From: Fidelibacterota bacterium | GTDB lineage: Bacteria > Fidelibacterota > Marinisomatia > Marinisomatales > TCS55 | Length of the DNA stretch: 32,000 bases | Reading direction: 5' to 3' | NCBI GenBank assembly: GCA_046861385.1 | Contig: JBHHTW010000013.1 | Coordinates: 25,493-57,492 of the forward strand | Part shown: positions 1 through 32,000 of the stretch, in pieces | Layout: the number at the start of each line of letters is the position of its first letter | Position numbering within the stretch: position 1 is the stretch's first letter | Position numbers and translations under genes: made by a program | Notes under the pieces: generated by a model | What the model saw: the letters and a program-made list of their open reading frames with translations, nothing else | What the model was told of the DNA's origin: nothing | Databases searched by the model: none

Positions 1-864
1 TAAAATCAGTCCGTTATCTTTTAATTTATCAAACAATGCATATGTGGCCTTAATAATATGTCTTTCCAGAAAAGCATTTGGTTCTTGTACAGCTCCTTTG
101 TTCTGGTCTTTTTTACTTTCTTCCAACTCAAGGGAAGCGAAACTGGCACCGCCAAAACCACTGTTATCTGTGGGTTTTCCAACGAGGACGAGATCATAAC
201 CGTCGGCACTTTTAGGGGCGTAGGAATGAATAATATCCTGTTCTCTGACAATGCCTAAGGTAACCAGCGTGACCAGACAATTTTCGTTATACCCTTTATG
301 GTAGTAAATATCGCCTCCGATATTGGGAATCCCCAAAGGGTTTCCATAGCCCCCGATACCCGCTACGACGCCATCGTGAATCCATTTGGTTTTATTGTTT
401 TTTATTTCACCAAAACGAAATGAATCAGTACAGGCAATGACTTCTGCTCCCATACAGAGGACATCCCGGACATTGCCTCCGACGCCGGTTGCTGCCCCTT
501 CGTAGGGGACGATCTGAGACGGATGGTTGTGGGATTCGTGGCTCATCACCATACACCAGCGATGTCCGTCGTTATCGGTGGTAACAGCGACAACGCCCGC
601 GTCTTCCTTTGCCCCAAGAACGACATCGGGTCCGGCGGTGGTAAAGCGCTTTAAATGGGAACGGCTACTTTTATAACTACAGTGTTCAGAGCCCTGAATT
701 GAAAATAAAATAAGCTCTGCCAACGACGGCGCCCTCCCGAGCATCTCATGTTGAACTTTAAGGGCTTCTTCGACCGTCAGGGGTATATTCAGCTCAGCCA
801 GATTAGATTGAATCTCGGTATCGGCAAGTCCGGTAAAGTCGATTATTTCTTTTGTGAAGGTCAT
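1..864 (-). CDS. purL: Phosphoribosylformylglycinamidine synthase subunit PurL, N-terminal part (3' end lies beyond the window edge)
   Basis: Absent from the ORF track because the frame runs off nt 1. Reverse-strand translation from the ATG (complement of 862-864) reads MTFTKEIIDFTG...GSEHCSYKSS...SHESHNHPSQIVPYEGAATGVGGNVRDV...VVAGIGGYGNPLGIPNIGG. The HNHPS and GAATGVGG motifs are the PurL N-terminal signature, and the frame stays open to nt 1. Confidence 0.85.
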   Translation of the reverse strand, partial: MTFTKEIIDFTGLADTEIQSNLAELNIPLTVEEALKVQHEMLGRAPSLAELILFSIQGSEHCSYKSSRSHLKRFTTAGPDVVLGAKEDAGVVAVTTDNDGHRWCMVMSHESHNHPSQIVPYEGAATGVGGNVRDVLCMGAEVIACTDSFRFGEIKNNKTKWIHDGVVAGIGGYGNPLGIPNIGGDIYYHKGYNENCLVTLVTLGIVREQDIIHSYAPKSADGYDLVLVGKPTDNSGFGGASFASLELEESKKDQNKGAVQEPNAFLERHIIKATYALFDKLKDNGLIL

Positions 865-952
865 TTTATTTGCCGCAAAGGCACAGGGGGCACAGGAAAT
901 TATCTATGGTTATTCCATATAATCCTTTGGGTTCTCTGTGTCTCCGCGGCAT

Positions 953-2284
<1,332 letters not shown>

Positions 2285-2365
2285 TCACGAAAACAGATCA
2301 AATTTGAAAGGTAAGATTACAGAAAAATGAACTGAACTGAAAGTGTGAATCCAAATATATTCAAC

Positions 2366-3829
2366 TTATCTTTCTTTTTGATTGAATTGAACCTGCATTA
2401 AAACAGTAACATTGAGTAATAAACCCCAGATTCCTGCATGGATATTCCAGGGCTTTACCGGGAAAGAGGGTATAAAAAAATTGAGCAGCATAATACCCAA
2501 AGCCAGAGTCGTTCCGGCAATCGCTCCGAAAAAGACCGCATTTCCTTTTAATGATTTAAAATGAAGACCAAGAAAAATGGCCGGTGCAATCTGGCACAGA
2601 AGTTCCAGTTTTATTTCCATGATCCGCCAAATGGTCTGAGGCACAACAATCGCAAGATATACAGCCACTGCCATGATGCCCCAAGATGCGATTTTACCGA
2701 TTTTTGTTAAAGTCCTTTGCGGTGTGTCCGGCTTAAGGCGTGCATATAAATCGTTTGTGACCAAAGATGAAATCGCTAATAAAGCTGAGTCAACAGTGCT
2801 CATAATGGCTGCAATGGCCGCTGAAAGAAATAAAACAATTAATGCATTCATCATGGGCATTTTTTGACTAATATCTTTTAACATCATCATGGTAATCTGC
2901 TCGCTGCCGCTTCGACTTAAACCAGGAAAATGAGCCAATCCTACCCAGCCAACAACCACCATAAATAATGTAGTAAAAAGAGGCATAAATACCATAATTT
3001 GAAACGAACGAATCAATGTGGATTCGTTTTTAGCTGCATAAATTCTCTGAATAGCATGGGGATACACAGAAATTCCAAAAAATGCCAAAAGAATGGTGCT
3101 GAACCATAGTCGTTTTTCGTGCCAGGCGGGTGGAGAAAACGCTCCAGGTTGACGATTTTGAATGATATGGCCAGCTTCAGCGAAACCGCCATACTGAACC
3201 TGAATGGCAAAGAAAATAAAAACAACACCTGCTAATAATAAAACGCCTTGAATGACATCTGTCCAAGCAACACTACGCATTCCTCCAAGCGTTTCATAAA
3301 AGACCATAATAAACGAAAGAAGTATTATTCCTTGGGAAAAGCCGATTTTTCCCCCGGTAGCAGCCTGGACAATGTAACCAATGGCTTTCAGGTTGGTGAG
3401 GATATAATTCCCCAAAGCAATCATAGCGATAATAATAATTAAATAAGTTAACAATGAATGATTAAACCGATAATGGATATAATCCCCAATGGTTATAAAC
3501 TTATTTTTCCTGGACATTCTAAAGAGTTTTGGAGCAAAAATTAAGTAGGCTCCCACAACAGAACTCATGAAAACAACCATAACAATAGATTCATAGCCAC
3601 CCCTGTACGCTTTTCCTGCAAAACCAATTAACGTGTTGCCACTGTACTGCGTAGCGTACAGTGTTAAAAACAATACAGAAAGGCCCATTCCTCGTCCGGC
3701 TAAATAAAAATCAGATAAGGAATTTTCTTTTTGAGCCTTCTTCCCCGCCATACCAACACCAATCAAGGATAATAGATACAGCCCCACAAACCACAGCCCT
3801 CCCTGTCCGATAAGCGGTTCAGGATTCAT
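2366..3829 (-). CDS. Sodium:solute symporter (SSS) family transporter
   Basis: 487 aa and very hydrophobic, with about 12-13 predicted helices. The pattern is SSS-like (GRGMG..., WTDVIQG). It overlaps the upstream small membrane ORF by 4 nt (ATGA). Confidence 0.8.
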   Translation of the reverse strand: MNPEPLIGQGGLWFVGLYLLSLIGVGMAGKKAQKENSLSDFYLAGRGMGLSVLFLTLYATQYSGNTLIGFAGKAYRGGYESIVMVVFMSSVVGAYLIFAPKLFRMSRKNKFITIGDYIHYRFNHSLLTYLIIIIAMIALGNYILTNLKAIGYIVQAATGGKIGFSQGIILLSFIMVFYETLGGMRSVAWTDVIQGVLLLAGVVFIFFAIQVQYGGFAEAGHIIQNRQPGAFSPPAWHEKRLWFSTILLAFFGISVYPHAIQRIYAAKNESTLIRSFQIMVFMPLFTTLFMVVVGWVGLAHFPGLSRSGSEQITMMMLKDISQKMPMMNALIVLFLSAAIAAIMSTVDSALLAISSLVTNDLYARLKPDTPQRTLTKIGKIASWGIMAVAVYLAIVVPQTIWRIMEIKLELLCQIAPAIFLGLHFKSLKGNAVFFGAIAGTTLALGIMLLNFFIPSFPVKPWNIHAGIWGLLLNVTVLMQVQFNQKER

Positions 3830-4023
3830 TTTGATTTTTTAGATTTATGAAAGTGAGTAGTTTGAAATAAATAAGCAATCAATAATGAATATAAAACGGT
3901 TGCTAAAAAAGAATAAAAAGCCCAGGCCGGAAATCCAAAAATTATTTCGGAAGATGAAATCATCCAAGGGACAGTTAAAAACAACATGAGCAATGATAAA
4001 ATCCCAGCTTTTTTTGTAGTCAC
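3826..4023 (-). CDS. Small two-helix membrane protein coupled to the SSS transporter (DUF3311-like accessory subunit)
   Basis: 65 aa with two hydrophobic helices and a basic C-terminus. The start is GTG, and its stop overlaps the transporter ATG (ATGA). Small subunits of this kind commonly precede SSS transporters. Confidence 0.5.
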   Translation of the reverse strand: MTTKKAGILSLLMLFLTVPWMISSSEIIFGFPAWAFYSFLATVLYSLLIAYLFQTTHFHKSKKSK

Positions 4024-4316
4024 AATATTATTCCGGCAGATAGAATTTGTATGAAACCAAAAGTATACTTATAGACCTCCTTTTGTTTAACATTCCCATG
4101 GGTCCTTCGGGAGCCTGCCCCGCAATTAGGGAAGAAAAACAAGAAGAGGGTAAAGGGTTGAAGCAAATCGGATTTCCTTTAAGCTGCTTGTTTTATTTTT
4201 TAAAGTGCCCTATAGTTATATTGATTGCTTTCCAATGGCTATCCATTGATGGTTTGCTATTCAAAACAAAACCAAATTTAAAAGACCTCCCATCGCCTCT
4301 GCCAGAGGAAATGAGG

Positions 4317-5795
4317 TTAACCATAAAACAATTTTGTAAAACCCCGGAATACAGATTGGATAGTTTTATTCAAGGGGTACCACCAGGGTTCTTTTTTCAT
4401 CCCGAACCGATCCAACAATACCGACTGTACCTGACTAAAGGTTTTCAATCCTTCCGGGCCGTGAACCCGGCCAATACCGCTGATGCCCATACCGCCAAAG
4501 GGTAAATCAGGTATAATATAATTGGTAATTACATCATTCACACACACCGAACCGGCACGAATCTTTTTGGCAATAATTTGACCTCGTTTTTTCTTTTTTG
4601 TAAAAATGGATGCACTCAATCCATATCCGGTTGAATTCGCTTTTTCAATAGCTTCCGCCTCATTTTTTACTCGCATGATGCAGATTTCGGGCCCGAAGGT
4701 TTCTTTTGTCATAATGCCGGATCGATCATCATGAACTTCCAACACAGCTGGTTTAATAAAATAACCACCCAGGGCAGATAAATCTTCACCACCGGAAAAA
4801 ACCTCTGCACCACTTGCCACAGCTTTTTTGATCTGTCCCAATACTTTTTCCTGTTGCCGGTTATTTACTAGCGCGCCAATGTCATCAATATCTTTGTCTG
4901 GTCCGGTGGCAAGAGATTCCGTTTTGGTTTTTACCAACTGAATAAATTCATCGGCCACTTTGTCTACTACATAGATTCTTTCGACAGAAATACAAGTTTG
5001 TCCGCAATTGCTAAATCCACCCCACACGGCCGCACCGGCAGCCCGCTCAAGGTTGGCGTCTTCCAAAACAATCATGGGATCTTTTCCGCCCAATTCCAGC
5101 ACAACAGGTTTAAGGTGTTTGCTACAGGCAACCGCAATTTTTTTCCCAATATCCACGCTTCCTGTAAAACAGATCATGTCTGTTTTCGGGCTATTCACTA
5201 ATTCAGCGCCGATGTCTCCCAATCCATATACGGTCTGCAAAACATTTTCAGGAATCCCTGCATCCAGGAAAAGATTGGTCATCAATTCACAGGTAAGGGG
5301 AGTGAATTCAGACGGTTTCAATACGACGGCATTCCCGGCCATCAATGCTTCAACCACTGGCGCGGCAGTCAAAATGAGAGGATAGTTCCAGGGGCTAATA
5401 ACACCCACTACGCCGTGGGGAACATAATTCACGTAGCATTTTTTATTGATTAGAAGACCGGAAGAACGCATTTCTGTTCTCAAATATTCCGGACCATGGC
5501 GACCCACATGACGCATATGTTCTACGGTGGTAAAGACTTCCAGAAAACCATCCCAATGGGTCTTCCCTGTCTCGGCGGCAACAAGTTTTGACAATTCGTC
5601 CATATGTGCCACCAGCATTTTCCTCACCAAACGGATTTTCCTGGCACGTTGGGTTAAGCGTAAACTTGCCCACTCCAAAGCACCTTCTTTTGCCCGGTCA
5701 AACGCGGTTTCTAGATTCTCGCGAGACGTTATTTGAACAGAACCGATGGGCTCTTTGGTGGCAGGGTTGATAGATATAATTTTTCGGTCTTTCAT
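4317..5795 (-). CDS. NAD(P)+-dependent aldehyde dehydrogenase family protein
   Basis: 492 aa. It carries the ALDH motifs LELGGKDP (catalytic Glu) and FSNCGQTCISVERIYV (catalytic Cys), plus FTGSVDIGKKI. It starts 1 nt after the AKR stop. Confidence 0.9.
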   Translation of the reverse strand: MKDRKIISINPATKEPIGSVQITSRENLETAFDRAKEGALEWASLRLTQRARKIRLVRKMLVAHMDELSKLVAAETGKTHWDGFLEVFTTVEHMRHVGRHGPEYLRTEMRSSGLLINKKCYVNYVPHGVVGVISPWNYPLILTAAPVVEALMAGNAVVLKPSEFTPLTCELMTNLFLDAGIPENVLQTVYGLGDIGAELVNSPKTDMICFTGSVDIGKKIAVACSKHLKPVVLELGGKDPMIVLEDANLERAAGAAVWGGFSNCGQTCISVERIYVVDKVADEFIQLVKTKTESLATGPDKDIDDIGALVNNRQQEKVLGQIKKAVASGAEVFSGGEDLSALGGYFIKPAVLEVHDDRSGIMTKETFGPEICIMRVKNEAEAIEKANSTGYGLSASIFTKKKKRGQIIAKKIRAGSVCVNDVITNYIIPDLPFGGMGISGIGRVHGPEGLKTFSQVQSVLLDRFGMKKEPWWYPLNKTIQSVFRGFTKLFYG

Positions 5796-5796
5796 C

Positions 5797-6759
5797 TTAA
5801 TGAATGTATAAGTTTTTTACAAATGTTACATCTTCTTTCTCTAATGGACCACCAAGAGATAGAGCTGTATCCACCTGTTGAACATTGCGTTGACCCAGTA
5901 AAACACAGCTATTTTCTGAATCTGAAATAAGCGCATCAATAACGCCATGCATCACCGGAAAAGGGTGTTCTGAAAACCGGTTTTTGAGCAGGTCGGTATT
6001 TTTTTTGATTCTGTCAATAATAGTCTGATCTTTAAAAGCGTTAATATTTTCCCGAAAGTCACCTGGTTCAAAAGTCTTGGGTGAGGCATATTTCCCTGTT
6101 AATAAACCGTGCATCAGGGGAGAAAAGAAACAGACGCCCAAATTATTCTTTTCTATATATTCTTTTAAACCGCTGGATTTGTATGTATCATCCCAAACAT
6201 TTCGGTAAGGCTGCACAACTTCAGGATTTACGCGATCAATGAATTTCATAATTTTGAATAAATCCCAATCGGATAGTCCAATAAAGCGTGTTTTCCCTTC
6301 TTCTTGAAAACGCCGGATAACGTCCATAGCGTCGTCAAAATATTCGTCATTTCCCCCAAAATTACAATGATGGAGGTAAAGTAAATCCACAGTTTCCGTT
6401 TGTAGAAAATTGAGAGATCTTTCCATATTGCGCCGCATATGATTTGGATCGTACCAGCGATTATCTCCAGCGCGATCCCAACCGACTTTAGTGGCTAAAA
6501 ATATATCATTCCGGGGAACGGCATTCCAAATAGAGCCAATTATTTCTTCAGAACGACCATTCCCATAGACGTCTGCCGTGTCCCAGTGATTAATTCCCCT
6601 TTCCCAGCATTTGATTAAAACCGCTTTGGAATCATCATCAGATTGTCCAGCCCATCCGACAGCCTGTTTGCCGCTGGTATTTGCACCTCCAAAAGACCAG
6701 GTACCCAAACTAATAACAGATACTTTTGCGTTGGTTTTTCCTAAGGTTATCTTGCGCAT
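5797..6759 (-). CDS. Aldo/keto reductase family oxidoreductase
   Basis: 320 aa. AKR catalytic-tetrad context is visible: DTADVYG (Asp/Tyr), LATKVG (Lys) and LYLHHCN (His). Confidence 0.9.
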   Translation of the reverse strand: MRKITLGKTNAKVSVISLGTWSFGGANTSGKQAVGWAGQSDDDSKAVLIKCWERGINHWDTADVYGNGRSEEIIGSIWNAVPRNDIFLATKVGWDRAGDNRWYDPNHMRRNMERSLNFLQTETVDLLYLHHCNFGGNDEYFDDAMDVIRRFQEEGKTRFIGLSDWDLFKIMKFIDRVNPEVVQPYRNVWDDTYKSSGLKEYIEKNNLGVCFFSPLMHGLLTGKYASPKTFEPGDFRENINAFKDQTIIDRIKKNTDLLKNRFSEHPFPVMHGVIDALISDSENSCVLLGQRNVQQVDTALSLGGPLEKEDVTFVKNLYIH

Positions 6760-6982
6760 TTAGCCTCTTTTATTTAAAGACAAGTTAGGCAAACAAGCGG
6801 TAATTTTTAGTAGAATTATTCATAGATATAAGGTAATTGTGATAGATGATTGATGGAAAATGGGAAAAGAACACTGGAGCCAAACCAGAGAAAGACAGGC
6901 TAACAAGTTGGTTTGGCAGGGAATCCAAATCCATATACCTCACAAAAAATTTAGTTTTTTCTGACACAAATAATATTTGAAC

Positions 6983-7306
6983 ATGTTGAAAACCATAGAT
7001 ATTGGACATAAAAACTATCATTTAGATCGTGCATTGTCTGTATTAGAAACAGAGGTGAGCACAGCAATGTTTGAAGGAGAAATTCGCGCATTAAAAATCA
7101 TCCATGGCCACGGAGAAGGCGCTTTGAGGAAAGCAGTTCGGGATTGGTGCGCAGATCAGGAAGGAAGATTCAGAGGTGTCATTTATGGAGAGAATTATGA
7201 TATGTTTCATCGTGAAAGCGTTGATATGCGATCAGCCTGTGGAAACCCCCGGGACTATCACCTTGGAATGAAGAACCGATCGGTTACATATATATGGCTC
7301 TGGTGA
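6983..7306 (+). CDS. Stand-alone Smr (small MutS-related) domain protein
   Basis: ALKIIHGHGEGALRKAVRDW matches the Smr core (IHGkGxGvLr.av..wL). The ORF track starts at TTG 6977, but the ATG at 6983 is the more likely start. Confidence 0.65.
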   Translation: MLKTIDIGHKNYHLDRALSVLETEVSTAMFEGEIRALKIIHGHGEGALRKAVRDWCADQEGRFRGVIYGENYDMFHRESVDMRSACGNPRDYHLGMKNRSVTYIWLW

Positions 7307-7540
7307 ATTGAACTATTTATGATGACTATAAAAATAATAAGTAAGAATACAAATACATGAATAATTTAGTTACCAACTTGGACCCTTTATGAGAAAACAT
7401 ATTTATAAGTACTGGTGCCGTAATAATATTGGACTGGGGTATTATAACGCTGTAAAATTGGTTAAACGAAAATATGTAATTGATGAATATTACATTTTAC
7501 AGACTTAAACTTTATCGTGGTTAGCAATCCAAATATAAAT

Positions 7541-8158
7541 ATGATTCGTACAATAAAATACAAAGCCGGTGAAATAATCCGACAAAAAAACGCTCATGTA
7601 TATATACTACATTTCATTTTTTGTTTATTGATTAGTTGCGCACCGTCAATTAAGGAGCTTTCAGAAACAGATCCTGAAGCTGTTATCAACAGGAAAAACG
7701 AATTACTTGCCGGCAGCTCTGTATCGAAAGAAGTAAAAACGGCGGTGATTAATGCCCATAATAAAATAGGCAATGAGGCATTAAGGCGGGAGGACTTAGA
7801 GGAAGCTGAAAAACAGTTCAATGAATCGTTGTTGTTAGATAATAAAAATAAACAAGCACATTACGGTTTAGCAATGATTAAAGGACTTCGCCGATTCAAG
7901 AAAGGAAGTAAGTCGGCACTATGGGAAGCCATGGAGAATTTTGGAAAAGCGGCCTTTTTTGACCCGGCAAAGGGAGACCCGCACTACTGGATGGGACGCA
8001 CATATGAGAAAAAAGATGATGGAGATTTTGACCTTATAATTGAAGCATATGAAAAAGCATTAGGATTGCCTCTTCCAGACCCCTTGAAACAAGATGCTCA
8101 AAATAGATTAGAATTAGTAAAAAAACACCAAAAAACCTTAGAGGATTTTTGGAACTAG
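7541..8158 (+). CDS. TPR-repeat lipoprotein
   Basis: The internal ATG gives MIRTIKYK...FIFCLLISC|APS with a lipobox (L-I-S-C). TPR-like helices follow (ALRREDLEEAEKQFNESLLLDNKNKQAHYGLA; PHYWMGRTYEKKDDGDFDLIIEAYEKAL). The tracked start at 7517 is GTG. Confidence 0.55.
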   Translation: MIRTIKYKAGEIIRQKNAHVYILHFIFCLLISCAPSIKELSETDPEAVINRKNELLAGSSVSKEVKTAVINAHNKIGNEALRREDLEEAEKQFNESLLLDNKNKQAHYGLAMIKGLRRFKKGSKSALWEAMENFGKAAFFDPAKGDPHYWMGRTYEKKDDGDFDLIIEAYEKALGLPLPDPLKQDAQNRLELVKKHQKTLEDFWN

Positions 8159-8426
8159 TCACAAGAGGAACTTACTTTAGTAGAGAAATTTCTAATAGTA
8201 TAAATTTTATGACGAAACCATTCAATCCTTACATAAGTAATAAAACCAATAAAATTAATCGAATATATAATTCACCAGCATATAGAATTAAATTCAGGGT
8301 TTTATTCTCGGAACTCCCCCCTAAAGTTCATTGAATATTTCTGCTTGACACTTGATAAAAGATGGAAGTAAACTTGTCTGTCCAAGGTAGACATTAGCCT
8401 TTGATATTCTTAACCGAGGTAAGTAA
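8159..8426 (+). promoter_or_regulatory. Putative promoter/leader region of the seven-gene rotor-stator operon
   Basis: A 268-nt AT-rich non-coding spacer precedes the first tightly packed gene. It contains TTGACA at 8345-8350 and a GAGGT Shine-Dalgarno at 8416-8420, 6 nt before the ATG at 8427. No convincing -10 box lies at canonical spacing, so the exact promoter is unresolved. Confidence 0.3.
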
Positions 8427-9587
8427 ATGAATAAAAAATCGCTAATAAGATATGCTATTCTTAGCCTATTTCTTATTTTATGTAATACAATTCTTTTTGC
8501 GAAAGATTATAAAGTAAGCGGAACTTTAGTCGATGCTAATGAAAATAAAATTGGCGGTGCAACCGTTCTGCTTCTCACGCCAGACGGCGTTGAATCTCAG
8601 CGAACCAACACGTCAAAACCGCGTATGGGCATGGGGGGCGGAAGTTTCAAATTTAAAGATGTTCTTCCTGGGGACTACGCCCTGGAAGTAGATGCCGGAG
8701 CCAAAGGATCTATAAATACACCCATAACAGTCACGGATACCGATGTTGAAGATATCGCACTGGTGTTATCCGTCAGCGATTCAAATACTGAAGAAGAATC
8801 CCCCACTAATATCACCAGCGTTGTAACGGTACCGGAAGAGGCGGTTGAATCCGGAAGTTCCCCTGAATATGTGGCGACTGAGATCAGTTTTGAATTGAAA
8901 AAGTTAGGCGCTGAAATCAAACACTTAAACTCTGAATTGGAGGATCTCAAAGCGTTAAGTAAAATGTGGGTAAATCCTCTATCCATTTATTCCAAAGAAA
9001 TTATCCTGCAAAATGGAAGCACCGTTTTCGGAAAAATTGTCTATCAGGACGAAGAAACACTTAAAGTAGAAACATTAGTAGGCTATTTAATCATTGAGAG
9101 AAAAAAGGTGGTTAGAGTAATCGATAATATTGTGTCAGAAGAAACTCAGGAATACGTTCCAGAGCAAATCAGAGACAGTTACTCTCCTCCTCCGATGCCA
9201 AAACTGGCAGAACCCAAGTATACTTCTGCAGATCCGCTTAATCGCAAAGCGGGAAAAAAATATTCTGCAAATTGTGTATTAGTTGGAAACATCAGTGAAA
9301 GCAAAGACAATCAGGGCGCCATCATTTTCACGGGAGAGGTTAAAAATATCGGTGGACGCCGGGCAGATTTTGTAAAGGTTGATTTTGTTTTCCGTAAAAA
9401 CTGGAGCGGTGAGACCAAAACACTTACCACGTTTGTCCGAGGAACTTACCACACTTTTGATTCTGGAATTACAACTGACGCGACGCTTCTTCCGGGCTCA
9501 AACGGGGCATTCGAACTTTTTATCCCCAACGATTTTGGTTCATTTATAGGCTATTCTTATGTCATAGATTGGGAGGAATACCAGTAG
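8427..9587 (+). CDS. Secreted protein: CarboxypepD_reg-like beta-sandwich, coiled coil, small beta domain, Pro-rich linker and C-terminal beta-sandwich
   Basis: Signal peptide MNKKSLIRYAILSLFLILCNTILFA. YKVSGTLVDANENKIGGATVLLLTPDG...GDYALEV is the typical CarboxypepD_reg-like pattern. A heptad-like stretch follows (ELKKLGAEIKHLNSELEDLKAL). This is the first gene of the operon. Confidence 0.6.
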   Translation: MNKKSLIRYAILSLFLILCNTILFAKDYKVSGTLVDANENKIGGATVLLLTPDGVESQRTNTSKPRMGMGGGSFKFKDVLPGDYALEVDAGAKGSINTPITVTDTDVEDIALVLSVSDSNTEEESPTNITSVVTVPEEAVESGSSPEYVATEISFELKKLGAEIKHLNSELEDLKALSKMWVNPLSIYSKEIILQNGSTVFGKIVYQDEETLKVETLVGYLIIERKKVVRVIDNIVSEETQEYVPEQIRDSYSPPPMPKLAEPKYTSADPLNRKAGKKYSANCVLVGNISESKDNQGAIIFTGEVKNIGGRRADFVKVDFVFRKNWSGETKTLTTFVRGTYHTFDSGITTDATLLPGSNGAFELFIPNDFGSFIGYSYVIDWEEYQ

Positions 9588-10477
9588 TGAAGGCACTGCA
9601 AAGTTCACGTTGGCTTTTATATTATATAAGTGCTGGAATTATTTTTTCCACCCCTTTAATTGCTCAACGGCAGACATCATCACTCTCCGAAATATTTTTA
9701 TTGGATCTAGGAATAGTTATTGAGCCTGAAACAGGTTCAGAAACATATTCCCGCCTTATAGAGACCCCGTCTCGAGAAGTAAATTTTAGGATTAAAAAGG
9801 TTCATAGCGGGTCTGTTTATATGGCAGCATCCGATGAATTATTAAGTGCAATTGAACGGATTAATGTTCGTATTTCTGATATGGAGACATCTTTTAAAAA
9901 TGAACTGATGGCGCTAAGGGCTGAAAACAAAGAGTTAAAAACTGTATTAACGAACTATCAATCAATCAATAACGAACCTAAAAAACCCATTATAGTGGCA
10001 GCGCCCGCCCCCCCTTCTCCAGAAAATGACATATTAATTGATCCATTACCCGAAGTGGCCAGTATACATATCGAACCCCTTTCTCCCGATAAATCTTTTA
10101 ATCAGCGGACATACATGGCAGGCGTTTTTGCATATCAGAGGGAAGACTTTGCGTCTGCTTTGAAATATTTTGCGAAGTTACATTTGGAATTAGCATCATT
10201 GGAAACAATTGATAATGTAATGTACTGGACAGCGGATGCGTATCAACAAATCCATAATGATCAAAAAGCGCTTGAAATATTAGACAAATTAATAGAAAAT
10301 CAAAATTCTTATCGTCTTGATGATGCGTTGGTAAAAAAAGGATTGCTGTATAAAAAAATCGGGCAATTAGATTTAGCAATGCAAGCATTCAGCCGGGTGG
10401 TAAAAGAGTATCCCAACAGTGAATATACTCGCTTGGCAAGTCTGGAACTAAAACGAGTGGAGATGGCTTTACAGTGA
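9587..10477 (+). CDS. Periplasmic coiled-coil plus CpoB/YbgF-like TPR protein
   Basis: The likely start is the GTG at 9587, overlapping the upstream TAG, with GGAGGA at 9572-9577 as the SD. The ORF track uses TTG 9569. Features are a signal peptide (LLYYISAGIIFSTPLIAQ), a coiled coil (ISDMETSFKNELMALRAENKELKTVL), a Pro-rich linker and a C-terminal TPR block ending KEYPNSEYTRLASLELKR. That ending resembles the YbgF/CpoB C-terminal domain. Confidence 0.6.
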   Translation: MKALQSSRWLLYYISAGIIFSTPLIAQRQTSSLSEIFLLDLGIVIEPETGSETYSRLIETPSREVNFRIKKVHSGSVYMAASDELLSAIERINVRISDMETSFKNELMALRAENKELKTVLTNYQSINNEPKKPIIVAAPAPPSPENDILIDPLPEVASIHIEPLSPDKSFNQRTYMAGVFAYQREDFASALKYFAKLHLELASLETIDNVMYWTADAYQQIHNDQKALEILDKLIENQNSYRLDDALVKKGLLYKKIGQLDLAMQAFSRVVKEYPNSEYTRLASLELKRVEMALQ

Positions 10478-11877
10478 GAAAAGTTAATTATAGTTTTATA
10501 TCAATATTATTGCTAATTACATCCTTATTGTTTGGAGCTACACGCGTGGCATATACACGCCCGGGTTTTATGATGAAAATTCCATCATCAAGCGTTCAGA
10601 AAGCGCCCTATTTATTCCGTACTGGTTTTGGGACAGAATTGCACAATTTTAATCCGTTTAATTCCGCCCAGGGTATTTATTTTGATATGGAACTTGGGAA
10701 AAACTTCACATTTGGTTTTTCATCTGTACAAACAGCCGATACAACGGCGCTTGCTTTGCTGGGAACAACCGGATACACTCCTCCTGTAGAATTTGGATTT
10801 CACATACAGCAACGAGTCTACACTTATAATAATATTTCTCTTTCAATTGGTCTCCAAGACATCGTATTTCAAAACGCTGAAAGCGGCGGGTTAAGCCTTA
10901 ACCCCGAGGAACTTTCCTTTTTTGCTGTCGTCAGCAGCGAGAAAAATCTCGGGAAATATCATTTAAGTACCTTTATGGGTTTTGGCTCTGGAGGTTTTTC
11001 TCCAGCGGACACACTTGTTGATACAACAACCGCGATCACTAGTACAGCATCGAACAATACGACAACCCAGGCAGGTGTTTTTATGGGGTTAATAATGAAC
11101 ACGCCATACTTGGAAAAATGGGGTGGTATTGATATTGTGGGTGAATTTGATGGTACAGGCATCAATGTGGGACTCCGCATCCCCCTTACCTCGGATTATC
11201 GCCTGAACCTTGGGTTCACCCACATAGAAAAACTTCCAGATTTCAAAACCCGTTATTGGGAAGGGCATCCAGGGGTCACCCTCGGCTTTGATATGGCAGT
11301 TCCAAAAACAGGACGCACTCCATCGTCAGAGGGCTTTGGAGGACCGTCGCCCCTTCCCGGCTCACAATTAAAACTTCCGGGAACCGGTCAATATGAATCA
11401 CTCTCTTCGTCAGCGGATTCAACATTAGCGCTTGCAGATTATGCGGTTCATACTGTCCGAGACTCCATGACGATGTTGAAAAACGAAATGCGCAACCTGA
11501 TGGTTAACTTGGCTTCTATCCAACAGCAATCTCAATTTTTAGAGGATTCATTATTGGCAATGAAACTGAATCGTAATGTAGATGAAAAAAACATGAACGA
11601 AGCCATGCGGCATTTGTCTCGGTCGTTAAGATATTTTTATTCCGGGGATTACAGAGCAGCCTTACAAGAGGTGGAATCTGCTTTGGACTTAAACCCGAAT
11701 CTGGCTTTAGCCTATGCCCGTCGAGGATCTATATACTATAAACTTGGAGATATTCAACGAGCAACCATCAACTGGAATCTAGCATTGCGCATGGATCCCG
11801 AATATGATGATGTCAGAAACATTTTAAAAGCCCTACACGAAAACCGTTTAAAATCGACGAGTGTAGTAGAGGAGTAA
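10474..11877 (+). CDS. Secreted beta-rich (possibly outer-membrane) domain, coiled coil and C-terminal TPR protein
   Basis: The GTG start overlaps the upstream stop (GTGA). The signal peptide is MRKVNYSFISILLLITSLLFGA. About 280 aa are Gly/aromatic-rich with alternating strands, followed by a coiled coil (MTMLKNEMRNLMVNLASIQQQSQFLEDSLLAMKL). TPRs close the protein (YSGDYRAALQEVESALDLNPNLALAYARRGSIYYKLGDIQRATINWNLALRMDP). Confidence 0.6.
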   Translation: MRKVNYSFISILLLITSLLFGATRVAYTRPGFMMKIPSSSVQKAPYLFRTGFGTELHNFNPFNSAQGIYFDMELGKNFTFGFSSVQTADTTALALLGTTGYTPPVEFGFHIQQRVYTYNNISLSIGLQDIVFQNAESGGLSLNPEELSFFAVVSSEKNLGKYHLSTFMGFGSGGFSPADTLVDTTTAITSTASNNTTTQAGVFMGLIMNTPYLEKWGGIDIVGEFDGTGINVGLRIPLTSDYRLNLGFTHIEKLPDFKTRYWEGHPGVTLGFDMAVPKTGRTPSSEGFGGPSPLPGSQLKLPGTGQYESLSSSADSTLALADYAVHTVRDSMTMLKNEMRNLMVNLASIQQQSQFLEDSLLAMKLNRNVDEKNMNEAMRHLSRSLRYFYSGDYRAALQEVESALDLNPNLALAYARRGSIYYKLGDIQRATINWNLALRMDPEYDDVRNILKALHENRLKSTSVVEE

Positions 11878-11881
11878 ATAG

Positions 11882-12664
11882 ATGGATATTGCAACACTAA
11901 TAGGAATAATACTTGGTTTAGGCTCTATTTTCAGCGGAATATTTCTTGCTGCATCGTCTGCAAATGCCGGTATGGGAGGTTTCGTATCACCTTCAAGCTT
12001 TGCGATTGTTGTGGGAGGAATGATTGCCTCCGTTTCTGTCGCTTTCCCCTTATCCGATGTTTTACAGCTGGGAGCGGCAATGGGTGCGGTGCTGAAAGGT
12101 GGAAAACTGAAACTGGGCACTGTTGTCGATGATGCAGTAGTGACAGCTGAAGTGGGAAGAAAAGGAGCGGCTGAATTAGAAAAAGCATTAGATGGAGTAA
12201 AAAATCCATTTTTTAAAGATGGCGTACAAATGGTAGTGGACGGTTATTCGTTGGATGAATTGACCGAGATTCTGGAAACCCGCATTGAGTATAGGGAGAT
12301 TCGCGAAAAAACACAAGCCGGGTTATTTAAATCGATGGGTACCATGGCGCCCGCCTGGGGGATGATAGGAACACTGATTGGGTTGGTAATTATGTTATCT
12401 GGTTTTGGCGGTGAAGGCGGAGCAGATGCGCTTGGTCCCGGTATGTCAGCAGCATTGATTACTACATTCTATGGCGCTGTTTTAGCGAATTTGTTTTTTC
12501 TACCCATGAGTGAAAAATTAAATACAAGAATTAGTTTTACCAGCACAATGCAAGCGATGCTTGTTGAAGCAGCGCGATTAATCCATCAGAAGAAGCACCC
12601 GTTAATTGTTCGGGAAAAATTAAATTCCTTTATTCCTCCTAAGGAGTGGAAAAAAGAAGATTAA
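11882..12664 (+). CDS. motA: Flagellar-type stator protein MotA/PomA (MotA/TolQ/ExbB proton-channel family)
   Basis: 260 aa with a 2+2 TM layout and a large cytoplasmic loop between TM2 and TM3. TM3 is MAPAWGMIGTLIGLV and TM4 is MSAALITTFYGAVLANLFFLPMSEKL, carrying both conserved MotA prolines. A GAGGAG SD lies 7 nt upstream. Confidence 0.9.
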   Translation: MDIATLIGIILGLGSIFSGIFLAASSANAGMGGFVSPSSFAIVVGGMIASVSVAFPLSDVLQLGAAMGAVLKGGKLKLGTVVDDAVVTAEVGRKGAAELEKALDGVKNPFFKDGVQMVVDGYSLDELTEILETRIEYREIREKTQAGLFKSMGTMAPAWGMIGTLIGLVIMLSGFGGEGGADALGPGMSAALITTFYGAVLANLFFLPMSEKLNTRISFTSTMQAMLVEAARLIHQKKHPLIVREKLNSFIPPKEWKKED

Positions 12665-12668
12665 TTAA

Positions 12669-13460
12669 ATGCCAAAAACAGCTAAAGAACAAAAAGCCTA
12701 TAAAGCAGGCATCGCACAAGGAAAAACCCTTGTAGACGAAGGTCTACCCGGGTGGTTTGGAACTTTTGCTGATATGATGACGCTCTTGTTTGCGTTCTTC
12801 GTTCTGTTGGCGGCTATATCAACAATTGATCCTGTAAAGTTGCAGGAAATGGCTGATGCCATGGGTAAGTCTGTGGGTAGTAAGATAAAAAAGGAAAGCC
12901 AGGCTATGAACTTAGCGGACATTAAGAAAGCAGTTCAGGAAATGGTAAAAGAAATGCAAGAAGACTCTGAAACTGGAGAAACACCGGTTGAAGTTACTAC
13001 CGGGCCAAAAGGAGTAACCATTGGAATTTCATCTGATATAAGCTTTGCCTCCGGATCAGCAAAAACAAAACCGCAGATTGTTGATATATTGACAAAAATT
13101 GTACCCACCATAGAGAAGTCTTATTTCCAGATAGCTGTGGAGGGACATACAGACAATGAAAAACTACCTGAAGCATTACAAGTCAAATATCCCACAAATT
13201 GGGAGCTGTCGTCTGCCAGAGCATCGGCGGTTGTAAGAGAATTAATTAGACTGGGGGTGAACCCCACTCGATTGGAAGCAGTGGGTTATGGCGAATATGT
13301 TCCGCGGGATCGCGCGTCACATGAGTTAATTACGGCTGAGGTGATAATGAAATATAATAACACACAGGACCAAAAATCCAGAAACAGGCGTGTGGAAATT
13401 ACATTCCTGGCTCCAAGTTACAGCAGGGCCGGTGGAGATGAAAGCGAGAGCAATTCATAG
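12669..13460 (+). CDS. motB: Flagellar-type stator protein MotB (OmpA-like peptidoglycan-binding domain)
   Basis: PGWFGTFADMMTLLFAFFVLL holds the conserved channel Asp at the start of the single TM. The C-terminal OmpA-like motifs are VEGHTDN...NWELSSARASAV...NRRVEI. Confidence 0.9.
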   Translation: MPKTAKEQKAYKAGIAQGKTLVDEGLPGWFGTFADMMTLLFAFFVLLAAISTIDPVKLQEMADAMGKSVGSKIKKESQAMNLADIKKAVQEMVKEMQEDSETGETPVEVTTGPKGVTIGISSDISFASGSAKTKPQIVDILTKIVPTIEKSYFQIAVEGHTDNEKLPEALQVKYPTNWELSSARASAVVRELIRLGVNPTRLEAVGYGEYVPRDRASHELITAEVIMKYNNTQDQKSRNRRVEITFLAPSYSRAGGDESESNS

Positions 13461-13504
13461 CCAAATGAATTATGAGAAAAATTTCGATAAGCAAAGGAGC
13501 TATC

Positions 13505-15043
13505 ATGAGAAAAGTTAATATTTACTGTAGATCATTTATACTGGCAATATTTTGCCTCAGTGTGAGCTGGGGACAGAATAATAATTATTTAGCCCAGAAA
13601 TTGATGGTTGAAAATGATTTGCGCCAGCGTATAACTGATGCTTTATCTAAAATTATTGATGACAGAAAATATGTTATCGATGTTAAAGCCGATATTGAAA
13701 TCAGTGATGGTACGGAAGAACAAATCACCATCATGGGAGAAGGAAAACAACCACCGTCAGGTCAAGTATTAGAAGATGTATCATCGGATTTACAACAATC
13801 ATTAGAAAAGCCTTCTTCTGACAGATCTTCCGGTATATCAAGCGGCTTGCCTATCCCCGGATTCGAGTTTGAATCAGATGGTGGAGACGCTTACGCGGCA
13901 GAAACCGGAACCGAACCTGAAATGTTAACTCAAAGCACCCCTTCTTTAAGCTCCAGTCAAAAGAGTAATATATTATCAAGAACTGTAACGAGTCGCCGCC
14001 CATCGAAAGCAATAATTACAAAATTGGATATCAGTATTATTTTACAGGAAGGAGCCGCTCCGGAATTGATTGAAAATATACGTCAAGTCGTTATGGTTTC
14101 TTCCGGTTTTAATAGAGCCCGGGGCGATGCCTTAAGTATTATGACAGCTACGTTTAAAGAACGACGAGACGAAAAAACAGCGGAACAGATTTTATTAAAA
14201 AATATTGCTGAAAAACTTGAATCTCTGGAACAGCAGCAATCAGGCGACGGTTCTGTTCACTGGAAAGATGAACTGGATAGCTATAAAGCTCAGGAAGAAG
14301 AAAGGCGCGAGCAAGATAAATTGTATTTCCAGCAGCAACTCACTAATCTGGAATCAGAAGCAAGAAATCGTGCGTATCAAACAGAAAAAAGAGAGATGTT
14401 AAGACGTGATTCCTTAAAACTTATAGAGTTAAACAAAGAAATCAATGACTTAAAATCAATGATGGCTTCTTCTGATGTTTCGGTGGATGAAGTTGGACAG
14501 GCCCAAAATGCCATCGGTGAAAAAATCAGCGAGAAAGAATCGCTGGATGTAAAAATTGCTGAAAAACTGGCCATGCTTGATGCGGTTCAATCCGATCTTG
14601 ATCGCAGTATGGGCGGTGGGCCTTCTACAATGATGGTTGTTTTCGTTTCCCTTTTGGGTGCGTTGGTAATCGTCTTGGTTGTGGCGCTGATAATCATAAT
14701 GATGGGAAATAAACAAAAACAGCAACTTCCACCCCCGTGGATGTACCCACCTCGGCCTCGGAAAAAAAAAAGTAAAAATAAACCAGTGACACCCATTACC
14801 CAACCGGCGCCATCTGCACCTGCACCCCGACCTGTTGAAGATACTGCCGTTCTGCAAAGCGAAGTTTCTGATATGAAACAAGCCGTTGTCTCCATGAGCG
14901 TTGGGCAACCGGGTACTGCCACAAGAATTGTAAAAGAATGGATGGAAGACGATGTGCCGCCGCCAGAACCGGAACCGGCTGCTCCTGTGGAAGCTGAAGA
15001 AGAAGATAGCGGTAAAAAGAAAAAGAAAAAAAAGAAAAAGTAA
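13505..15043 (+). CDS. Reduced FliF-like (MS-ring-like) bitopic membrane protein
   Basis: The ATG at 13505 has an AAGGAG SD 5 nt upstream; the track start 13472 is less likely. After an N-terminal hydrophobic segment, ENDLRQRITDALSKIIDDRKYVIDVKADIEIS resembles the start of FliF RBM3. ITKLDISIILQEG..IENIRQVVMVSSGFNRARGDALSIMTATF (about 14009-14155) resembles its end (RLSVAVVV...A.GF...RGD...V....F). About 150 aa of E/Q/K-rich coiled coil follow, then TM2 (14630-14704) and a Pro-rich tail. The tail contains GTATRIVKEWMEDD (14912-14953), which resembles the FliG-binding C-terminal helix of FliF, then an acidic stretch and K9. Confidence 0.55.
   Translation: MRKVNIYCRSFILAIFCLSVSWGQNNNYLAQKLMVENDLRQRITDALSKIIDDRKYVIDVKADIEISDGTEEQITIMGEGKQPPSGQVLEDVSSDLQQSLEKPSSDRSSGISSGLPIPGFEFESDGGDAYAAETGTEPEMLTQSTPSLSSSQKSNILSRTVTSRRPSKAIITKLDISIILQEGAAPELIENIRQVVMVSSGFNRARGDALSIMTATFKERRDEKTAEQILLKNIAEKLESLEQQQSGDGSVHWKDELDSYKAQEEERREQDKLYFQQQLTNLESEARNRAYQTEKREMLRRDSLKLIELNKEINDLKSMMASSDVSVDEVGQAQNAIGEKISEKESLDVKIAEKLAMLDAVQSDLDRSMGGGPSTMMVVFVSLLGALVIVLVVALIIIMMGNKQKQQLPPPWMYPPRPRKKKSKNKPVTPITQPAPSAPAPRPVEDTAVLQSEVSDMKQAVVSMSVGQPGTATRIVKEWMEDDVPPPEPEPAAPVEAEEEDSGKKKKKKKKK
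14762..14771 (+). repeat. A10 homopolymer inside the FliF-like CDS (encodes RKKKSK)
   Basis: Read directly: g-aaaaaaaaaa-gt at 14761-14773. A second purine-only Lys-coding tract, (AAA/AAG)x9, lies at 15014-15040. Confidence 0.9.
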
Positions 15044-15052
15044 GGTAACAAT

Positions 15053-15985
15053 ATGATTACAGATTACAATAGACTTTCCGGTCTGCAAAAAGCAGCCGTT
15101 CTTTTCTCCGTTTTAGGTGAGGGGTTAGCTCTCTCTCTTGTTAAAGATCTTTCAAAGACTGAAATTCGAAAAGTACGAGCAGCGATGCGCGATTTGGATA
15201 ATGTCTCATTTTTAATAAAAAAACGAGTTATGGAAGAATTTTACTTCAGTTTTGTCAGTGAAAAATTTTATGATGAAAATTCTGACGAACCCAAAAAACC
15301 GTTCTCATTTTTAGACGATATTACAGATGAACAATTATTTGCGCTCATTAAACCAGAATCTGCATCAGTGGCCGCCATTGTTTTGGCACAGATTCCGGGA
15401 GAAAGACGAATGAAAATTGTGGAGCGGTTCGATGCTATGTCAAAAGGTGAAATCATTATGGAAATGGGAAATCTAAAGGATATTCCACTTGAAGCGGTCG
15501 TAAGCGTTGCAACCGACCTAATGAAAAAATCCAAATTATTACCCAAAACAGTTGCTTTCTCCCGGGGCGGAGGAAAAGATATTGCTGACATTCTTGGCGG
15601 ATTATCATCGGAGGAAGAAAAATTATTTCTTGAAAATATTTCTCGAGAAAACCCGGAATTAGCAGATGATATTAAAAAATATCATTTGACCTGGGAGATC
15701 ATATTCGAAGTATTACCCGACAGCACGTTACGCGATTTAATGAATTCTGTCGAACTGGATTCCATTGCCATGGCGCTGAAAGGAATGCCGGAAGACGTTG
15801 TGAATCGGGTGATCGAAAATCTACCGCAAAAGAAACAGGCTATGTATGAACCGGTTGAAGGGGCTGTTTCCAAGCGGGAAGTTGATAATGCAAGAAAACA
15901 AATTGTATCCTCCGCGAAAAAAATGGAAAAAGACGGAGCTTTCAATCTGTCGGACTTAGTCGGCGGTGGAGACATGGTAGAATAA
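15053..15985 (+). CDS. fliG: FliG homologue (rotor/torque-ring protein), short form with a degenerate FliM-binding motif
   Basis: 310 aa, collinear with FliG over its whole length. Matches are LSGLQKAAVLFSVLGEGLALSLVKDLSKTEI (FliG-N), KPFSFL, GGGKDIADIL, ENPELADDIKK, IAMALKGMPEDVVNRVIENLPQKK and the charged C-terminal helix SKREVDNARKQIV. Confidence 0.85.
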   Translation: MITDYNRLSGLQKAAVLFSVLGEGLALSLVKDLSKTEIRKVRAAMRDLDNVSFLIKKRVMEEFYFSFVSEKFYDENSDEPKKPFSFLDDITDEQLFALIKPESASVAAIVLAQIPGERRMKIVERFDAMSKGEIIMEMGNLKDIPLEAVVSVATDLMKKSKLLPKTVAFSRGGGKDIADILGGLSSEEEKLFLENISRENPELADDIKKYHLTWEIIFEVLPDSTLRDLMNSVELDSIAMALKGMPEDVVNRVIENLPQKKQAMYEPVEGAVSKREVDNARKQIVSSAKKMEKDGAFNLSDLVGGGDMVE

Positions 15986-16011
15986 GATCTTTGTAGGATA
16001 AATTTATTACA

Positions 16012-16047
16012 AACAGCCTTCGCTAATTGAGAGGGCTGTTTTATTTT
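16012..16047 (+). terminator. Rho-independent terminator ending the rotor-stator operon
   Basis: The stem CAGCCTTC (16014-16021) pairs with GAGGGCTG (16031-16038), with one G-U pair and a 9-nt loop. TTTTATTTT follows. It lies 27 nt after the fliG-like stop. Confidence 0.65.
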
Positions 16048-16159
16048 CAGCCCGATGTTAAACGACATAAAAATTCTAACATAAACTTATATAAAGAAAG
16101 AGATGTAAGAACTTTCTTGGGACAGCGAAGAAATAGATACCTAATGCAAGGCGGGTAAA

Positions 16160-17467
16160 TTGAATAATTTGATTGAAAAAATAGAAGAATATATTTTATC
16201 AGGATGTACCCATAAAGAAAACAGGGCAATTGGTGTAGAAGTAGAATCTATTATCTATAACAAACGCGGTGAACGAATTCCGGTAGATTCCAAAGAAGAA
16301 TTTTCAGCATTAGATTTTATCGATAGGATTACATCTGAATGCGAGGATCATCATTCATTTGTAACCTGCTCTCTGGAGCCGGGCGGCCAGGTGGAATGGG
16401 CATCCAAACCGGCCGTTACGATTCATGAATTAAACGATGAATTAAACACAATTAAAAATGCAGTTAAAATAGTGTGTTCGGAAAATGATTTAACGGTAGT
16501 AGATTTAAGCCTTGATCCTGTTTATGGGCCAAATGAGATTAAACTAATTAATCAGAAAAAATACCAGTTGATGCACAAACGATTTACGTCATCGGGAACA
16601 CTCGGCCCATGGATGATGCGTAATACGGCGAGTGTTCAAATAAATATTGATTTGCTTGATAAACAAGATGCAGAAGAATGTGGATTTATTGCCGATTGTA
16701 TCAGCCCTTTTGCCGCCATGATGTTTTCCAATGCGCCATTCATGAAAAGCCAACCCGTCGGATATGAAAATATTCGGTATAAAATCTGGGCGGATACAGA
16801 TTCTCCGCGTTGCGGTTATTTTATGGATCATGGAATGAATGATAGCGACGGTCTAATATCACAATTCGCTGAATATATTCTGGATGTTCCTGTTATTTTT
16901 ACAACTCCGGATCAACAAAATGAAGTGGGATATTTTAACGGCACCATTGGTGAATGGCTGACGGCAATAGAAGAAAAAAAACAGATAAAGTATGACGATA
17001 TTAAAACAGCGCTCCACCAAATATTTACCCATAATCGTTTCAAAAGCGTTTTGGAAATTCGTTCACCGGATAGACCACCACATGGATATGAATTAGCTCC
17101 GGCAGCTTATTGGACAGGGTTGATGGAAAAAGGAAAAATCAGAGAATCATTATTAGAAACACTTTCAAGCTGGACGATAAAAGAACGGACGGCAATGAAT
17201 CTAAAAGCCCTTTCGATTGATATAAAACAAGACGGTCCAAAACAAAAGTCTATTTTGCAATGGTTGGAATGGTTTGCGGAATTAGCGCTCGAAGGTCTTG
17301 AGAACAGGGCGAGCCGCCTGAATATTCCATCAGAAAAAAGGTATATTGAACCATTCACAAACGATATTTTTTCAAAGGGAATTTTCTCCCTTCAGGTTCA
17401 GGAAGATTTTGCTAAACAGAGTAAGTCCGTAAAAGACTTCATATTAAGGAAACGAGAGAATGATTAA
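16160..17467 (+). CDS. Glutamate-cysteine ligase family protein (plant/proteobacterial GCS2-like type)
   Basis: 435 aa. GVEVES near the N-terminus, SLEPGGQVEWAS and KIWADTDSPRCGYF resemble the conserved blocks of type-2 gamma-glutamylcysteine synthetases. The start codon (TTG in the track) is uncertain. Confidence 0.7.
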   Translation: MNNLIEKIEEYILSGCTHKENRAIGVEVESIIYNKRGERIPVDSKEEFSALDFIDRITSECEDHHSFVTCSLEPGGQVEWASKPAVTIHELNDELNTIKNAVKIVCSENDLTVVDLSLDPVYGPNEIKLINQKKYQLMHKRFTSSGTLGPWMMRNTASVQINIDLLDKQDAEECGFIADCISPFAAMMFSNAPFMKSQPVGYENIRYKIWADTDSPRCGYFMDHGMNDSDGLISQFAEYILDVPVIFTTPDQQNEVGYFNGTIGEWLTAIEEKKQIKYDDIKTALHQIFTHNRFKSVLEIRSPDRPPHGYELAPAAYWTGLMEKGKIRESLLETLSSWTIKERTAMNLKALSIDIKQDGPKQKSILQWLEWFAELALEGLENRASRLNIPSEKRYIEPFTNDIFSKGIFSLQVQEDFAKQSKSVKDFILRKREND

Positions 17468-17870
17468 TATCGAACATTTTCACAGGCAAATGATTCATTT
17501 CCCTATGGCATTGTTAACTATGAGTATCGTATTCGATTTGGCTGGCATATATTTCAAAAAAGAACAGTTTTTTTCAACAAGCTGGTACATATTAATAACA
17601 GGAGTTTTAGGGTCGGTTGCGGCTATCTTGTCCGGGGTGATTGCAGACACGGTGTACGGACACATGTCAAATCCATTCCCAATATATAAGACACATGGAA
17701 TGGTCCAAATAATAGCCAGCGCCATATTTATCAGTTTATGGTTCTGGCGATATTTTCAAGGCTCACCAAAAAATAAACCACCCATGTGGTATTTAATCGT
17801 CGGTTTGATTGCTGTCATTACATTATTGTATGGCGGTCATTTAGGCGGAACATTGGCCGGACATGGTTAA
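17460..17870 (+). CDS. DUF2231-like four-helix membrane protein
   Basis: 136 aa. The N-terminal HFPMALLTMSIVFDL resembles the DUF2231 signature (HP.lVHFPIAL). There are four hydrophobic helices. The ATG overlaps the end of the ligase gene by 8 nt. Confidence 0.55.
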   Translation: MINIEHFHRQMIHFPMALLTMSIVFDLAGIYFKKEQFFSTSWYILITGVLGSVAAILSGVIADTVYGHMSNPFPIYKTHGMVQIIASAIFISLWFWRYFQGSPKNKPPMWYLIVGLIAVITLLYGGHLGGTLAGHG

Positions 17871-17988
17871 TACCCGACCTATATCATAGTTAATGGCTTG
17901 AGGAAATTTTAATTATTAAGTTATTCAGAATAAAGAGAGAAGTTTTTAATTTAATCCTTAATATTTATTATGATTCGCGACAATTAAC

Positions 17989-18657
17989 ATGACCCATTTC
18001 AAATCTGTATTTAGTTCCTCAATTGGTAAAAAAATTCTTATGGCAGCGACGGGGTTATTATTATGCCTGTATTTGATTGTTCATATTATTGGAAACTTAT
18101 TTCTTTTTGCAGGTCCCGACGCATTTAATCTTTATGTGAAAACACTATCAAGCGTTAAACCTGTAGTTAGAACCATCGAAGTCATTCTTGCGCTGATATT
18201 TCTTAACCACATTTTTTTTGGGGCAAAGTTGACATTGGAAAACAGAAAAGCGATTACTCAAAAATATACAGTTAACTCAGCGAATGAAAATTCAAGTTTT
18301 TTTTCAAGAAATATGTTTTTAAGCGGAAGCATCCTCTTCATTTTTTTAATAACCCATCTATCCACTTTTTGGTATCTGTTTCAAGCACAGCATGATGAAG
18401 GAAATTTTTATAATATTGTTATGGGCAAGACTGTCGGATTCGGTAATCCGCTTATCGCAGCTTTGTACTCAGTGGCTATGATCTTGCTGGGATTCCATCT
18501 TCGTCATGGATTTCAATCTGCATTTCAAACCTTCGGTATCCGTTACAATAAATATAGCAGACTAATTGAAACAGCGGCGATGGTCTTTTGGCTAATTATA
18601 CCTATGGGGTTTTTTGCAATTGCGGTGTGGTTTGGATTCTTGGGAGGAGGGCATTAA
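17989..18657 (+). CDS. sdhC: Succinate dehydrogenase/fumarate reductase cytochrome b subunit (b558-type, single membrane anchor)
   Basis: 222 aa with five hydrophobic helices bearing conserved His residues ([24 protein letters not shown]). It sits directly upstream of sdhA/sdhB. Confidence 0.8.
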
Positions 18658-18658
18658 T

Positions 18659-20569
18659 ATGCTGAATAGTAAAATTCCGGCCGGACCCCTGGCAGAAAAA
18701 TGGACCAAGCAAAAATTTGATTTGAAGCTTGTAAATCCAGCCAATAAACGGAAATATAACATTATAGTTGTGGGAACCGGATTGGCCGGAGCTTCAGCTG
18801 CGGCTTCATTAGCTGAGTTGGGTTATAATGTACAGGCGTTTTCTTACCACGAATCGCCCCGCAGAGCCCATAGTATCGCAGCCCAGGGAGGTATTAATGC
18901 AGCGAAGAATTACCCCAACGACGGTGATAGTATTTTTCGGCTTTTCTATGATACAATAAAGGGAGGAGATTATCGCTCCAGAGAGGCCAATGTTTATCGT
19001 TTGGCTGAGGTTAGTAATAATATTATTGATCAATGCGTTGCCCAGGGAGTGCCCTTTGCCCGGGAATACGGCGGACTTTTGGATAATCGTTCGTTTGGGG
19101 GTGCACAGGTTTCCAGAACGTTTTATGCTAGAGGGCAAACAGGTCAGCAATTATTATTAGGTTGTTATTCCGCTTTGGTGCGTCAAATGCATACTGGAAA
19201 AGTAACGTTTCACCCAAGACATGAAATGTTGGATTTGGTAATGATAGATGGTGAAGCAAAAGGAATTATTACACGGAATCTTATCACCGGAGAAATTAAA
19301 CCTCACGCCGCTCATGCGGTGGTTCTGGCAACAGGTGGATACGGCAATCTGTTTTTTCTGTCTACGAATGCCATGGCAAGCAACGCAACGGCTGCCTGGA
19401 GAGCCCATAAAAAAGGAGCCTTTTTTGCAAACCCAAGTTTCGTACAAATCCATCCAACATGCATTCCAGTTGCCAGCGAACATCAATCTAAACTAACGTT
19501 AATGAGCGAAAGCTTGAGGAATGACGGCAGAGTTTGGGTGCCAAAAAAGAAAGGCGATAAACGTCATCCAACCGAAATCCCCGAAGAAGAAAGGGATTAT
19601 TATCTGGAACGCCTGTATCCATCTTTTGGCAATCTGGTACCGAGAGATGTGGCAAGCCGTAGAGCAAAGGAAATGTGTGATTTAGGGAACGGAGTTGGCG
19701 AGACGGGGCTGGCGGTGTACCTGGATTTTGCAGATGCTATACAACGAATGGGTAAAGAGGTTGTTAAAGAGAAATATGGGAATCTGTTTGATATGTATAA
19801 ACAAATTACCGGTGAAAATCCTTACAAAGTTCCCATGCGAATTTATCCAGCAATACATTATACCATGGGTGGAGTATGGGTGGACTATAACCTCATGAGT
19901 ACAATCCCGGGTTTGTATATATTAGGTGAAGCAAATTTTTCTGATCATGGAGCCAACCGCCTGGGCGCCTCTGCCTTGATGCAGGGACTTGCTGATGGTT
20001 ATTTTATATTGCCTTATACGATTGGTGATTACTTAACCGGGAAACTTGGTGAACATATTTCCACCGACCACGAGGCCTTTACTGCAGCTGAAACAAAAGT
20101 AAAAAATAATATTTCAACGCTTCTTTCTATTAACGGTAAAAGAACCGTGGATGATATTCATAAAGAGCTTGGCTTAATGTTATGGAACAATGTCGGTATG
20201 TCTCGAAATGCTAAAGGTCTAGAAAAAGCAATTAATGAAATCCCAAAACTTAGAGAAGAATTTTGGAACAATGTTAAAGTTACCGGTACAGCAGATGAGC
20301 TAAATCCAGAACTTGAGAAAGCCGGTCGCGTTGCAGATTTTCTGGAACTGGGAGAACTCATGGCTCGTGATGCTTTAAATCGCGAGGAATCATGCGGTGG
20401 ACATTTCCGGGAAGAACACCAAACTGAAGAAAACGAAGCAAAACGCAACGATGAAGAATTTACCTATGTGAGCGCCTGGGAGTATAAAGGCAAGGATAAA
20501 CCGTCAAAATTACACAAGGAAACCCTTGAGTTCGATAATGTTGAATTAACCACCAGGAGCTACAAGTAA
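18659..20569 (+). CDS. sdhA: Succinate dehydrogenase/fumarate reductase flavoprotein subunit
   Basis: Contains the FAD fold [13 protein letters not shown], the covalent-FAD His context [11 protein letters not shown] and the active-site block HYTMGG. The ATG at 18659 is preferred over the track start 18614: GGAGGAGG sits at 18643-18650, and the 45-nt extension overlaps sdhC. Confidence 0.95.
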
Positions 20570-21306
20570 TGAGGGTATCGTTAAAAGTTTGGCGGCAGCC
20601 AAAAGCGGCGTCTCGGGGATCCTTTGAAACCTATCCTGTGGAAAATGTATCGGAAGACATGTCATTTTTCGAAATGATGGATATGTTGAACGATCAACTG
20701 GTATTGGCCGGAAAAACGCCCATTGCTTTTGATCACGATTGTCGTGAGGGGATCTGTGGAACGTGTGGTTTATTTATCAACGGCAGAGCCCATGGCCCAC
20801 TAACGGGTATTACTACCTGCCAGCTGCACATGCGCAGTTTTAAAGATGGAGAAACAATCACGGTCGAACCTTGGCGCGCAAAAGCATTTCCGGTGATAAA
20901 AGATTTAATTGTGAATAGAATTTCCCTGGACAGTATAATGGAAGCGGGCGGCTATATTTCCGTGAATACAGGTGGAGCCCCCGATGCAAATGAAATTCTT
21001 ATACCAAAATTACACGTAGATGAGGCCATGGATGCCGCCGCATGTATCGGTTGTGGTGCTTGTGTGGCTACGTGTAAAAATTCCTCTGCGATGTTATTTG
21101 TTTCTGCAAAAATCTCTCAATTGGCATTACTTCCCCAAGGACAAACTGAATGCAAAACCAGAGTCAATAATATGGTGGCTCAAATGGATGAAGCCGGGTT
21201 TGGTAATTGCACCAATACGGGAGCTTGTGAAGTGGAATGCCCAAAAGAAATATCGATTATACACATTGCGCGGTTAAACAGGGAATTTATTAAATCAAGT
21301 TTTTAA
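20569..21306 (+). CDS. sdhB: Succinate dehydrogenase/fumarate reductase iron-sulfur subunit
   Basis: Three Cys clusters are visible: [10 protein letters not shown] (2Fe-2S), [11 protein letters not shown] (4Fe-4S) and [12 protein letters not shown] (3Fe-4S). The start overlaps the sdhA stop (TAATG). Confidence 0.95.
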
Positions 21307-21324
21307 GATAAGTGAAATAGGTAA

Positions 21325-21356
21325 TAAAAAAGCCCCGGAATATCGGGGCTTTTTTA
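21325..21356. terminator. Bidirectional rho-independent terminator between convergent sdhB and tonB
   Basis: AAAAAA-AGCCCCG-gaatat-CGGGGCT-TTTTT: a perfect 7-bp GC-rich stem (21331-21337 with 21344-21350) flanked by A- and T-tracts. It can therefore terminate both strands. The T-tract side overlaps the tonB stop codon. Confidence 0.75.
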
Positions 21357-21971
21357 TTTAAGTCTAAAATTAACCGGGATTGAAATCCAAACCCCTACAG
21401 CACGTTCCCGCTGTTTCGCCGGTCTAAAACGTGTTCTTCGAATCGCTTCAATTGCGGCTTCGTCCAATCCGGTGTTTGGGATACCTTTTAAAATCGATGT
21501 TTCTTTTACTCGTCCTTTTTTATCAACAAAAACCTGAACAATAACCGTTCCTTCGATGCCGGCTTCCTGGGCGATTTCCGGATATTTCGGGCGAATAGGC
21601 GATAACGGTTTTGGTGGGTCATCATAGGGAATGAATTTTACCTGCGGTCCTTCCGGCGGCGGCGGCGGCGCATCCCAAGCCTCAAAACTTTCTAAATCCG
21701 TTTCTTCAATGGTTAGGTCATCCGCAAGGTCTTCAGACTCCGACTCAATCGGCACAGAAGGTCTTGCCGGAGGCGGGGGTAAATCAAATTGCTGTGTCTG
21801 AGGAATATCAATCTGTTCGATGATAATTTGATTCGCATCTTCTAATACAACTGTTGTGAAACTTCGAGGAACAAACAGAAAACCAAATGTAATGATCAAT
21901 ATTCCAACAAGCCCTGCAATCCTCACCGTTAAGGAATAGTTAAATTTCAGTTGGGGTGTATAATCGCTCAT
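21354..21971 (-). CDS. tonB: TonB family energy-transducer protein
   Basis: 205 aa. It has an N-terminal TM anchor, Pro-rich spacers (LPPPPARP, PPPPPEGP) and a C-terminal TonB domain (YPEIAQEAGIEGTVIVQVFVDKKGRV...RFRPA). Confidence 0.8.
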   Translation of the reverse strand: MSDYTPQLKFNYSLTVRIAGLVGILIITFGFLFVPRSFTTVVLEDANQIIIEQIDIPQTQQFDLPPPPARPSVPIESESEDLADDLTIEETDLESFEAWDAPPPPPEGPQVKFIPYDDPPKPLSPIRPKYPEIAQEAGIEGTVIVQVFVDKKGRVKETSILKGIPNTGLDEAAIEAIRRTRFRPAKQRERAVGVWISIPVNFRLK

Positions 21972-21974
21972 GAT

Positions 21975-22385
21975 TTAATTAACAGCTGTTTTCGTAGAAT
22001 AGTTAAGCTTTAATGCATCAGCTTTCCGCAATTCATTGTGTATATTAGAAATAAGTCCCATTTTTGCAGATTTGTCTGCTTTTAGGGAGACGGTTAATAA
22101 TGGGTCAGCTGAACGAATCTCATACATTACATGACGTACAGATTCTATATTATGCAATTTATCTTGAATGGATATCAAGCCTTTTTTATCCACAAAGACA
22201 TGAGCAGTATGACGTTTGGATTTTAATTTTTCAATACGTTTTGCCCGGGGTAATTCGACAGGCAAACCATCATATTCACGAAGAACGGTTGTGACCATAA
22301 AAAATATCAGCAGCATAAATATAATGTCCGGCATCGATGCCGTTGGGATGTCGCTTGAAATTTTCGTCTTACGTTGAACTTTCAT
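21975..22385 (-). CDS. exbD: ExbD/TolR family biopolymer transport protein (copy 2)
   Basis: 136 aa. MPDIIFMLLIFFMVTT holds the conserved TM Asp, with the periplasmic domain following. Confidence 0.85.
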   Translation of the reverse strand: MKVQRKTKISSDIPTASMPDIIFMLLIFFMVTTVLREYDGLPVELPRAKRIEKLKSKRHTAHVFVDKKGLISIQDKLHNIESVRHVMYEIRSADPLLTVSLKADKSAKMGLISNIHNELRKADALKLNYSTKTAVN

Positions 22386-22780
22386 TAGTCGGACTCAGCA
22401 ATGGATATTCGTTTTGCATTGGCCATTTTTAGCTGATCAATCACAGAAATATAGTCGCTATATTTTGTTTTTTCATGAGCCTTCACAGAAATAATCAGCT
22501 TATCATTTTCCGCAATTCTACGACGAATTTCCTTACTAATATCACTTATTCTTACAGGATCACGGCCCAAAAGAACATCGCCCTTTGAATTAATAAGACA
22601 ATTTAGGATATTGTCTTTCTTTATTTCTATCTCTTCACCCTCCGCGGGGAGTACGATACCCAACCCTTTATCCATATCTATCGTAGTTGTCACTAAGAAA
22701 AAAATGAGCAGAAGAAAGGCAATATCTGCCATGGAAGAAGTCGGGATTTCACCCCCTTTGAATCGACGCTTATTTTTCAT
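22385..22780 (-). CDS. exbD: ExbD/TolR family biopolymer transport protein (copy 1)
   Basis: 131 aa. It has MADIAFLLLIFFLVTT, and its stop overlaps the next start by 1 nt. Confidence 0.85.
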   Translation of the reverse strand: MKNKRRFKGGEIPTSSMADIAFLLLIFFLVTTTIDMDKGLGIVLPAEGEEIEIKKDNILNCLINSKGDVLLGRDPVRISDISKEIRRRIAENDKLIISVKAHEKTKYSDYISVIDQLKMANAKRISIAESD

Positions 22781-22798
22781 TCGCTTTGATTCTCGAAA

Positions 22799-23416
22799 TT
22801 ATTTATTTAATTGCATTTCATATAGTTTATCAACCAATTGGATTGAATGCTCCTCCATTTCCAAAACCAGTTTATCAATTCTGGAAACAAATAAGTTTTG
22901 AAAAATTTGGATAATCATTGCGACAATCAGACCAAAAGCAGTGGTTAACAATGCCTGTGAAATACCACCGGCAACAACAGCGGGTGAAATATCATCCGCA
23001 GCAGCAATAGCATCAAAAGCAGAAATCATCCCGGCGACTGTACCTGTAAAACCAAGCATCGGAGCAATGGTAATAACAGCATTTAGCCAAATCATGTTTT
23101 TTTCAAGAAAAGACATTTCTAAGGAACCGGCGTTTTGAATTGCCTTTTCAACTTCTTCTAAACCTCTGTTAATTCGAGAAAGACCAGCATGAAAAATTTC
23201 AGCTACAGGACCGTTTGTTTTTTCACAAAGCTCCATGCAGGCTTTTTCACCCTCATTCTTCAATGTGTCATTAACATCATCGAAAAACTTTTGTGCATTA
23301 ATTGATGACATGATCAGTGAATAAAAACGCTCACCTGCAAAAGCAAGCCCAAAAATCAATGACAATAATATTGGCCACATAAAGGGACCACCATTTACGA
23401 AATATTCGACTAGCAT
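22799..23416 (-). CDS. exbB: ExbB (MotA/TolQ/ExbB proton-channel family)
   Basis: 205 aa. It has IAPMLGFTGTVAGMI and ALLTTAFGLIVAMI, the family TM2/TM3 signature. A GGAGG SD lies upstream on the minus strand (about 23421-23425). Confidence 0.85.
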   Translation of the reverse strand: MLVEYFVNGGPFMWPILLSLIFGLAFAGERFYSLIMSSINAQKFFDDVNDTLKNEGEKACMELCEKTNGPVAEIFHAGLSRINRGLEEVEKAIQNAGSLEMSFLEKNMIWLNAVITIAPMLGFTGTVAGMISAFDAIAAADDISPAVVAGGISQALLTTAFGLIVAMIIQIFQNLFVSRIDKLVLEMEEHSIQLVDKLYEMQLNK

Positions 23417-23515
23417 TTAGTCCTCCGTTTGTTCATTTTGTAGTATTAACCTCGGAAAATCGAAGCGAAACTTATTAATTACCATCTGGAATGTCAATAA
23501 ATCCAATATATTAAT

Positions 23516-25120
23516 TTACTGAGAATAATTTATGAATCCAGCCGCTTCGTTAAAATAATCTAAAGCGTCCATTACTTGGTTATCATAAGTCAGACGGATA
23601 CTGATTGCTTCATCTTTACCCCAATAAGCACCTGCAATTTCTGATTTTAGCATTTTTAAAATATATGCTTTATCTATTTCCAGTTCATCCTGATTGATTT
23701 CTACTCCTTCACTTAGAGTATATTCAATAAAATTATAGAAATCATTATCGTTAAGCTCCCAATTATGCTTAAAGTCTTCGAATAGACTAAATTCATCTTT
23801 GTGGGAACTGGCATAATTAGAACCCCAGTTGAAAAAGGGTCGTTTTGGGCTCGATAATAATTTTTGAGTATTTTTTTGCAAATCAAGTTCCCAGCGAATA
23901 TAAATATCGGGAGTGATTCCACCTCCGCCATATACTTCGCGCCCGCCCCTGGTTGCATATTTTGGTCTAAGCTTTTTCAATGAATCCAAAACAGATTCAC
24001 GATCCTGGACATATAATTCTTTATAGTAATCTCTTGCGTCTCCATTCTTAAATGGGCGTTGTATCAACCTTCCACTGGGCGTATAATAGCGGGCGATGGT
24101 CACGCGTATTGCTGATCCGTCATTGAGAGGTAACTGTCTTTGCACAAGTCCTTTTCCAAAGCTGGTTTCACCCACAACCAGTCCGCGATCTAAGTCCTGA
24201 ATCGCCCCGGCCACTATTTCACTTGCGCTCGCCGATCCGCGATTGATGAGTACAATTAAGGGATAATCTTCTCTGCCTTTTTTGGGATCGGAAATAAACA
24301 CTTGTTCCACACGAATACTTTTCCCCTTTGTAAACACTAATGTGTCGCTATGGGCAATAAACAAATTACTGATGGCCGCGGCTTGTTCTAAATATCCTCC
24401 ACTGTTATTTCGCAAATCAAAAATCAGCCGTTTCATGCCTTGTGCCTCTAATTGATTTAAGGCAGTTCGTACTTCTTCATCCGTCGTGGCTGAAAAACGT
24501 GTTAACCAAATATAACCGGTTTCATCATCGATCATCAACACCGCCCGGACACTGTAGATTGGTATATCATCCCGAATAATTGTAACATTGAATTCATCTC
24601 CGCCAATTCTTCGAATGGTTATTTCAACAGAAGACCCCTTTAGCCCCCTGAGCTTTTTAAAGACATCTTTTTTTGTTATTTCAAAAGAGTCTTCGCCATT
24701 AATGGCAATAATCTGATCCCCTGGCAGAAGCCCCGCCCGCTCAGACGGACTATCTGCCACGGGTGAAATAACTGTTATGTAACCGTTTAAAATGTCAAAT
24801 TCAATCCCAATCCCCTGAAACGAACCACGGAAAAGTTCACCAATCTCTTCTTGTTGTTCAGCCGGGATATAAACAGAATGGGGATCCAATTCATCAAATA
24901 TACCTTCGAACGCCCCTTCCAAAAGTTTATCCATGTCCACATCTTCATAATATAGCTGATTGATATAATAAAGAATTTGATTGAGAATTTTAAACTTTTC
25001 TTCTAGAATATTTGCGGGATTTTTTGAATATAGAAATTGGGATAATGGTATAGCAGCTAAAAAGACGACCATGATCACGGTCAGTACAACTGGGAAGCGT
25101 TTTATGAATCGATTTTTCAT
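23516..25120 (-). CDS. S41-family C-terminal processing peptidase with PDZ domain
   Basis: 534 aa. It has an N-terminal anchor and a PDZ block (GLLPGDQIIAINGE). The nucleophile context is INRGSASASEIVAGA and the catalytic Lys context is ETSFGKGLVQ. Confidence 0.9.
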   Translation of the reverse strand: MKNRFIKRFPVVLTVIMVVFLAAIPLSQFLYSKNPANILEEKFKILNQILYYINQLYYEDVDMDKLLEGAFEGIFDELDPHSVYIPAEQQEEIGELFRGSFQGIGIEFDILNGYITVISPVADSPSERAGLLPGDQIIAINGEDSFEITKKDVFKKLRGLKGSSVEITIRRIGGDEFNVTIIRDDIPIYSVRAVLMIDDETGYIWLTRFSATTDEEVRTALNQLEAQGMKRLIFDLRNNSGGYLEQAAAISNLFIAHSDTLVFTKGKSIRVEQVFISDPKKGREDYPLIVLINRGSASASEIVAGAIQDLDRGLVVGETSFGKGLVQRQLPLNDGSAIRVTIARYYTPSGRLIQRPFKNGDARDYYKELYVQDRESVLDSLKKLRPKYATRGGREVYGGGGITPDIYIRWELDLQKNTQKLLSSPKRPFFNWGSNYASSHKDEFSLFEDFKHNWELNDNDFYNFIEYTLSEGVEINQDELEIDKAYILKMLKSEIAGAYWGKDEAISIRLTYDNQVMDALDYFNEAAGFINYSQ

Positions 25121-25160
25121 TTAATTGAGTTTTGATATAGAAAAAGAAATGAGAATGTAT

Positions 25161-26036
25161 TTATAATCCAAAATAAAACATGGTTCGTATCGCTAATCCT
25201 TGTAAAGTTGATTTTGGAGAATCTGCAATTTGTTTTCGGTCATTTAGTTTCCATTTTCCGGCACCAATGGTTCCCTGATTATAGCCAAGGCTCATACGGA
25301 GTCCGACTCTGTCCATGATTTGCCATTTAACGGCTATATAGGGTTGGAAATTAAAAAAAGTGCCGCTCAAATCAGTCAGCCCTCCGCTTTTATTAACTGG
25401 AGTTAACTTATTGTCATAGTAGTTTGAATTAAAACTGGAATCATTTGGAATTTCATAATAAACGTTACCATCTTGAACGGTACCATACAAATTGGAATAA
25501 AAATCATTCCACTTAGCTTCTCCCGTATATTGGTCAATGCTCACGTTCACCCGGCCGATTCCCAGCATAGCACCGCCGGAAATCTCCAGATCCCGGAAAA
25601 CAGGTACAACATATTCCAATAAAACAGCGCCAAGTGTAAATGAAAATTTGGCTGTTACTGTTGATTGAGAAATCACAGGTCCAACAGTATCGCTTTCAGT
25701 CTGAATACCAAGAGAATCATTCATTTCCTTATATAAATATGTATCCATAATATTGCTGATACTGGAAGAACCGATACCGGCGTATCCACCCAGACGCCAT
25801 CTTCCGGATATTTGCGTAAATCCCTCTCCGCCATGAATAATGAAGGGGCTGTTAAAATTATTAGTATTTAAGCCCATTTTTGTCATGAGGGAAGAACCCG
25901 GAATAGAGTCCAAAGACAGGTATGTGGGACTGTAACCGATCCCGCCGCCGTAATAATCCTGGATTGGATAAAAATCGCTTTGGGCGAAAAGCAATAGTGG
26001 AATTAATTGGATAATTAGAATTTTAATTTTCTTCAT
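25161..26036 (-). CDS. Putative outer-membrane beta-barrel protein
   Basis: The internal ATG at 26036 gives the signal peptide MKKIKILIIQLIPLLLFAQ. The body is Gly/Tyr/Ser-rich with alternating strands, and the C-terminus is aromatic (RTMFYFGL). I recognised no enzyme motif. Confidence 0.45.
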   Translation of the reverse strand: MKKIKILIIQLIPLLLFAQSDFYPIQDYYGGGIGYSPTYLSLDSIPGSSLMTKMGLNTNNFNSPFIIHGGEGFTQISGRWRLGGYAGIGSSSISNIMDTYLYKEMNDSLGIQTESDTVGPVISQSTVTAKFSFTLGAVLLEYVVPVFRDLEISGGAMLGIGRVNVSIDQYTGEAKWNDFYSNLYGTVQDGNVYYEIPNDSSFNSNYYDNKLTPVNKSGGLTDLSGTFFNFQPYIAVKWQIMDRVGLRMSLGYNQGTIGAGKWKLNDRKQIADSPKSTLQGLAIRTMFYFGL

Positions 26037-26298
26037 ACTATACTCGTTATAAGACTGCATCGCATCGTCCAATTTAGTCTTCTACTCTTTAAATTTGGAA
26101 AGGAAATATTGCGCCGAATTTAGACAATTCTGAATGTAAAATAGGGCCTTTTCCTTGTATTTTTCGAGGGTGAAAGTCTATATTCCCATTCAGTAGATGT
26201 AGATGAATATAGCTTATTCTGCGTTTTAGCAGAGCGAGCAATCATCTTTATAAAGTAAAACGACAATCGAGGTAAGGATTAATAGGAAGAAAGACATT

Positions 26299-28341
26299 AT
26301 GAAAAGTGGAATCATTTTTACCATTTTTCTTCATTTTGTACTCTATTCCGAGCATATGTTTGTAAAAGGCACATTTGATTTTGATCAAGATGGCAGGAGC
26401 GAAATATTGCTGTTTAATGAAAGCCGTCTTCGTTTTGTGGAAATAGATGACGAAGGTCAACATCAATTGCTTTGGGGACTGACTCCGGAATATTATTCCA
26501 TTAAGGATGCGTTTATAGTTGATTTACAAAACAATGGAATTAACGATTTAATTGTATTGACAGAATATTCTCCGGATTTCCTTTCGAAAAACACAGAATG
26601 GCTAAAACTATTTTCCTGGAGCCAATCCCAATTTGAATTAGTTGATGTTGAATTAATCAAAAATAAATTGATGCATCCAAATAATGGTGATTATGAGTCA
26701 ACCTCCAGAAGGCTTTCCATTGCCTTTGGGAATCCTTCCAGAACAGTTTTCTTTGTGCAGTTTAATGATGGCGGCACCACCGATACAATCAATGTTCAAT
26801 TACCTCAAAGTTTACATAATGGCATTGGACATCTATTTGCGCGTTTTATGAATGTTGACGGCGAATCCCACTTGGCAGTGTTTTCCAACGAAGGTAATTT
26901 ATTAAATACTGGTTTGTTTAAATTGGAAAAGGAACCGGTGATCATCGCAGAAAAATCACTCCCATTGAATAACGCCACCAACTTACCTGGACCAGCCATT
27001 TATAAAACCGATTTAGATGGAGATCACACAGACGAATTACAACTGCCGTTTATGAACGGAGTAGTACAAACTCTGGCTTTCGTGGACAATAATCTCACGT
27101 TGACTTTAAGTAAATTTAGCAGGAAAGAATTGTTTGTAGTTCCTGAGACCGCCTCCGCGGAAACGATCAATAACGTTTTAATATCCCGGGTAGAATCCGG
27201 ATTAATGAGTCAGCGCATTTCCGACGGTGTAGAATTGGAATCTATTGTTATTATTCCCAATGACACCTTATATCTCGGTGATACCTTATTTTATAGGGCG
27301 GTTGCGGGTACCGGAAGCGGTTTTTATAGTTTTCACTGGTTAAGCCCTCCTCCTGTCGGAGCGCGTTTCGATCCTACAACCGGTCTGATAACATGGGCGC
27401 CTTCACGAAGCCAACTCGGAATTCATGAATTTAAATATTTTGCTGAAAAAAGCCTGAAAGATGAATTGATTTCAGATGTTGATCTTTTTGGAGATCGTTA
27501 CCGCATGGTCCCCGTTATTGAGGAAAATGAACAAGTATATGCAGTGATCGTAAATGATACTGCAAAAACTCAAATTGTGTATAATCCGCCCAGAGATGAA
27601 CCATATATGATTATGGTTCAGACCACTGAAAAAAAAGAAGGTAAAAAACGATTTATCTTTAACGGGGTACCCTCTTTTCATGTAATAGTAAAAGAATTTC
27701 CACATCCAAATTATTTCCAGATTTCCCACTCAATTTCTGCAAATCTTGGTAGTGTGGAAAAAAATAAATCAGTAAACTTTTCTTATTCATCATCCAATCA
27801 AGATAGTATCATAAATTTGATGAAGCTCATTATCAATCATGACCTTAATAAAAATACAATTCAAGCCCGAATAGAACCTTCATTGGATACGACAACTATC
27901 AGCTTGAATCCGGAGAATTGGAAATCTGAATTGCAGACATATCCCGAGTATCATTTTAATGGATTTCCTGAGTCAATGCGCCTTGGAGAGTCTGACAAAG
28001 GTATTTCGTTATACGAAAATGAAAATAATCAAACATCCAATCAATCTTCTTTCATATCAATCCTGACTCCGAATGGAGGACACACACACACGATCTCTAT
28101 CGAGATGTCAGAGATGGAATTATGGAATATTAGAGGAGATGTAACGGTAGACAGCTCCGGCGGGAAAAGAATCAGGACCTCAATGACGTTTTCCGGAGAA
28201 TTTGATCTTTTGAGTGTAAGCGCAGAAACAAACGTTGAGATGGACTCTCTCAATCAAATAAGAGAAATGAAATTCAAGAGACTGGAATATTTAGGTGTTG
28301 AAAGTGTTGTTGTAGATTCCGGCGGAGCAGAAATGCAATGA
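26299..28341 (+). CDS. Secreted FG-GAP/VCBS-like plus single He_PIG (Ig-like) domain protein, paralogue of the next gene
   Basis: 680 aa. It has an N-terminal hydrophobic leader and a Ca-loop-like FDFDQDGRSEILL. One Ig-like unit is YSFHWLSPPPVGARFDPTTGLITWAPSRSQLGIHEFKYFAE (about 27270-27450). The N-terminus and Ig unit align with the downstream protein. Confidence 0.6.
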   Translation: MKSGIIFTIFLHFVLYSEHMFVKGTFDFDQDGRSEILLFNESRLRFVEIDDEGQHQLLWGLTPEYYSIKDAFIVDLQNNGINDLIVLTEYSPDFLSKNTEWLKLFSWSQSQFELVDVELIKNKLMHPNNGDYESTSRRLSIAFGNPSRTVFFVQFNDGGTTDTINVQLPQSLHNGIGHLFARFMNVDGESHLAVFSNEGNLLNTGLFKLEKEPVIIAEKSLPLNNATNLPGPAIYKTDLDGDHTDELQLPFMNGVVQTLAFVDNNLTLTLSKFSRKELFVVPETASAETINNVLISRVESGLMSQRISDGVELESIVIIPNDTLYLGDTLFYRAVAGTGSGFYSFHWLSPPPVGARFDPTTGLITWAPSRSQLGIHEFKYFAEKSLKDELISDVDLFGDRYRMVPVIEENEQVYAVIVNDTAKTQIVYNPPRDEPYMIMVQTTEKKEGKKRFIFNGVPSFHVIVKEFPHPNYFQISHSISANLGSVEKNKSVNFSYSSSNQDSIINLMKLIINHDLNKNTIQARIEPSLDTTTISLNPENWKSELQTYPEYHFNGFPESMRLGESDKGISLYENENNQTSNQSSFISILTPNGGHTHTISIEMSEMELWNIRGDVTVDSSGGKRIRTSMTFSGEFDLLSVSAETNVEMDSLNQIREMKFKRLEYLGVESVVVDSGGAEMQ

Positions 28342-31300
28342 TGAAGATTATCATACGGTTTTTATTGATGTTCAGCCTTCTTTTTGGAGCAGACCTTAAA
28401 ATTATTCACATGGAAGGAACCTTCGATTTGGACCAGGACGGTCTTTTTGAATTTGGGGCGGTTGAGGTCGGCCGGGAAAATGGATATTCTATTTCCATGC
28501 TGAGATATTATGAAATTGACGGAGACGGATATCAGCAGCTTAACTGGGAATTAGCAGCCCCGGATGGTCTTTTGGGTAATTTTGTTGGAATAAAACTCGG
28601 TGATCTAAATGGCGACGGTATGCCGGAACTCATAACCGTTATGAATCTGACGGACGGAACAGAAGAGCAAATACTGCATCCAATTGTTTTTTATTATTCC
28701 TGGGATGGCGCCGGCTTCAGTGAAGAGCCTACCGGTTCACTAAATTTATCCGAGCAAAACACCTTTCTTCGCTGCCACAATTTTGTTTTACTGGATAGAG
28801 ACAATGACGATGACCAGGAATTACTGGTTTCCTTAGGCAGTCCCGTACGGGGCTTGGCGATTGTGGATATCAATAGGAATGGTGAATTGGAAATAACCAC
28901 ACGTTTGGAACCTGAATCGATGCGATTTGGATCGGGCTTTGTTTATGGTGGAGTGATTGACTTTAATCGCGATGGTTATGATGACATTATTAGTTTCAGC
29001 CCAGAAGGGAATGTGATGAAAGCACAGCCATTTTTAAATAAAAAAGGTGTTTTTATTGAATCAAAAGCTGTCGTTAAAACCATTCCAGGGATAAACAGTT
29101 TCATCAATAATTCTATCACTTTAACCGATTGGGACAGTGATGGTTTTGCGGATGTTATCGTTCCTTTTCAGAGCGGTCATTTGGTTGCTCTCACGTTGTC
29201 CGATGCCGGTTTGGATATTGATGAAATTGACAATGACGCCGGTCCGCTCTCTGATGTGCGCGCGGCGGATTTTAATCATGACGGTTTTAGTGATTTACTA
29301 TTGGTCTCTGGTGAGATGAATATGATTACCCTTTCATTCGGAGCAAAAACGCCGGATGAAAAAAGTGAAAAATATTTTACGCTTACGGTAGACTCTGCGG
29401 AAGTCCAGGTGTTTTCTACTCTTCCAATGATAACCAATAGAATATATTCCGGAACGTCAATTGCTTCCGGTTGGGATGGAGAAACCACATCTATCTTTTT
29501 GACCGATCTTGGTTTATCTCCTCCTGTGGAGCCACCTTCTGTGCAAGATACTTTGGTTGAACCTGTGGATCTCTTAGAACTATTTCCTGAAATCGTTGGC
29601 ATGGATTTGGGGGGCAAGGGGATCAAACCCATCAAGTCTATAGGACAACCCCTTCCGGCTGGAATTCTTCCCAGGCACGTTTTACCCGTCGATCAGCTGT
29701 TTGTCTATTCCATTCCGGAAGATGAAGCGGAAAAATTTTATAGTTTCCGTTGGTTGATACCACCGCCAAAAGGCATGTTTTTCCATTACGAAACACGATC
29801 TATTCAATGGGTTCCGGACGGAGAACAATTAGGCGCGTACAAATTATCCTATCATGTCGAAATGAAAACCAGCGAAAAGGTGGAATTGGAATCTGTGGAC
29901 GAAGATTCATTATTAACTTATAAAGTAGTTCCACAGCTGGAGGGATATGATGAGAGATTGTGGATATACGTCAATGATCCACCGGAATTTATTTCGGAAC
30001 CCATGGAAACGGAATTTGTGGCACAATCTTTATTCACTTATCAACCGGTCATCAACGACAATAATTCCGATGCGAATATTCAGATAAATTTAGAAACAGG
30101 TCCTGACGGAATGGAAATGGATTCCTCCGGCGCCTTGTACTGGCAGACAGACAGCAGTCATGTGAATATTTATCATGTACGTTTAACTGCCACTGATGGC
30201 TTTGACAGAACAGTTCAGGAATTTCAATTATTTGCCCGTGCGGGCGTGAAAATACTTTCGGAACCGGATTCCATCATTCGGGTGAATGAATTGTTTAAAT
30301 ATCAGGTGGCTGTATGGCGGCCGGAACTGGACCAGGAATTAAAATACATCCTGCTTCATCACCCGGAAGGAATGTCATTATCTAAATCTGGATTGATTGA
30401 ATGGACACCGTCTGAAACACAAATTGATACACAGAATTTCGCTGTCATCGCGAACCACGGCGTTGCAGCTGATACACAGAACGTTGTTTTATATGTAAAT
30501 CATCCGCCGATTGTAGAACGGGCGCCCCCATTAATGAATGTAGTAAATTTGGGATATGTATGGGATTTCCAGTTGGAAGTGACGGATCCCAATATGAATA
30601 ATACGCTCACATTCACCGCGATAGAGATGCCCGAAAGTATGCGTATGGACCCATTTACCGGTCGCCTCCGCTGGGAGCCCGCAAGAAACGAAATGGACTT
30701 TGGTCATTTAAAATTAGAGGTGGATGACGGATATGATGTCCGTACGATCGAGTCAGATTTCTTTATTAATTCTCCTATTAAAATTGTTTCCATCCCCTTG
30801 ATGAAGGCAACAGTAGGAGAAGAATATAAATACAAAATTATGACAACAGATCTGAATAAAGGGACACTTTTACCCTATGATCATATTGTAAAATTGAACG
30901 ATATAGAAAAAGCCAAAATATATTCTGTAAATATTGCTGACGATGTATATAAGGAAAATGTGGATCGATACGTTGGTGAGTGGAATGCCGCAGAGGAGGT
31001 TTATCTCACTAGCCAGGGAGAAATGGAATCGGAAGAATTCAGCAGGTTAAACCTGAAGCATTATGTCCATTCAATCTTCTGGGAGGATGACCGGCTTGTG
31101 ATTGTTATTGAAGAAAAAGATGATAGGATCGTCAATATTAAGGATGTGTTGTGGGAGTTTTTCCAAGGCTCAAAAGGTAAACCGCCAAAAGTGATTGTTG
31201 AGCGCTTGAGTCCGGTACGATATACATTGGAGGAATTTCCCGATGGGATGGAAGTGGACGAGTTTAACGGCACTCTTCACTGGACTCCGGGAAAAGATCA

Positions 31301-32000
31301 ATACGACAATTTCTCCATCAAATTGGTGATTTCGGATGGTTACACAAAAGATGAACAGTCCTTTGAACTCTATGTAAATCATCCCGCTACCATTGTATCC
31401 CAGCCTCCGAAGCTGGCGCTTGTGGAAGAACTGTATAAATATCAGGTTCAGGTTGAAGACAAGAACCAGGACGCCGATCTCCATTATGAATTAGTTAAGG
31501 GACCCCAGGGCATGCAGATGTCCAACACGGGCAAGGTGGTTTGGATACCTAAATCTTCACAAATTAATAAGCATGAGTTTACAATTTCAATCTCGGATGG
31601 ATATCATGATGACACCCAAACGGGACGCATCAACGTTAATATACCGCCCACTATTATTTCGACCCCAAAACCTGTAGGTTTGACCGGGTACGAATATCGA
31701 TACCGCGTGGTGGCTGAGGATTTGAATAATGATAAAATTAAGTTTCGGTCTGTTCGTCTTCCGAAATACGCTTCATTTAATAAAAAGACCGGTTCTTTTA
31801 AATGGCGCCCCCGGAATAACCAGGTGGGTCCTCACGATATTATTATTACCGCCATCGATGAACGGGGAGCCGCAACAACCCATAAATTTCAGGTTCATGT
31901 ATTTGAAAACCCAGACGCCCGCCGTTTTGTAAATACCGGCTGGCCCCTGATGCTCACCTTTGTGGGGGTCATGTTCGCCTGGGGAGTGGCTCAGTTCTGA
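28338..32000 (+). CDS. Giant envelope protein: signal peptide, FG-GAP/VCBS-like repeats, seven He_PIG/cadherin-like Ig domains and a C-terminal TM anchor
   Basis: 1220 aa; the ATG overlaps the upstream TGA (ATGA). The signal peptide is MMKIIIRFLLMFSLLFGA. Repeated DxDxDG loops occur at about 28416-29306 (FDLDQDGLFE, DLNGDGMPELI, DFNRDGYDDII, DWDSDGFADVI, DFNHDGFSDLL). Seven units of the pattern Y.Y.v...d.....l.y.l...P.GM.....tG.l.W.P....g...f.i...DG follow. The terminal hydrophobic segment is WPLMLTFVGVMFAWGVAQF (31941-31997). Confidence 0.7.
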   Translation: MMKIIIRFLLMFSLLFGADLKIIHMEGTFDLDQDGLFEFGAVEVGRENGYSISMLRYYEIDGDGYQQLNWELAAPDGLLGNFVGIKLGDLNGDGMPELITVMNLTDGTEEQILHPIVFYYSWDGAGFSEEPTGSLNLSEQNTFLRCHNFVLLDRDNDDDQELLVSLGSPVRGLAIVDINRNGELEITTRLEPESMRFGSGFVYGGVIDFNRDGYDDIISFSPEGNVMKAQPFLNKKGVFIESKAVVKTIPGINSFINNSITLTDWDSDGFADVIVPFQSGHLVALTLSDAGLDIDEIDNDAGPLSDVRAADFNHDGFSDLLLVSGEMNMITLSFGAKTPDEKSEKYFTLTVDSAEVQVFSTLPMITNRIYSGTSIASGWDGETTSIFLTDLGLSPPVEPPSVQDTLVEPVDLLELFPEIVGMDLGGKGIKPIKSIGQPLPAGILPRHVLPVDQLFVYSIPEDEAEKFYSFRWLIPPPKGMFFHYETRSIQWVPDGEQLGAYKLSYHVEMKTSEKVELESVDEDSLLTYKVVPQLEGYDERLWIYVNDPPEFISEPMETEFVAQSLFTYQPVINDNNSDANIQINLETGPDGMEMDSSGALYWQTDSSHVNIYHVRLTATDGFDRTVQEFQLFARAGVKILSEPDSIIRVNELFKYQVAVWRPELDQELKYILLHHPEGMSLSKSGLIEWTPSETQIDTQNFAVIANHGVAADTQNVVLYVNHPPIVERAPPLMNVVNLGYVWDFQLEVTDPNMNNTLTFTAIEMPESMRMDPFTGRLRWEPARNEMDFGHLKLEVDDGYDVRTIESDFFINSPIKIVSIPLMKATVGEEYKYKIMTTDLNKGTLLPYDHIVKLNDIEKAKIYSVNIADDVYKENVDRYVGEWNAAEEVYLTSQGEMESEEFSRLNLKHYVHSIFWEDDRLVIVIEEKDDRIVNIKDVLWEFFQGSKGKPPKVIVERLSPVRYTLEEFPDGMEVDEFNGTLHWTPGKDQYDNFSIKLVISDGYTKDEQSFELYVNHPATIVSQPPKLALVEELYKYQVQVEDKNQDADLHYELVKGPQGMQMSNTGKVVWIPKSSQINKHEFTISISDGYHDDTQTGRINVNIPPTIISTPKPVGLTGYEYRYRVVAEDLNNDKIKFRSVRLPKYASFNKKTGSFKWRPRNNQVGPHDIIITAIDERGAATTHKFQVHVFENPDARRFVNTGWPLMLTFVGVMFAWGVAQF
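29688..31910 (+). repeat. Seven tandem Ig-like (He_PIG/dystroglycan-type cadherin-like) domain-coding units (protein-level repeat)
   Basis: The recurrent blocks are:
- YSFRWLIPPPKGMFFHYETRSIQWVP
- LETGPDGMEMDSSGALYWQT
- LLHHPEGMSLSKSGLIEWTP
- AIEMPESMRMDPFTGRLRWEP
- LEEFPDGMEVDEFNGTLHWTP
- LVKGPQGMQMSNTGKVVWIP
- RLPKYASFNKKTGSFKWRP
The units are diverged at the DNA level, so this is not a nucleotide repeat. Confidence 0.6.

What the first reader, a model, noticed from the sequence alone, without database searches (positions are those of the whole stretch)
8427..15985. Seven-gene operon joining a MotAB stator to a FliF-like/FliG-like rotor, with no export, rod, hook, C-ring or filament genes
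Seen in the sequence:
- Seven same-strand ORFs have almost no spacing. There is a TAG/GTG overlap at 9585-9589 and a GTGA overlap at 10474-10477. Gaps of 4 nt lie at 11878-11881 and 12665-12668, at most 44 nt precede the FliF-like gene, and 9 nt precede the FliG-like gene.
- A 268-nt AT-rich spacer lies upstream and a strong hairpin plus T-tract lies immediately downstream (16012-16047). The next gene is a glutamate-cysteine ligase.
- The products are three signal-peptide proteins built from coiled coils and TPRs, then MotA, MotB, a cut-down FliF-like protein and a FliG homologue.

Established knowledge: in canonical loci fliF-fliG sit in a fliE/fliFGHIJ context. The MS ring houses the FlhAB/FliPQR export gate, and FliG docks FliM/FliN. 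None of those genes, and no flg or fliC gene, occurs anywhere in this 32 kb.

Inference: this is one of two things. It could be an atypical fragment of a dispersed flagellar regulon. It could instead be a flagellum-derived, ion-driven rotary module that has lost (or never had) the type III export core and passes torque to periplasmic or outer-membrane TPR partners. I do not know of the second arrangement as a described system.
Basis: partly seen in the sequence, partly recalled or inferred. Interest (0 to 1): 0.88.

Follow-up and report, generated by a model that had tools for sequence, protein, structure and literature searches.

The report
Flagellar rotor-stator cassette without export apparatus
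A tightly packed seven-gene operon, conserved across the abundant ocean phylum Fidelibacterota (SAR406/Marinimicrobia), joins a flagellar-type MotAB stator, a FliG and a cut-down FliF ring protein to outer-membrane and periplasmic partners, and looks like an undescribed envelope machine built from flagellar motor parts but without the secretion core, rod, hook or filament.

Summary

**What the genes encode**
- MotA/MotB is a flagellar-type stator with its key residues invariant.
- The FliG has N, M and C domains, but its FliM-binding EHPQR motif has decayed.
- The FliF relative keeps only the RBM3/β-collar ring domain, one membrane helix and the C-terminal FliG-binding helix. It has gained a ~150-residue periplasmic coiled coil.
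- Upstream lie a novel coiled-coil/β-sandwich protein, a CpoB-like coiled-coil/TPR protein, and a 12-stranded outer-membrane β-barrel with a periplasmic helix and TPR.

**Conservation**
- The order is colinear in every one of 80 species-level genomes examined, all labelled Marinimicrobia or unclassified MAGs.
- It also holds in relatives at 22–31% identity.
- dN/dS is 0.04–0.16 for all seven genes.
- No other flagellar gene appears in 1.5 Mb of flanking DNA.

**Reading**
- Best reading: an ion-driven rotor–stator module with no type III export gate and no switch, which delivers mechanical work to the envelope.
- I found no description of it in the searchable literature.
- Main gap: whole genomes could not be scanned for a canonical flagellar gene set.
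- The output function is inferred, not shown.

The parts
7517..8158 (+). Small TPR protein (213 aa). Possible loosely linked accessory, not part of the tight operon.
   Evidence: TPR_11 E 3e-7. A homologue lies upstream of the cassette in 48 loci, but at variable distance and sometimes with other genes in between.
8345..8374 (+). Promoter-like site in the 268-nt AT-rich spacer.
   Evidence: TTGACA-18-TAAACT, 10 of 12 matches. This is a consensus match only. The total number of such sites in the region is no higher than in shuffled sequence.
8427..9587 (+). ORF1 (386 aa). Signal peptide, CarboxypepD_reg-like Ig domain, coiled coil, small beta domain, Pro-rich linker, and a C-terminal beta-sandwich ending IGYSYVIDWEEYQ.
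   Evidence: PF13620 E 2e-7. The core from the coiled coil to the C-terminus is conserved in relatives at 36-47% identity. Those relatives lack the Ig domain, and one of them (L090) has a clear lipobox-like N-terminus (LSGC). No Pfam or PDB match for the core. dN/dS 0.06-0.08.
9587..10477 (+). ORF2 (296 aa from GTG 9587; alternative start TTG 9569). Signal peptide, coiled coil, and a CpoB/YbgF-/BamD-like TPR domain.
   Evidence: TPR_6 E 7e-13; TIGR02795 YbgF E 3e-10 and BamD E 1e-6, both below their cut-offs. It is the least conserved gene of the cassette. It is duplicated in some distant loci and undetected in nine loci.
10474..11877 (+). ORF3 (467 aa). Signal peptide, 12-stranded outer-membrane beta-barrel (aa 46-277), disordered linker, 75-residue helix, and a C-terminal TPR.
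   Evidence: AF2 model: 12 strands followed by helices. Foldseek against PDB gives KdgM, NanC, FapF and OmpG barrels (E about 1e-5, TM-score on target up to 0.74). TPR_2 E 3e-9. 55-94% identity across the phylum, dN/dS 0.04-0.08.
11882..12664 (+). MotA/PomA-type stator A subunit (260 aa).
   Evidence: PF01618 E 1e-27; MotP E 1e-50 and PomA E 6e-44, against TolQ E 0.01 and ExbB E 0.08. The equivalents of E98, P173 and P222 are invariant in 75 of 75 sequences. An invariant R in 'RKG' sits one column from R90.
12669..13460 (+). MotB-type stator B subunit (263 aa), with plug, TM Asp and an OmpA-like peptidoglycan-binding domain.
   Evidence: MotB_plug E 2e-15 and OmpA E 2e-13. The equivalent of D32 (D35) is invariant in 78 of 78 sequences.
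13505..15043 (+). FliF-like ring protein (512 aa; 523 aa from the alternative ATG at 13472). Signal or TM1 segment, RBM3 with beta-collar, ~150-aa coiled coil, TM helix, and a cytoplasmic tail.
   Evidence: PF08345 39 bits, only over aa 58-228. TIGR00206 FliF scores 22.8 bits against a cut-off of 129.75. AF2 topology is alpha-beta-[long hairpin and loop]-beta-alpha-beta. The top 18 Foldseek PDB hits are all FliF S-ring/RBM3 (E 8e-6 to 8e-5). hhalign aligns aa 46-233 with E. coli FliF 238-436.
13844..13873 (+). Conserved GLPIPGFEFE motif in the otherwise disordered loop at the tip of the collar. Candidate docking peptide for a periplasmic partner.
   Evidence: G125, L126, P127, I128, P129, G130, F131 and F133 are invariant in alignment A1. 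P129 is invariant and G130 near-invariant among relatives at 21-57% identity. The loop has pLDDT below 50. The partner is an inference.
14843..14947 (+). Cytoplasmic helix-turn-helix of the FliF-like tail, the putative FliG-N binding site.
   Evidence: 'SDMKQAVVSMSVGQPxTAxxIVKEWM' aligns with the C-terminal FliG-binding segment of Vibrio FliF, 'EDVLKAVRALVANEPELAAQVVKNWM'. It is the most conserved stretch across the whole family.
15014..15040 (+). Poly-lysine C-terminus (K9) of the FliF-like protein.
   Evidence: Read from the sequence. Conserved in the Marinimicrobia subgroup and absent from the distant members. Function unknown.
15053..15985 (+). FliG-like rotor protein (310 aa) with N, M and C domains.
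   Evidence: FliG_N E 1e-17, FliG_M E 1e-8, FliG_C E 6e-19. TIGR00207 scores 110.7 bits against a cut-off of 226.7. PDB FliG matches reach E 7.5e-21. K264 is invariant, R281 is replaced by K, and an invariant E sits at the D288/D289 position. Of the EHPQR motif only E is kept.
16011..16047 (+). Intrinsic terminator that closes the operon.
   Evidence: 11-bp GC-rich stem followed by a U-tract; -16.6 kcal/mol, z = -4.6.

Best explanation
The cassette encodes an envelope-spanning machine built from the rotor-stator half of the flagellar motor, without the type III export half.

**Proposed mechanism**
1. MotA5B2-type stator units, anchored to peptidoglycan through MotB's OmpA-like domain, conduct H+ or Na+ through the conserved Asp.
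2. The stators push on a ring of FliG-like subunits.
3. That FliG ring is held on the cytoplasmic tail of a FliF-like protein, which oligomerises through its RBM3/beta-collar domain into an S-ring-like ring just outside the inner membrane.
4. There is no RBM1/RBM2 socket for an export gate and no FliM docking site, so the motor would have no secretion function and no CheY-controlled switch.
5. Mechanical work leaves through the periplasmic parts of the FliF-like protein: the collar-tip PIPGF motif and the 150-residue coiled coil.
6. The work is received by three co-conserved partners: ORF1 (coiled coil and beta-sandwich, possibly a lipoprotein), ORF2 (CpoB-like coiled coil and TPR) and ORF3 (12-stranded outer-membrane barrel with a periplasmic helix and TPR).
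7. The purpose would be an outer-membrane or envelope task rather than turning a filament.

**Shown:** domain identities, conserved key residues, operon structure, phylum-wide synteny and purifying selection.

**Inferred:** ring formation, rotation, the FliF-FliG and FliG-MotA contacts, the coupling to ORF1-3, and the physiological output.
For: **Domain and fold assignments**
- Family hits for all seven products.
- FliG matches in PDB.
- FliF-like model and fold search.
- ORF3 model and fold search.

**FliF-like protein**
- The homology covers only RBM3 and the collar, plus the FliG-binding C-terminal helix.
- There is no PF01514/RBM1-2 hit.

**Key residues**
- Stator residues are invariant across 75-78 family members.
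- FliG torque-helix charges are partly kept: K264, K at position 281, and an acidic residue at position 288.
- Of the FliM-binding EHPQR motif, only E is conserved.

**Stator type.** MotA is far closer to PomA/MotP (E 1e-50) than to TolQ or ExbB (E 0.01 or worse).

**Synteny**
- All seven genes are colinear on one strand in every one of 80 species-level genomes, wherever the contig reaches.
- The order is kept in relatives at 22-31% FliF-like identity.

**Selection.** dN/dS is 0.04-0.16 for all seven genes, as low as or lower than the neighbouring gshA-like gene.

**No flagellar neighbours**
- Of 31 E. coli flagellar and chemotaxis proteins, only FliF (weakly), FliG, MotA and MotB find anything in 1.5 Mb of flanks.
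- The Pfam-annotated contexts show none either.

**Family size.** The FliF-like family is narrow and separate from canonical FliF: 299 cluster representatives among 1.84 billion.

**Phenotype and literature**
- The only cultured member of the phylum is non-motile (PMC11652737).
- Genome papers on SAR406 report flagellar motility for other lineages but not for SAR406 (PMC5596340).
Against: - No whole genome carrying the cassette could be scanned, so a canonical flagellar gene set elsewhere in these genomes is not excluded.
- It is unknown whether the non-motile isolate IA91 carries the cassette.
- The AF2 models have modest confidence (mean pLDDT 60-63).
- A wide ring cannot rotate while tethered through peptidoglycan to an outer-membrane barrel, so continuous rotation and a direct tether to ORF3 are hard to reconcile.
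- The FliG torque helix is three residues shorter than in E. coli and lacks the R297 equivalent.
- No experiment, expression data or imaging exists.
Confidence: 0.6

Rival explanations
1. These are ordinary flagellar genes. The organisms are flagellated, the rest of the regulon is dispersed elsewhere in the genome, and this operon supplies the MS ring, FliG and stators, with ORF1-3 acting as lineage-specific periplasmic motor accessories like the collars, discs and T/H rings of other bacteria.
For: - All four core products belong to flagellar families, and MotA is PomA/MotP-like.
- Many flagellar motors carry lineage-specific TPR or outer-membrane-linked scaffolds (established knowledge).
- Whole genomes were not scanned.
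Against: - The FliF-like protein lacks RBM1 and RBM2, which hold the export gate in every described flagellum.
- The FliG EHPQR site for FliM has decayed.
- A profile of the family does not retrieve canonical FliF.
- The scores lie far below NCBIfam's FliF and FliG cut-offs.
- No fliE/H/I/J, flg or flh gene lies in 1.5 Mb around 93 copies.
- The cultured representative of the phylum is non-motile.
- SAR406 genome papers do not report flagella.
Confidence: 0.12
2. The machine is not a freely rotating motor but a Ton/Tol-like force transducer. MotAB works against a FliG/FliF-like assembly to pull on or gate the ORF3 outer-membrane barrel, giving energised import or export through a FapF/KdgM-like channel, or to tension the envelope as a Tol-Pal analogue, with ORF2 acting like CpoB.
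For: - ORF3 is a 12-stranded barrel resembling the gated channels FapF and KdgM, and it carries a long periplasmic helix and TPR.
- ORF2 has CpoB/YbgF-like architecture.
- The FliF-like protein has a TolA-like long periplasmic helical segment.
- Tethering through peptidoglycan argues against free rotation (inference).
Against: - The parts retained are specifically the ring-forming RBM3 domain and a full three-domain FliG with torque-helix charges, and the stator is of flagellar rather than Tol/Exb type. These features make most sense for a ring rotor.
- No TonB box, TolB or Pal homologue lies in the operon.
- A separate ExbB-ExbD-ExbD-TonB set lies 5 kb downstream.
Confidence: 0.22
3. The cassette is a decaying remnant of an ancestral flagellum with no present function.
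For: Reduced flagellar gene sets persist in some non-motile bacteria, for example Chlamydia (PMC4768692).
Against: - All seven ORFs are intact in all loci examined.
- dN/dS is 0.04-0.16 at near-saturated dS.
- Catalytic and interface residues are invariant.
- Gene order is conserved down to 22% identity.
Confidence: 0.02

Closest known systems
Bacterial flagellar motor core (FliF MS ring, FliG, MotA5B2/PomAB stator)
   Same: - Homologous stator with the conserved Asp, prolines and charged loop.
- Three-domain FliG.
- FliF RBM3/collar fold and the C-terminal FliG-binding helix.
- fliF-fliG adjacency.
   Different: - No RBM1 or RBM2.
- No FliM-binding EHPQR motif.
- No export gate, ATPase, C-ring, rod, hook, L/P-ring or filament genes nearby.
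- A ~150-residue periplasmic coiled coil is inserted before the TM helix.
- Operon partners are an outer-membrane barrel-TPR protein, a CpoB-like TPR protein and a novel beta-sandwich protein.
Chlamydial FliF-FliG fusion and orphan flagellar genes (Bergeron 2016, PMC4768692)
   Same: A cut-down FliF linked to FliG sequence in bacteria not known to build flagella.
   Different: - Chlamydia keeps RBM2 rather than RBM3 and fuses FliF to only a FliG-M-like region.
- It keeps FlhA and FliI homologues and has no dedicated MotAB.
- Here RBM3 is kept, FliG is full-length and separate, and the stator is present.
[quoted passage not shown]
   Same: A derivative of flagellar parts that keeps one functional half of the machine.
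   Different: It is the reciprocal reduction. The injectisome keeps the export apparatus and SctJ/SctD rings and lacks FliG and MotAB. This cassette keeps the rotor and stator and lacks the export apparatus.
Tol-Pal (TolQRA-TolB-Pal-CpoB) and ExbBD-TonB
   Same: - An ion-driven 5:2 motor in the inner membrane.
- A long helical periplasmic element.
- An outer-membrane partner.
- A coiled-coil/TPR CpoB-like protein in the same operon.
   Different: - The stator is of the flagellar MotAB class (TolQ E 0.01, ExbB E 0.08).
- A FliG/FliF ring is interposed.
- There are no TolA, TolB, Pal or TonB homologues in the operon.
Myxococcus Agl-Glt and Bacteroidota GldLM/T9SS gliding motors
   Same: Non-flagellar envelope-spanning machines in which a MotAB-family motor drives periplasmic TPR and outer-membrane barrel proteins.
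   Different: - Those motors are TolQR-like or GldLM and have no FliG or FliF.
- Only weak sub-threshold hits to GltJ and GltE were found (E 5e-4 and 0.045; cut-offs 450 and 225 bits).
SpoIIIAG sporulation ring
   Same: An RBM3-type ring-building motif with a beta-collar insertion, used outside a flagellum.
   Different: - No FliG, no stator, and a Firmicute sporulation context.
- The Foldseek top hits here are FliF rather than SpoIIIAG.

Membership tests
Flagellar MS-ring protein FliF | Three periplasmic ring-building motifs (RBM1-RBM2 = PF01514, RBM3 = PF08345) between two TM helices. | tested here: not met
   Only PF08345 hits, over aa 58-228. TIGR00206 scores 22.8 bits against a cut-off of 129.75 and covers model positions 238-449 only. 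hhalign covers E. coli FliF 238-436 only.
Flagellar MS-ring protein FliF | RBM3/beta-collar fold. | tested here: met
   AF2 topology. The top 18 Foldseek PDB hits are all FliF S-ring/RBM3, with probability 1.0.
Flagellar MS-ring protein FliF | C-terminal cytoplasmic FliG-binding helices. | tested here: met
   The segment aligns with Vibrio FliF 551-579 and is the most conserved stretch of the family. This alignment stretch on its own scored only 3.5 bits. Binding itself was not tested.
Flagellar rotor protein FliG | N, M and C domains. | tested here: met
   PF14842, PF14841 and PF01706 all score above their gathering cut-offs. The whole protein is below the TIGR00207 cut-off (110.7 bits against 226.7).
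Flagellar rotor protein FliG | EHPQR motif of the middle domain, which binds FliM. | tested here: not met
   E is kept in 80 of 82 sequences. The H, P and Q positions and the R160 position are variable; in the window the motif EHPQ reads ESAS, and R160 is E.
Flagellar rotor protein FliG | Charged torque-helix residues (E. coli K264, R281, D288, D289, R297). | tested here: inconclusive
   K264 is invariant and R281 becomes K in 81 of 82 sequences. D288/D289 fall in a 3-residue deletion next to an invariant E. R297 is not conserved.
Flagellar stator MotAB/PomAB | MotB TM Asp, MotA P173 and P222, charged cytoplasmic loop, plug, and OmpA-like domain. | tested here: met
   D, P, P and E are invariant, and an invariant R lies one column from R90. 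Plug and OmpA domains are present. The best NCBIfam models are MotP and PomA, though below their equivalog cut-offs.
Bacterial flagellum (whole organelle) | Type III export gate and ATPase (FlhA, FlhB, FliPQR, FliHIJ), C-ring (FliM/N), rod, hook and filament genes. | tested here: inconclusive
   None was found in the 32-kb window, in about 46 kb of the same genome, or in 1.5 Mb around 93 copies. Whole genomes could not be scanned with these tools.
Tol-Pal / TonB-ExbBD | TolQ/ExbB-type A subunit with TolR/ExbD, plus TolA or TonB. | tested here: not met
   TolQ E 0.0096 and ExbB E 0.076, against MotP E 1e-50. There is no TonB_C or TolA in the operon. A genuine ExbB-ExbD-ExbD-TonB set lies at 21354-23416.
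Zorya anti-phage system | ZorA and ZorB with ZorC/D or ZorE. | tested here: not met
   Only MotB hits the ZorB models, through shared MotB homology. There are no ZorA or other hits.
Agl-Glt gliding machinery | AglRQS motor with GltA-K proteins. | tested here: not met
   GltJ scores 19 bits against a cut-off of 450, and GltE 12.7 bits against 225.

The most novel reading that the evidence does not exclude
Fidelibacterota, one of the most abundant bacterial phyla of the dark ocean, carry a previously undescribed class of rotary envelope machine. It is a FliF(RBM3)-FliG rotor driven by MotAB that works entirely without a type III secretion system, rod or filament, and it is coupled to an outer-membrane barrel. 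It would be the mirror image of the injectisome. It would show that the rotor-stator module of the flagellum is a separable unit that can be re-used on its own, or that may pre-date its union with the export apparatus.
Probability: 0.45. Interest if true: 0.92.

Novelty: new variant of a known kind. Interest (0 to 1): 0.8.

Why it matters
**Flagellar evolution.** The flagellum is usually treated as an indivisible union of a secretion system and a motor. The injectisome shows that the secretion half can stand alone, but no free-standing rotor-stator half has been described. A conserved FliF(RBM3)-FliG-MotAB cassette under purifying selection, with its own outer-membrane and periplasmic partners, would make modular models of flagellar origin directly testable.

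**Marine microbiology.** It would also point to an unknown energy-consuming envelope function in SAR406/Marinimicrobia, a globally abundant and almost uncultured lineage.

**Annotation.** These genes are routinely labelled 'flagellar motor switch protein FliG' or 'FliF'. Marker-gene surveys may therefore count their hosts as motile. One such survey uses fliG as one of three motility markers (PMC10359470).

Tried and rejected
**Searches that did not work**
- A broad 12-sequence alignment (A2, 21-57% identity) was too divergent to seed the genome scan, so a narrower one (A3) was used.

**Literature**
- Nine searches found no description of the cassette.
- The main Marinimicrobia genome papers and the MotAB evolution paper were read. 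None describes it, and none states whether flagellar genes are present or absent.
- The Nature Microbiology paper on isolate IA91 is not held.

**Readings considered and rejected**
- Anti-phage Zorya: rejected, because only MotB hits ZorB.
- A riboswitch or other RNA element in the upstream spacer: no Rfam match.
- A link to T9SS cargo through the neighbouring giant surface protein: no Por/T9SS sorting-domain hit.
- Decaying relic: rejected by the dN/dS values.

**Dead ends**
- The ORF1 core has no Pfam or PDB relative.
- Taxon names for distant relatives could be recovered for only one cluster, which is again labelled Neomarinimicrobiota.

Full report
**Observation**

The seven + strand ORFs exist as described.
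- Direct reading of the junctions confirms the TAG/GTG overlap at 9585-9589 and the GTGA overlap at 10474-10477.
- It also confirms the two 4-nt gaps, the 9-nt gap before the FliG-like gene, and a gap of at most 44 nt before the FliF-like gene.
- The likely start of the FliF-like gene is ATG 13505, behind an AAGGAG. The ATG at 13472 is the longest alternative.
- The 268-nt AT-rich spacer upstream contains one promoter-like site.
- The hairpin just downstream folds at -16.6 kcal/mol (z = -4.6) and is followed by a T-tract.
- The flanks are housekeeping genes: purA, a solute symporter, dehydrogenases, a gshA-like ligase, sdhCAB, an ExbB-ExbD-ExbD-TonB set and a tail-specific protease.
- The same genome continues into a purine-biosynthesis cluster on one side and a phosphatase gene on the other.

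**What the products are**

*MotA and MotB*
- MotA matches PF01618 (E 1e-27).
- Among NCBIfam models it is closest to MotP and PomA (E 1e-50 and 6e-44), against TolQ E 0.01 and ExbB E 0.08. It is therefore a flagellar-class stator, not a Tol/Exb one.
- MotB has the plug and an OmpA-like domain.

*FliG-like protein*
- It has all three FliG domains.
- It matches solved FliG structures (E 7.5e-21).

*FliF-like protein*
- It matches only PF08345 over residues 58-228. It falls far below the FliF equivalog cut-off (22.8 bits against 129.75).
- An AlphaFold2 model (mean pLDDT 62.7, with the RBM region at 75-87) gives alpha-beta-[two 20-25-residue strands and a disordered loop]-beta-alpha-beta. This is followed by about 150 residues of helix, one TM helix and a cytoplasmic tail.
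- The top 18 Foldseek hits in PDB are all FliF S-ring/RBM3/collar structures (E 8e-6 to 8e-5).
- hhalign places residues 46-233 on E. coli FliF 238-436.
- A profile search of PDB also aligns the tail segment 'SDMKQAVVSMSVGQPxTAxxIVKEWM' with the FliG-binding C-terminus of Vibrio FliF, though that stretch alone scored only 3.5 bits.
- So the protein keeps the S-ring-forming domain and the FliG handle. It lacks RBM1 and RBM2, the part of FliF that surrounds the export gate (established knowledge from MS-ring structures).

*ORF1, ORF2 and ORF3*
- ORF3 is a signal-peptide protein with 12 beta-strands, a linker, a 75-residue helix and a TPR. Its barrel resembles KdgM, NanC, FapF and OmpG.
- ORF2 has the coiled-coil-plus-TPR build of CpoB/YbgF.
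- ORF1 has an Ig-like CarboxypepD_reg domain and a conserved core with no known relatives.

**Functional residues**

These were checked across 75-82 family members aligned with the E. coli proteins.
- The MotB Asp is invariant.
- MotA P173, P222 and E98 equivalents are invariant, and an invariant Arg sits one column from R90.
- FliG K264 is invariant, R281 is Lys, and an invariant Glu sits at the edge of a 3-residue deletion that removes D288/D289. R297 is lost.
- Of the EHPQR motif that binds FliM, only Glu survives. R160 becomes Glu, Ser or Asn.
- The stator-rotor interface therefore looks largely kept, and the switch-complex interface looks abandoned.

**Distribution and selection**
- The window's proteins are 100% identical to those of a Fidelibacterota MAG.
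- A scan of one genome per species found 156 genomes with a relative. The best 80 are all labelled Marinimicrobia, Neomarinimicrobiota, Fidelibacterota, FCB group or unclassified MAG.
- In all of those 80, the genes are colinear on one strand wherever the contig extends far enough. ORF2 is the exception: it was undetected in nine loci.
- Relatives at 22-31% FliF-like identity keep the order [ORF1-like][one or two YfiO/TPR_6 proteins][~450-aa TPR protein][MotA][MotB][FliF-like][FliG].
- One of these distant clusters is again labelled Neomarinimicrobiota.
- A profile of the FliF-like family finds only 299 cluster representatives among 1.84 billion proteins, so it does not merge with canonical FliF.
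- Pairwise dN/dS is 0.04-0.16 for all seven genes, against 0.11-0.14 for the neighbouring ligase. dS is near saturation, so the ratios are approximate.

**Are these simply the organism's flagellar genes?**
- Of 31 E. coli flagellar and chemotaxis proteins searched against the window and 93 loci (1.5 Mb), only FliF (one weak hit), FliG, MotA and MotB matched.
- The Pfam-annotated neighbourhoods show no flagellar families.
- The only cultured member of the phylum is described as non-motile (PMC11652737). I could not establish whether it carries the cassette.
- A SAR406 genome study reports flagellar genes for other lineages but, for SAR406, only Por/T9SS-related genes (PMC5596340). Two other Marinimicrobia genome papers never mention flagella.
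- None of this replaces a whole-genome scan, which these tools do not allow. That scan is the main open test.
- Even if canonical flagella existed in these genomes, an RBM3-only FliF and a FliG without a FliM site could not be the standard MS ring and switch.

**Mechanism**

The parts suggest the following chain.
1. PG-anchored MotA5B2 units turn against a FliG-like ring.
2. That ring is attached to the tails of an RBM3 ring.
3. There is no export gate and no switch.
4. The output goes through the periplasmic face.

Two points bear on the output.
- One conserved feature stands out: a PIPGF motif (GLPIPGFEFE in the window) inside the otherwise variable, disordered loop at the tip of the collar. 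It is conserved even in the most distant relatives. TPR domains bind short peptides, so I infer that this motif docks ORF2 or ORF3. This was not tested.
- A ring tethered through peptidoglycan to an outer-membrane barrel cannot spin freely. The output may therefore be tension or gating, in the manner of Ton/Tol, rather than continuous rotation. I keep this as a serious rival.

**Comparison and novelty**
- The closest known system is the flagellar motor itself, but defining features of FliF (RBM1/2) and of switch-competent FliG (EHPQR) were tested and not met.
- The nearest precedent for cut-down FliF/FliG outside a flagellum is the chlamydial FliF-FliG fusion. It keeps a different domain (RBM2) and has no stator (PMC4768692).
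- In concept the cassette is the reciprocal of the injectisome.
- Nine literature searches found no description of it.
- I rate it a new variant of a known kind, with a substantial chance that it is a new class of machine.

Noticed in passing
window 21354-23416 (- strand): A complete ExbB-ExbD-ExbD-TonB cluster lies 5 kb downstream of the cassette. The same arrangement is seen next to the cassette in a relative (L006). The genome therefore has a separate Ton-type motor close by.
   Followed up: partly
window 15014-15040: The FliF-like protein ends in nine consecutive lysines after an acidic, proline-rich stretch. The poly-K tail is conserved in the Marinimicrobia subgroup and absent from distant family members. 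Its function is unknown; binding to membrane or a polyanion is a guess.
   Followed up: partly
window 7517-8158: A small TPR protein lies upstream of the cassette in 48 loci, at variable distance and sometimes separated from it by PmbA/TldD genes. It may be a loosely linked accessory or only a syntenic neighbour.
   Followed up: partly
window 26299-32000 (+); full length in L102:10001-15702: Two adjacent large secreted proteins: one of 680 aa with an FG-GAP repeat, and one of 1220 aa with FG-GAP, Big_9, cadherin-like and He_PIG Ig domains. Neither has a detectable T9SS sorting domain.
   Followed up: partly
L045 and L083 (both from MAG NP55, PBTS01): One MAG carries two divergent copies of the cassette (FliF-like 49% and 39% identity to the window). 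This is either a true duplication or a mixed bin.
   Followed up: no
L079 (2.9-kb contig): A cassette fragment sits in a MAG labelled SAR86 (Gammaproteobacteria). On so short a contig this is most likely a binning error rather than horizontal transfer.
   Followed up: no
L090:5277-7101 and L093:2772-4284: In distant lineages the CpoB-like TPR gene is duplicated in tandem. In nine Marinimicrobia loci no ORF2 homologue was detected between ORF1 and ORF3. The TPR adaptor is the evolutionarily plastic part of the cassette.
   Followed up: partly
window 14456-15088 and 14587-15051 (- strand): Long antisense ORFs (210 and 154 aa) overlap the 3' part of the FliF-like gene. Their translations are low-complexity, and they are most likely artefacts of the purine-rich, repetitive coding strand.
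   Followed up: no

What the first reader, a model, noticed from the sequence alone, without database searches (positions are those of the whole stretch)
13505..15043. Reduced FliF-like protein: RBM3-like ends only, no RBM1/RBM2, a long coiled-coil spacer and a retained FliG-docking-like helix
Seen in the sequence:
- Directly after the N-terminal hydrophobic segment comes ENDLRQRITDALSKIIDDRKYVIDVKADIEIS.
- About 100 aa of Ser/Glu-rich low-complexity sequence follow.
- Then comes ITKLDISIILQEG..IENIRQVVMVSSGFNRARGDALSIMTATF.
- About 150 aa of E/Q/K/R-rich heptad-like sequence follow (about 14156-14610), then a second TM (14630-14704).
- The cytoplasmic tail is Pro-rich, contains GTATRIVKEWMEDD (14912-14953), turns acidic and ends in nine lysines.

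Established (from memory of FliF alignments and Salmonella MS-ring structures):
- FliF RBM3 opens with E..L..RI...L..IvG.g.v.V.V.a.lDF and closes with RLSVAVvV......i..LV..AvGf...RGD.v.V....F just before TM2.
- RBM1/RBM2 form the inner ring around the export gate.
- The extreme C-terminus carries a conserved Trp-containing helix that binds the FliG N domain.

Inference: this protein keeps the two halves of RBM3, both TMs and the FliG-binding helix. It lacks RBM1/RBM2, replaces the beta-collar with low complexity, and inserts a long coiled coil between the ring domain and the membrane. Loss of the export-gate-facing ring fits the absence of export genes.
Basis: partly seen in the sequence, partly recalled or inferred. 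Interest (0 to 1): 0.8.

Follow-up and report, generated by a model that had tools for sequence, protein, structure and literature searches.

The report
Flagellar rotor ring without a flagellum
This gene encodes a cut-down flagellar MS-ring protein (FliF) that sits in an operon conserved across marine Marinimicrobia with a FliG rotor protein, MotA/MotB stators and TPR envelope proteins, with no secretion, rod, hook or filament genes nearby, so it is probably a flagellar-type rotary motor turned to an unknown, non-flagellar job.

Summary
The 512-aa protein (13505-15043) is a real FliF relative.

- **FliF homology.** It passes Pfam's threshold for the FliF RBM3/collar domain over the whole profile. 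A profile of its ring domain finds canonical FliFs at the RBM3 position. Its best structural matches are Salmonella FliF RBM3/collar rings.
- **What is missing.** There is no RBM1/RBM2 and no room for them.
- **FliG docking.** The C-terminal motif MSVGQPGTATRIVKEW matches the FliG-binding end of canonical FliF.

- The N-terminal hydrophobic stretch looks like a cleaved signal peptide, not a first transmembrane helix.
- The beta-collar hairpin is probably kept. The low-complexity stretch is its variable tip loop.

The gene lies in an operon whose order is the same in all 80 Marinimicrobia species loci examined (128 species matched): Ig-like protein, YbgF-like TPR protein, 467-aa TPR protein, MotA, MotB, FliF-like, FliG-like. 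More distant relatives have no helical spacer or a much longer one. Some are natural FliF-FliG fusions next to MotAB.

Most likely this is an ion-driven rotor-stator module with a periplasmic output. What it drives is unknown. I found no paper describing it.

The parts
13505..15043 (+). FliF-like gene (512 aa) carrying only the RBM3/collar ring domain; here called FliFc
   Evidence: PF08345 39.1 bits. It equals NCBI 'FliF C-terminal domain-containing protein' of a Fidelibacterota MAG.
13505..13573 (+). Probable cleaved signal peptide (residues 1-23), ending small-x-small before the invariant Gln24
   Evidence: Hydropathy and alignments. Inference; no signal-peptide predictor was available.
13574..13732 (+). 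First half of RBM3: helix about 28-50 and long strand 57-76, which would run into the collar
   Evidence: AF2, hhalign to E. coli FliF from residue 237, invariant YLAQKLMxEN..R.RI motif.
13733..13969 (+). Variable, disordered collar-tip loop (residues 77-155) with the conserved GLPIPGFEF island at 13844-13870
   Evidence: pLDDT below 50, low conservation apart from the island, hhalign pairs the island with E. coli FliF GYPGGVPGAL.
13970..14155 (+). Second half of RBM3: strand 156-179, helix 186-199 and the closing F..RGD.L.I....F motif
   Evidence: GFNRARGDALSIMTATF aligns with E. coli GFSEKRGDSLNVVNSPF.
14156..14620 (+). Helical periplasmic spacer (residues 218-372); clear heptads only in the last 70 residues or so; length varies widely among relatives
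   Evidence: AF2 helices with block pLDDT mostly 76-94, periodicity test, relatives with about 0 to more than 230 aa here.
14627..14719 (+). The single transmembrane helix
   Evidence: The only segment with Kyte-Doolittle score above 1.6, peaking at 3.3; AF2 helix 375-405.
14729..14770 (+). Conserved cytoplasmic motif next to the membrane, PPPWMYPPRPRKKK
   Evidence: Invariant P410, W412, Y414, P415, P416, K420, K421. It is absent from E. coli FliF. Function unknown.
14843..14947 (+). Two C-terminal helices (residues 447-481) carrying the FliF-type FliG-binding motif ...SMSVGQPGTATRIVKEW
15014..15040 (+). Nine-lysine tail, present only in some clades
15053..15985 (+). FliG-like rotor protein with N, M and C domains; the GGG hinge is kept and the EHPQR FliM-binding motif is lost
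12669..13460 (+). MotB-type stator subunit: plug, channel Asp (FADMMT) and OmpA-like peptidoglycan-binding domain
11882..12664 (+). MotA subunit of PomA/MotP type, with equivalents of E. coli P173 and P222 kept
10474..11877 (+). 467-aa exported protein: beta-rich N-terminal domain, coiled coil and C-terminal TPRs; always directly upstream of motA
9569..10477 (+). YbgF/CpoB-like exported protein with coiled coil and TPRs
8427..9587 (+). Exported protein with a CarboxypepD_reg Ig-like domain; its C-terminal two thirds are the conserved part of the module
7517..8158 (+). TPR protein with a lipobox-like LISC; found upstream at variable distance, so only loosely linked

Best explanation
The gene encodes a FliF derivative that keeps only the S-ring building block: RBM3 with its collar hairpin.

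**Predicted topology.** After signal-peptide cleavage the ring domain lies in the periplasm. A helical spacer of about 150 aa joins it to a single TM helix. The cytoplasmic tail ends in the two-helix FliF motif that docks into FliG's N-terminal domain.

**Proposed mechanism.** Subunits oligomerise through RBM3 into a ring. Each tail holds one FliG, which gives a FliG ring under the membrane. PomAB/MotPS-type MotAB units are anchored to peptidoglycan by MotB's OmpA-like domain. They conduct ions and push on FliG's C-terminal domain, so the FliG/FliFc ring turns. With no RBM1/RBM2, export gate, rod, FliM or FliN, the torque has to be used in the periplasm. The likely route is the raised ring and its collar loops, which carry the conserved GLPIPGF motif, acting on the co-conserved TPR, coiled-coil and beta-rich envelope proteins of the operon. 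Those proteins may also hold the stators in place, as the TPR proteins PflA/PflB do in Campylobacter (my own knowledge).

**Shown here:** homology and domain make-up of all four motor proteins, retention of the stator's catalytic residues, the FliG-binding motif, and operon conservation.

**Inferred:** ring formation, rotation, signal-peptide cleavage and the nature of the output.
For: **FliF RBM3/collar homology**
- PF08345 passes its threshold over the full profile.
- The RBM3 profile finds only 130 proteins in 1.84e9. Several are 530-610 aa long and match at about residues 240-420, as a canonical FliF would. The one scanned, P0337, has PF01514 plus PF08345 and matched at E=1.7e-8.
- hhalign to E. 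coli FliF 237-436. Foldseek's top 16 PDB hits are all FliF entries, 15 of them cryo-EM MS-ring/RBM3 structures.

**FliG coupling**
- Tail motif matches the canonical FliF C-terminus.
- fliG follows 9 nt after the stop.
- In an AF2 model of tail plus FliG, the second tail helix rose from pLDDT about 55 to about 80, although the alignment gave the tail no homologues.
- Relatives P0341 and P0351 are natural fusions of RBM3, TM and FliG_M (P0351 also FliG_C). P0351 lies directly upstream of MotA and MotB.

**Working motor parts**
- FliG has all three domains. K264 is kept as K243 and R281 as K260, and the GGG hinge is kept.
- MotB keeps the plug, the channel Asp and the OmpA domain. MotA keeps both conserved prolines.

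**Selection as a unit**
- Same gene order in 80 of 80 Marinimicrobia species loci. The same set appears at 26-46% identity in further lineages.

**Non-flagellar context**
- No other flagellar gene in the window or in 1.45 Mb of related loci.
- The EHPQR FliM site is lost.
- The only cultured member of the phylum is non-motile (PMC11652737).
- Communities dominated by Marinisomatota were scored non-motile by a rule needing two of fliG, fliM and fliNY (PMC10359470).
Against: - Nothing here shows a ring or rotation.
- The monomer model is of modest quality (pLDDT 63, pTM 0.27), and its third RBM strand was not predicted.
- Direct sequence similarity to solved FliFs is weak (E about 0.05). hhalign against a single E. 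coli sequence gives only 31% probability.
- The tail-FliG contact could not be inspected because no coordinates or PAE are returned.
- D288/D289 of E. coli FliG fall in a gap of the pairwise alignment, with only nearby Glu residues.
- Absence of other flagellar genes was checked only within about 10 kb of the operon, not across whole genomes.
- No output partner is identified.
- It is not known whether the cultured non-motile species has this operon.
Confidence: 0.6

Rival explanations
1. Static platform rather than rotor. The FliFc/FliG ring does not turn. It recruits and activates MotAB units, which then act as force transducers or envelope tethers between inner membrane, peptidoglycan and outer membrane, in the manner of Tol-Pal with its YbgF/CpoB partner.
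For: - A YbgF/CpoB-like TPR protein and other TPR or outer-membrane-like proteins are co-conserved.
- MotB carries an OmpA-like domain.
- No rotating output part is identifiable.
- Loss of the FliM/FliN interface shows the ring is no longer a switch.
Against: - The stator is of the flagellar PomA/MotP type, not the TolQ/ExbB type: MotP 172 bits against TolQ 15.7 bits.
- A separate ExbB-ExbD-ExbD-TonB set lies in the same window.
- FliG keeps the C-terminal domain with K264/R281 equivalents and the hinge. That is hard to explain without torque generation.
Confidence: 0.2
2. Part of a real but unusual flagellum. The export apparatus, rod, hook and filament genes lie elsewhere in the genome, and this FliF is simply very divergent.
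For: - Sources annotate the neighbours as FliG and MotA/B.
- Whole genomes were not scanned here.
Against:
- The FliM-docking EHPQR motif is lost.
- fliE, fliH, fliI and fliJ normally flank fliF-fliG. They are absent in 88 loci totalling 1.45 Mb.
- The partners are TPR and Ig-like envelope proteins in every lineage.
- Literature points to non-motile cells.
Confidence: 0.07
3. Decaying relic of a lost flagellum with no present function, or a MotAB-based defence system of the Zorya kind.
For: - A reduced gene set is what a relic would look like.
- MotB weakly matches ZorB models, as any MotB does.
Against: - The ORFs are intact with invariant motifs and fixed synteny across 128 species at 32-86% identity, with more than 1900 homologues.
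- There is no ZorA hit and no defence-island context. Neighbours are housekeeping genes.
Confidence: 0.03

Closest known systems
FliF, the flagellar MS-ring protein (Salmonella/E. coli; PDB 6SD1, 6SCN, 8T8P)
   Same: - RBM3 split by a collar hairpin with a disordered tip loop.
- The closing F..RGD.L.V....F motif.
- A TM helix after the ring domain.
- The C-terminal motif that binds FliG_N.
- fliG encoded immediately downstream.
   Different: - No RBM1/RBM2.
- The N-terminal TM is replaced by a probable cleaved signal peptide.
- A helical spacer of 150-230 aa lies between RBM3 and the TM, where E. coli FliF has only about 20 residues.
- New PPPWMYPP juxtamembrane motif and a poly-Lys or acidic tail.
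- No fliE, fliH, fliI or export genes nearby.
- Scores far below the FliF equivalog cut-off (22.8 against 129.75 bits).
FliG plus PomAB/MotPS rotor-stator pair of the flagellar motor
   Same: - Three-domain FliG with the GGG hinge and basic residues at the K264 and R281 positions.
- MotA of PomA/MotP type.
- MotB with plug, channel Asp and OmpA domain.
   Different: - FliG lacks the EHPQR motif.
- No FliM, FliN or CheY partner is evident.
- The stator genes sit directly upstream of fliFc-fliG, behind TPR protein genes.
SpoIIIAG, the sporulation channel ring (my own knowledge; not among the Foldseek hits)
   Same: A ring-building motif with a beta insertion forms a large homo-oligomeric ring without RBM1/RBM2, outside a flagellum.
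   Different: - Its TM is N-terminal.
- It has no FliG-binding tail and no stator.
- No sequence or fold match was seen here.
Periplasmic TPR scaffolds of complex flagellar motors (Campylobacter PflA/PflB) and Tol-Pal YbgF/CpoB
   Same: Exported TPR and coiled-coil proteins are encoded with, and presumably positioned around, MotAB-type units.
   Different: The resemblance is at domain level only. No orthology was shown and there is no flagellar disk or Tol-Pal core.
GldLM/PorLM and AglRQS-Glt gliding and type IX secretion motors
   Same: An ion-driven inner-membrane motor whose output is carried across the periplasm by a long helical element to outer-membrane partners in non-flagellated cells of the FCB group.
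   Different: - Those use ExbBD-like 5:2 units whose own periplasmic subunit is the shaft.
- They have no FliF or FliG ring.
- The weak GltJ hit (19 bits) lies in the TM and Pro-rich tail and is compositional.

Membership tests
FliF (flagellar MS-ring protein) | RBM3/beta-collar domain (Pfam PF08345) | tested here: met
   E=1.3e-9, 39.1 bits against a cut-off of 23.8, profile 1-147 of 147. Profile hit to canonical FliF at E=1.7e-8. Foldseek's top hits are FliF RBM3/collar structures.
FliF (flagellar MS-ring protein) | RBM1-RBM2 region (Pfam PF01514, YscJ_FliF) | tested here: not met
   No hit at E<=1. RBM3 begins about residue 28, directly after the signal peptide.
FliF (flagellar MS-ring protein) | Two TM helices flanking the periplasmic region | tested here: not met
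   Only one segment passes the hydropathy test. The N-terminal segment looks like a signal peptide with a conserved cleavage-type site before the invariant Gln. No dedicated predictor was run.
FliF (flagellar MS-ring protein) | C-terminal helices that bind FliG_N | tested here: inconclusive
   The motif is conserved and aligns to the E. coli and Vibrio FliF C-termini. Two helices are predicted. pLDDT rises when fused to FliG. The contact itself could not be inspected.
FliF (flagellar MS-ring protein) | Equivalog-level score (NCBIfam TIGR00206, cut-off 129.75 bits) | tested here: not met
   22.8 bits, matching profile positions 238-449 only.
FliF (flagellar MS-ring protein) | Genomic association with type III export and axial genes (fliE, fliH, fliI, flhA, fliPQR and others) | tested here: not met
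   None in the window or in 88 related loci totalling 1.45 Mb. Whole genomes were not scanned.
Flagellar rotor-stator module (FliG with MotAB/PomAB) | FliG with N, M and C domains and a charged torque ridge | tested here: met
   FliG_N, FliG_M and FliG_C all exceed their cut-offs. Matches PDB 3HJL at E=7.5e-21 by sequence and 1.3e-9 by fold. K264 is K243 and R281 is K260. D288/D289 fall in an alignment gap next to E266/E269.
Flagellar rotor-stator module (FliG with MotAB/PomAB) | EHPQR motif of FliG_M, the FliM docking site | tested here: not met
   EHPQ is ESAS and R160 is E137 in the alignment with E. coli FliG. The family consensus keeps only the Glu.
Flagellar rotor-stator module (FliG with MotAB/PomAB) | Stator with channel Asp, plug, peptidoglycan-binding domain and conserved MotA prolines | tested here: met
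   MotB_plug 56 bits, OmpA 51 bits. FADMMT aligns with E. coli YADFMT, which holds D32. APAWG and FLPMS align with P173 and P222. Best NCBIfam models are MotP and PomA.
SctJ/YscJ/PrgK injectisome inner-ring lipoproteins | Lipobox plus RBM1-RBM2 (PF01514) | tested here: not met
   No PF01514 hit. There is no lipobox; the conserved site is small-x-small before Gln.
Zorya (ZorAB) anti-phage system | ZorA with a long cytoplasmic tail, plus ZorC/D/E partners | tested here: not met
   No PADLOC hit for MotA, FliFc, FliG or the upstream proteins. Only generic ZorB/MotB similarity was found.
Tol-Pal system | TolQ/TolR/TolA/TolB/Pal core with YbgF/CpoB | tested here: not met
   Only a weak YbgF-like hit (40.6 bits against a cut-off of 90.1). 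MotA scores 15.7 bits to TolQ against 172 bits to MotP.

The most novel reading that the evidence does not exclude
Marinimicrobia, and some unidentified relatives, run a self-contained rotary machine. It is built from a FliF S-ring/collar, FliG and PomAB-type stators, with no type III secretion core, rod or filament. Its torque is delivered inside the periplasm to TPR and outer-membrane partners. That would be a flagellar-type rotor used for something other than a flagellum, for example envelope or surface-protein movement or non-flagellar motility. It would also show that the rotor-stator half of the flagellar motor can exist and be selected apart from the export half, either as a survivor of flagellar loss or as a picture of a pre-flagellar stage.
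Probability: 0.45. Interest if true: 0.9.

Novelty: new variant of a known kind. Interest (0 to 1): 0.8.

Why it matters
- **For flagellar biology.** The rotor (FliF/FliG), the stators and the type III export core are treated as one co-evolved machine. A recent survey reports that flagellar stators form a single group tied to flagella (PMC12505986). A rotor-stator module conserved across a phylum, lacking RBM1/RBM2, FliM/FliN and any export or axial genes, would show that the torque-generating half can stand alone. That gives a natural minimal system for asking what the S-ring, the collar and its conserved loop do.
- **For motor origins.** It makes an old question testable: which came first, rotation or secretion?
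- **For ocean microbiology.** Marinimicrobia (SAR406) are among the most abundant bacteria of the dark ocean and of oxygen-deficient zones. An unrecognised energy-consuming envelope machine in them matters for their ecology.
- **For annotation.** Genome surveys that count fliG or motAB as evidence of motility would misclassify these organisms.

Tried and rejected
- **BLASTP of the 47-aa tail against the E. coli FliF C-terminus** gave nothing, and phmmer of the tail against the PDB gave nothing. Only profile methods saw the motif.
- **The whole-protein profile against the PDB** is dominated by coiled-coil noise. FliF appears only at E about 0.05.
A plain-letter fusion was accepted, but no coordinates or PAE are returned, so the interface is unverified.
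- **AFDB Foldseek** was unavailable.
- **The third homology search, with relative P0323,** returned only the query itself, because low-complexity words swamped the candidate list.
- **Cluster look-ups gave no organism names** for the non-Marinimicrobia relatives, so their taxonomy is unknown.
- **Promoter and terminator scans** were no better than shuffles.
- **Literature searches** for Marinimicrobia with FliG, MotA or FliF, for non-flagellar FliF/FliG/MotAB clusters, and of the 2025 MotAB evolution paper found no description of this system.
- **Considered and rejected:** a defence system, an injectisome SctJ, and GltJ kinship, where the 19-bit hit is in the Pro-rich tail.
- **Spacer length against MotB length.** A glance at the few relatives with both values showed no obvious relation, and I did not pursue it.
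Full report

The ORF 13505-15043 (+) encodes 512 aa. Its ATG is preceded by AAGGAG at a 5-nt spacing, and the product is identical to an NCBI MAG protein (P0001) named 'flagellar M-ring protein FliF C-terminal domain-containing protein [Fidelibacterota]'. So do the composition of the 14156-14610 stretch, the TM at 14630-14704 and the nine terminal lysines, which are encoded by mixed AAA/AAG codons and so are not a homopolymer artefact.

**2. Homology to FliF**

- Pfam YscJ_FliF_C (PF08345) matches at E=1.3e-9 with 39.1 bits (gathering cut-off 23.8). The match covers all 147 profile positions over residues 58-228 of the longer 523-aa ORF numbering.
- PF01514 (RBM1/RBM2) gives no hit even at E<=1. 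NCBIfam's FliF equivalog matches only its positions 238-449, at 22.8 bits against a cut-off of 129.75.
- A profile of the ring region alone (alignment A5) was run with HMMER against 1.84 billion representative proteins and found just 130 hits at E<=1e-3. Besides family members, these include full-length proteins of 530-610 aa matched at about residues 240-420. I scanned one of them, P0337 (E=1.7e-8), and it carries PF01514 plus PF08345, so it is a canonical FliF.
- hhalign of the family against E. coli FliF pairs residues 34-225 with FliF 237-436. It lines up GFNRARGDALSIMTATF with GFSEKRGDSLNVVNSPF (E=5e-4; probability only 31% against a single-sequence template).
- The AF2 model (58-sequence alignment, mean pLDDT 63) has a helix ending at residue 50, a strand at 57-76, a disordered stretch at 78-153, a strand at 156-179 and a helix at 186-199. 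Its top 16 Foldseek PDB hits are all FliF entries, and ranks 2-16 are cryo-EM MS-ring/RBM3 structures such as 6SD1, at probability about 0.9 falling to 0.4 by rank 16.

Homology to the FliF S-ring domain is therefore solid, and absence of RBM1/RBM2 is certain.

**3.

*(a) The N-terminal hydrophobic segment is probably a signal peptide.*
- No 19-residue window there reaches a Kyte-Doolittle score of 1.6. The C-terminal TM reaches 3.3.
- Across the family it is a basic n-region, then 10-17 hydrophobic residues, then small-x-small, followed by an invariant Gln.
- That is the pattern of a signal-peptidase-I substrate obeying the Bacteroidetes 'Q-rule'. The rule is from my own knowledge, and no predictor was available.
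- The mature protein would then be a single-pass protein with its ring domain in the periplasm.

*(b) The collar is probably not replaced.*
- The Pfam model, which covers RBM3 plus collar, is matched end to end.
- The two predicted strands are 20-24 residues long and flank the disordered loop.
- In Salmonella FliF the collar is such a hairpin, and its tip (about residues 305-359) is unresolved. That detail is from memory.
- The 'low-complexity' stretch is thus the variable tip loop. It holds one conserved island, GLPIPGF(E/D)F, which hhalign pairs with E. coli FliF GYPGGVPGAL.

**4. Spacer, tail and FliG docking**

Residues 218-372 are predicted as three long helices with block pLDDT mostly 76-94. 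A 3.5-residue periodicity beats shuffles only for 327-370 (p about 0.03). Clean heptads are visible at about 302-321 and 337-368. The highly charged 253-300 part may be a single stable helix rather than a coiled coil.

After the TM comes an invariant PPPWMYPP+basic motif, which E. coli FliF lacks. A variable Pro-rich linker follows, then two helices (447-464 and 469-481) carrying ...SE..D.+K.VVSMSVGQP...T.IVKEW.

- hhalign aligns this with the last 27 residues of E. coli FliF: MKQAVVSMSVGQPGTATRIVKEWMEDD against MSQRIREMSDNDPRVVALVIRQWINND (E=0.0015).
- The best hit of the 37-column tail profile among 177,635 PDB sequences is the extreme C-terminus of Vibrio FliF, EPELAAQVVKNWMND. At E=0.5 it is not significant alone, but it is the right protein at the right place.
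- C-terminal FliF fragments recovered end in the same pattern.
- An AF2 model of tail plus FliG, joined as in a stop-codon read-through, raised the second tail helix from pLDDT about 55 to about 80, although the alignment gave the tail no homologues. I could not inspect contacts, so docking counts as supported by motif and untested by structure.
- The poly-Lys tail is specific to some clades. Deep clades end in an acidic tail instead.

**5. The neighbours are working motor parts**

*FliG (15053-15985).*
- It exceeds the cut-offs for FliG_N, FliG_M and FliG_C.
- It matches A. aeolicus FliG (3HJL) at E=7.5e-21 by sequence and E=1.3e-9 by fold.
- It keeps the GGG hinge (FSRGGGK is invariant) and basic residues at the E. 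coli K264 and R281 positions.
- The EHPQR motif that docks FliM is lost: ESAS...E.

*MotA (11882-12664).* It scores best against the MotP and PomA models (172 and 150 bits) and negligibly against TolQ or ExbB. It keeps the equivalents of P173 and P222.

*MotB (12669-13460).* It has the plug, the channel Asp and an OmpA-like domain.

PADLOC finds no ZorA or other defence signature.

**6. Context and distribution**

- The window is from Marinimicrobia (SAR406, Fidelibacterota).
- A scan of one genome per species found the gene in 128 species. The 80 retrieved are labelled Marinimicrobia, Neomarinimicrobiota, Fidelibacterota or only 'uncultured bacterium', apart from one 'FCB group' bin and one 'SAR86' bin, which is probably mis-binned.
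- In every locus long enough to show it, the order is Ig-like protein, (YbgF-like TPR), 467-aa protein, MotA, MotB, FliFc, FliG, all on one strand. The flanks differ between lineages.
- FliFc is the least conserved member (32-86% identity). MotA, FliG and the 467-aa protein are the most conserved.
- The most divergent FliFc proteins keep the whole architecture, with spacers up to about 230 aa.
- More distant relatives, of unknown taxonomy or from deep Marinimicrobia, include proteins with almost no spacer (P0302, 323 aa) or spacers longer than 230 aa (P0280, P0289). They sit with the same partners at 26-46% identity.
- Two relatives (P0341, P0351) are natural fusions of RBM3, TM and FliG_M (P0351 also FliG_C). 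P0351 is followed directly by MotA and MotB. This echoes the functional FliF-FliG fusions known in Salmonella (my own knowledge) and argues for one-to-one functional coupling.
- No export, rod, hook, filament or switch gene occurs in the window or in 1.45 Mb of related loci.

**7. Mechanism**

The best-supported reading is a rotor-stator module working without a flagellum.
1. RBM3 oligomerises into a periplasmic ring.
2. The TM and tail hold a FliG ring under the membrane.
3. MotAB units anchored to peptidoglycan turn it.
4. With nothing axial to drive, the output must be periplasmic.

The ring stands on a helical stalk whose length varies between lineages, and it carries a conserved collar-loop motif. 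It probably engages the co-conserved TPR, coiled-coil and beta-rich exported proteins, which may equally serve as stator scaffolds.

Homology, domain make-up, catalytic residues and co-conservation are shown. Ring formation, rotation, signal-peptide cleavage and the output are inferred.

The rivals are:
- a static Tol-Pal-like platform (0.2);
- a real but odd flagellum with the other genes elsewhere (0.07);
- a relic or defence system (0.03).

**8. Known or new?**

Databases label the proteins by domain only. Searches of the paper library found no description of this system. A 2025 survey of MotAB evolution treats flagellar-type stators as flagellum-associated and does not mention this phylum. 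The only cultured member of the phylum is non-motile (PMC11652737). Communities dominated by Marinisomatota were scored non-motile by a rule needing two of fliG, fliM and fliNY (PMC10359470), which indirectly suggests fliM and fliN are missing.

I class the protein as a new architectural variant of FliF, and the operon as a new variant of the flagellar rotor-stator module. There is a fair chance (about 0.45) that it is an autonomous non-flagellar rotary machine.

**9. Limits**

- Whole genomes were not scanned.
- There are no coordinates for the co-fold.
- Model quality is modest.
- The output partner is unidentified.
- The taxonomy of the non-Marinimicrobia relatives is unknown.

Noticed in passing
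window 15014-15040; L077, L082, L083 (FliFc C-termini): The nine-lysine C-terminal tail (mixed AAA/AAG codons) is conserved in several clades with 6-11 Lys. In deep clades an acidic tail replaces it. In a ring it would put hundreds of positive charges under the membrane. Its role is unknown.
   Followed up: partly
window 14729-14770: The invariant cytoplasmic juxtamembrane motif PPPWMYPPRPRKKK has no counterpart in E. coli FliF. It could be a lipid or stator contact.
   Followed up: no
window 13844-13870: GLPIPGFEF is an island of conservation in the otherwise variable, disordered collar-tip loop. hhalign pairs it with E. coli FliF GYPGGVPGAL. It might be a short peptide ligand for the operon's TPR proteins.
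   Followed up: partly
window 15053-15985 (residues 99-138 and 246-252): The FliG-like protein has lost the EHPQR FliM-docking motif (ESAS...E) but keeps an invariant FSRGGGK hinge. That fits a rotor with no switch complex.
   Followed up: partly
L086 7832-11150; proteins P0341, P0351: These are natural single-chain fusions of a signal peptide, RBM3, a TM and FliG_M (P0351 also FliG_C). P0351 is followed directly by MotA and MotB and preceded by a TPR protein. The organism is unknown.
   Followed up: partly
window 8427-9587; L087 2109-2951; L088 12244-13155; L090 4304-5284: Only the C-terminal two thirds of the CarboxypepD_reg protein (about residues 150-386, with Leptospira LA_0442-like and FxLYD-like hits) is conserved in distant relatives. 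There it is a separate gene that can lie downstream of fliG.
   Followed up: partly
window 15041-15055: The FliFc stop and the FliG start are in the same frame, 9 nt apart (TAA GGT AAC AAT ATG). This suggests translational coupling, and read-through of one stop codon would give a FliF-FliG fusion.
   Followed up: no
window 21354-23416 (-): A separate ExbB-ExbD-ExbD-TonB cluster lies 5 kb downstream, so the cell has a conventional Ton-type motor as well as the MotAB-type one.
   Followed up: partly
window 26299-32000 (+): Two very large exported proteins with FG-GAP, He_PIG, Big_9 and cadherin-like repeats. They look like surface adhesins, and the second runs off the end of the window. No link to the motor operon was tested.
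   Followed up: no
window 9569-9650 and 25161-26072 (-); FliFc residue 24: Several exported proteins in the window have Gln right after the predicted signal-peptide cleavage site (LIA/Q, LFA/Q, SWG/Q). That matches the Bacteroidetes Q-rule in this FCB-group phylum.
   Followed up: no
L080 (JAKUUL010000087.1, labelled SAR86 cluster bacterium): A 2.9-kb contig in a SAR86 (Gammaproteobacteria) bin carries MotB, FliFc and FliG of the Marinimicrobia type. It is most likely a binning error.
   Followed up: no
window 16160-17870; L001, L005, L008, L070, L075, L081: A GCS2-family glutamate-cysteine ligase and a DUF2231 membrane protein often follow fliG directly, but in other lineages they lie kilobases away. 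They are probably just neighbours.
   Followed up: partly

What the first reader, a model, noticed from the sequence alone, without database searches (positions are those of the whole stretch)
15053..15985. FliG homologue keeps the stator-facing charged helix but has lost the EHPQR FliM-binding motif
Seen: the protein is collinear with FliG, and I compared it by eye with Thermotoga maritima FliG recalled from memory.
- After the shared KPFSF[LV] block, T. maritima reads ...LVNFLQSEHPQTIAVVLSYL....LKRIA. This protein reads ...LFALIKPESASVAAIVLAQI....IIMEMG.
- EHPQ therefore becomes ESAS, and the Arg 32 residues downstream becomes Glu.
- The MFVFED segment is altered to HLTWEIIFEVL.
- The C-terminal helix is still highly charged (VSKREVDNARKQIVSSAKK, against VRLKDVEEAQQKIINIIRR).

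Established: the EHPQR motif of the FliG middle domain is a principal FliM contact. The charged C-terminal helix contacts the MotA cytoplasmic loop.

Inference: the protein is built to be driven by MotA and anchored on the FliF-like tail, but probably does not assemble a FliM/FliN switch complex. That again points to a rotor without a C-ring.
Basis: partly seen in the sequence, partly recalled or inferred. Interest (0 to 1): 0.72.

Follow-up and report, generated by a model that had tools for sequence, protein, structure and literature searches.

The report
Flagellar-type rotor without switch ring
An abundant, apparently non-motile group of ocean bacteria (Marinimicrobia/SAR406) carries a strongly conserved gene cluster encoding only the torque-generating core of the flagellar motor (MotA, MotB, a shortened FliF, and a FliG that has lost its FliM-binding motif), which looks like a rotary motor put to a use other than swimming.

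Summary
The ORF at 15053-15985 is a real three-domain FliG homologue from a Marinimicrobia (Fidelibacterota) genome. Computed alignments confirm that E. coli EHPQ(125-128) and R160 correspond to E102-S103-A104-S105 and E137. Across 81 species only the first Glu is kept.

The true torque helix (aa 257-270) keeps the R281 equivalent (K260) but has lost D288/D289 through a 3-4 residue deletion.

The gene closes a seven- or eight-gene cluster: secreted TPR proteins, MotA, MotB, FliF-like, FliG-like. It is collinear in 46-50 of 50 testable loci and under purifying selection (dN/dS 0.03-0.18).

No other flagellar gene lies within about 10 kb in 86 loci. In a published survey, 0 of 13 Marinisomatota genomes read had fliM or fliN, while 9 had fliG.

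Relatives in other phyla fuse the FliF-like and FliG-like parts into one protein, also without EHPQR.

Best reading: a MotAB-driven FliF/FliG rotor with no C-ring and no export apparatus. Its output is unknown, and nothing has been tested experimentally.

The parts
7517..8158 (+). TPR lipoprotein-like protein (213 aa); loosely associated first gene of the cluster
   Evidence: Pfam TPR_11/TPR_8. Present upstream in 43/50 loci with enough upstream DNA.
8427..9587 (+). Secreted protein with an N-terminal CarboxypepD_reg-like domain and an uncharacterised C-terminal part (386 aa)
   Evidence: Pfam PF13620 2.3e-7, below the cut-off. Syntenic in 50/50 loci. dN/dS 0.06-0.07.
9569..10477 (+). Secreted TPR protein, YbgF/BamD-like TPR region (302 aa)
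   Evidence: Pfam TPR_6 6.6e-13. NCBIfam tol_pal_ybgF 3.4e-10, below the cut-off. Syntenic in 46/50 loci. dN/dS about 0.16.
10474..11877 (+). Secreted protein with a family-less N-terminal region of about 330 aa and C-terminal TPR repeats (467 aa)
   Evidence: TPR_2 3.2e-9. No family for the N-terminal region. Syntenic in 48/50 loci. dN/dS 0.04-0.07. A homologous TPR protein precedes the fused FliF-FliG-like genes in L081-L083.
11882..12664 (+). MotA/PomA-type stator subunit (260 aa); charged cytoplasmic loop R93 K94 ... E98 . E100 at 12158-12181
   Evidence: PF01618 1e-27. NCBIfam MotP/PomA/MotA 1e-50 to 1e-42, all below equivalog cut-offs. PDB 6ysf/8ucs 2.7e-36. R93, K94, E100, P157 and P208 invariant in 64 sequences. 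R93 = E. coli R90 and E100 = E. coli E98, with a one-residue shorter spacing.
12669..13460 (+). MotB-type stator subunit (263 aa) with plug, channel Asp (D35, 12771-12773) and OmpA-like peptidoglycan-binding domain
   Evidence: MotB_plug 2.4e-15 and OmpA 1.6e-13. D35 and the plug segment invariant in 67 sequences.
13505..15043 (+). Shortened FliF-like membrane protein. The 512-aa form starts at 13505; the ORF opens at 13472. Parts: signal/TM1; RBM3/collar-like domain (about 13592-14101); periplasmic coiled-coil hairpin (about 14171-14614); TM2 (about 14630-14710); FliG-binding tail helices (about 14843-14947); poly-Lys end (15014-15040)
   Evidence: Only PF08345 (1.3e-9), with no PF01514 (RBM1/2). 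TIGR00206 match only to model positions 238-449. Family profile against Vibrio FliF 8z5s: RBM3 region and C-terminal tail. AF2 model with pLDDT 63.7. Foldseek top hits are FliF RBM3/collar structures, all weak with E>=6.8e-3. Syntenic in 49/50 loci.
15053..15985 (+). FliG-like rotor protein (310 aa): the finding
15356..15367 (+). E102-S103-A104-S105, the equivalent of EHPQ (E. coli 125-128)
15461..15463 (+). E137, the equivalent of R160 of the EHPQR motif
15563..15574 (+). R171-G172-G173-G174: conserved Gly-Gly linker between the M and C domains
   Evidence: R171, G172 and G173 invariant in 81 sequences; aligned to the GG of T. maritima and H. pylori FliG.
15683..15700 (+). H211-L-T-W-E-I216, the equivalent of the MFxFED hinge
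15821..15862 (+). aa 257-270 'LPQKKQAMYEPVEG': the true torque-helix equivalent, shortened by 3-4 residues. K260 = E. coli R281; D288/D289 are lost
   Evidence: AF2 gives only a short helix at 259-264.
It starts at the E. coli R297 position (S273, then invariant K274 R275)

Best explanation
The gene encodes the rotor protein of a non-flagellar machine built from the torque-generating core of the bacterial flagellar motor.

**Proposed mechanism**
- MotA/MotB stator units are anchored to peptidoglycan by the OmpA-like domain of MotB. They are powered by ion flow past MotB D35.
- The MotA cytoplasmic loop (R93, K94, D/E98, E100) pushes on the C-terminal domain of the FliG-like protein (K243, K260/K261, E266/E269, K274/R275).
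- The N-terminal domain of the FliG-like protein is held by the two C-terminal helices of a shortened FliF-like protein.
- The FliF-like protein forms an inner-membrane ring through an RBM3/collar-like domain.

**What is missing and what follows**
- The FliF-like protein lacks RBM1/RBM2, the part that houses the type III export gate.
- The FliG-like protein lacks the EHPQR surface that binds FliM.
- So there is no C-ring, no CheY-controlled switching, no export apparatus, and no rod, hook or filament.

**Output**
- Mechanical output most likely passes through a 150-residue periplasmic coiled coil of the FliF-like protein. The probable receivers are the secreted TPR-containing proteins encoded just upstream.
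- What it finally does is unknown.

**Shown versus inferred**
- Shown computationally: homology, domain content, motif states, synteny, purifying selection, and absence of other flagellar genes nearby and in a published genome survey.
- Inferred: ring assembly, rotation, unidirectionality, and coupling to the TPR proteins.
For: - **FliG identity.** All three FliG domains are present by sequence and by model. AF2 pLDDT is 80.9. Foldseek gives 3hjl at 6.4e-10. Domain TM-scores are 0.89 (M), 0.84 (C) and 0.63 (N).
- **Motif loss.** EHPQR is lost family-wide. EHPQR is the FliM contact (PMC7355467).
- **Conserved cluster.** The order is CPDreg, TPR, TPR, MotA, MotB, FliF-like, FliG-like. It is found in 46-50 of 50 loci from species only 55-91% identical in FliG.
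- **Purifying selection.** dN/dS is 0.03-0.18 for all seven genes.
- **Stator residues.** Functional stator residues are invariant.
- **FliF-like protein.** It has only the RBM3/collar-type domain plus a FliF-like FliG-binding tail.
- **Natural fusions.** FliF-like and FliG-like parts occur as one protein elsewhere, next to a homologous TPR gene and motAB in L082/L083.
- **Separate clade.** On a neighbour-joining tree of 100 representatives, the Marinimicrobia and fused forms (none with Q128/R160) separate from canonical FliGs. Of 43 sequences in the canonical clade, 42 carry Q128 with R/K160.
- **No flagellar neighbours.** No FliE/H/I/J/K/L/M/N/O/P/Q/R, FlhA or FlhB homologue occurs in 1.40 Mb around 86 loci or elsewhere in the window.
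- **Published survey.** Among 13 Marinisomatota MAGs read, fliG is present in 9, fliM in 0, fliNY in 0 and cheA/B/R in 0.
- **Phenotype.** The cultured relative is non-motile.
Against: - No experimental data of any kind exist.
- The rest of this genome could not be searched, so a fliM/fliN elsewhere is not formally excluded.
- The canonical acidic pair of the torque helix (D288/D289) is missing in this subfamily. The stator-rotor interface is therefore altered and might not transmit torque in the canonical way.
- The FliF-like model is only moderately confident (pLDDT 63.7, pTM 0.27). Its structural matches to FliF are weak (best E 6.8e-3).
- The tree has no bootstrap support and was built only from the best hits to the query.
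- The link to the TPR proteins rests on synteny alone.
Confidence: 0.6

Rival explanations
1. The same proteins form an envelope-spanning energy transducer of the Tol-Pal or TonB type. The MotAB unit delivers force or conformational change to a FliF-like/FliG-like adaptor and on to TPR and outer-membrane partners, without a continuously rotating ring.
For: One upstream TPR protein resembles YbgF/CpoB of Tol-Pal and BamD, though below cut-offs. The FliF-like protein has a long periplasmic helical region reminiscent of TolA domain II. The canonical acidic pair of the torque helix is lost.
Against: MotA is of the flagellar type, not the TolQ/ExbB type: tolQ scores E 0.0096 against 1e-50 for MotP/PomA. 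It also keeps the rotor-facing charged loop. The partner is a complete FliG with a ring-building FliF domain. A separate ExbB-ExbD-ExbD-TonB set is present in the window.
Confidence: 0.2
2. It is an ordinary flagellar FliG of a flagellated bacterium. Its switch complex has diverged so far that FliM binds through other residues.
For: JGI annotates members as 'flagellar motor switch protein FliG'. The protein has the full FliG architecture, and motAB is adjacent.
Against: TIGR00207 scores 110.7 bits against a cut-off of 226.7. No other flagellar gene lies near any of 86 loci. FliM and FliN HMMs found nothing in the 13 Marinisomatota MAGs read, one of them 93% complete, while detecting them in other phyla. 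The FliF partner lacks RBM1/2. The cultured relative is non-motile.
Confidence: 0.05
3. It is a decaying remnant of a lost flagellum with no present function.
For: The lineage seems to lack the rest of the flagellum. Several canonical motifs are degraded.
Against: ORFs are intact in 80 species. dN/dS is 0.03-0.18 in all seven genes. Catalytic and interface residues are invariant. Gene order is conserved together with four non-flagellar genes. Related fused forms occur in other phyla.
Confidence: 0.03
4. It is a MotAB-based anti-phage system of the Zorya kind.
For: MotB matches ZorB models in PADLOC at 9e-16, through generic MotB similarity.
Against: MotA has no ZorA match. No ZorC/D or other defence family matches any of the eight cluster proteins. 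MotA is 260 aa with no long tail. The cluster sits in a fixed chromosomal context in all species rather than in a variable island.
Confidence: 0.02

Closest known systems
Flagellar motor core: MotA5B2 stator, FliG rotor, FliF MS-ring (E. coli, Salmonella, T. maritima, Vibrio)
   Same: The same four protein families occur in the same gene neighbourhood logic. FliG has N, M and C domains with a Gly-Gly linker and an MFxF-like hinge. The FliF tail motif for FliG_N is present. MotA R90/E98 and MotB D32 equivalents are conserved.
   Different: - No EHPQR motif.
- The torque helix is shortened and lacks D288/D289.
- FliF lacks RBM1/RBM2 and gains a periplasmic coiled coil and a poly-Lys end.
- No FliM/FliN, export apparatus, rod, hook or filament genes nearby.
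- All scores fall below NCBIfam equivalog cut-offs.
- The cluster is joined to four secreted TPR or unknown proteins.
Chlamydiaceae FliF-FliG fusion protein (Bergeron 2016, PMC4768692)
   Same: A FliF/FliG-derived protein retained in a non-flagellated lineage, with a reduced FliF periplasmic region.
   Different: The chlamydial protein keeps an RBM2-like domain and lacks the RBM3-type domain. It is fused only to a FliG middle-domain homologue and has no MotAB. It is thought to work with the injectisome. Here the opposite half of FliF is kept, FliG is complete, and MotAB is present.
Unnamed 560-790 aa FliF-like/FliG-like fusion proteins from metagenomes (e.g. P0285, P0438, P0290 from a Fibrobacterota MAG, P0314 from Deltaproteobacteria bacterium RIFOXYA12_FULL_61_11)
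   Same: They are the nearest relatives outside Marinimicrobia. They also lack H126/Q128/R160. They show the same collinear order: RBM3-like domain, TM, FliF tail, FliG N/M/C. A homologous TPR gene lies upstream, and motAB lies downstream in L082/L083.
   Different: They are one polypeptide instead of two. They have no long periplasmic coiled coil. They keep a full-length torque helix, often with an acidic residue at the D289 position.
Extra FliG paralogues in spirochaetes (e.g. Borrelia FliG1); recalled from my own knowledge, with only 'FliG homolog' mentions seen in PMC7225975
   Same: A FliG-family protein that is not the main switch component.
   Different: Those organisms are flagellated and carry a full flagellar gene set. 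The paralogue is not paired with its own FliF-like and MotAB genes. This comparison was not tested here.
Other non-flagellar 5:2-type motors: GldLM (type IX secretion and gliding), AglRQS-Glt, TolQR, ExbBD, ZorAB (own knowledge)
   Same: Ion-driven MotA/ExbB-family stators energise envelope processes other than swimming, often with TPR lipoproteins as partners.
   Different: None of them uses a FliG/FliF rotor. Here the stator is of the true flagellar MotA/MotB type.

Membership tests
Flagellar switch protein FliG (TIGR00207 equivalog) | Three-domain FliG_N / FliG_M / FliG_C architecture and fold | tested here: met
   Pfam hits to all three domains. PDB sequence hits. AF2 model matches full-length FliG structures at E about 1e-9, with domain TM-scores 0.63-0.89.
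Flagellar switch protein FliG (TIGR00207 equivalog) | Score at or above the curated equivalog cut-off | tested here: not met
   110.7 bits against a cut-off of 226.7. NF004260 scores 24.5 against 550. NCBI names it only 'FliG C-terminal domain-containing protein'.
Flagellar switch protein FliG (TIGR00207 equivalog) | EHPQR motif of FliG_M (FliM contact) | tested here: not met
   The motif reads E102 S103 A104 S105 ... E137. Only E102 is conserved in 81 family members. 42 of 43 sequences in the canonical clade of the sample have Q128 with R/K160, against 0 of 57 on the Marinimicrobia/fused side.
Flagellar switch protein FliG (TIGR00207 equivalog) | Charged torque-helix residues (E. coli K264, R281, D288, D289, R297) | tested here: inconclusive
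   K264 maps to K243 and R281 to K260, both invariant. D288 maps to P267 and D289 is deleted. R297 maps to S273, with invariant K274/R275 adjacent. Nearby E266 and E269 are nearly invariant.
Flagellar switch protein FliG (TIGR00207 equivalog) | Co-occurrence with fliM/fliN and the other flagellar genes | tested here: not met
   None found in the window or in 1.40 Mb around 86 loci. In 13 Marinisomatota MAGs of PMC10359470, none has fliM or fliNY. The remainder of this genome could not be searched.
Flagellar MS-ring protein FliF (TIGR00206) | RBM1-RBM2 (PF01514, SctJ-homology region) plus RBM3/collar (PF08345), two TM segments and a FliG-binding tail | tested here: not met
   PF08345 only (1.3e-9). 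PF01514 is absent here and in the 120 listed homologues. TIGR00206 scores 22.8 bits against 129.75. TM topology and the tail motif are present.
Flagellar stator MotA/MotB (PomA/MotP-type) | Four-TM MotA with a charged cytoplasmic loop and conserved prolines; MotB with plug, channel Asp and OmpA-like domain | tested here: met
   However, all NCBIfam equivalog scores are below cut-off (best 171.9 against 394), so this is a divergent member.
Zorya anti-phage system | ZorA with a long tail, ZorB, and ZorC/D or ZorE/F/G | tested here: not met
   Only generic ZorB-MotB similarity was found. No ZorA or accessory matches.
Chlamydial-type FliF-FliG fusion | Single protein of about 330 aa: RBM2-like domain, TM, FliG_M only; no MotAB | tested here: not met
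   Here there are two proteins, an RBM3-type domain, a complete FliG, and MotAB present.
Unnamed clade of non-canonical FliG-like proteins (Marinimicrobia split forms plus FliF-FliG-like fusions) | Groups apart from canonical FliG, lacks H126/Q128/R160, and is paired or fused with an RBM3-only FliF-like part | tested here: met
   NJ tree and motif table for 100 representatives. Collinear profile matches. The tree has no support values and the clade has no published definition.

The most novel reading that the evidence does not exclude
The cluster defines a previously unrecognised, widespread class of non-flagellar rotary machines. Each has a FliF-like/FliG-like rotor (split or fused), a MotAB stator, and periplasmic or outer-membrane TPR partners. 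Members occur in SAR406, one of the most abundant bacterial groups of the dark ocean, and in Fibrobacterota and delta-proteobacterial MAGs. Its FliG clade branches outside the canonical flagellar FliGs in my tree. It could therefore be a surviving relative of the rotor-stator module that existed before, or independently of, its union with the type III export apparatus and C-ring. The alternative is that it is a reduced flagellum.
Probability: 0.35. Interest if true: 0.9.

Novelty: new variant of a known kind. Interest (0 to 1): 0.78.

Why it matters
**Biology**
- If it works as proposed, the torque-generating core of the flagellar motor can exist and be maintained without a C-ring, export gate or filament.
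- That bears directly on how the flagellum was assembled in evolution, and on what rotary motors do in cells that do not swim.
- It would also give a minimal natural rotor (FliF-like, FliG-like, MotAB) for structural and biophysical work.
- It would point to an unknown envelope function in SAR406, a very abundant and almost uncultured ocean lineage.

**Practical consequence**
- These genes are often auto-annotated as 'flagellar motor switch protein FliG' or 'FliF'.
- Such labels can produce false calls of motility in metagenomic surveys.

Tried and rejected
- **Promoter and terminator scan** of 6700-16400. Counts equalled the shuffled controls, so it was uninformative.
- **Accessory protein sub-regions.** Pfam on the OM-TPR N-terminus, CPDreg C-terminus, TPR2 N-terminus, the FliF-like coiled coil and the tail found nothing (one search failed because of a frame error). 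A PDB sequence search of the 467-aa TPR protein returned only generic TPR hits.
- **PADLOC** for a Zorya-like reading. Rejected.
- **Literature.** Ten searches found no description of this cluster. One search was wasted because the prefix 'flig' matched 'flight'.
- **Residue mapping.** My first mapping of E. coli residues, with mafft --keeplength, gave wrong numbering (first half). I replaced it with a BLASTP pairwise alignment and a fresh MAFFT alignment.
- **Torque-helix recollection.** The real E. coli sequence corrected this.
- **Taxonomy of the fused forms.** Names could be obtained for only 2 of 13 fused-form clusters looked up.
Full report
**What is at the coordinates**

- Window 15053-15985 (+) is an intact 310-codon ORF.
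- Its product matches Pfam FliG_N (1.3e-17), FliG_M (1.3e-8) and FliG_C (6.3e-19).
- It also matches solved FliG chains by sequence: Aquifex 3hjl at 7.5e-21 and T. maritima 1lkv at 5.4e-18.
- An AlphaFold2 model built on 50 sequences has mean pLDDT 80.9.
- That model finds every FliG structure in the PDB. Full-length E-values are about 1e-9. Domain TM-scores are 0.89 for FliG_M (4fq0_C), 0.84 for FliG_C (1qc7) and 0.63 for FliG_N (5tdy_D).
- An identical protein in NCBI is labelled 'FliG C-terminal domain-containing protein [Fidelibacterota bacterium]'. All close relatives come from Marinimicrobia/SAR406.
- The protein reaches only 110.7 bits on the curated FliG equivalog model, whose cut-off is 226.7.

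**Checking the observation**

- To fix the numbering I fetched E. coli K-12 fliG and aligned it.
  - E125-H126-P127-Q128 correspond to E102-S103-A104-S105.
  - R160 corresponds to E137.
- In 81 family members taken from 80 species-level loci, only E102 is conserved (79/81).
  - Position 103 is D/E/S.
  - Position 104 is Pro in 41.
  - Position 105 is R/P/S.
  - Position 137 is E in 57, S in 11 and N in 7.
- The MFxFED hinge reads HLTWEI here, but the family consensus is HLTFED.
- The Gly-Gly linker (R171-G172-G173) is invariant.

**Correction to the observation**

- In the real E. coli sequence the torque residues lie one helix earlier:
  - K264 in 'ALKG'
  - R281 in 'MSQRAA'
  - D288-D289 in 'LRDDL'
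  - R297 in 'GPVRL'
- The corresponding segment here is 'LPQKKQAMYEPVEG' (aa 257-270). The mapping is as follows:

| E. coli residue | This protein | Family state |
|---|---|---|
| K264 | K243 | invariant |
| R281 | K260 | invariant |
| D288 | P267 | P in 80/81 |
| D289 | falls in a 3-4 residue deletion | deletion shared by all 81 |
| R297 | S273 | P/A/S, followed by invariant K274-R275 |

- E266 and E269 are nearly invariant and may supply the negative charge.
- Other Marinimicrobia subfamilies (P0243, P0246, P0251) keep a full-length helix with Glu-Asp at these two positions.
- So the EHPQR loss is confirmed, while 'keeps the stator-facing charged helix' is only partly right.

**The surroundings**

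- The gene is the last of a tightly packed same-strand series. Gaps or overlaps between these genes are 4-44 bases:
  - a secreted CarboxypepD_reg-like protein (8427-9587)
  - two secreted TPR proteins (9569-10477 and 10474-11877)
  - MotA (11882-12664)
  - MotB (12669-13460)
  - a FliF-like protein (13505-15043)
  - the FliG-like protein
- A TPR lipoprotein-like gene (7517-8158) often precedes them.
- In 50 loci with enough upstream DNA, the genes occur in the same order with these frequencies:

| Gene | Loci with the gene (of 50) |
|---|---|
| CPDreg | 50 |
| TPR2 | 46 |
| OM-TPR | 48 |
| MotA | 50 |
| MotB | 50 |
| FliF-like | 49 |
| FliG-like | 50 |

- The downstream genes vary between loci.
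- dN/dS against six relatives is 0.03-0.18 for all seven genes, so this is not a decaying relic.

**The stator**

- MotA is closest to flagellar MotA (C. sporogenes 6ysf/8ucs, 2.7e-36).
- R93 and E100 are the equivalents of E. coli R90 and E98. Both are invariant, with one residue less between them.
- P157, P208 and MotB D35 are invariant.
- The one fused-type locus examined (L082) has canonical spacing in MotA and a full-length torque helix in its FliG part. This fits co-adaptation of the two sides, but n = 1.

**The FliF-like protein**

- It matches only PF08345 (1.3e-9), not the SctJ-homology family PF01514. The same holds for the 120 listed homologues.
- A family profile aligns weakly to Vibrio FliF over the RBM3/collar region.
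- The same profile aligns over the C-terminal FliG-binding tail: 'nePelaaqvvknWm' against 'gqPqaatkivkeWi'.
- The AF2 model is only moderately confident (pLDDT 63.7). It shows the following features:
  - a helix, two long strands and a helix, with an internal disordered insert
  - a long periplasmic coiled-coil hairpin (aa 223-370)
  - a TM helix
  - two cytoplasmic helices
- Its best structural matches are FliF RBM3/collar structures. All are weak (E>=6.8e-3).

**Is there a C-ring?**

- The rest of the window encodes ordinary metabolism, an ExbB-ExbD-ExbD-TonB set and large surface proteins.
- I searched 21 E. coli flagellar and chemotaxis proteins against every ORF of at least 40 aa in 86 loci (1.40 Mb).
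  - Found: FliG in 86 loci, MotB in 74, MotA in 68 and FliF in 1.
  - Not found: FliE, H, I, J, K, L, M, N, O, P, Q, R, FlhA, FlhB and CheW.
- I could not search whole genomes. A published HMM survey of ocean MAGs tabulates fliG, fliM and fliN/Y per genome (PMC10359470, Supplementary Dataset 3).
  - In the 13 Marinisomatota rows I read, fliG is present in 9.
  - fliM, fliNY, cheA, cheB and cheR are present in none, including a 93%-complete MAG.
  - SAR324, Planctomycetota and Nitrospinota rows score 1/1/1.
- The only cultured member of the phylum is non-motile (PMC11652737).
- EHPQR is documented as the FliM contact (PMC7355467).

**Relatives elsewhere**

- An exhaustive search of 1.84 billion representatives gave 3694 hits, of which only 28 were below 1e-30.
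- After the Marinimicrobia subfamilies (33-58% identity), the next best hits are not canonical FliGs. They are 560-790 aa proteins.
- These proteins carry a signal/TM segment, a periplasmic domain, a TM segment, a FliF-like tail and then FliG N/M/C in one chain.
- The FliF-like family profile matches their N-terminal halves collinearly. For example, P0298 aligns positions 38-219 to 49-238 at 5.5e-10. The FliG-like match follows directly. This is a natural fusion that supports the FliF-like/FliG-like interaction.
- Two fused forms have names: a Fibrobacterota MAG and Deltaproteobacteria bacterium RIFOXYA12_FULL_61_11.
- In L082/L083 the fused gene sits between a TPR gene homologous to the window's and motA-motB. 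In L081 it has the TPR gene but no adjacent motAB.
- The 102 aligned sequences (100 representatives, the window protein and T. maritima FliG) fall into these classes:

| Length class | Q128 and R/K160 | Count |
|---|---|---|
| 400 aa or less | present | 41 |
| 560 aa or more | absent | 40 |
| 400 aa or less | absent | 15 (includes the Marinimicrobia forms) |
| 401-559 aa | absent | 5 |
| 560 aa or more (P0340, a full FliF-FliG fusion) | present | 1 |

- A midpoint-rooted NJ tree (100 sequences after a gap filter) separates the canonical group from the Marinimicrobia and fused group. It has no support values.

**What it most likely is**

- It is most likely a MotAB-driven FliF/FliG rotor without a C-ring or export apparatus. 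It would therefore lack CheY-controlled switching and a filament.
- Output probably passes through the periplasmic coiled coil to the co-encoded TPR proteins.
- Rivals, each with the probability I assign:
  - a non-rotating Tol/Ton-like transducer using the same parts (0.2)
  - a true but divergent flagellar FliG (0.05)
  - a functionless relic (0.03)
  - a Zorya-like defence system (0.02; only generic MotB similarity)

**Comparison with what is known, and novelty**

- The closest published precedent I found is the Chlamydiaceae FliF-FliG fusion (PMC4768692).
- That protein keeps the opposite half of FliF, carries only FliG_M, and has no MotAB.
- Ten full-text searches found no description of the Marinimicrobia cluster or of the fused family. 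The library is incomplete, so this is absence of evidence only.
- I rate it a new variant of a known kind: known flagellar parts in a new, conserved, non-flagellar configuration.

Noticed in passing
window 15014-15040 (C-terminus of the FliF-like protein): The FliF-like protein ends in a run of nine lysines (GKKKKKKKKK) preceded by an acidic, Pro-rich stretch. The poly-Lys end is nearly invariant across 62 aligned homologues. Its purpose is unknown.
   Followed up: partly
window about 14171-14614 (FliF-like aa 223-370): A predicted coiled-coil hairpin of about 150 residues lies on the periplasmic side, between the RBM3-like domain and TM2. It is absent from the fused FliF-FliG-like relatives, whose TM2 comes about 190 residues earlier.
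   Followed up: partly
P0441, P0442: These proteins of about 670 aa combine FliG_M and FliG_C with C-terminal TPR repeats. They are a third architecture of non-canonical FliG. Context was not examined.
   Followed up: no
P0320, P0322, P0383: A small clade of FliG-like proteins of about 350-400 aa keeps the R160 equivalent but has lost H126/P127/Q128 (ESVPR, ESPRR, ESAAR). It branches next to canonical FliGs.
   Followed up: no
L082 14552-21944 and L083 11099-18491: Directly after motB in the fused-type locus lies a giant gene (more than 2519 aa) with DUF7948, SBBP and Calx-beta hits. It could be a surface protein linked to the system.
   Followed up: no
window 21354-23416 (- strand): An ordinary ExbB-ExbD-ExbD-TonB set lies about 5 kb downstream. 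The genome therefore has a separate MotA/ExbB-family motor for TonB functions. It is syntenic in several loci.
   Followed up: partly
L046, L079, P0426: Contigs carrying this Marinimicrobia-type gene are labelled Terriglobia, SAR86 and Woesearchaeota in public records. These are probably mis-binned short contigs.
   Followed up: no
window 25161-26072 (-), 26299-28341 (+), 28338-32000 (+): Two ORFs (303 and 680 aa) have no Pfam or NCBIfam match. An FG-GAP/He_PIG/Ig-repeat protein of more than 1220 aa runs off the window end.
   Followed up: partly
Public annotations of family members: JGI names these proteins 'flagellar motor switch protein FliG' and 'M-ring protein FliF/YscJ'. In PMC10359470 they are counted as fliG-positive. 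Surveys that score motility from single marker genes would mis-call SAR406 as motile.
   Followed up: partly
window 16160-17870 and 17989-21306: A glutamate-cysteine ligase family 2 gene, a DUF2231 membrane protein and succinate dehydrogenase CAB follow the cluster here. GCS2 follows it in 21 of 50 loci. No functional link is evident.
   Followed up: no
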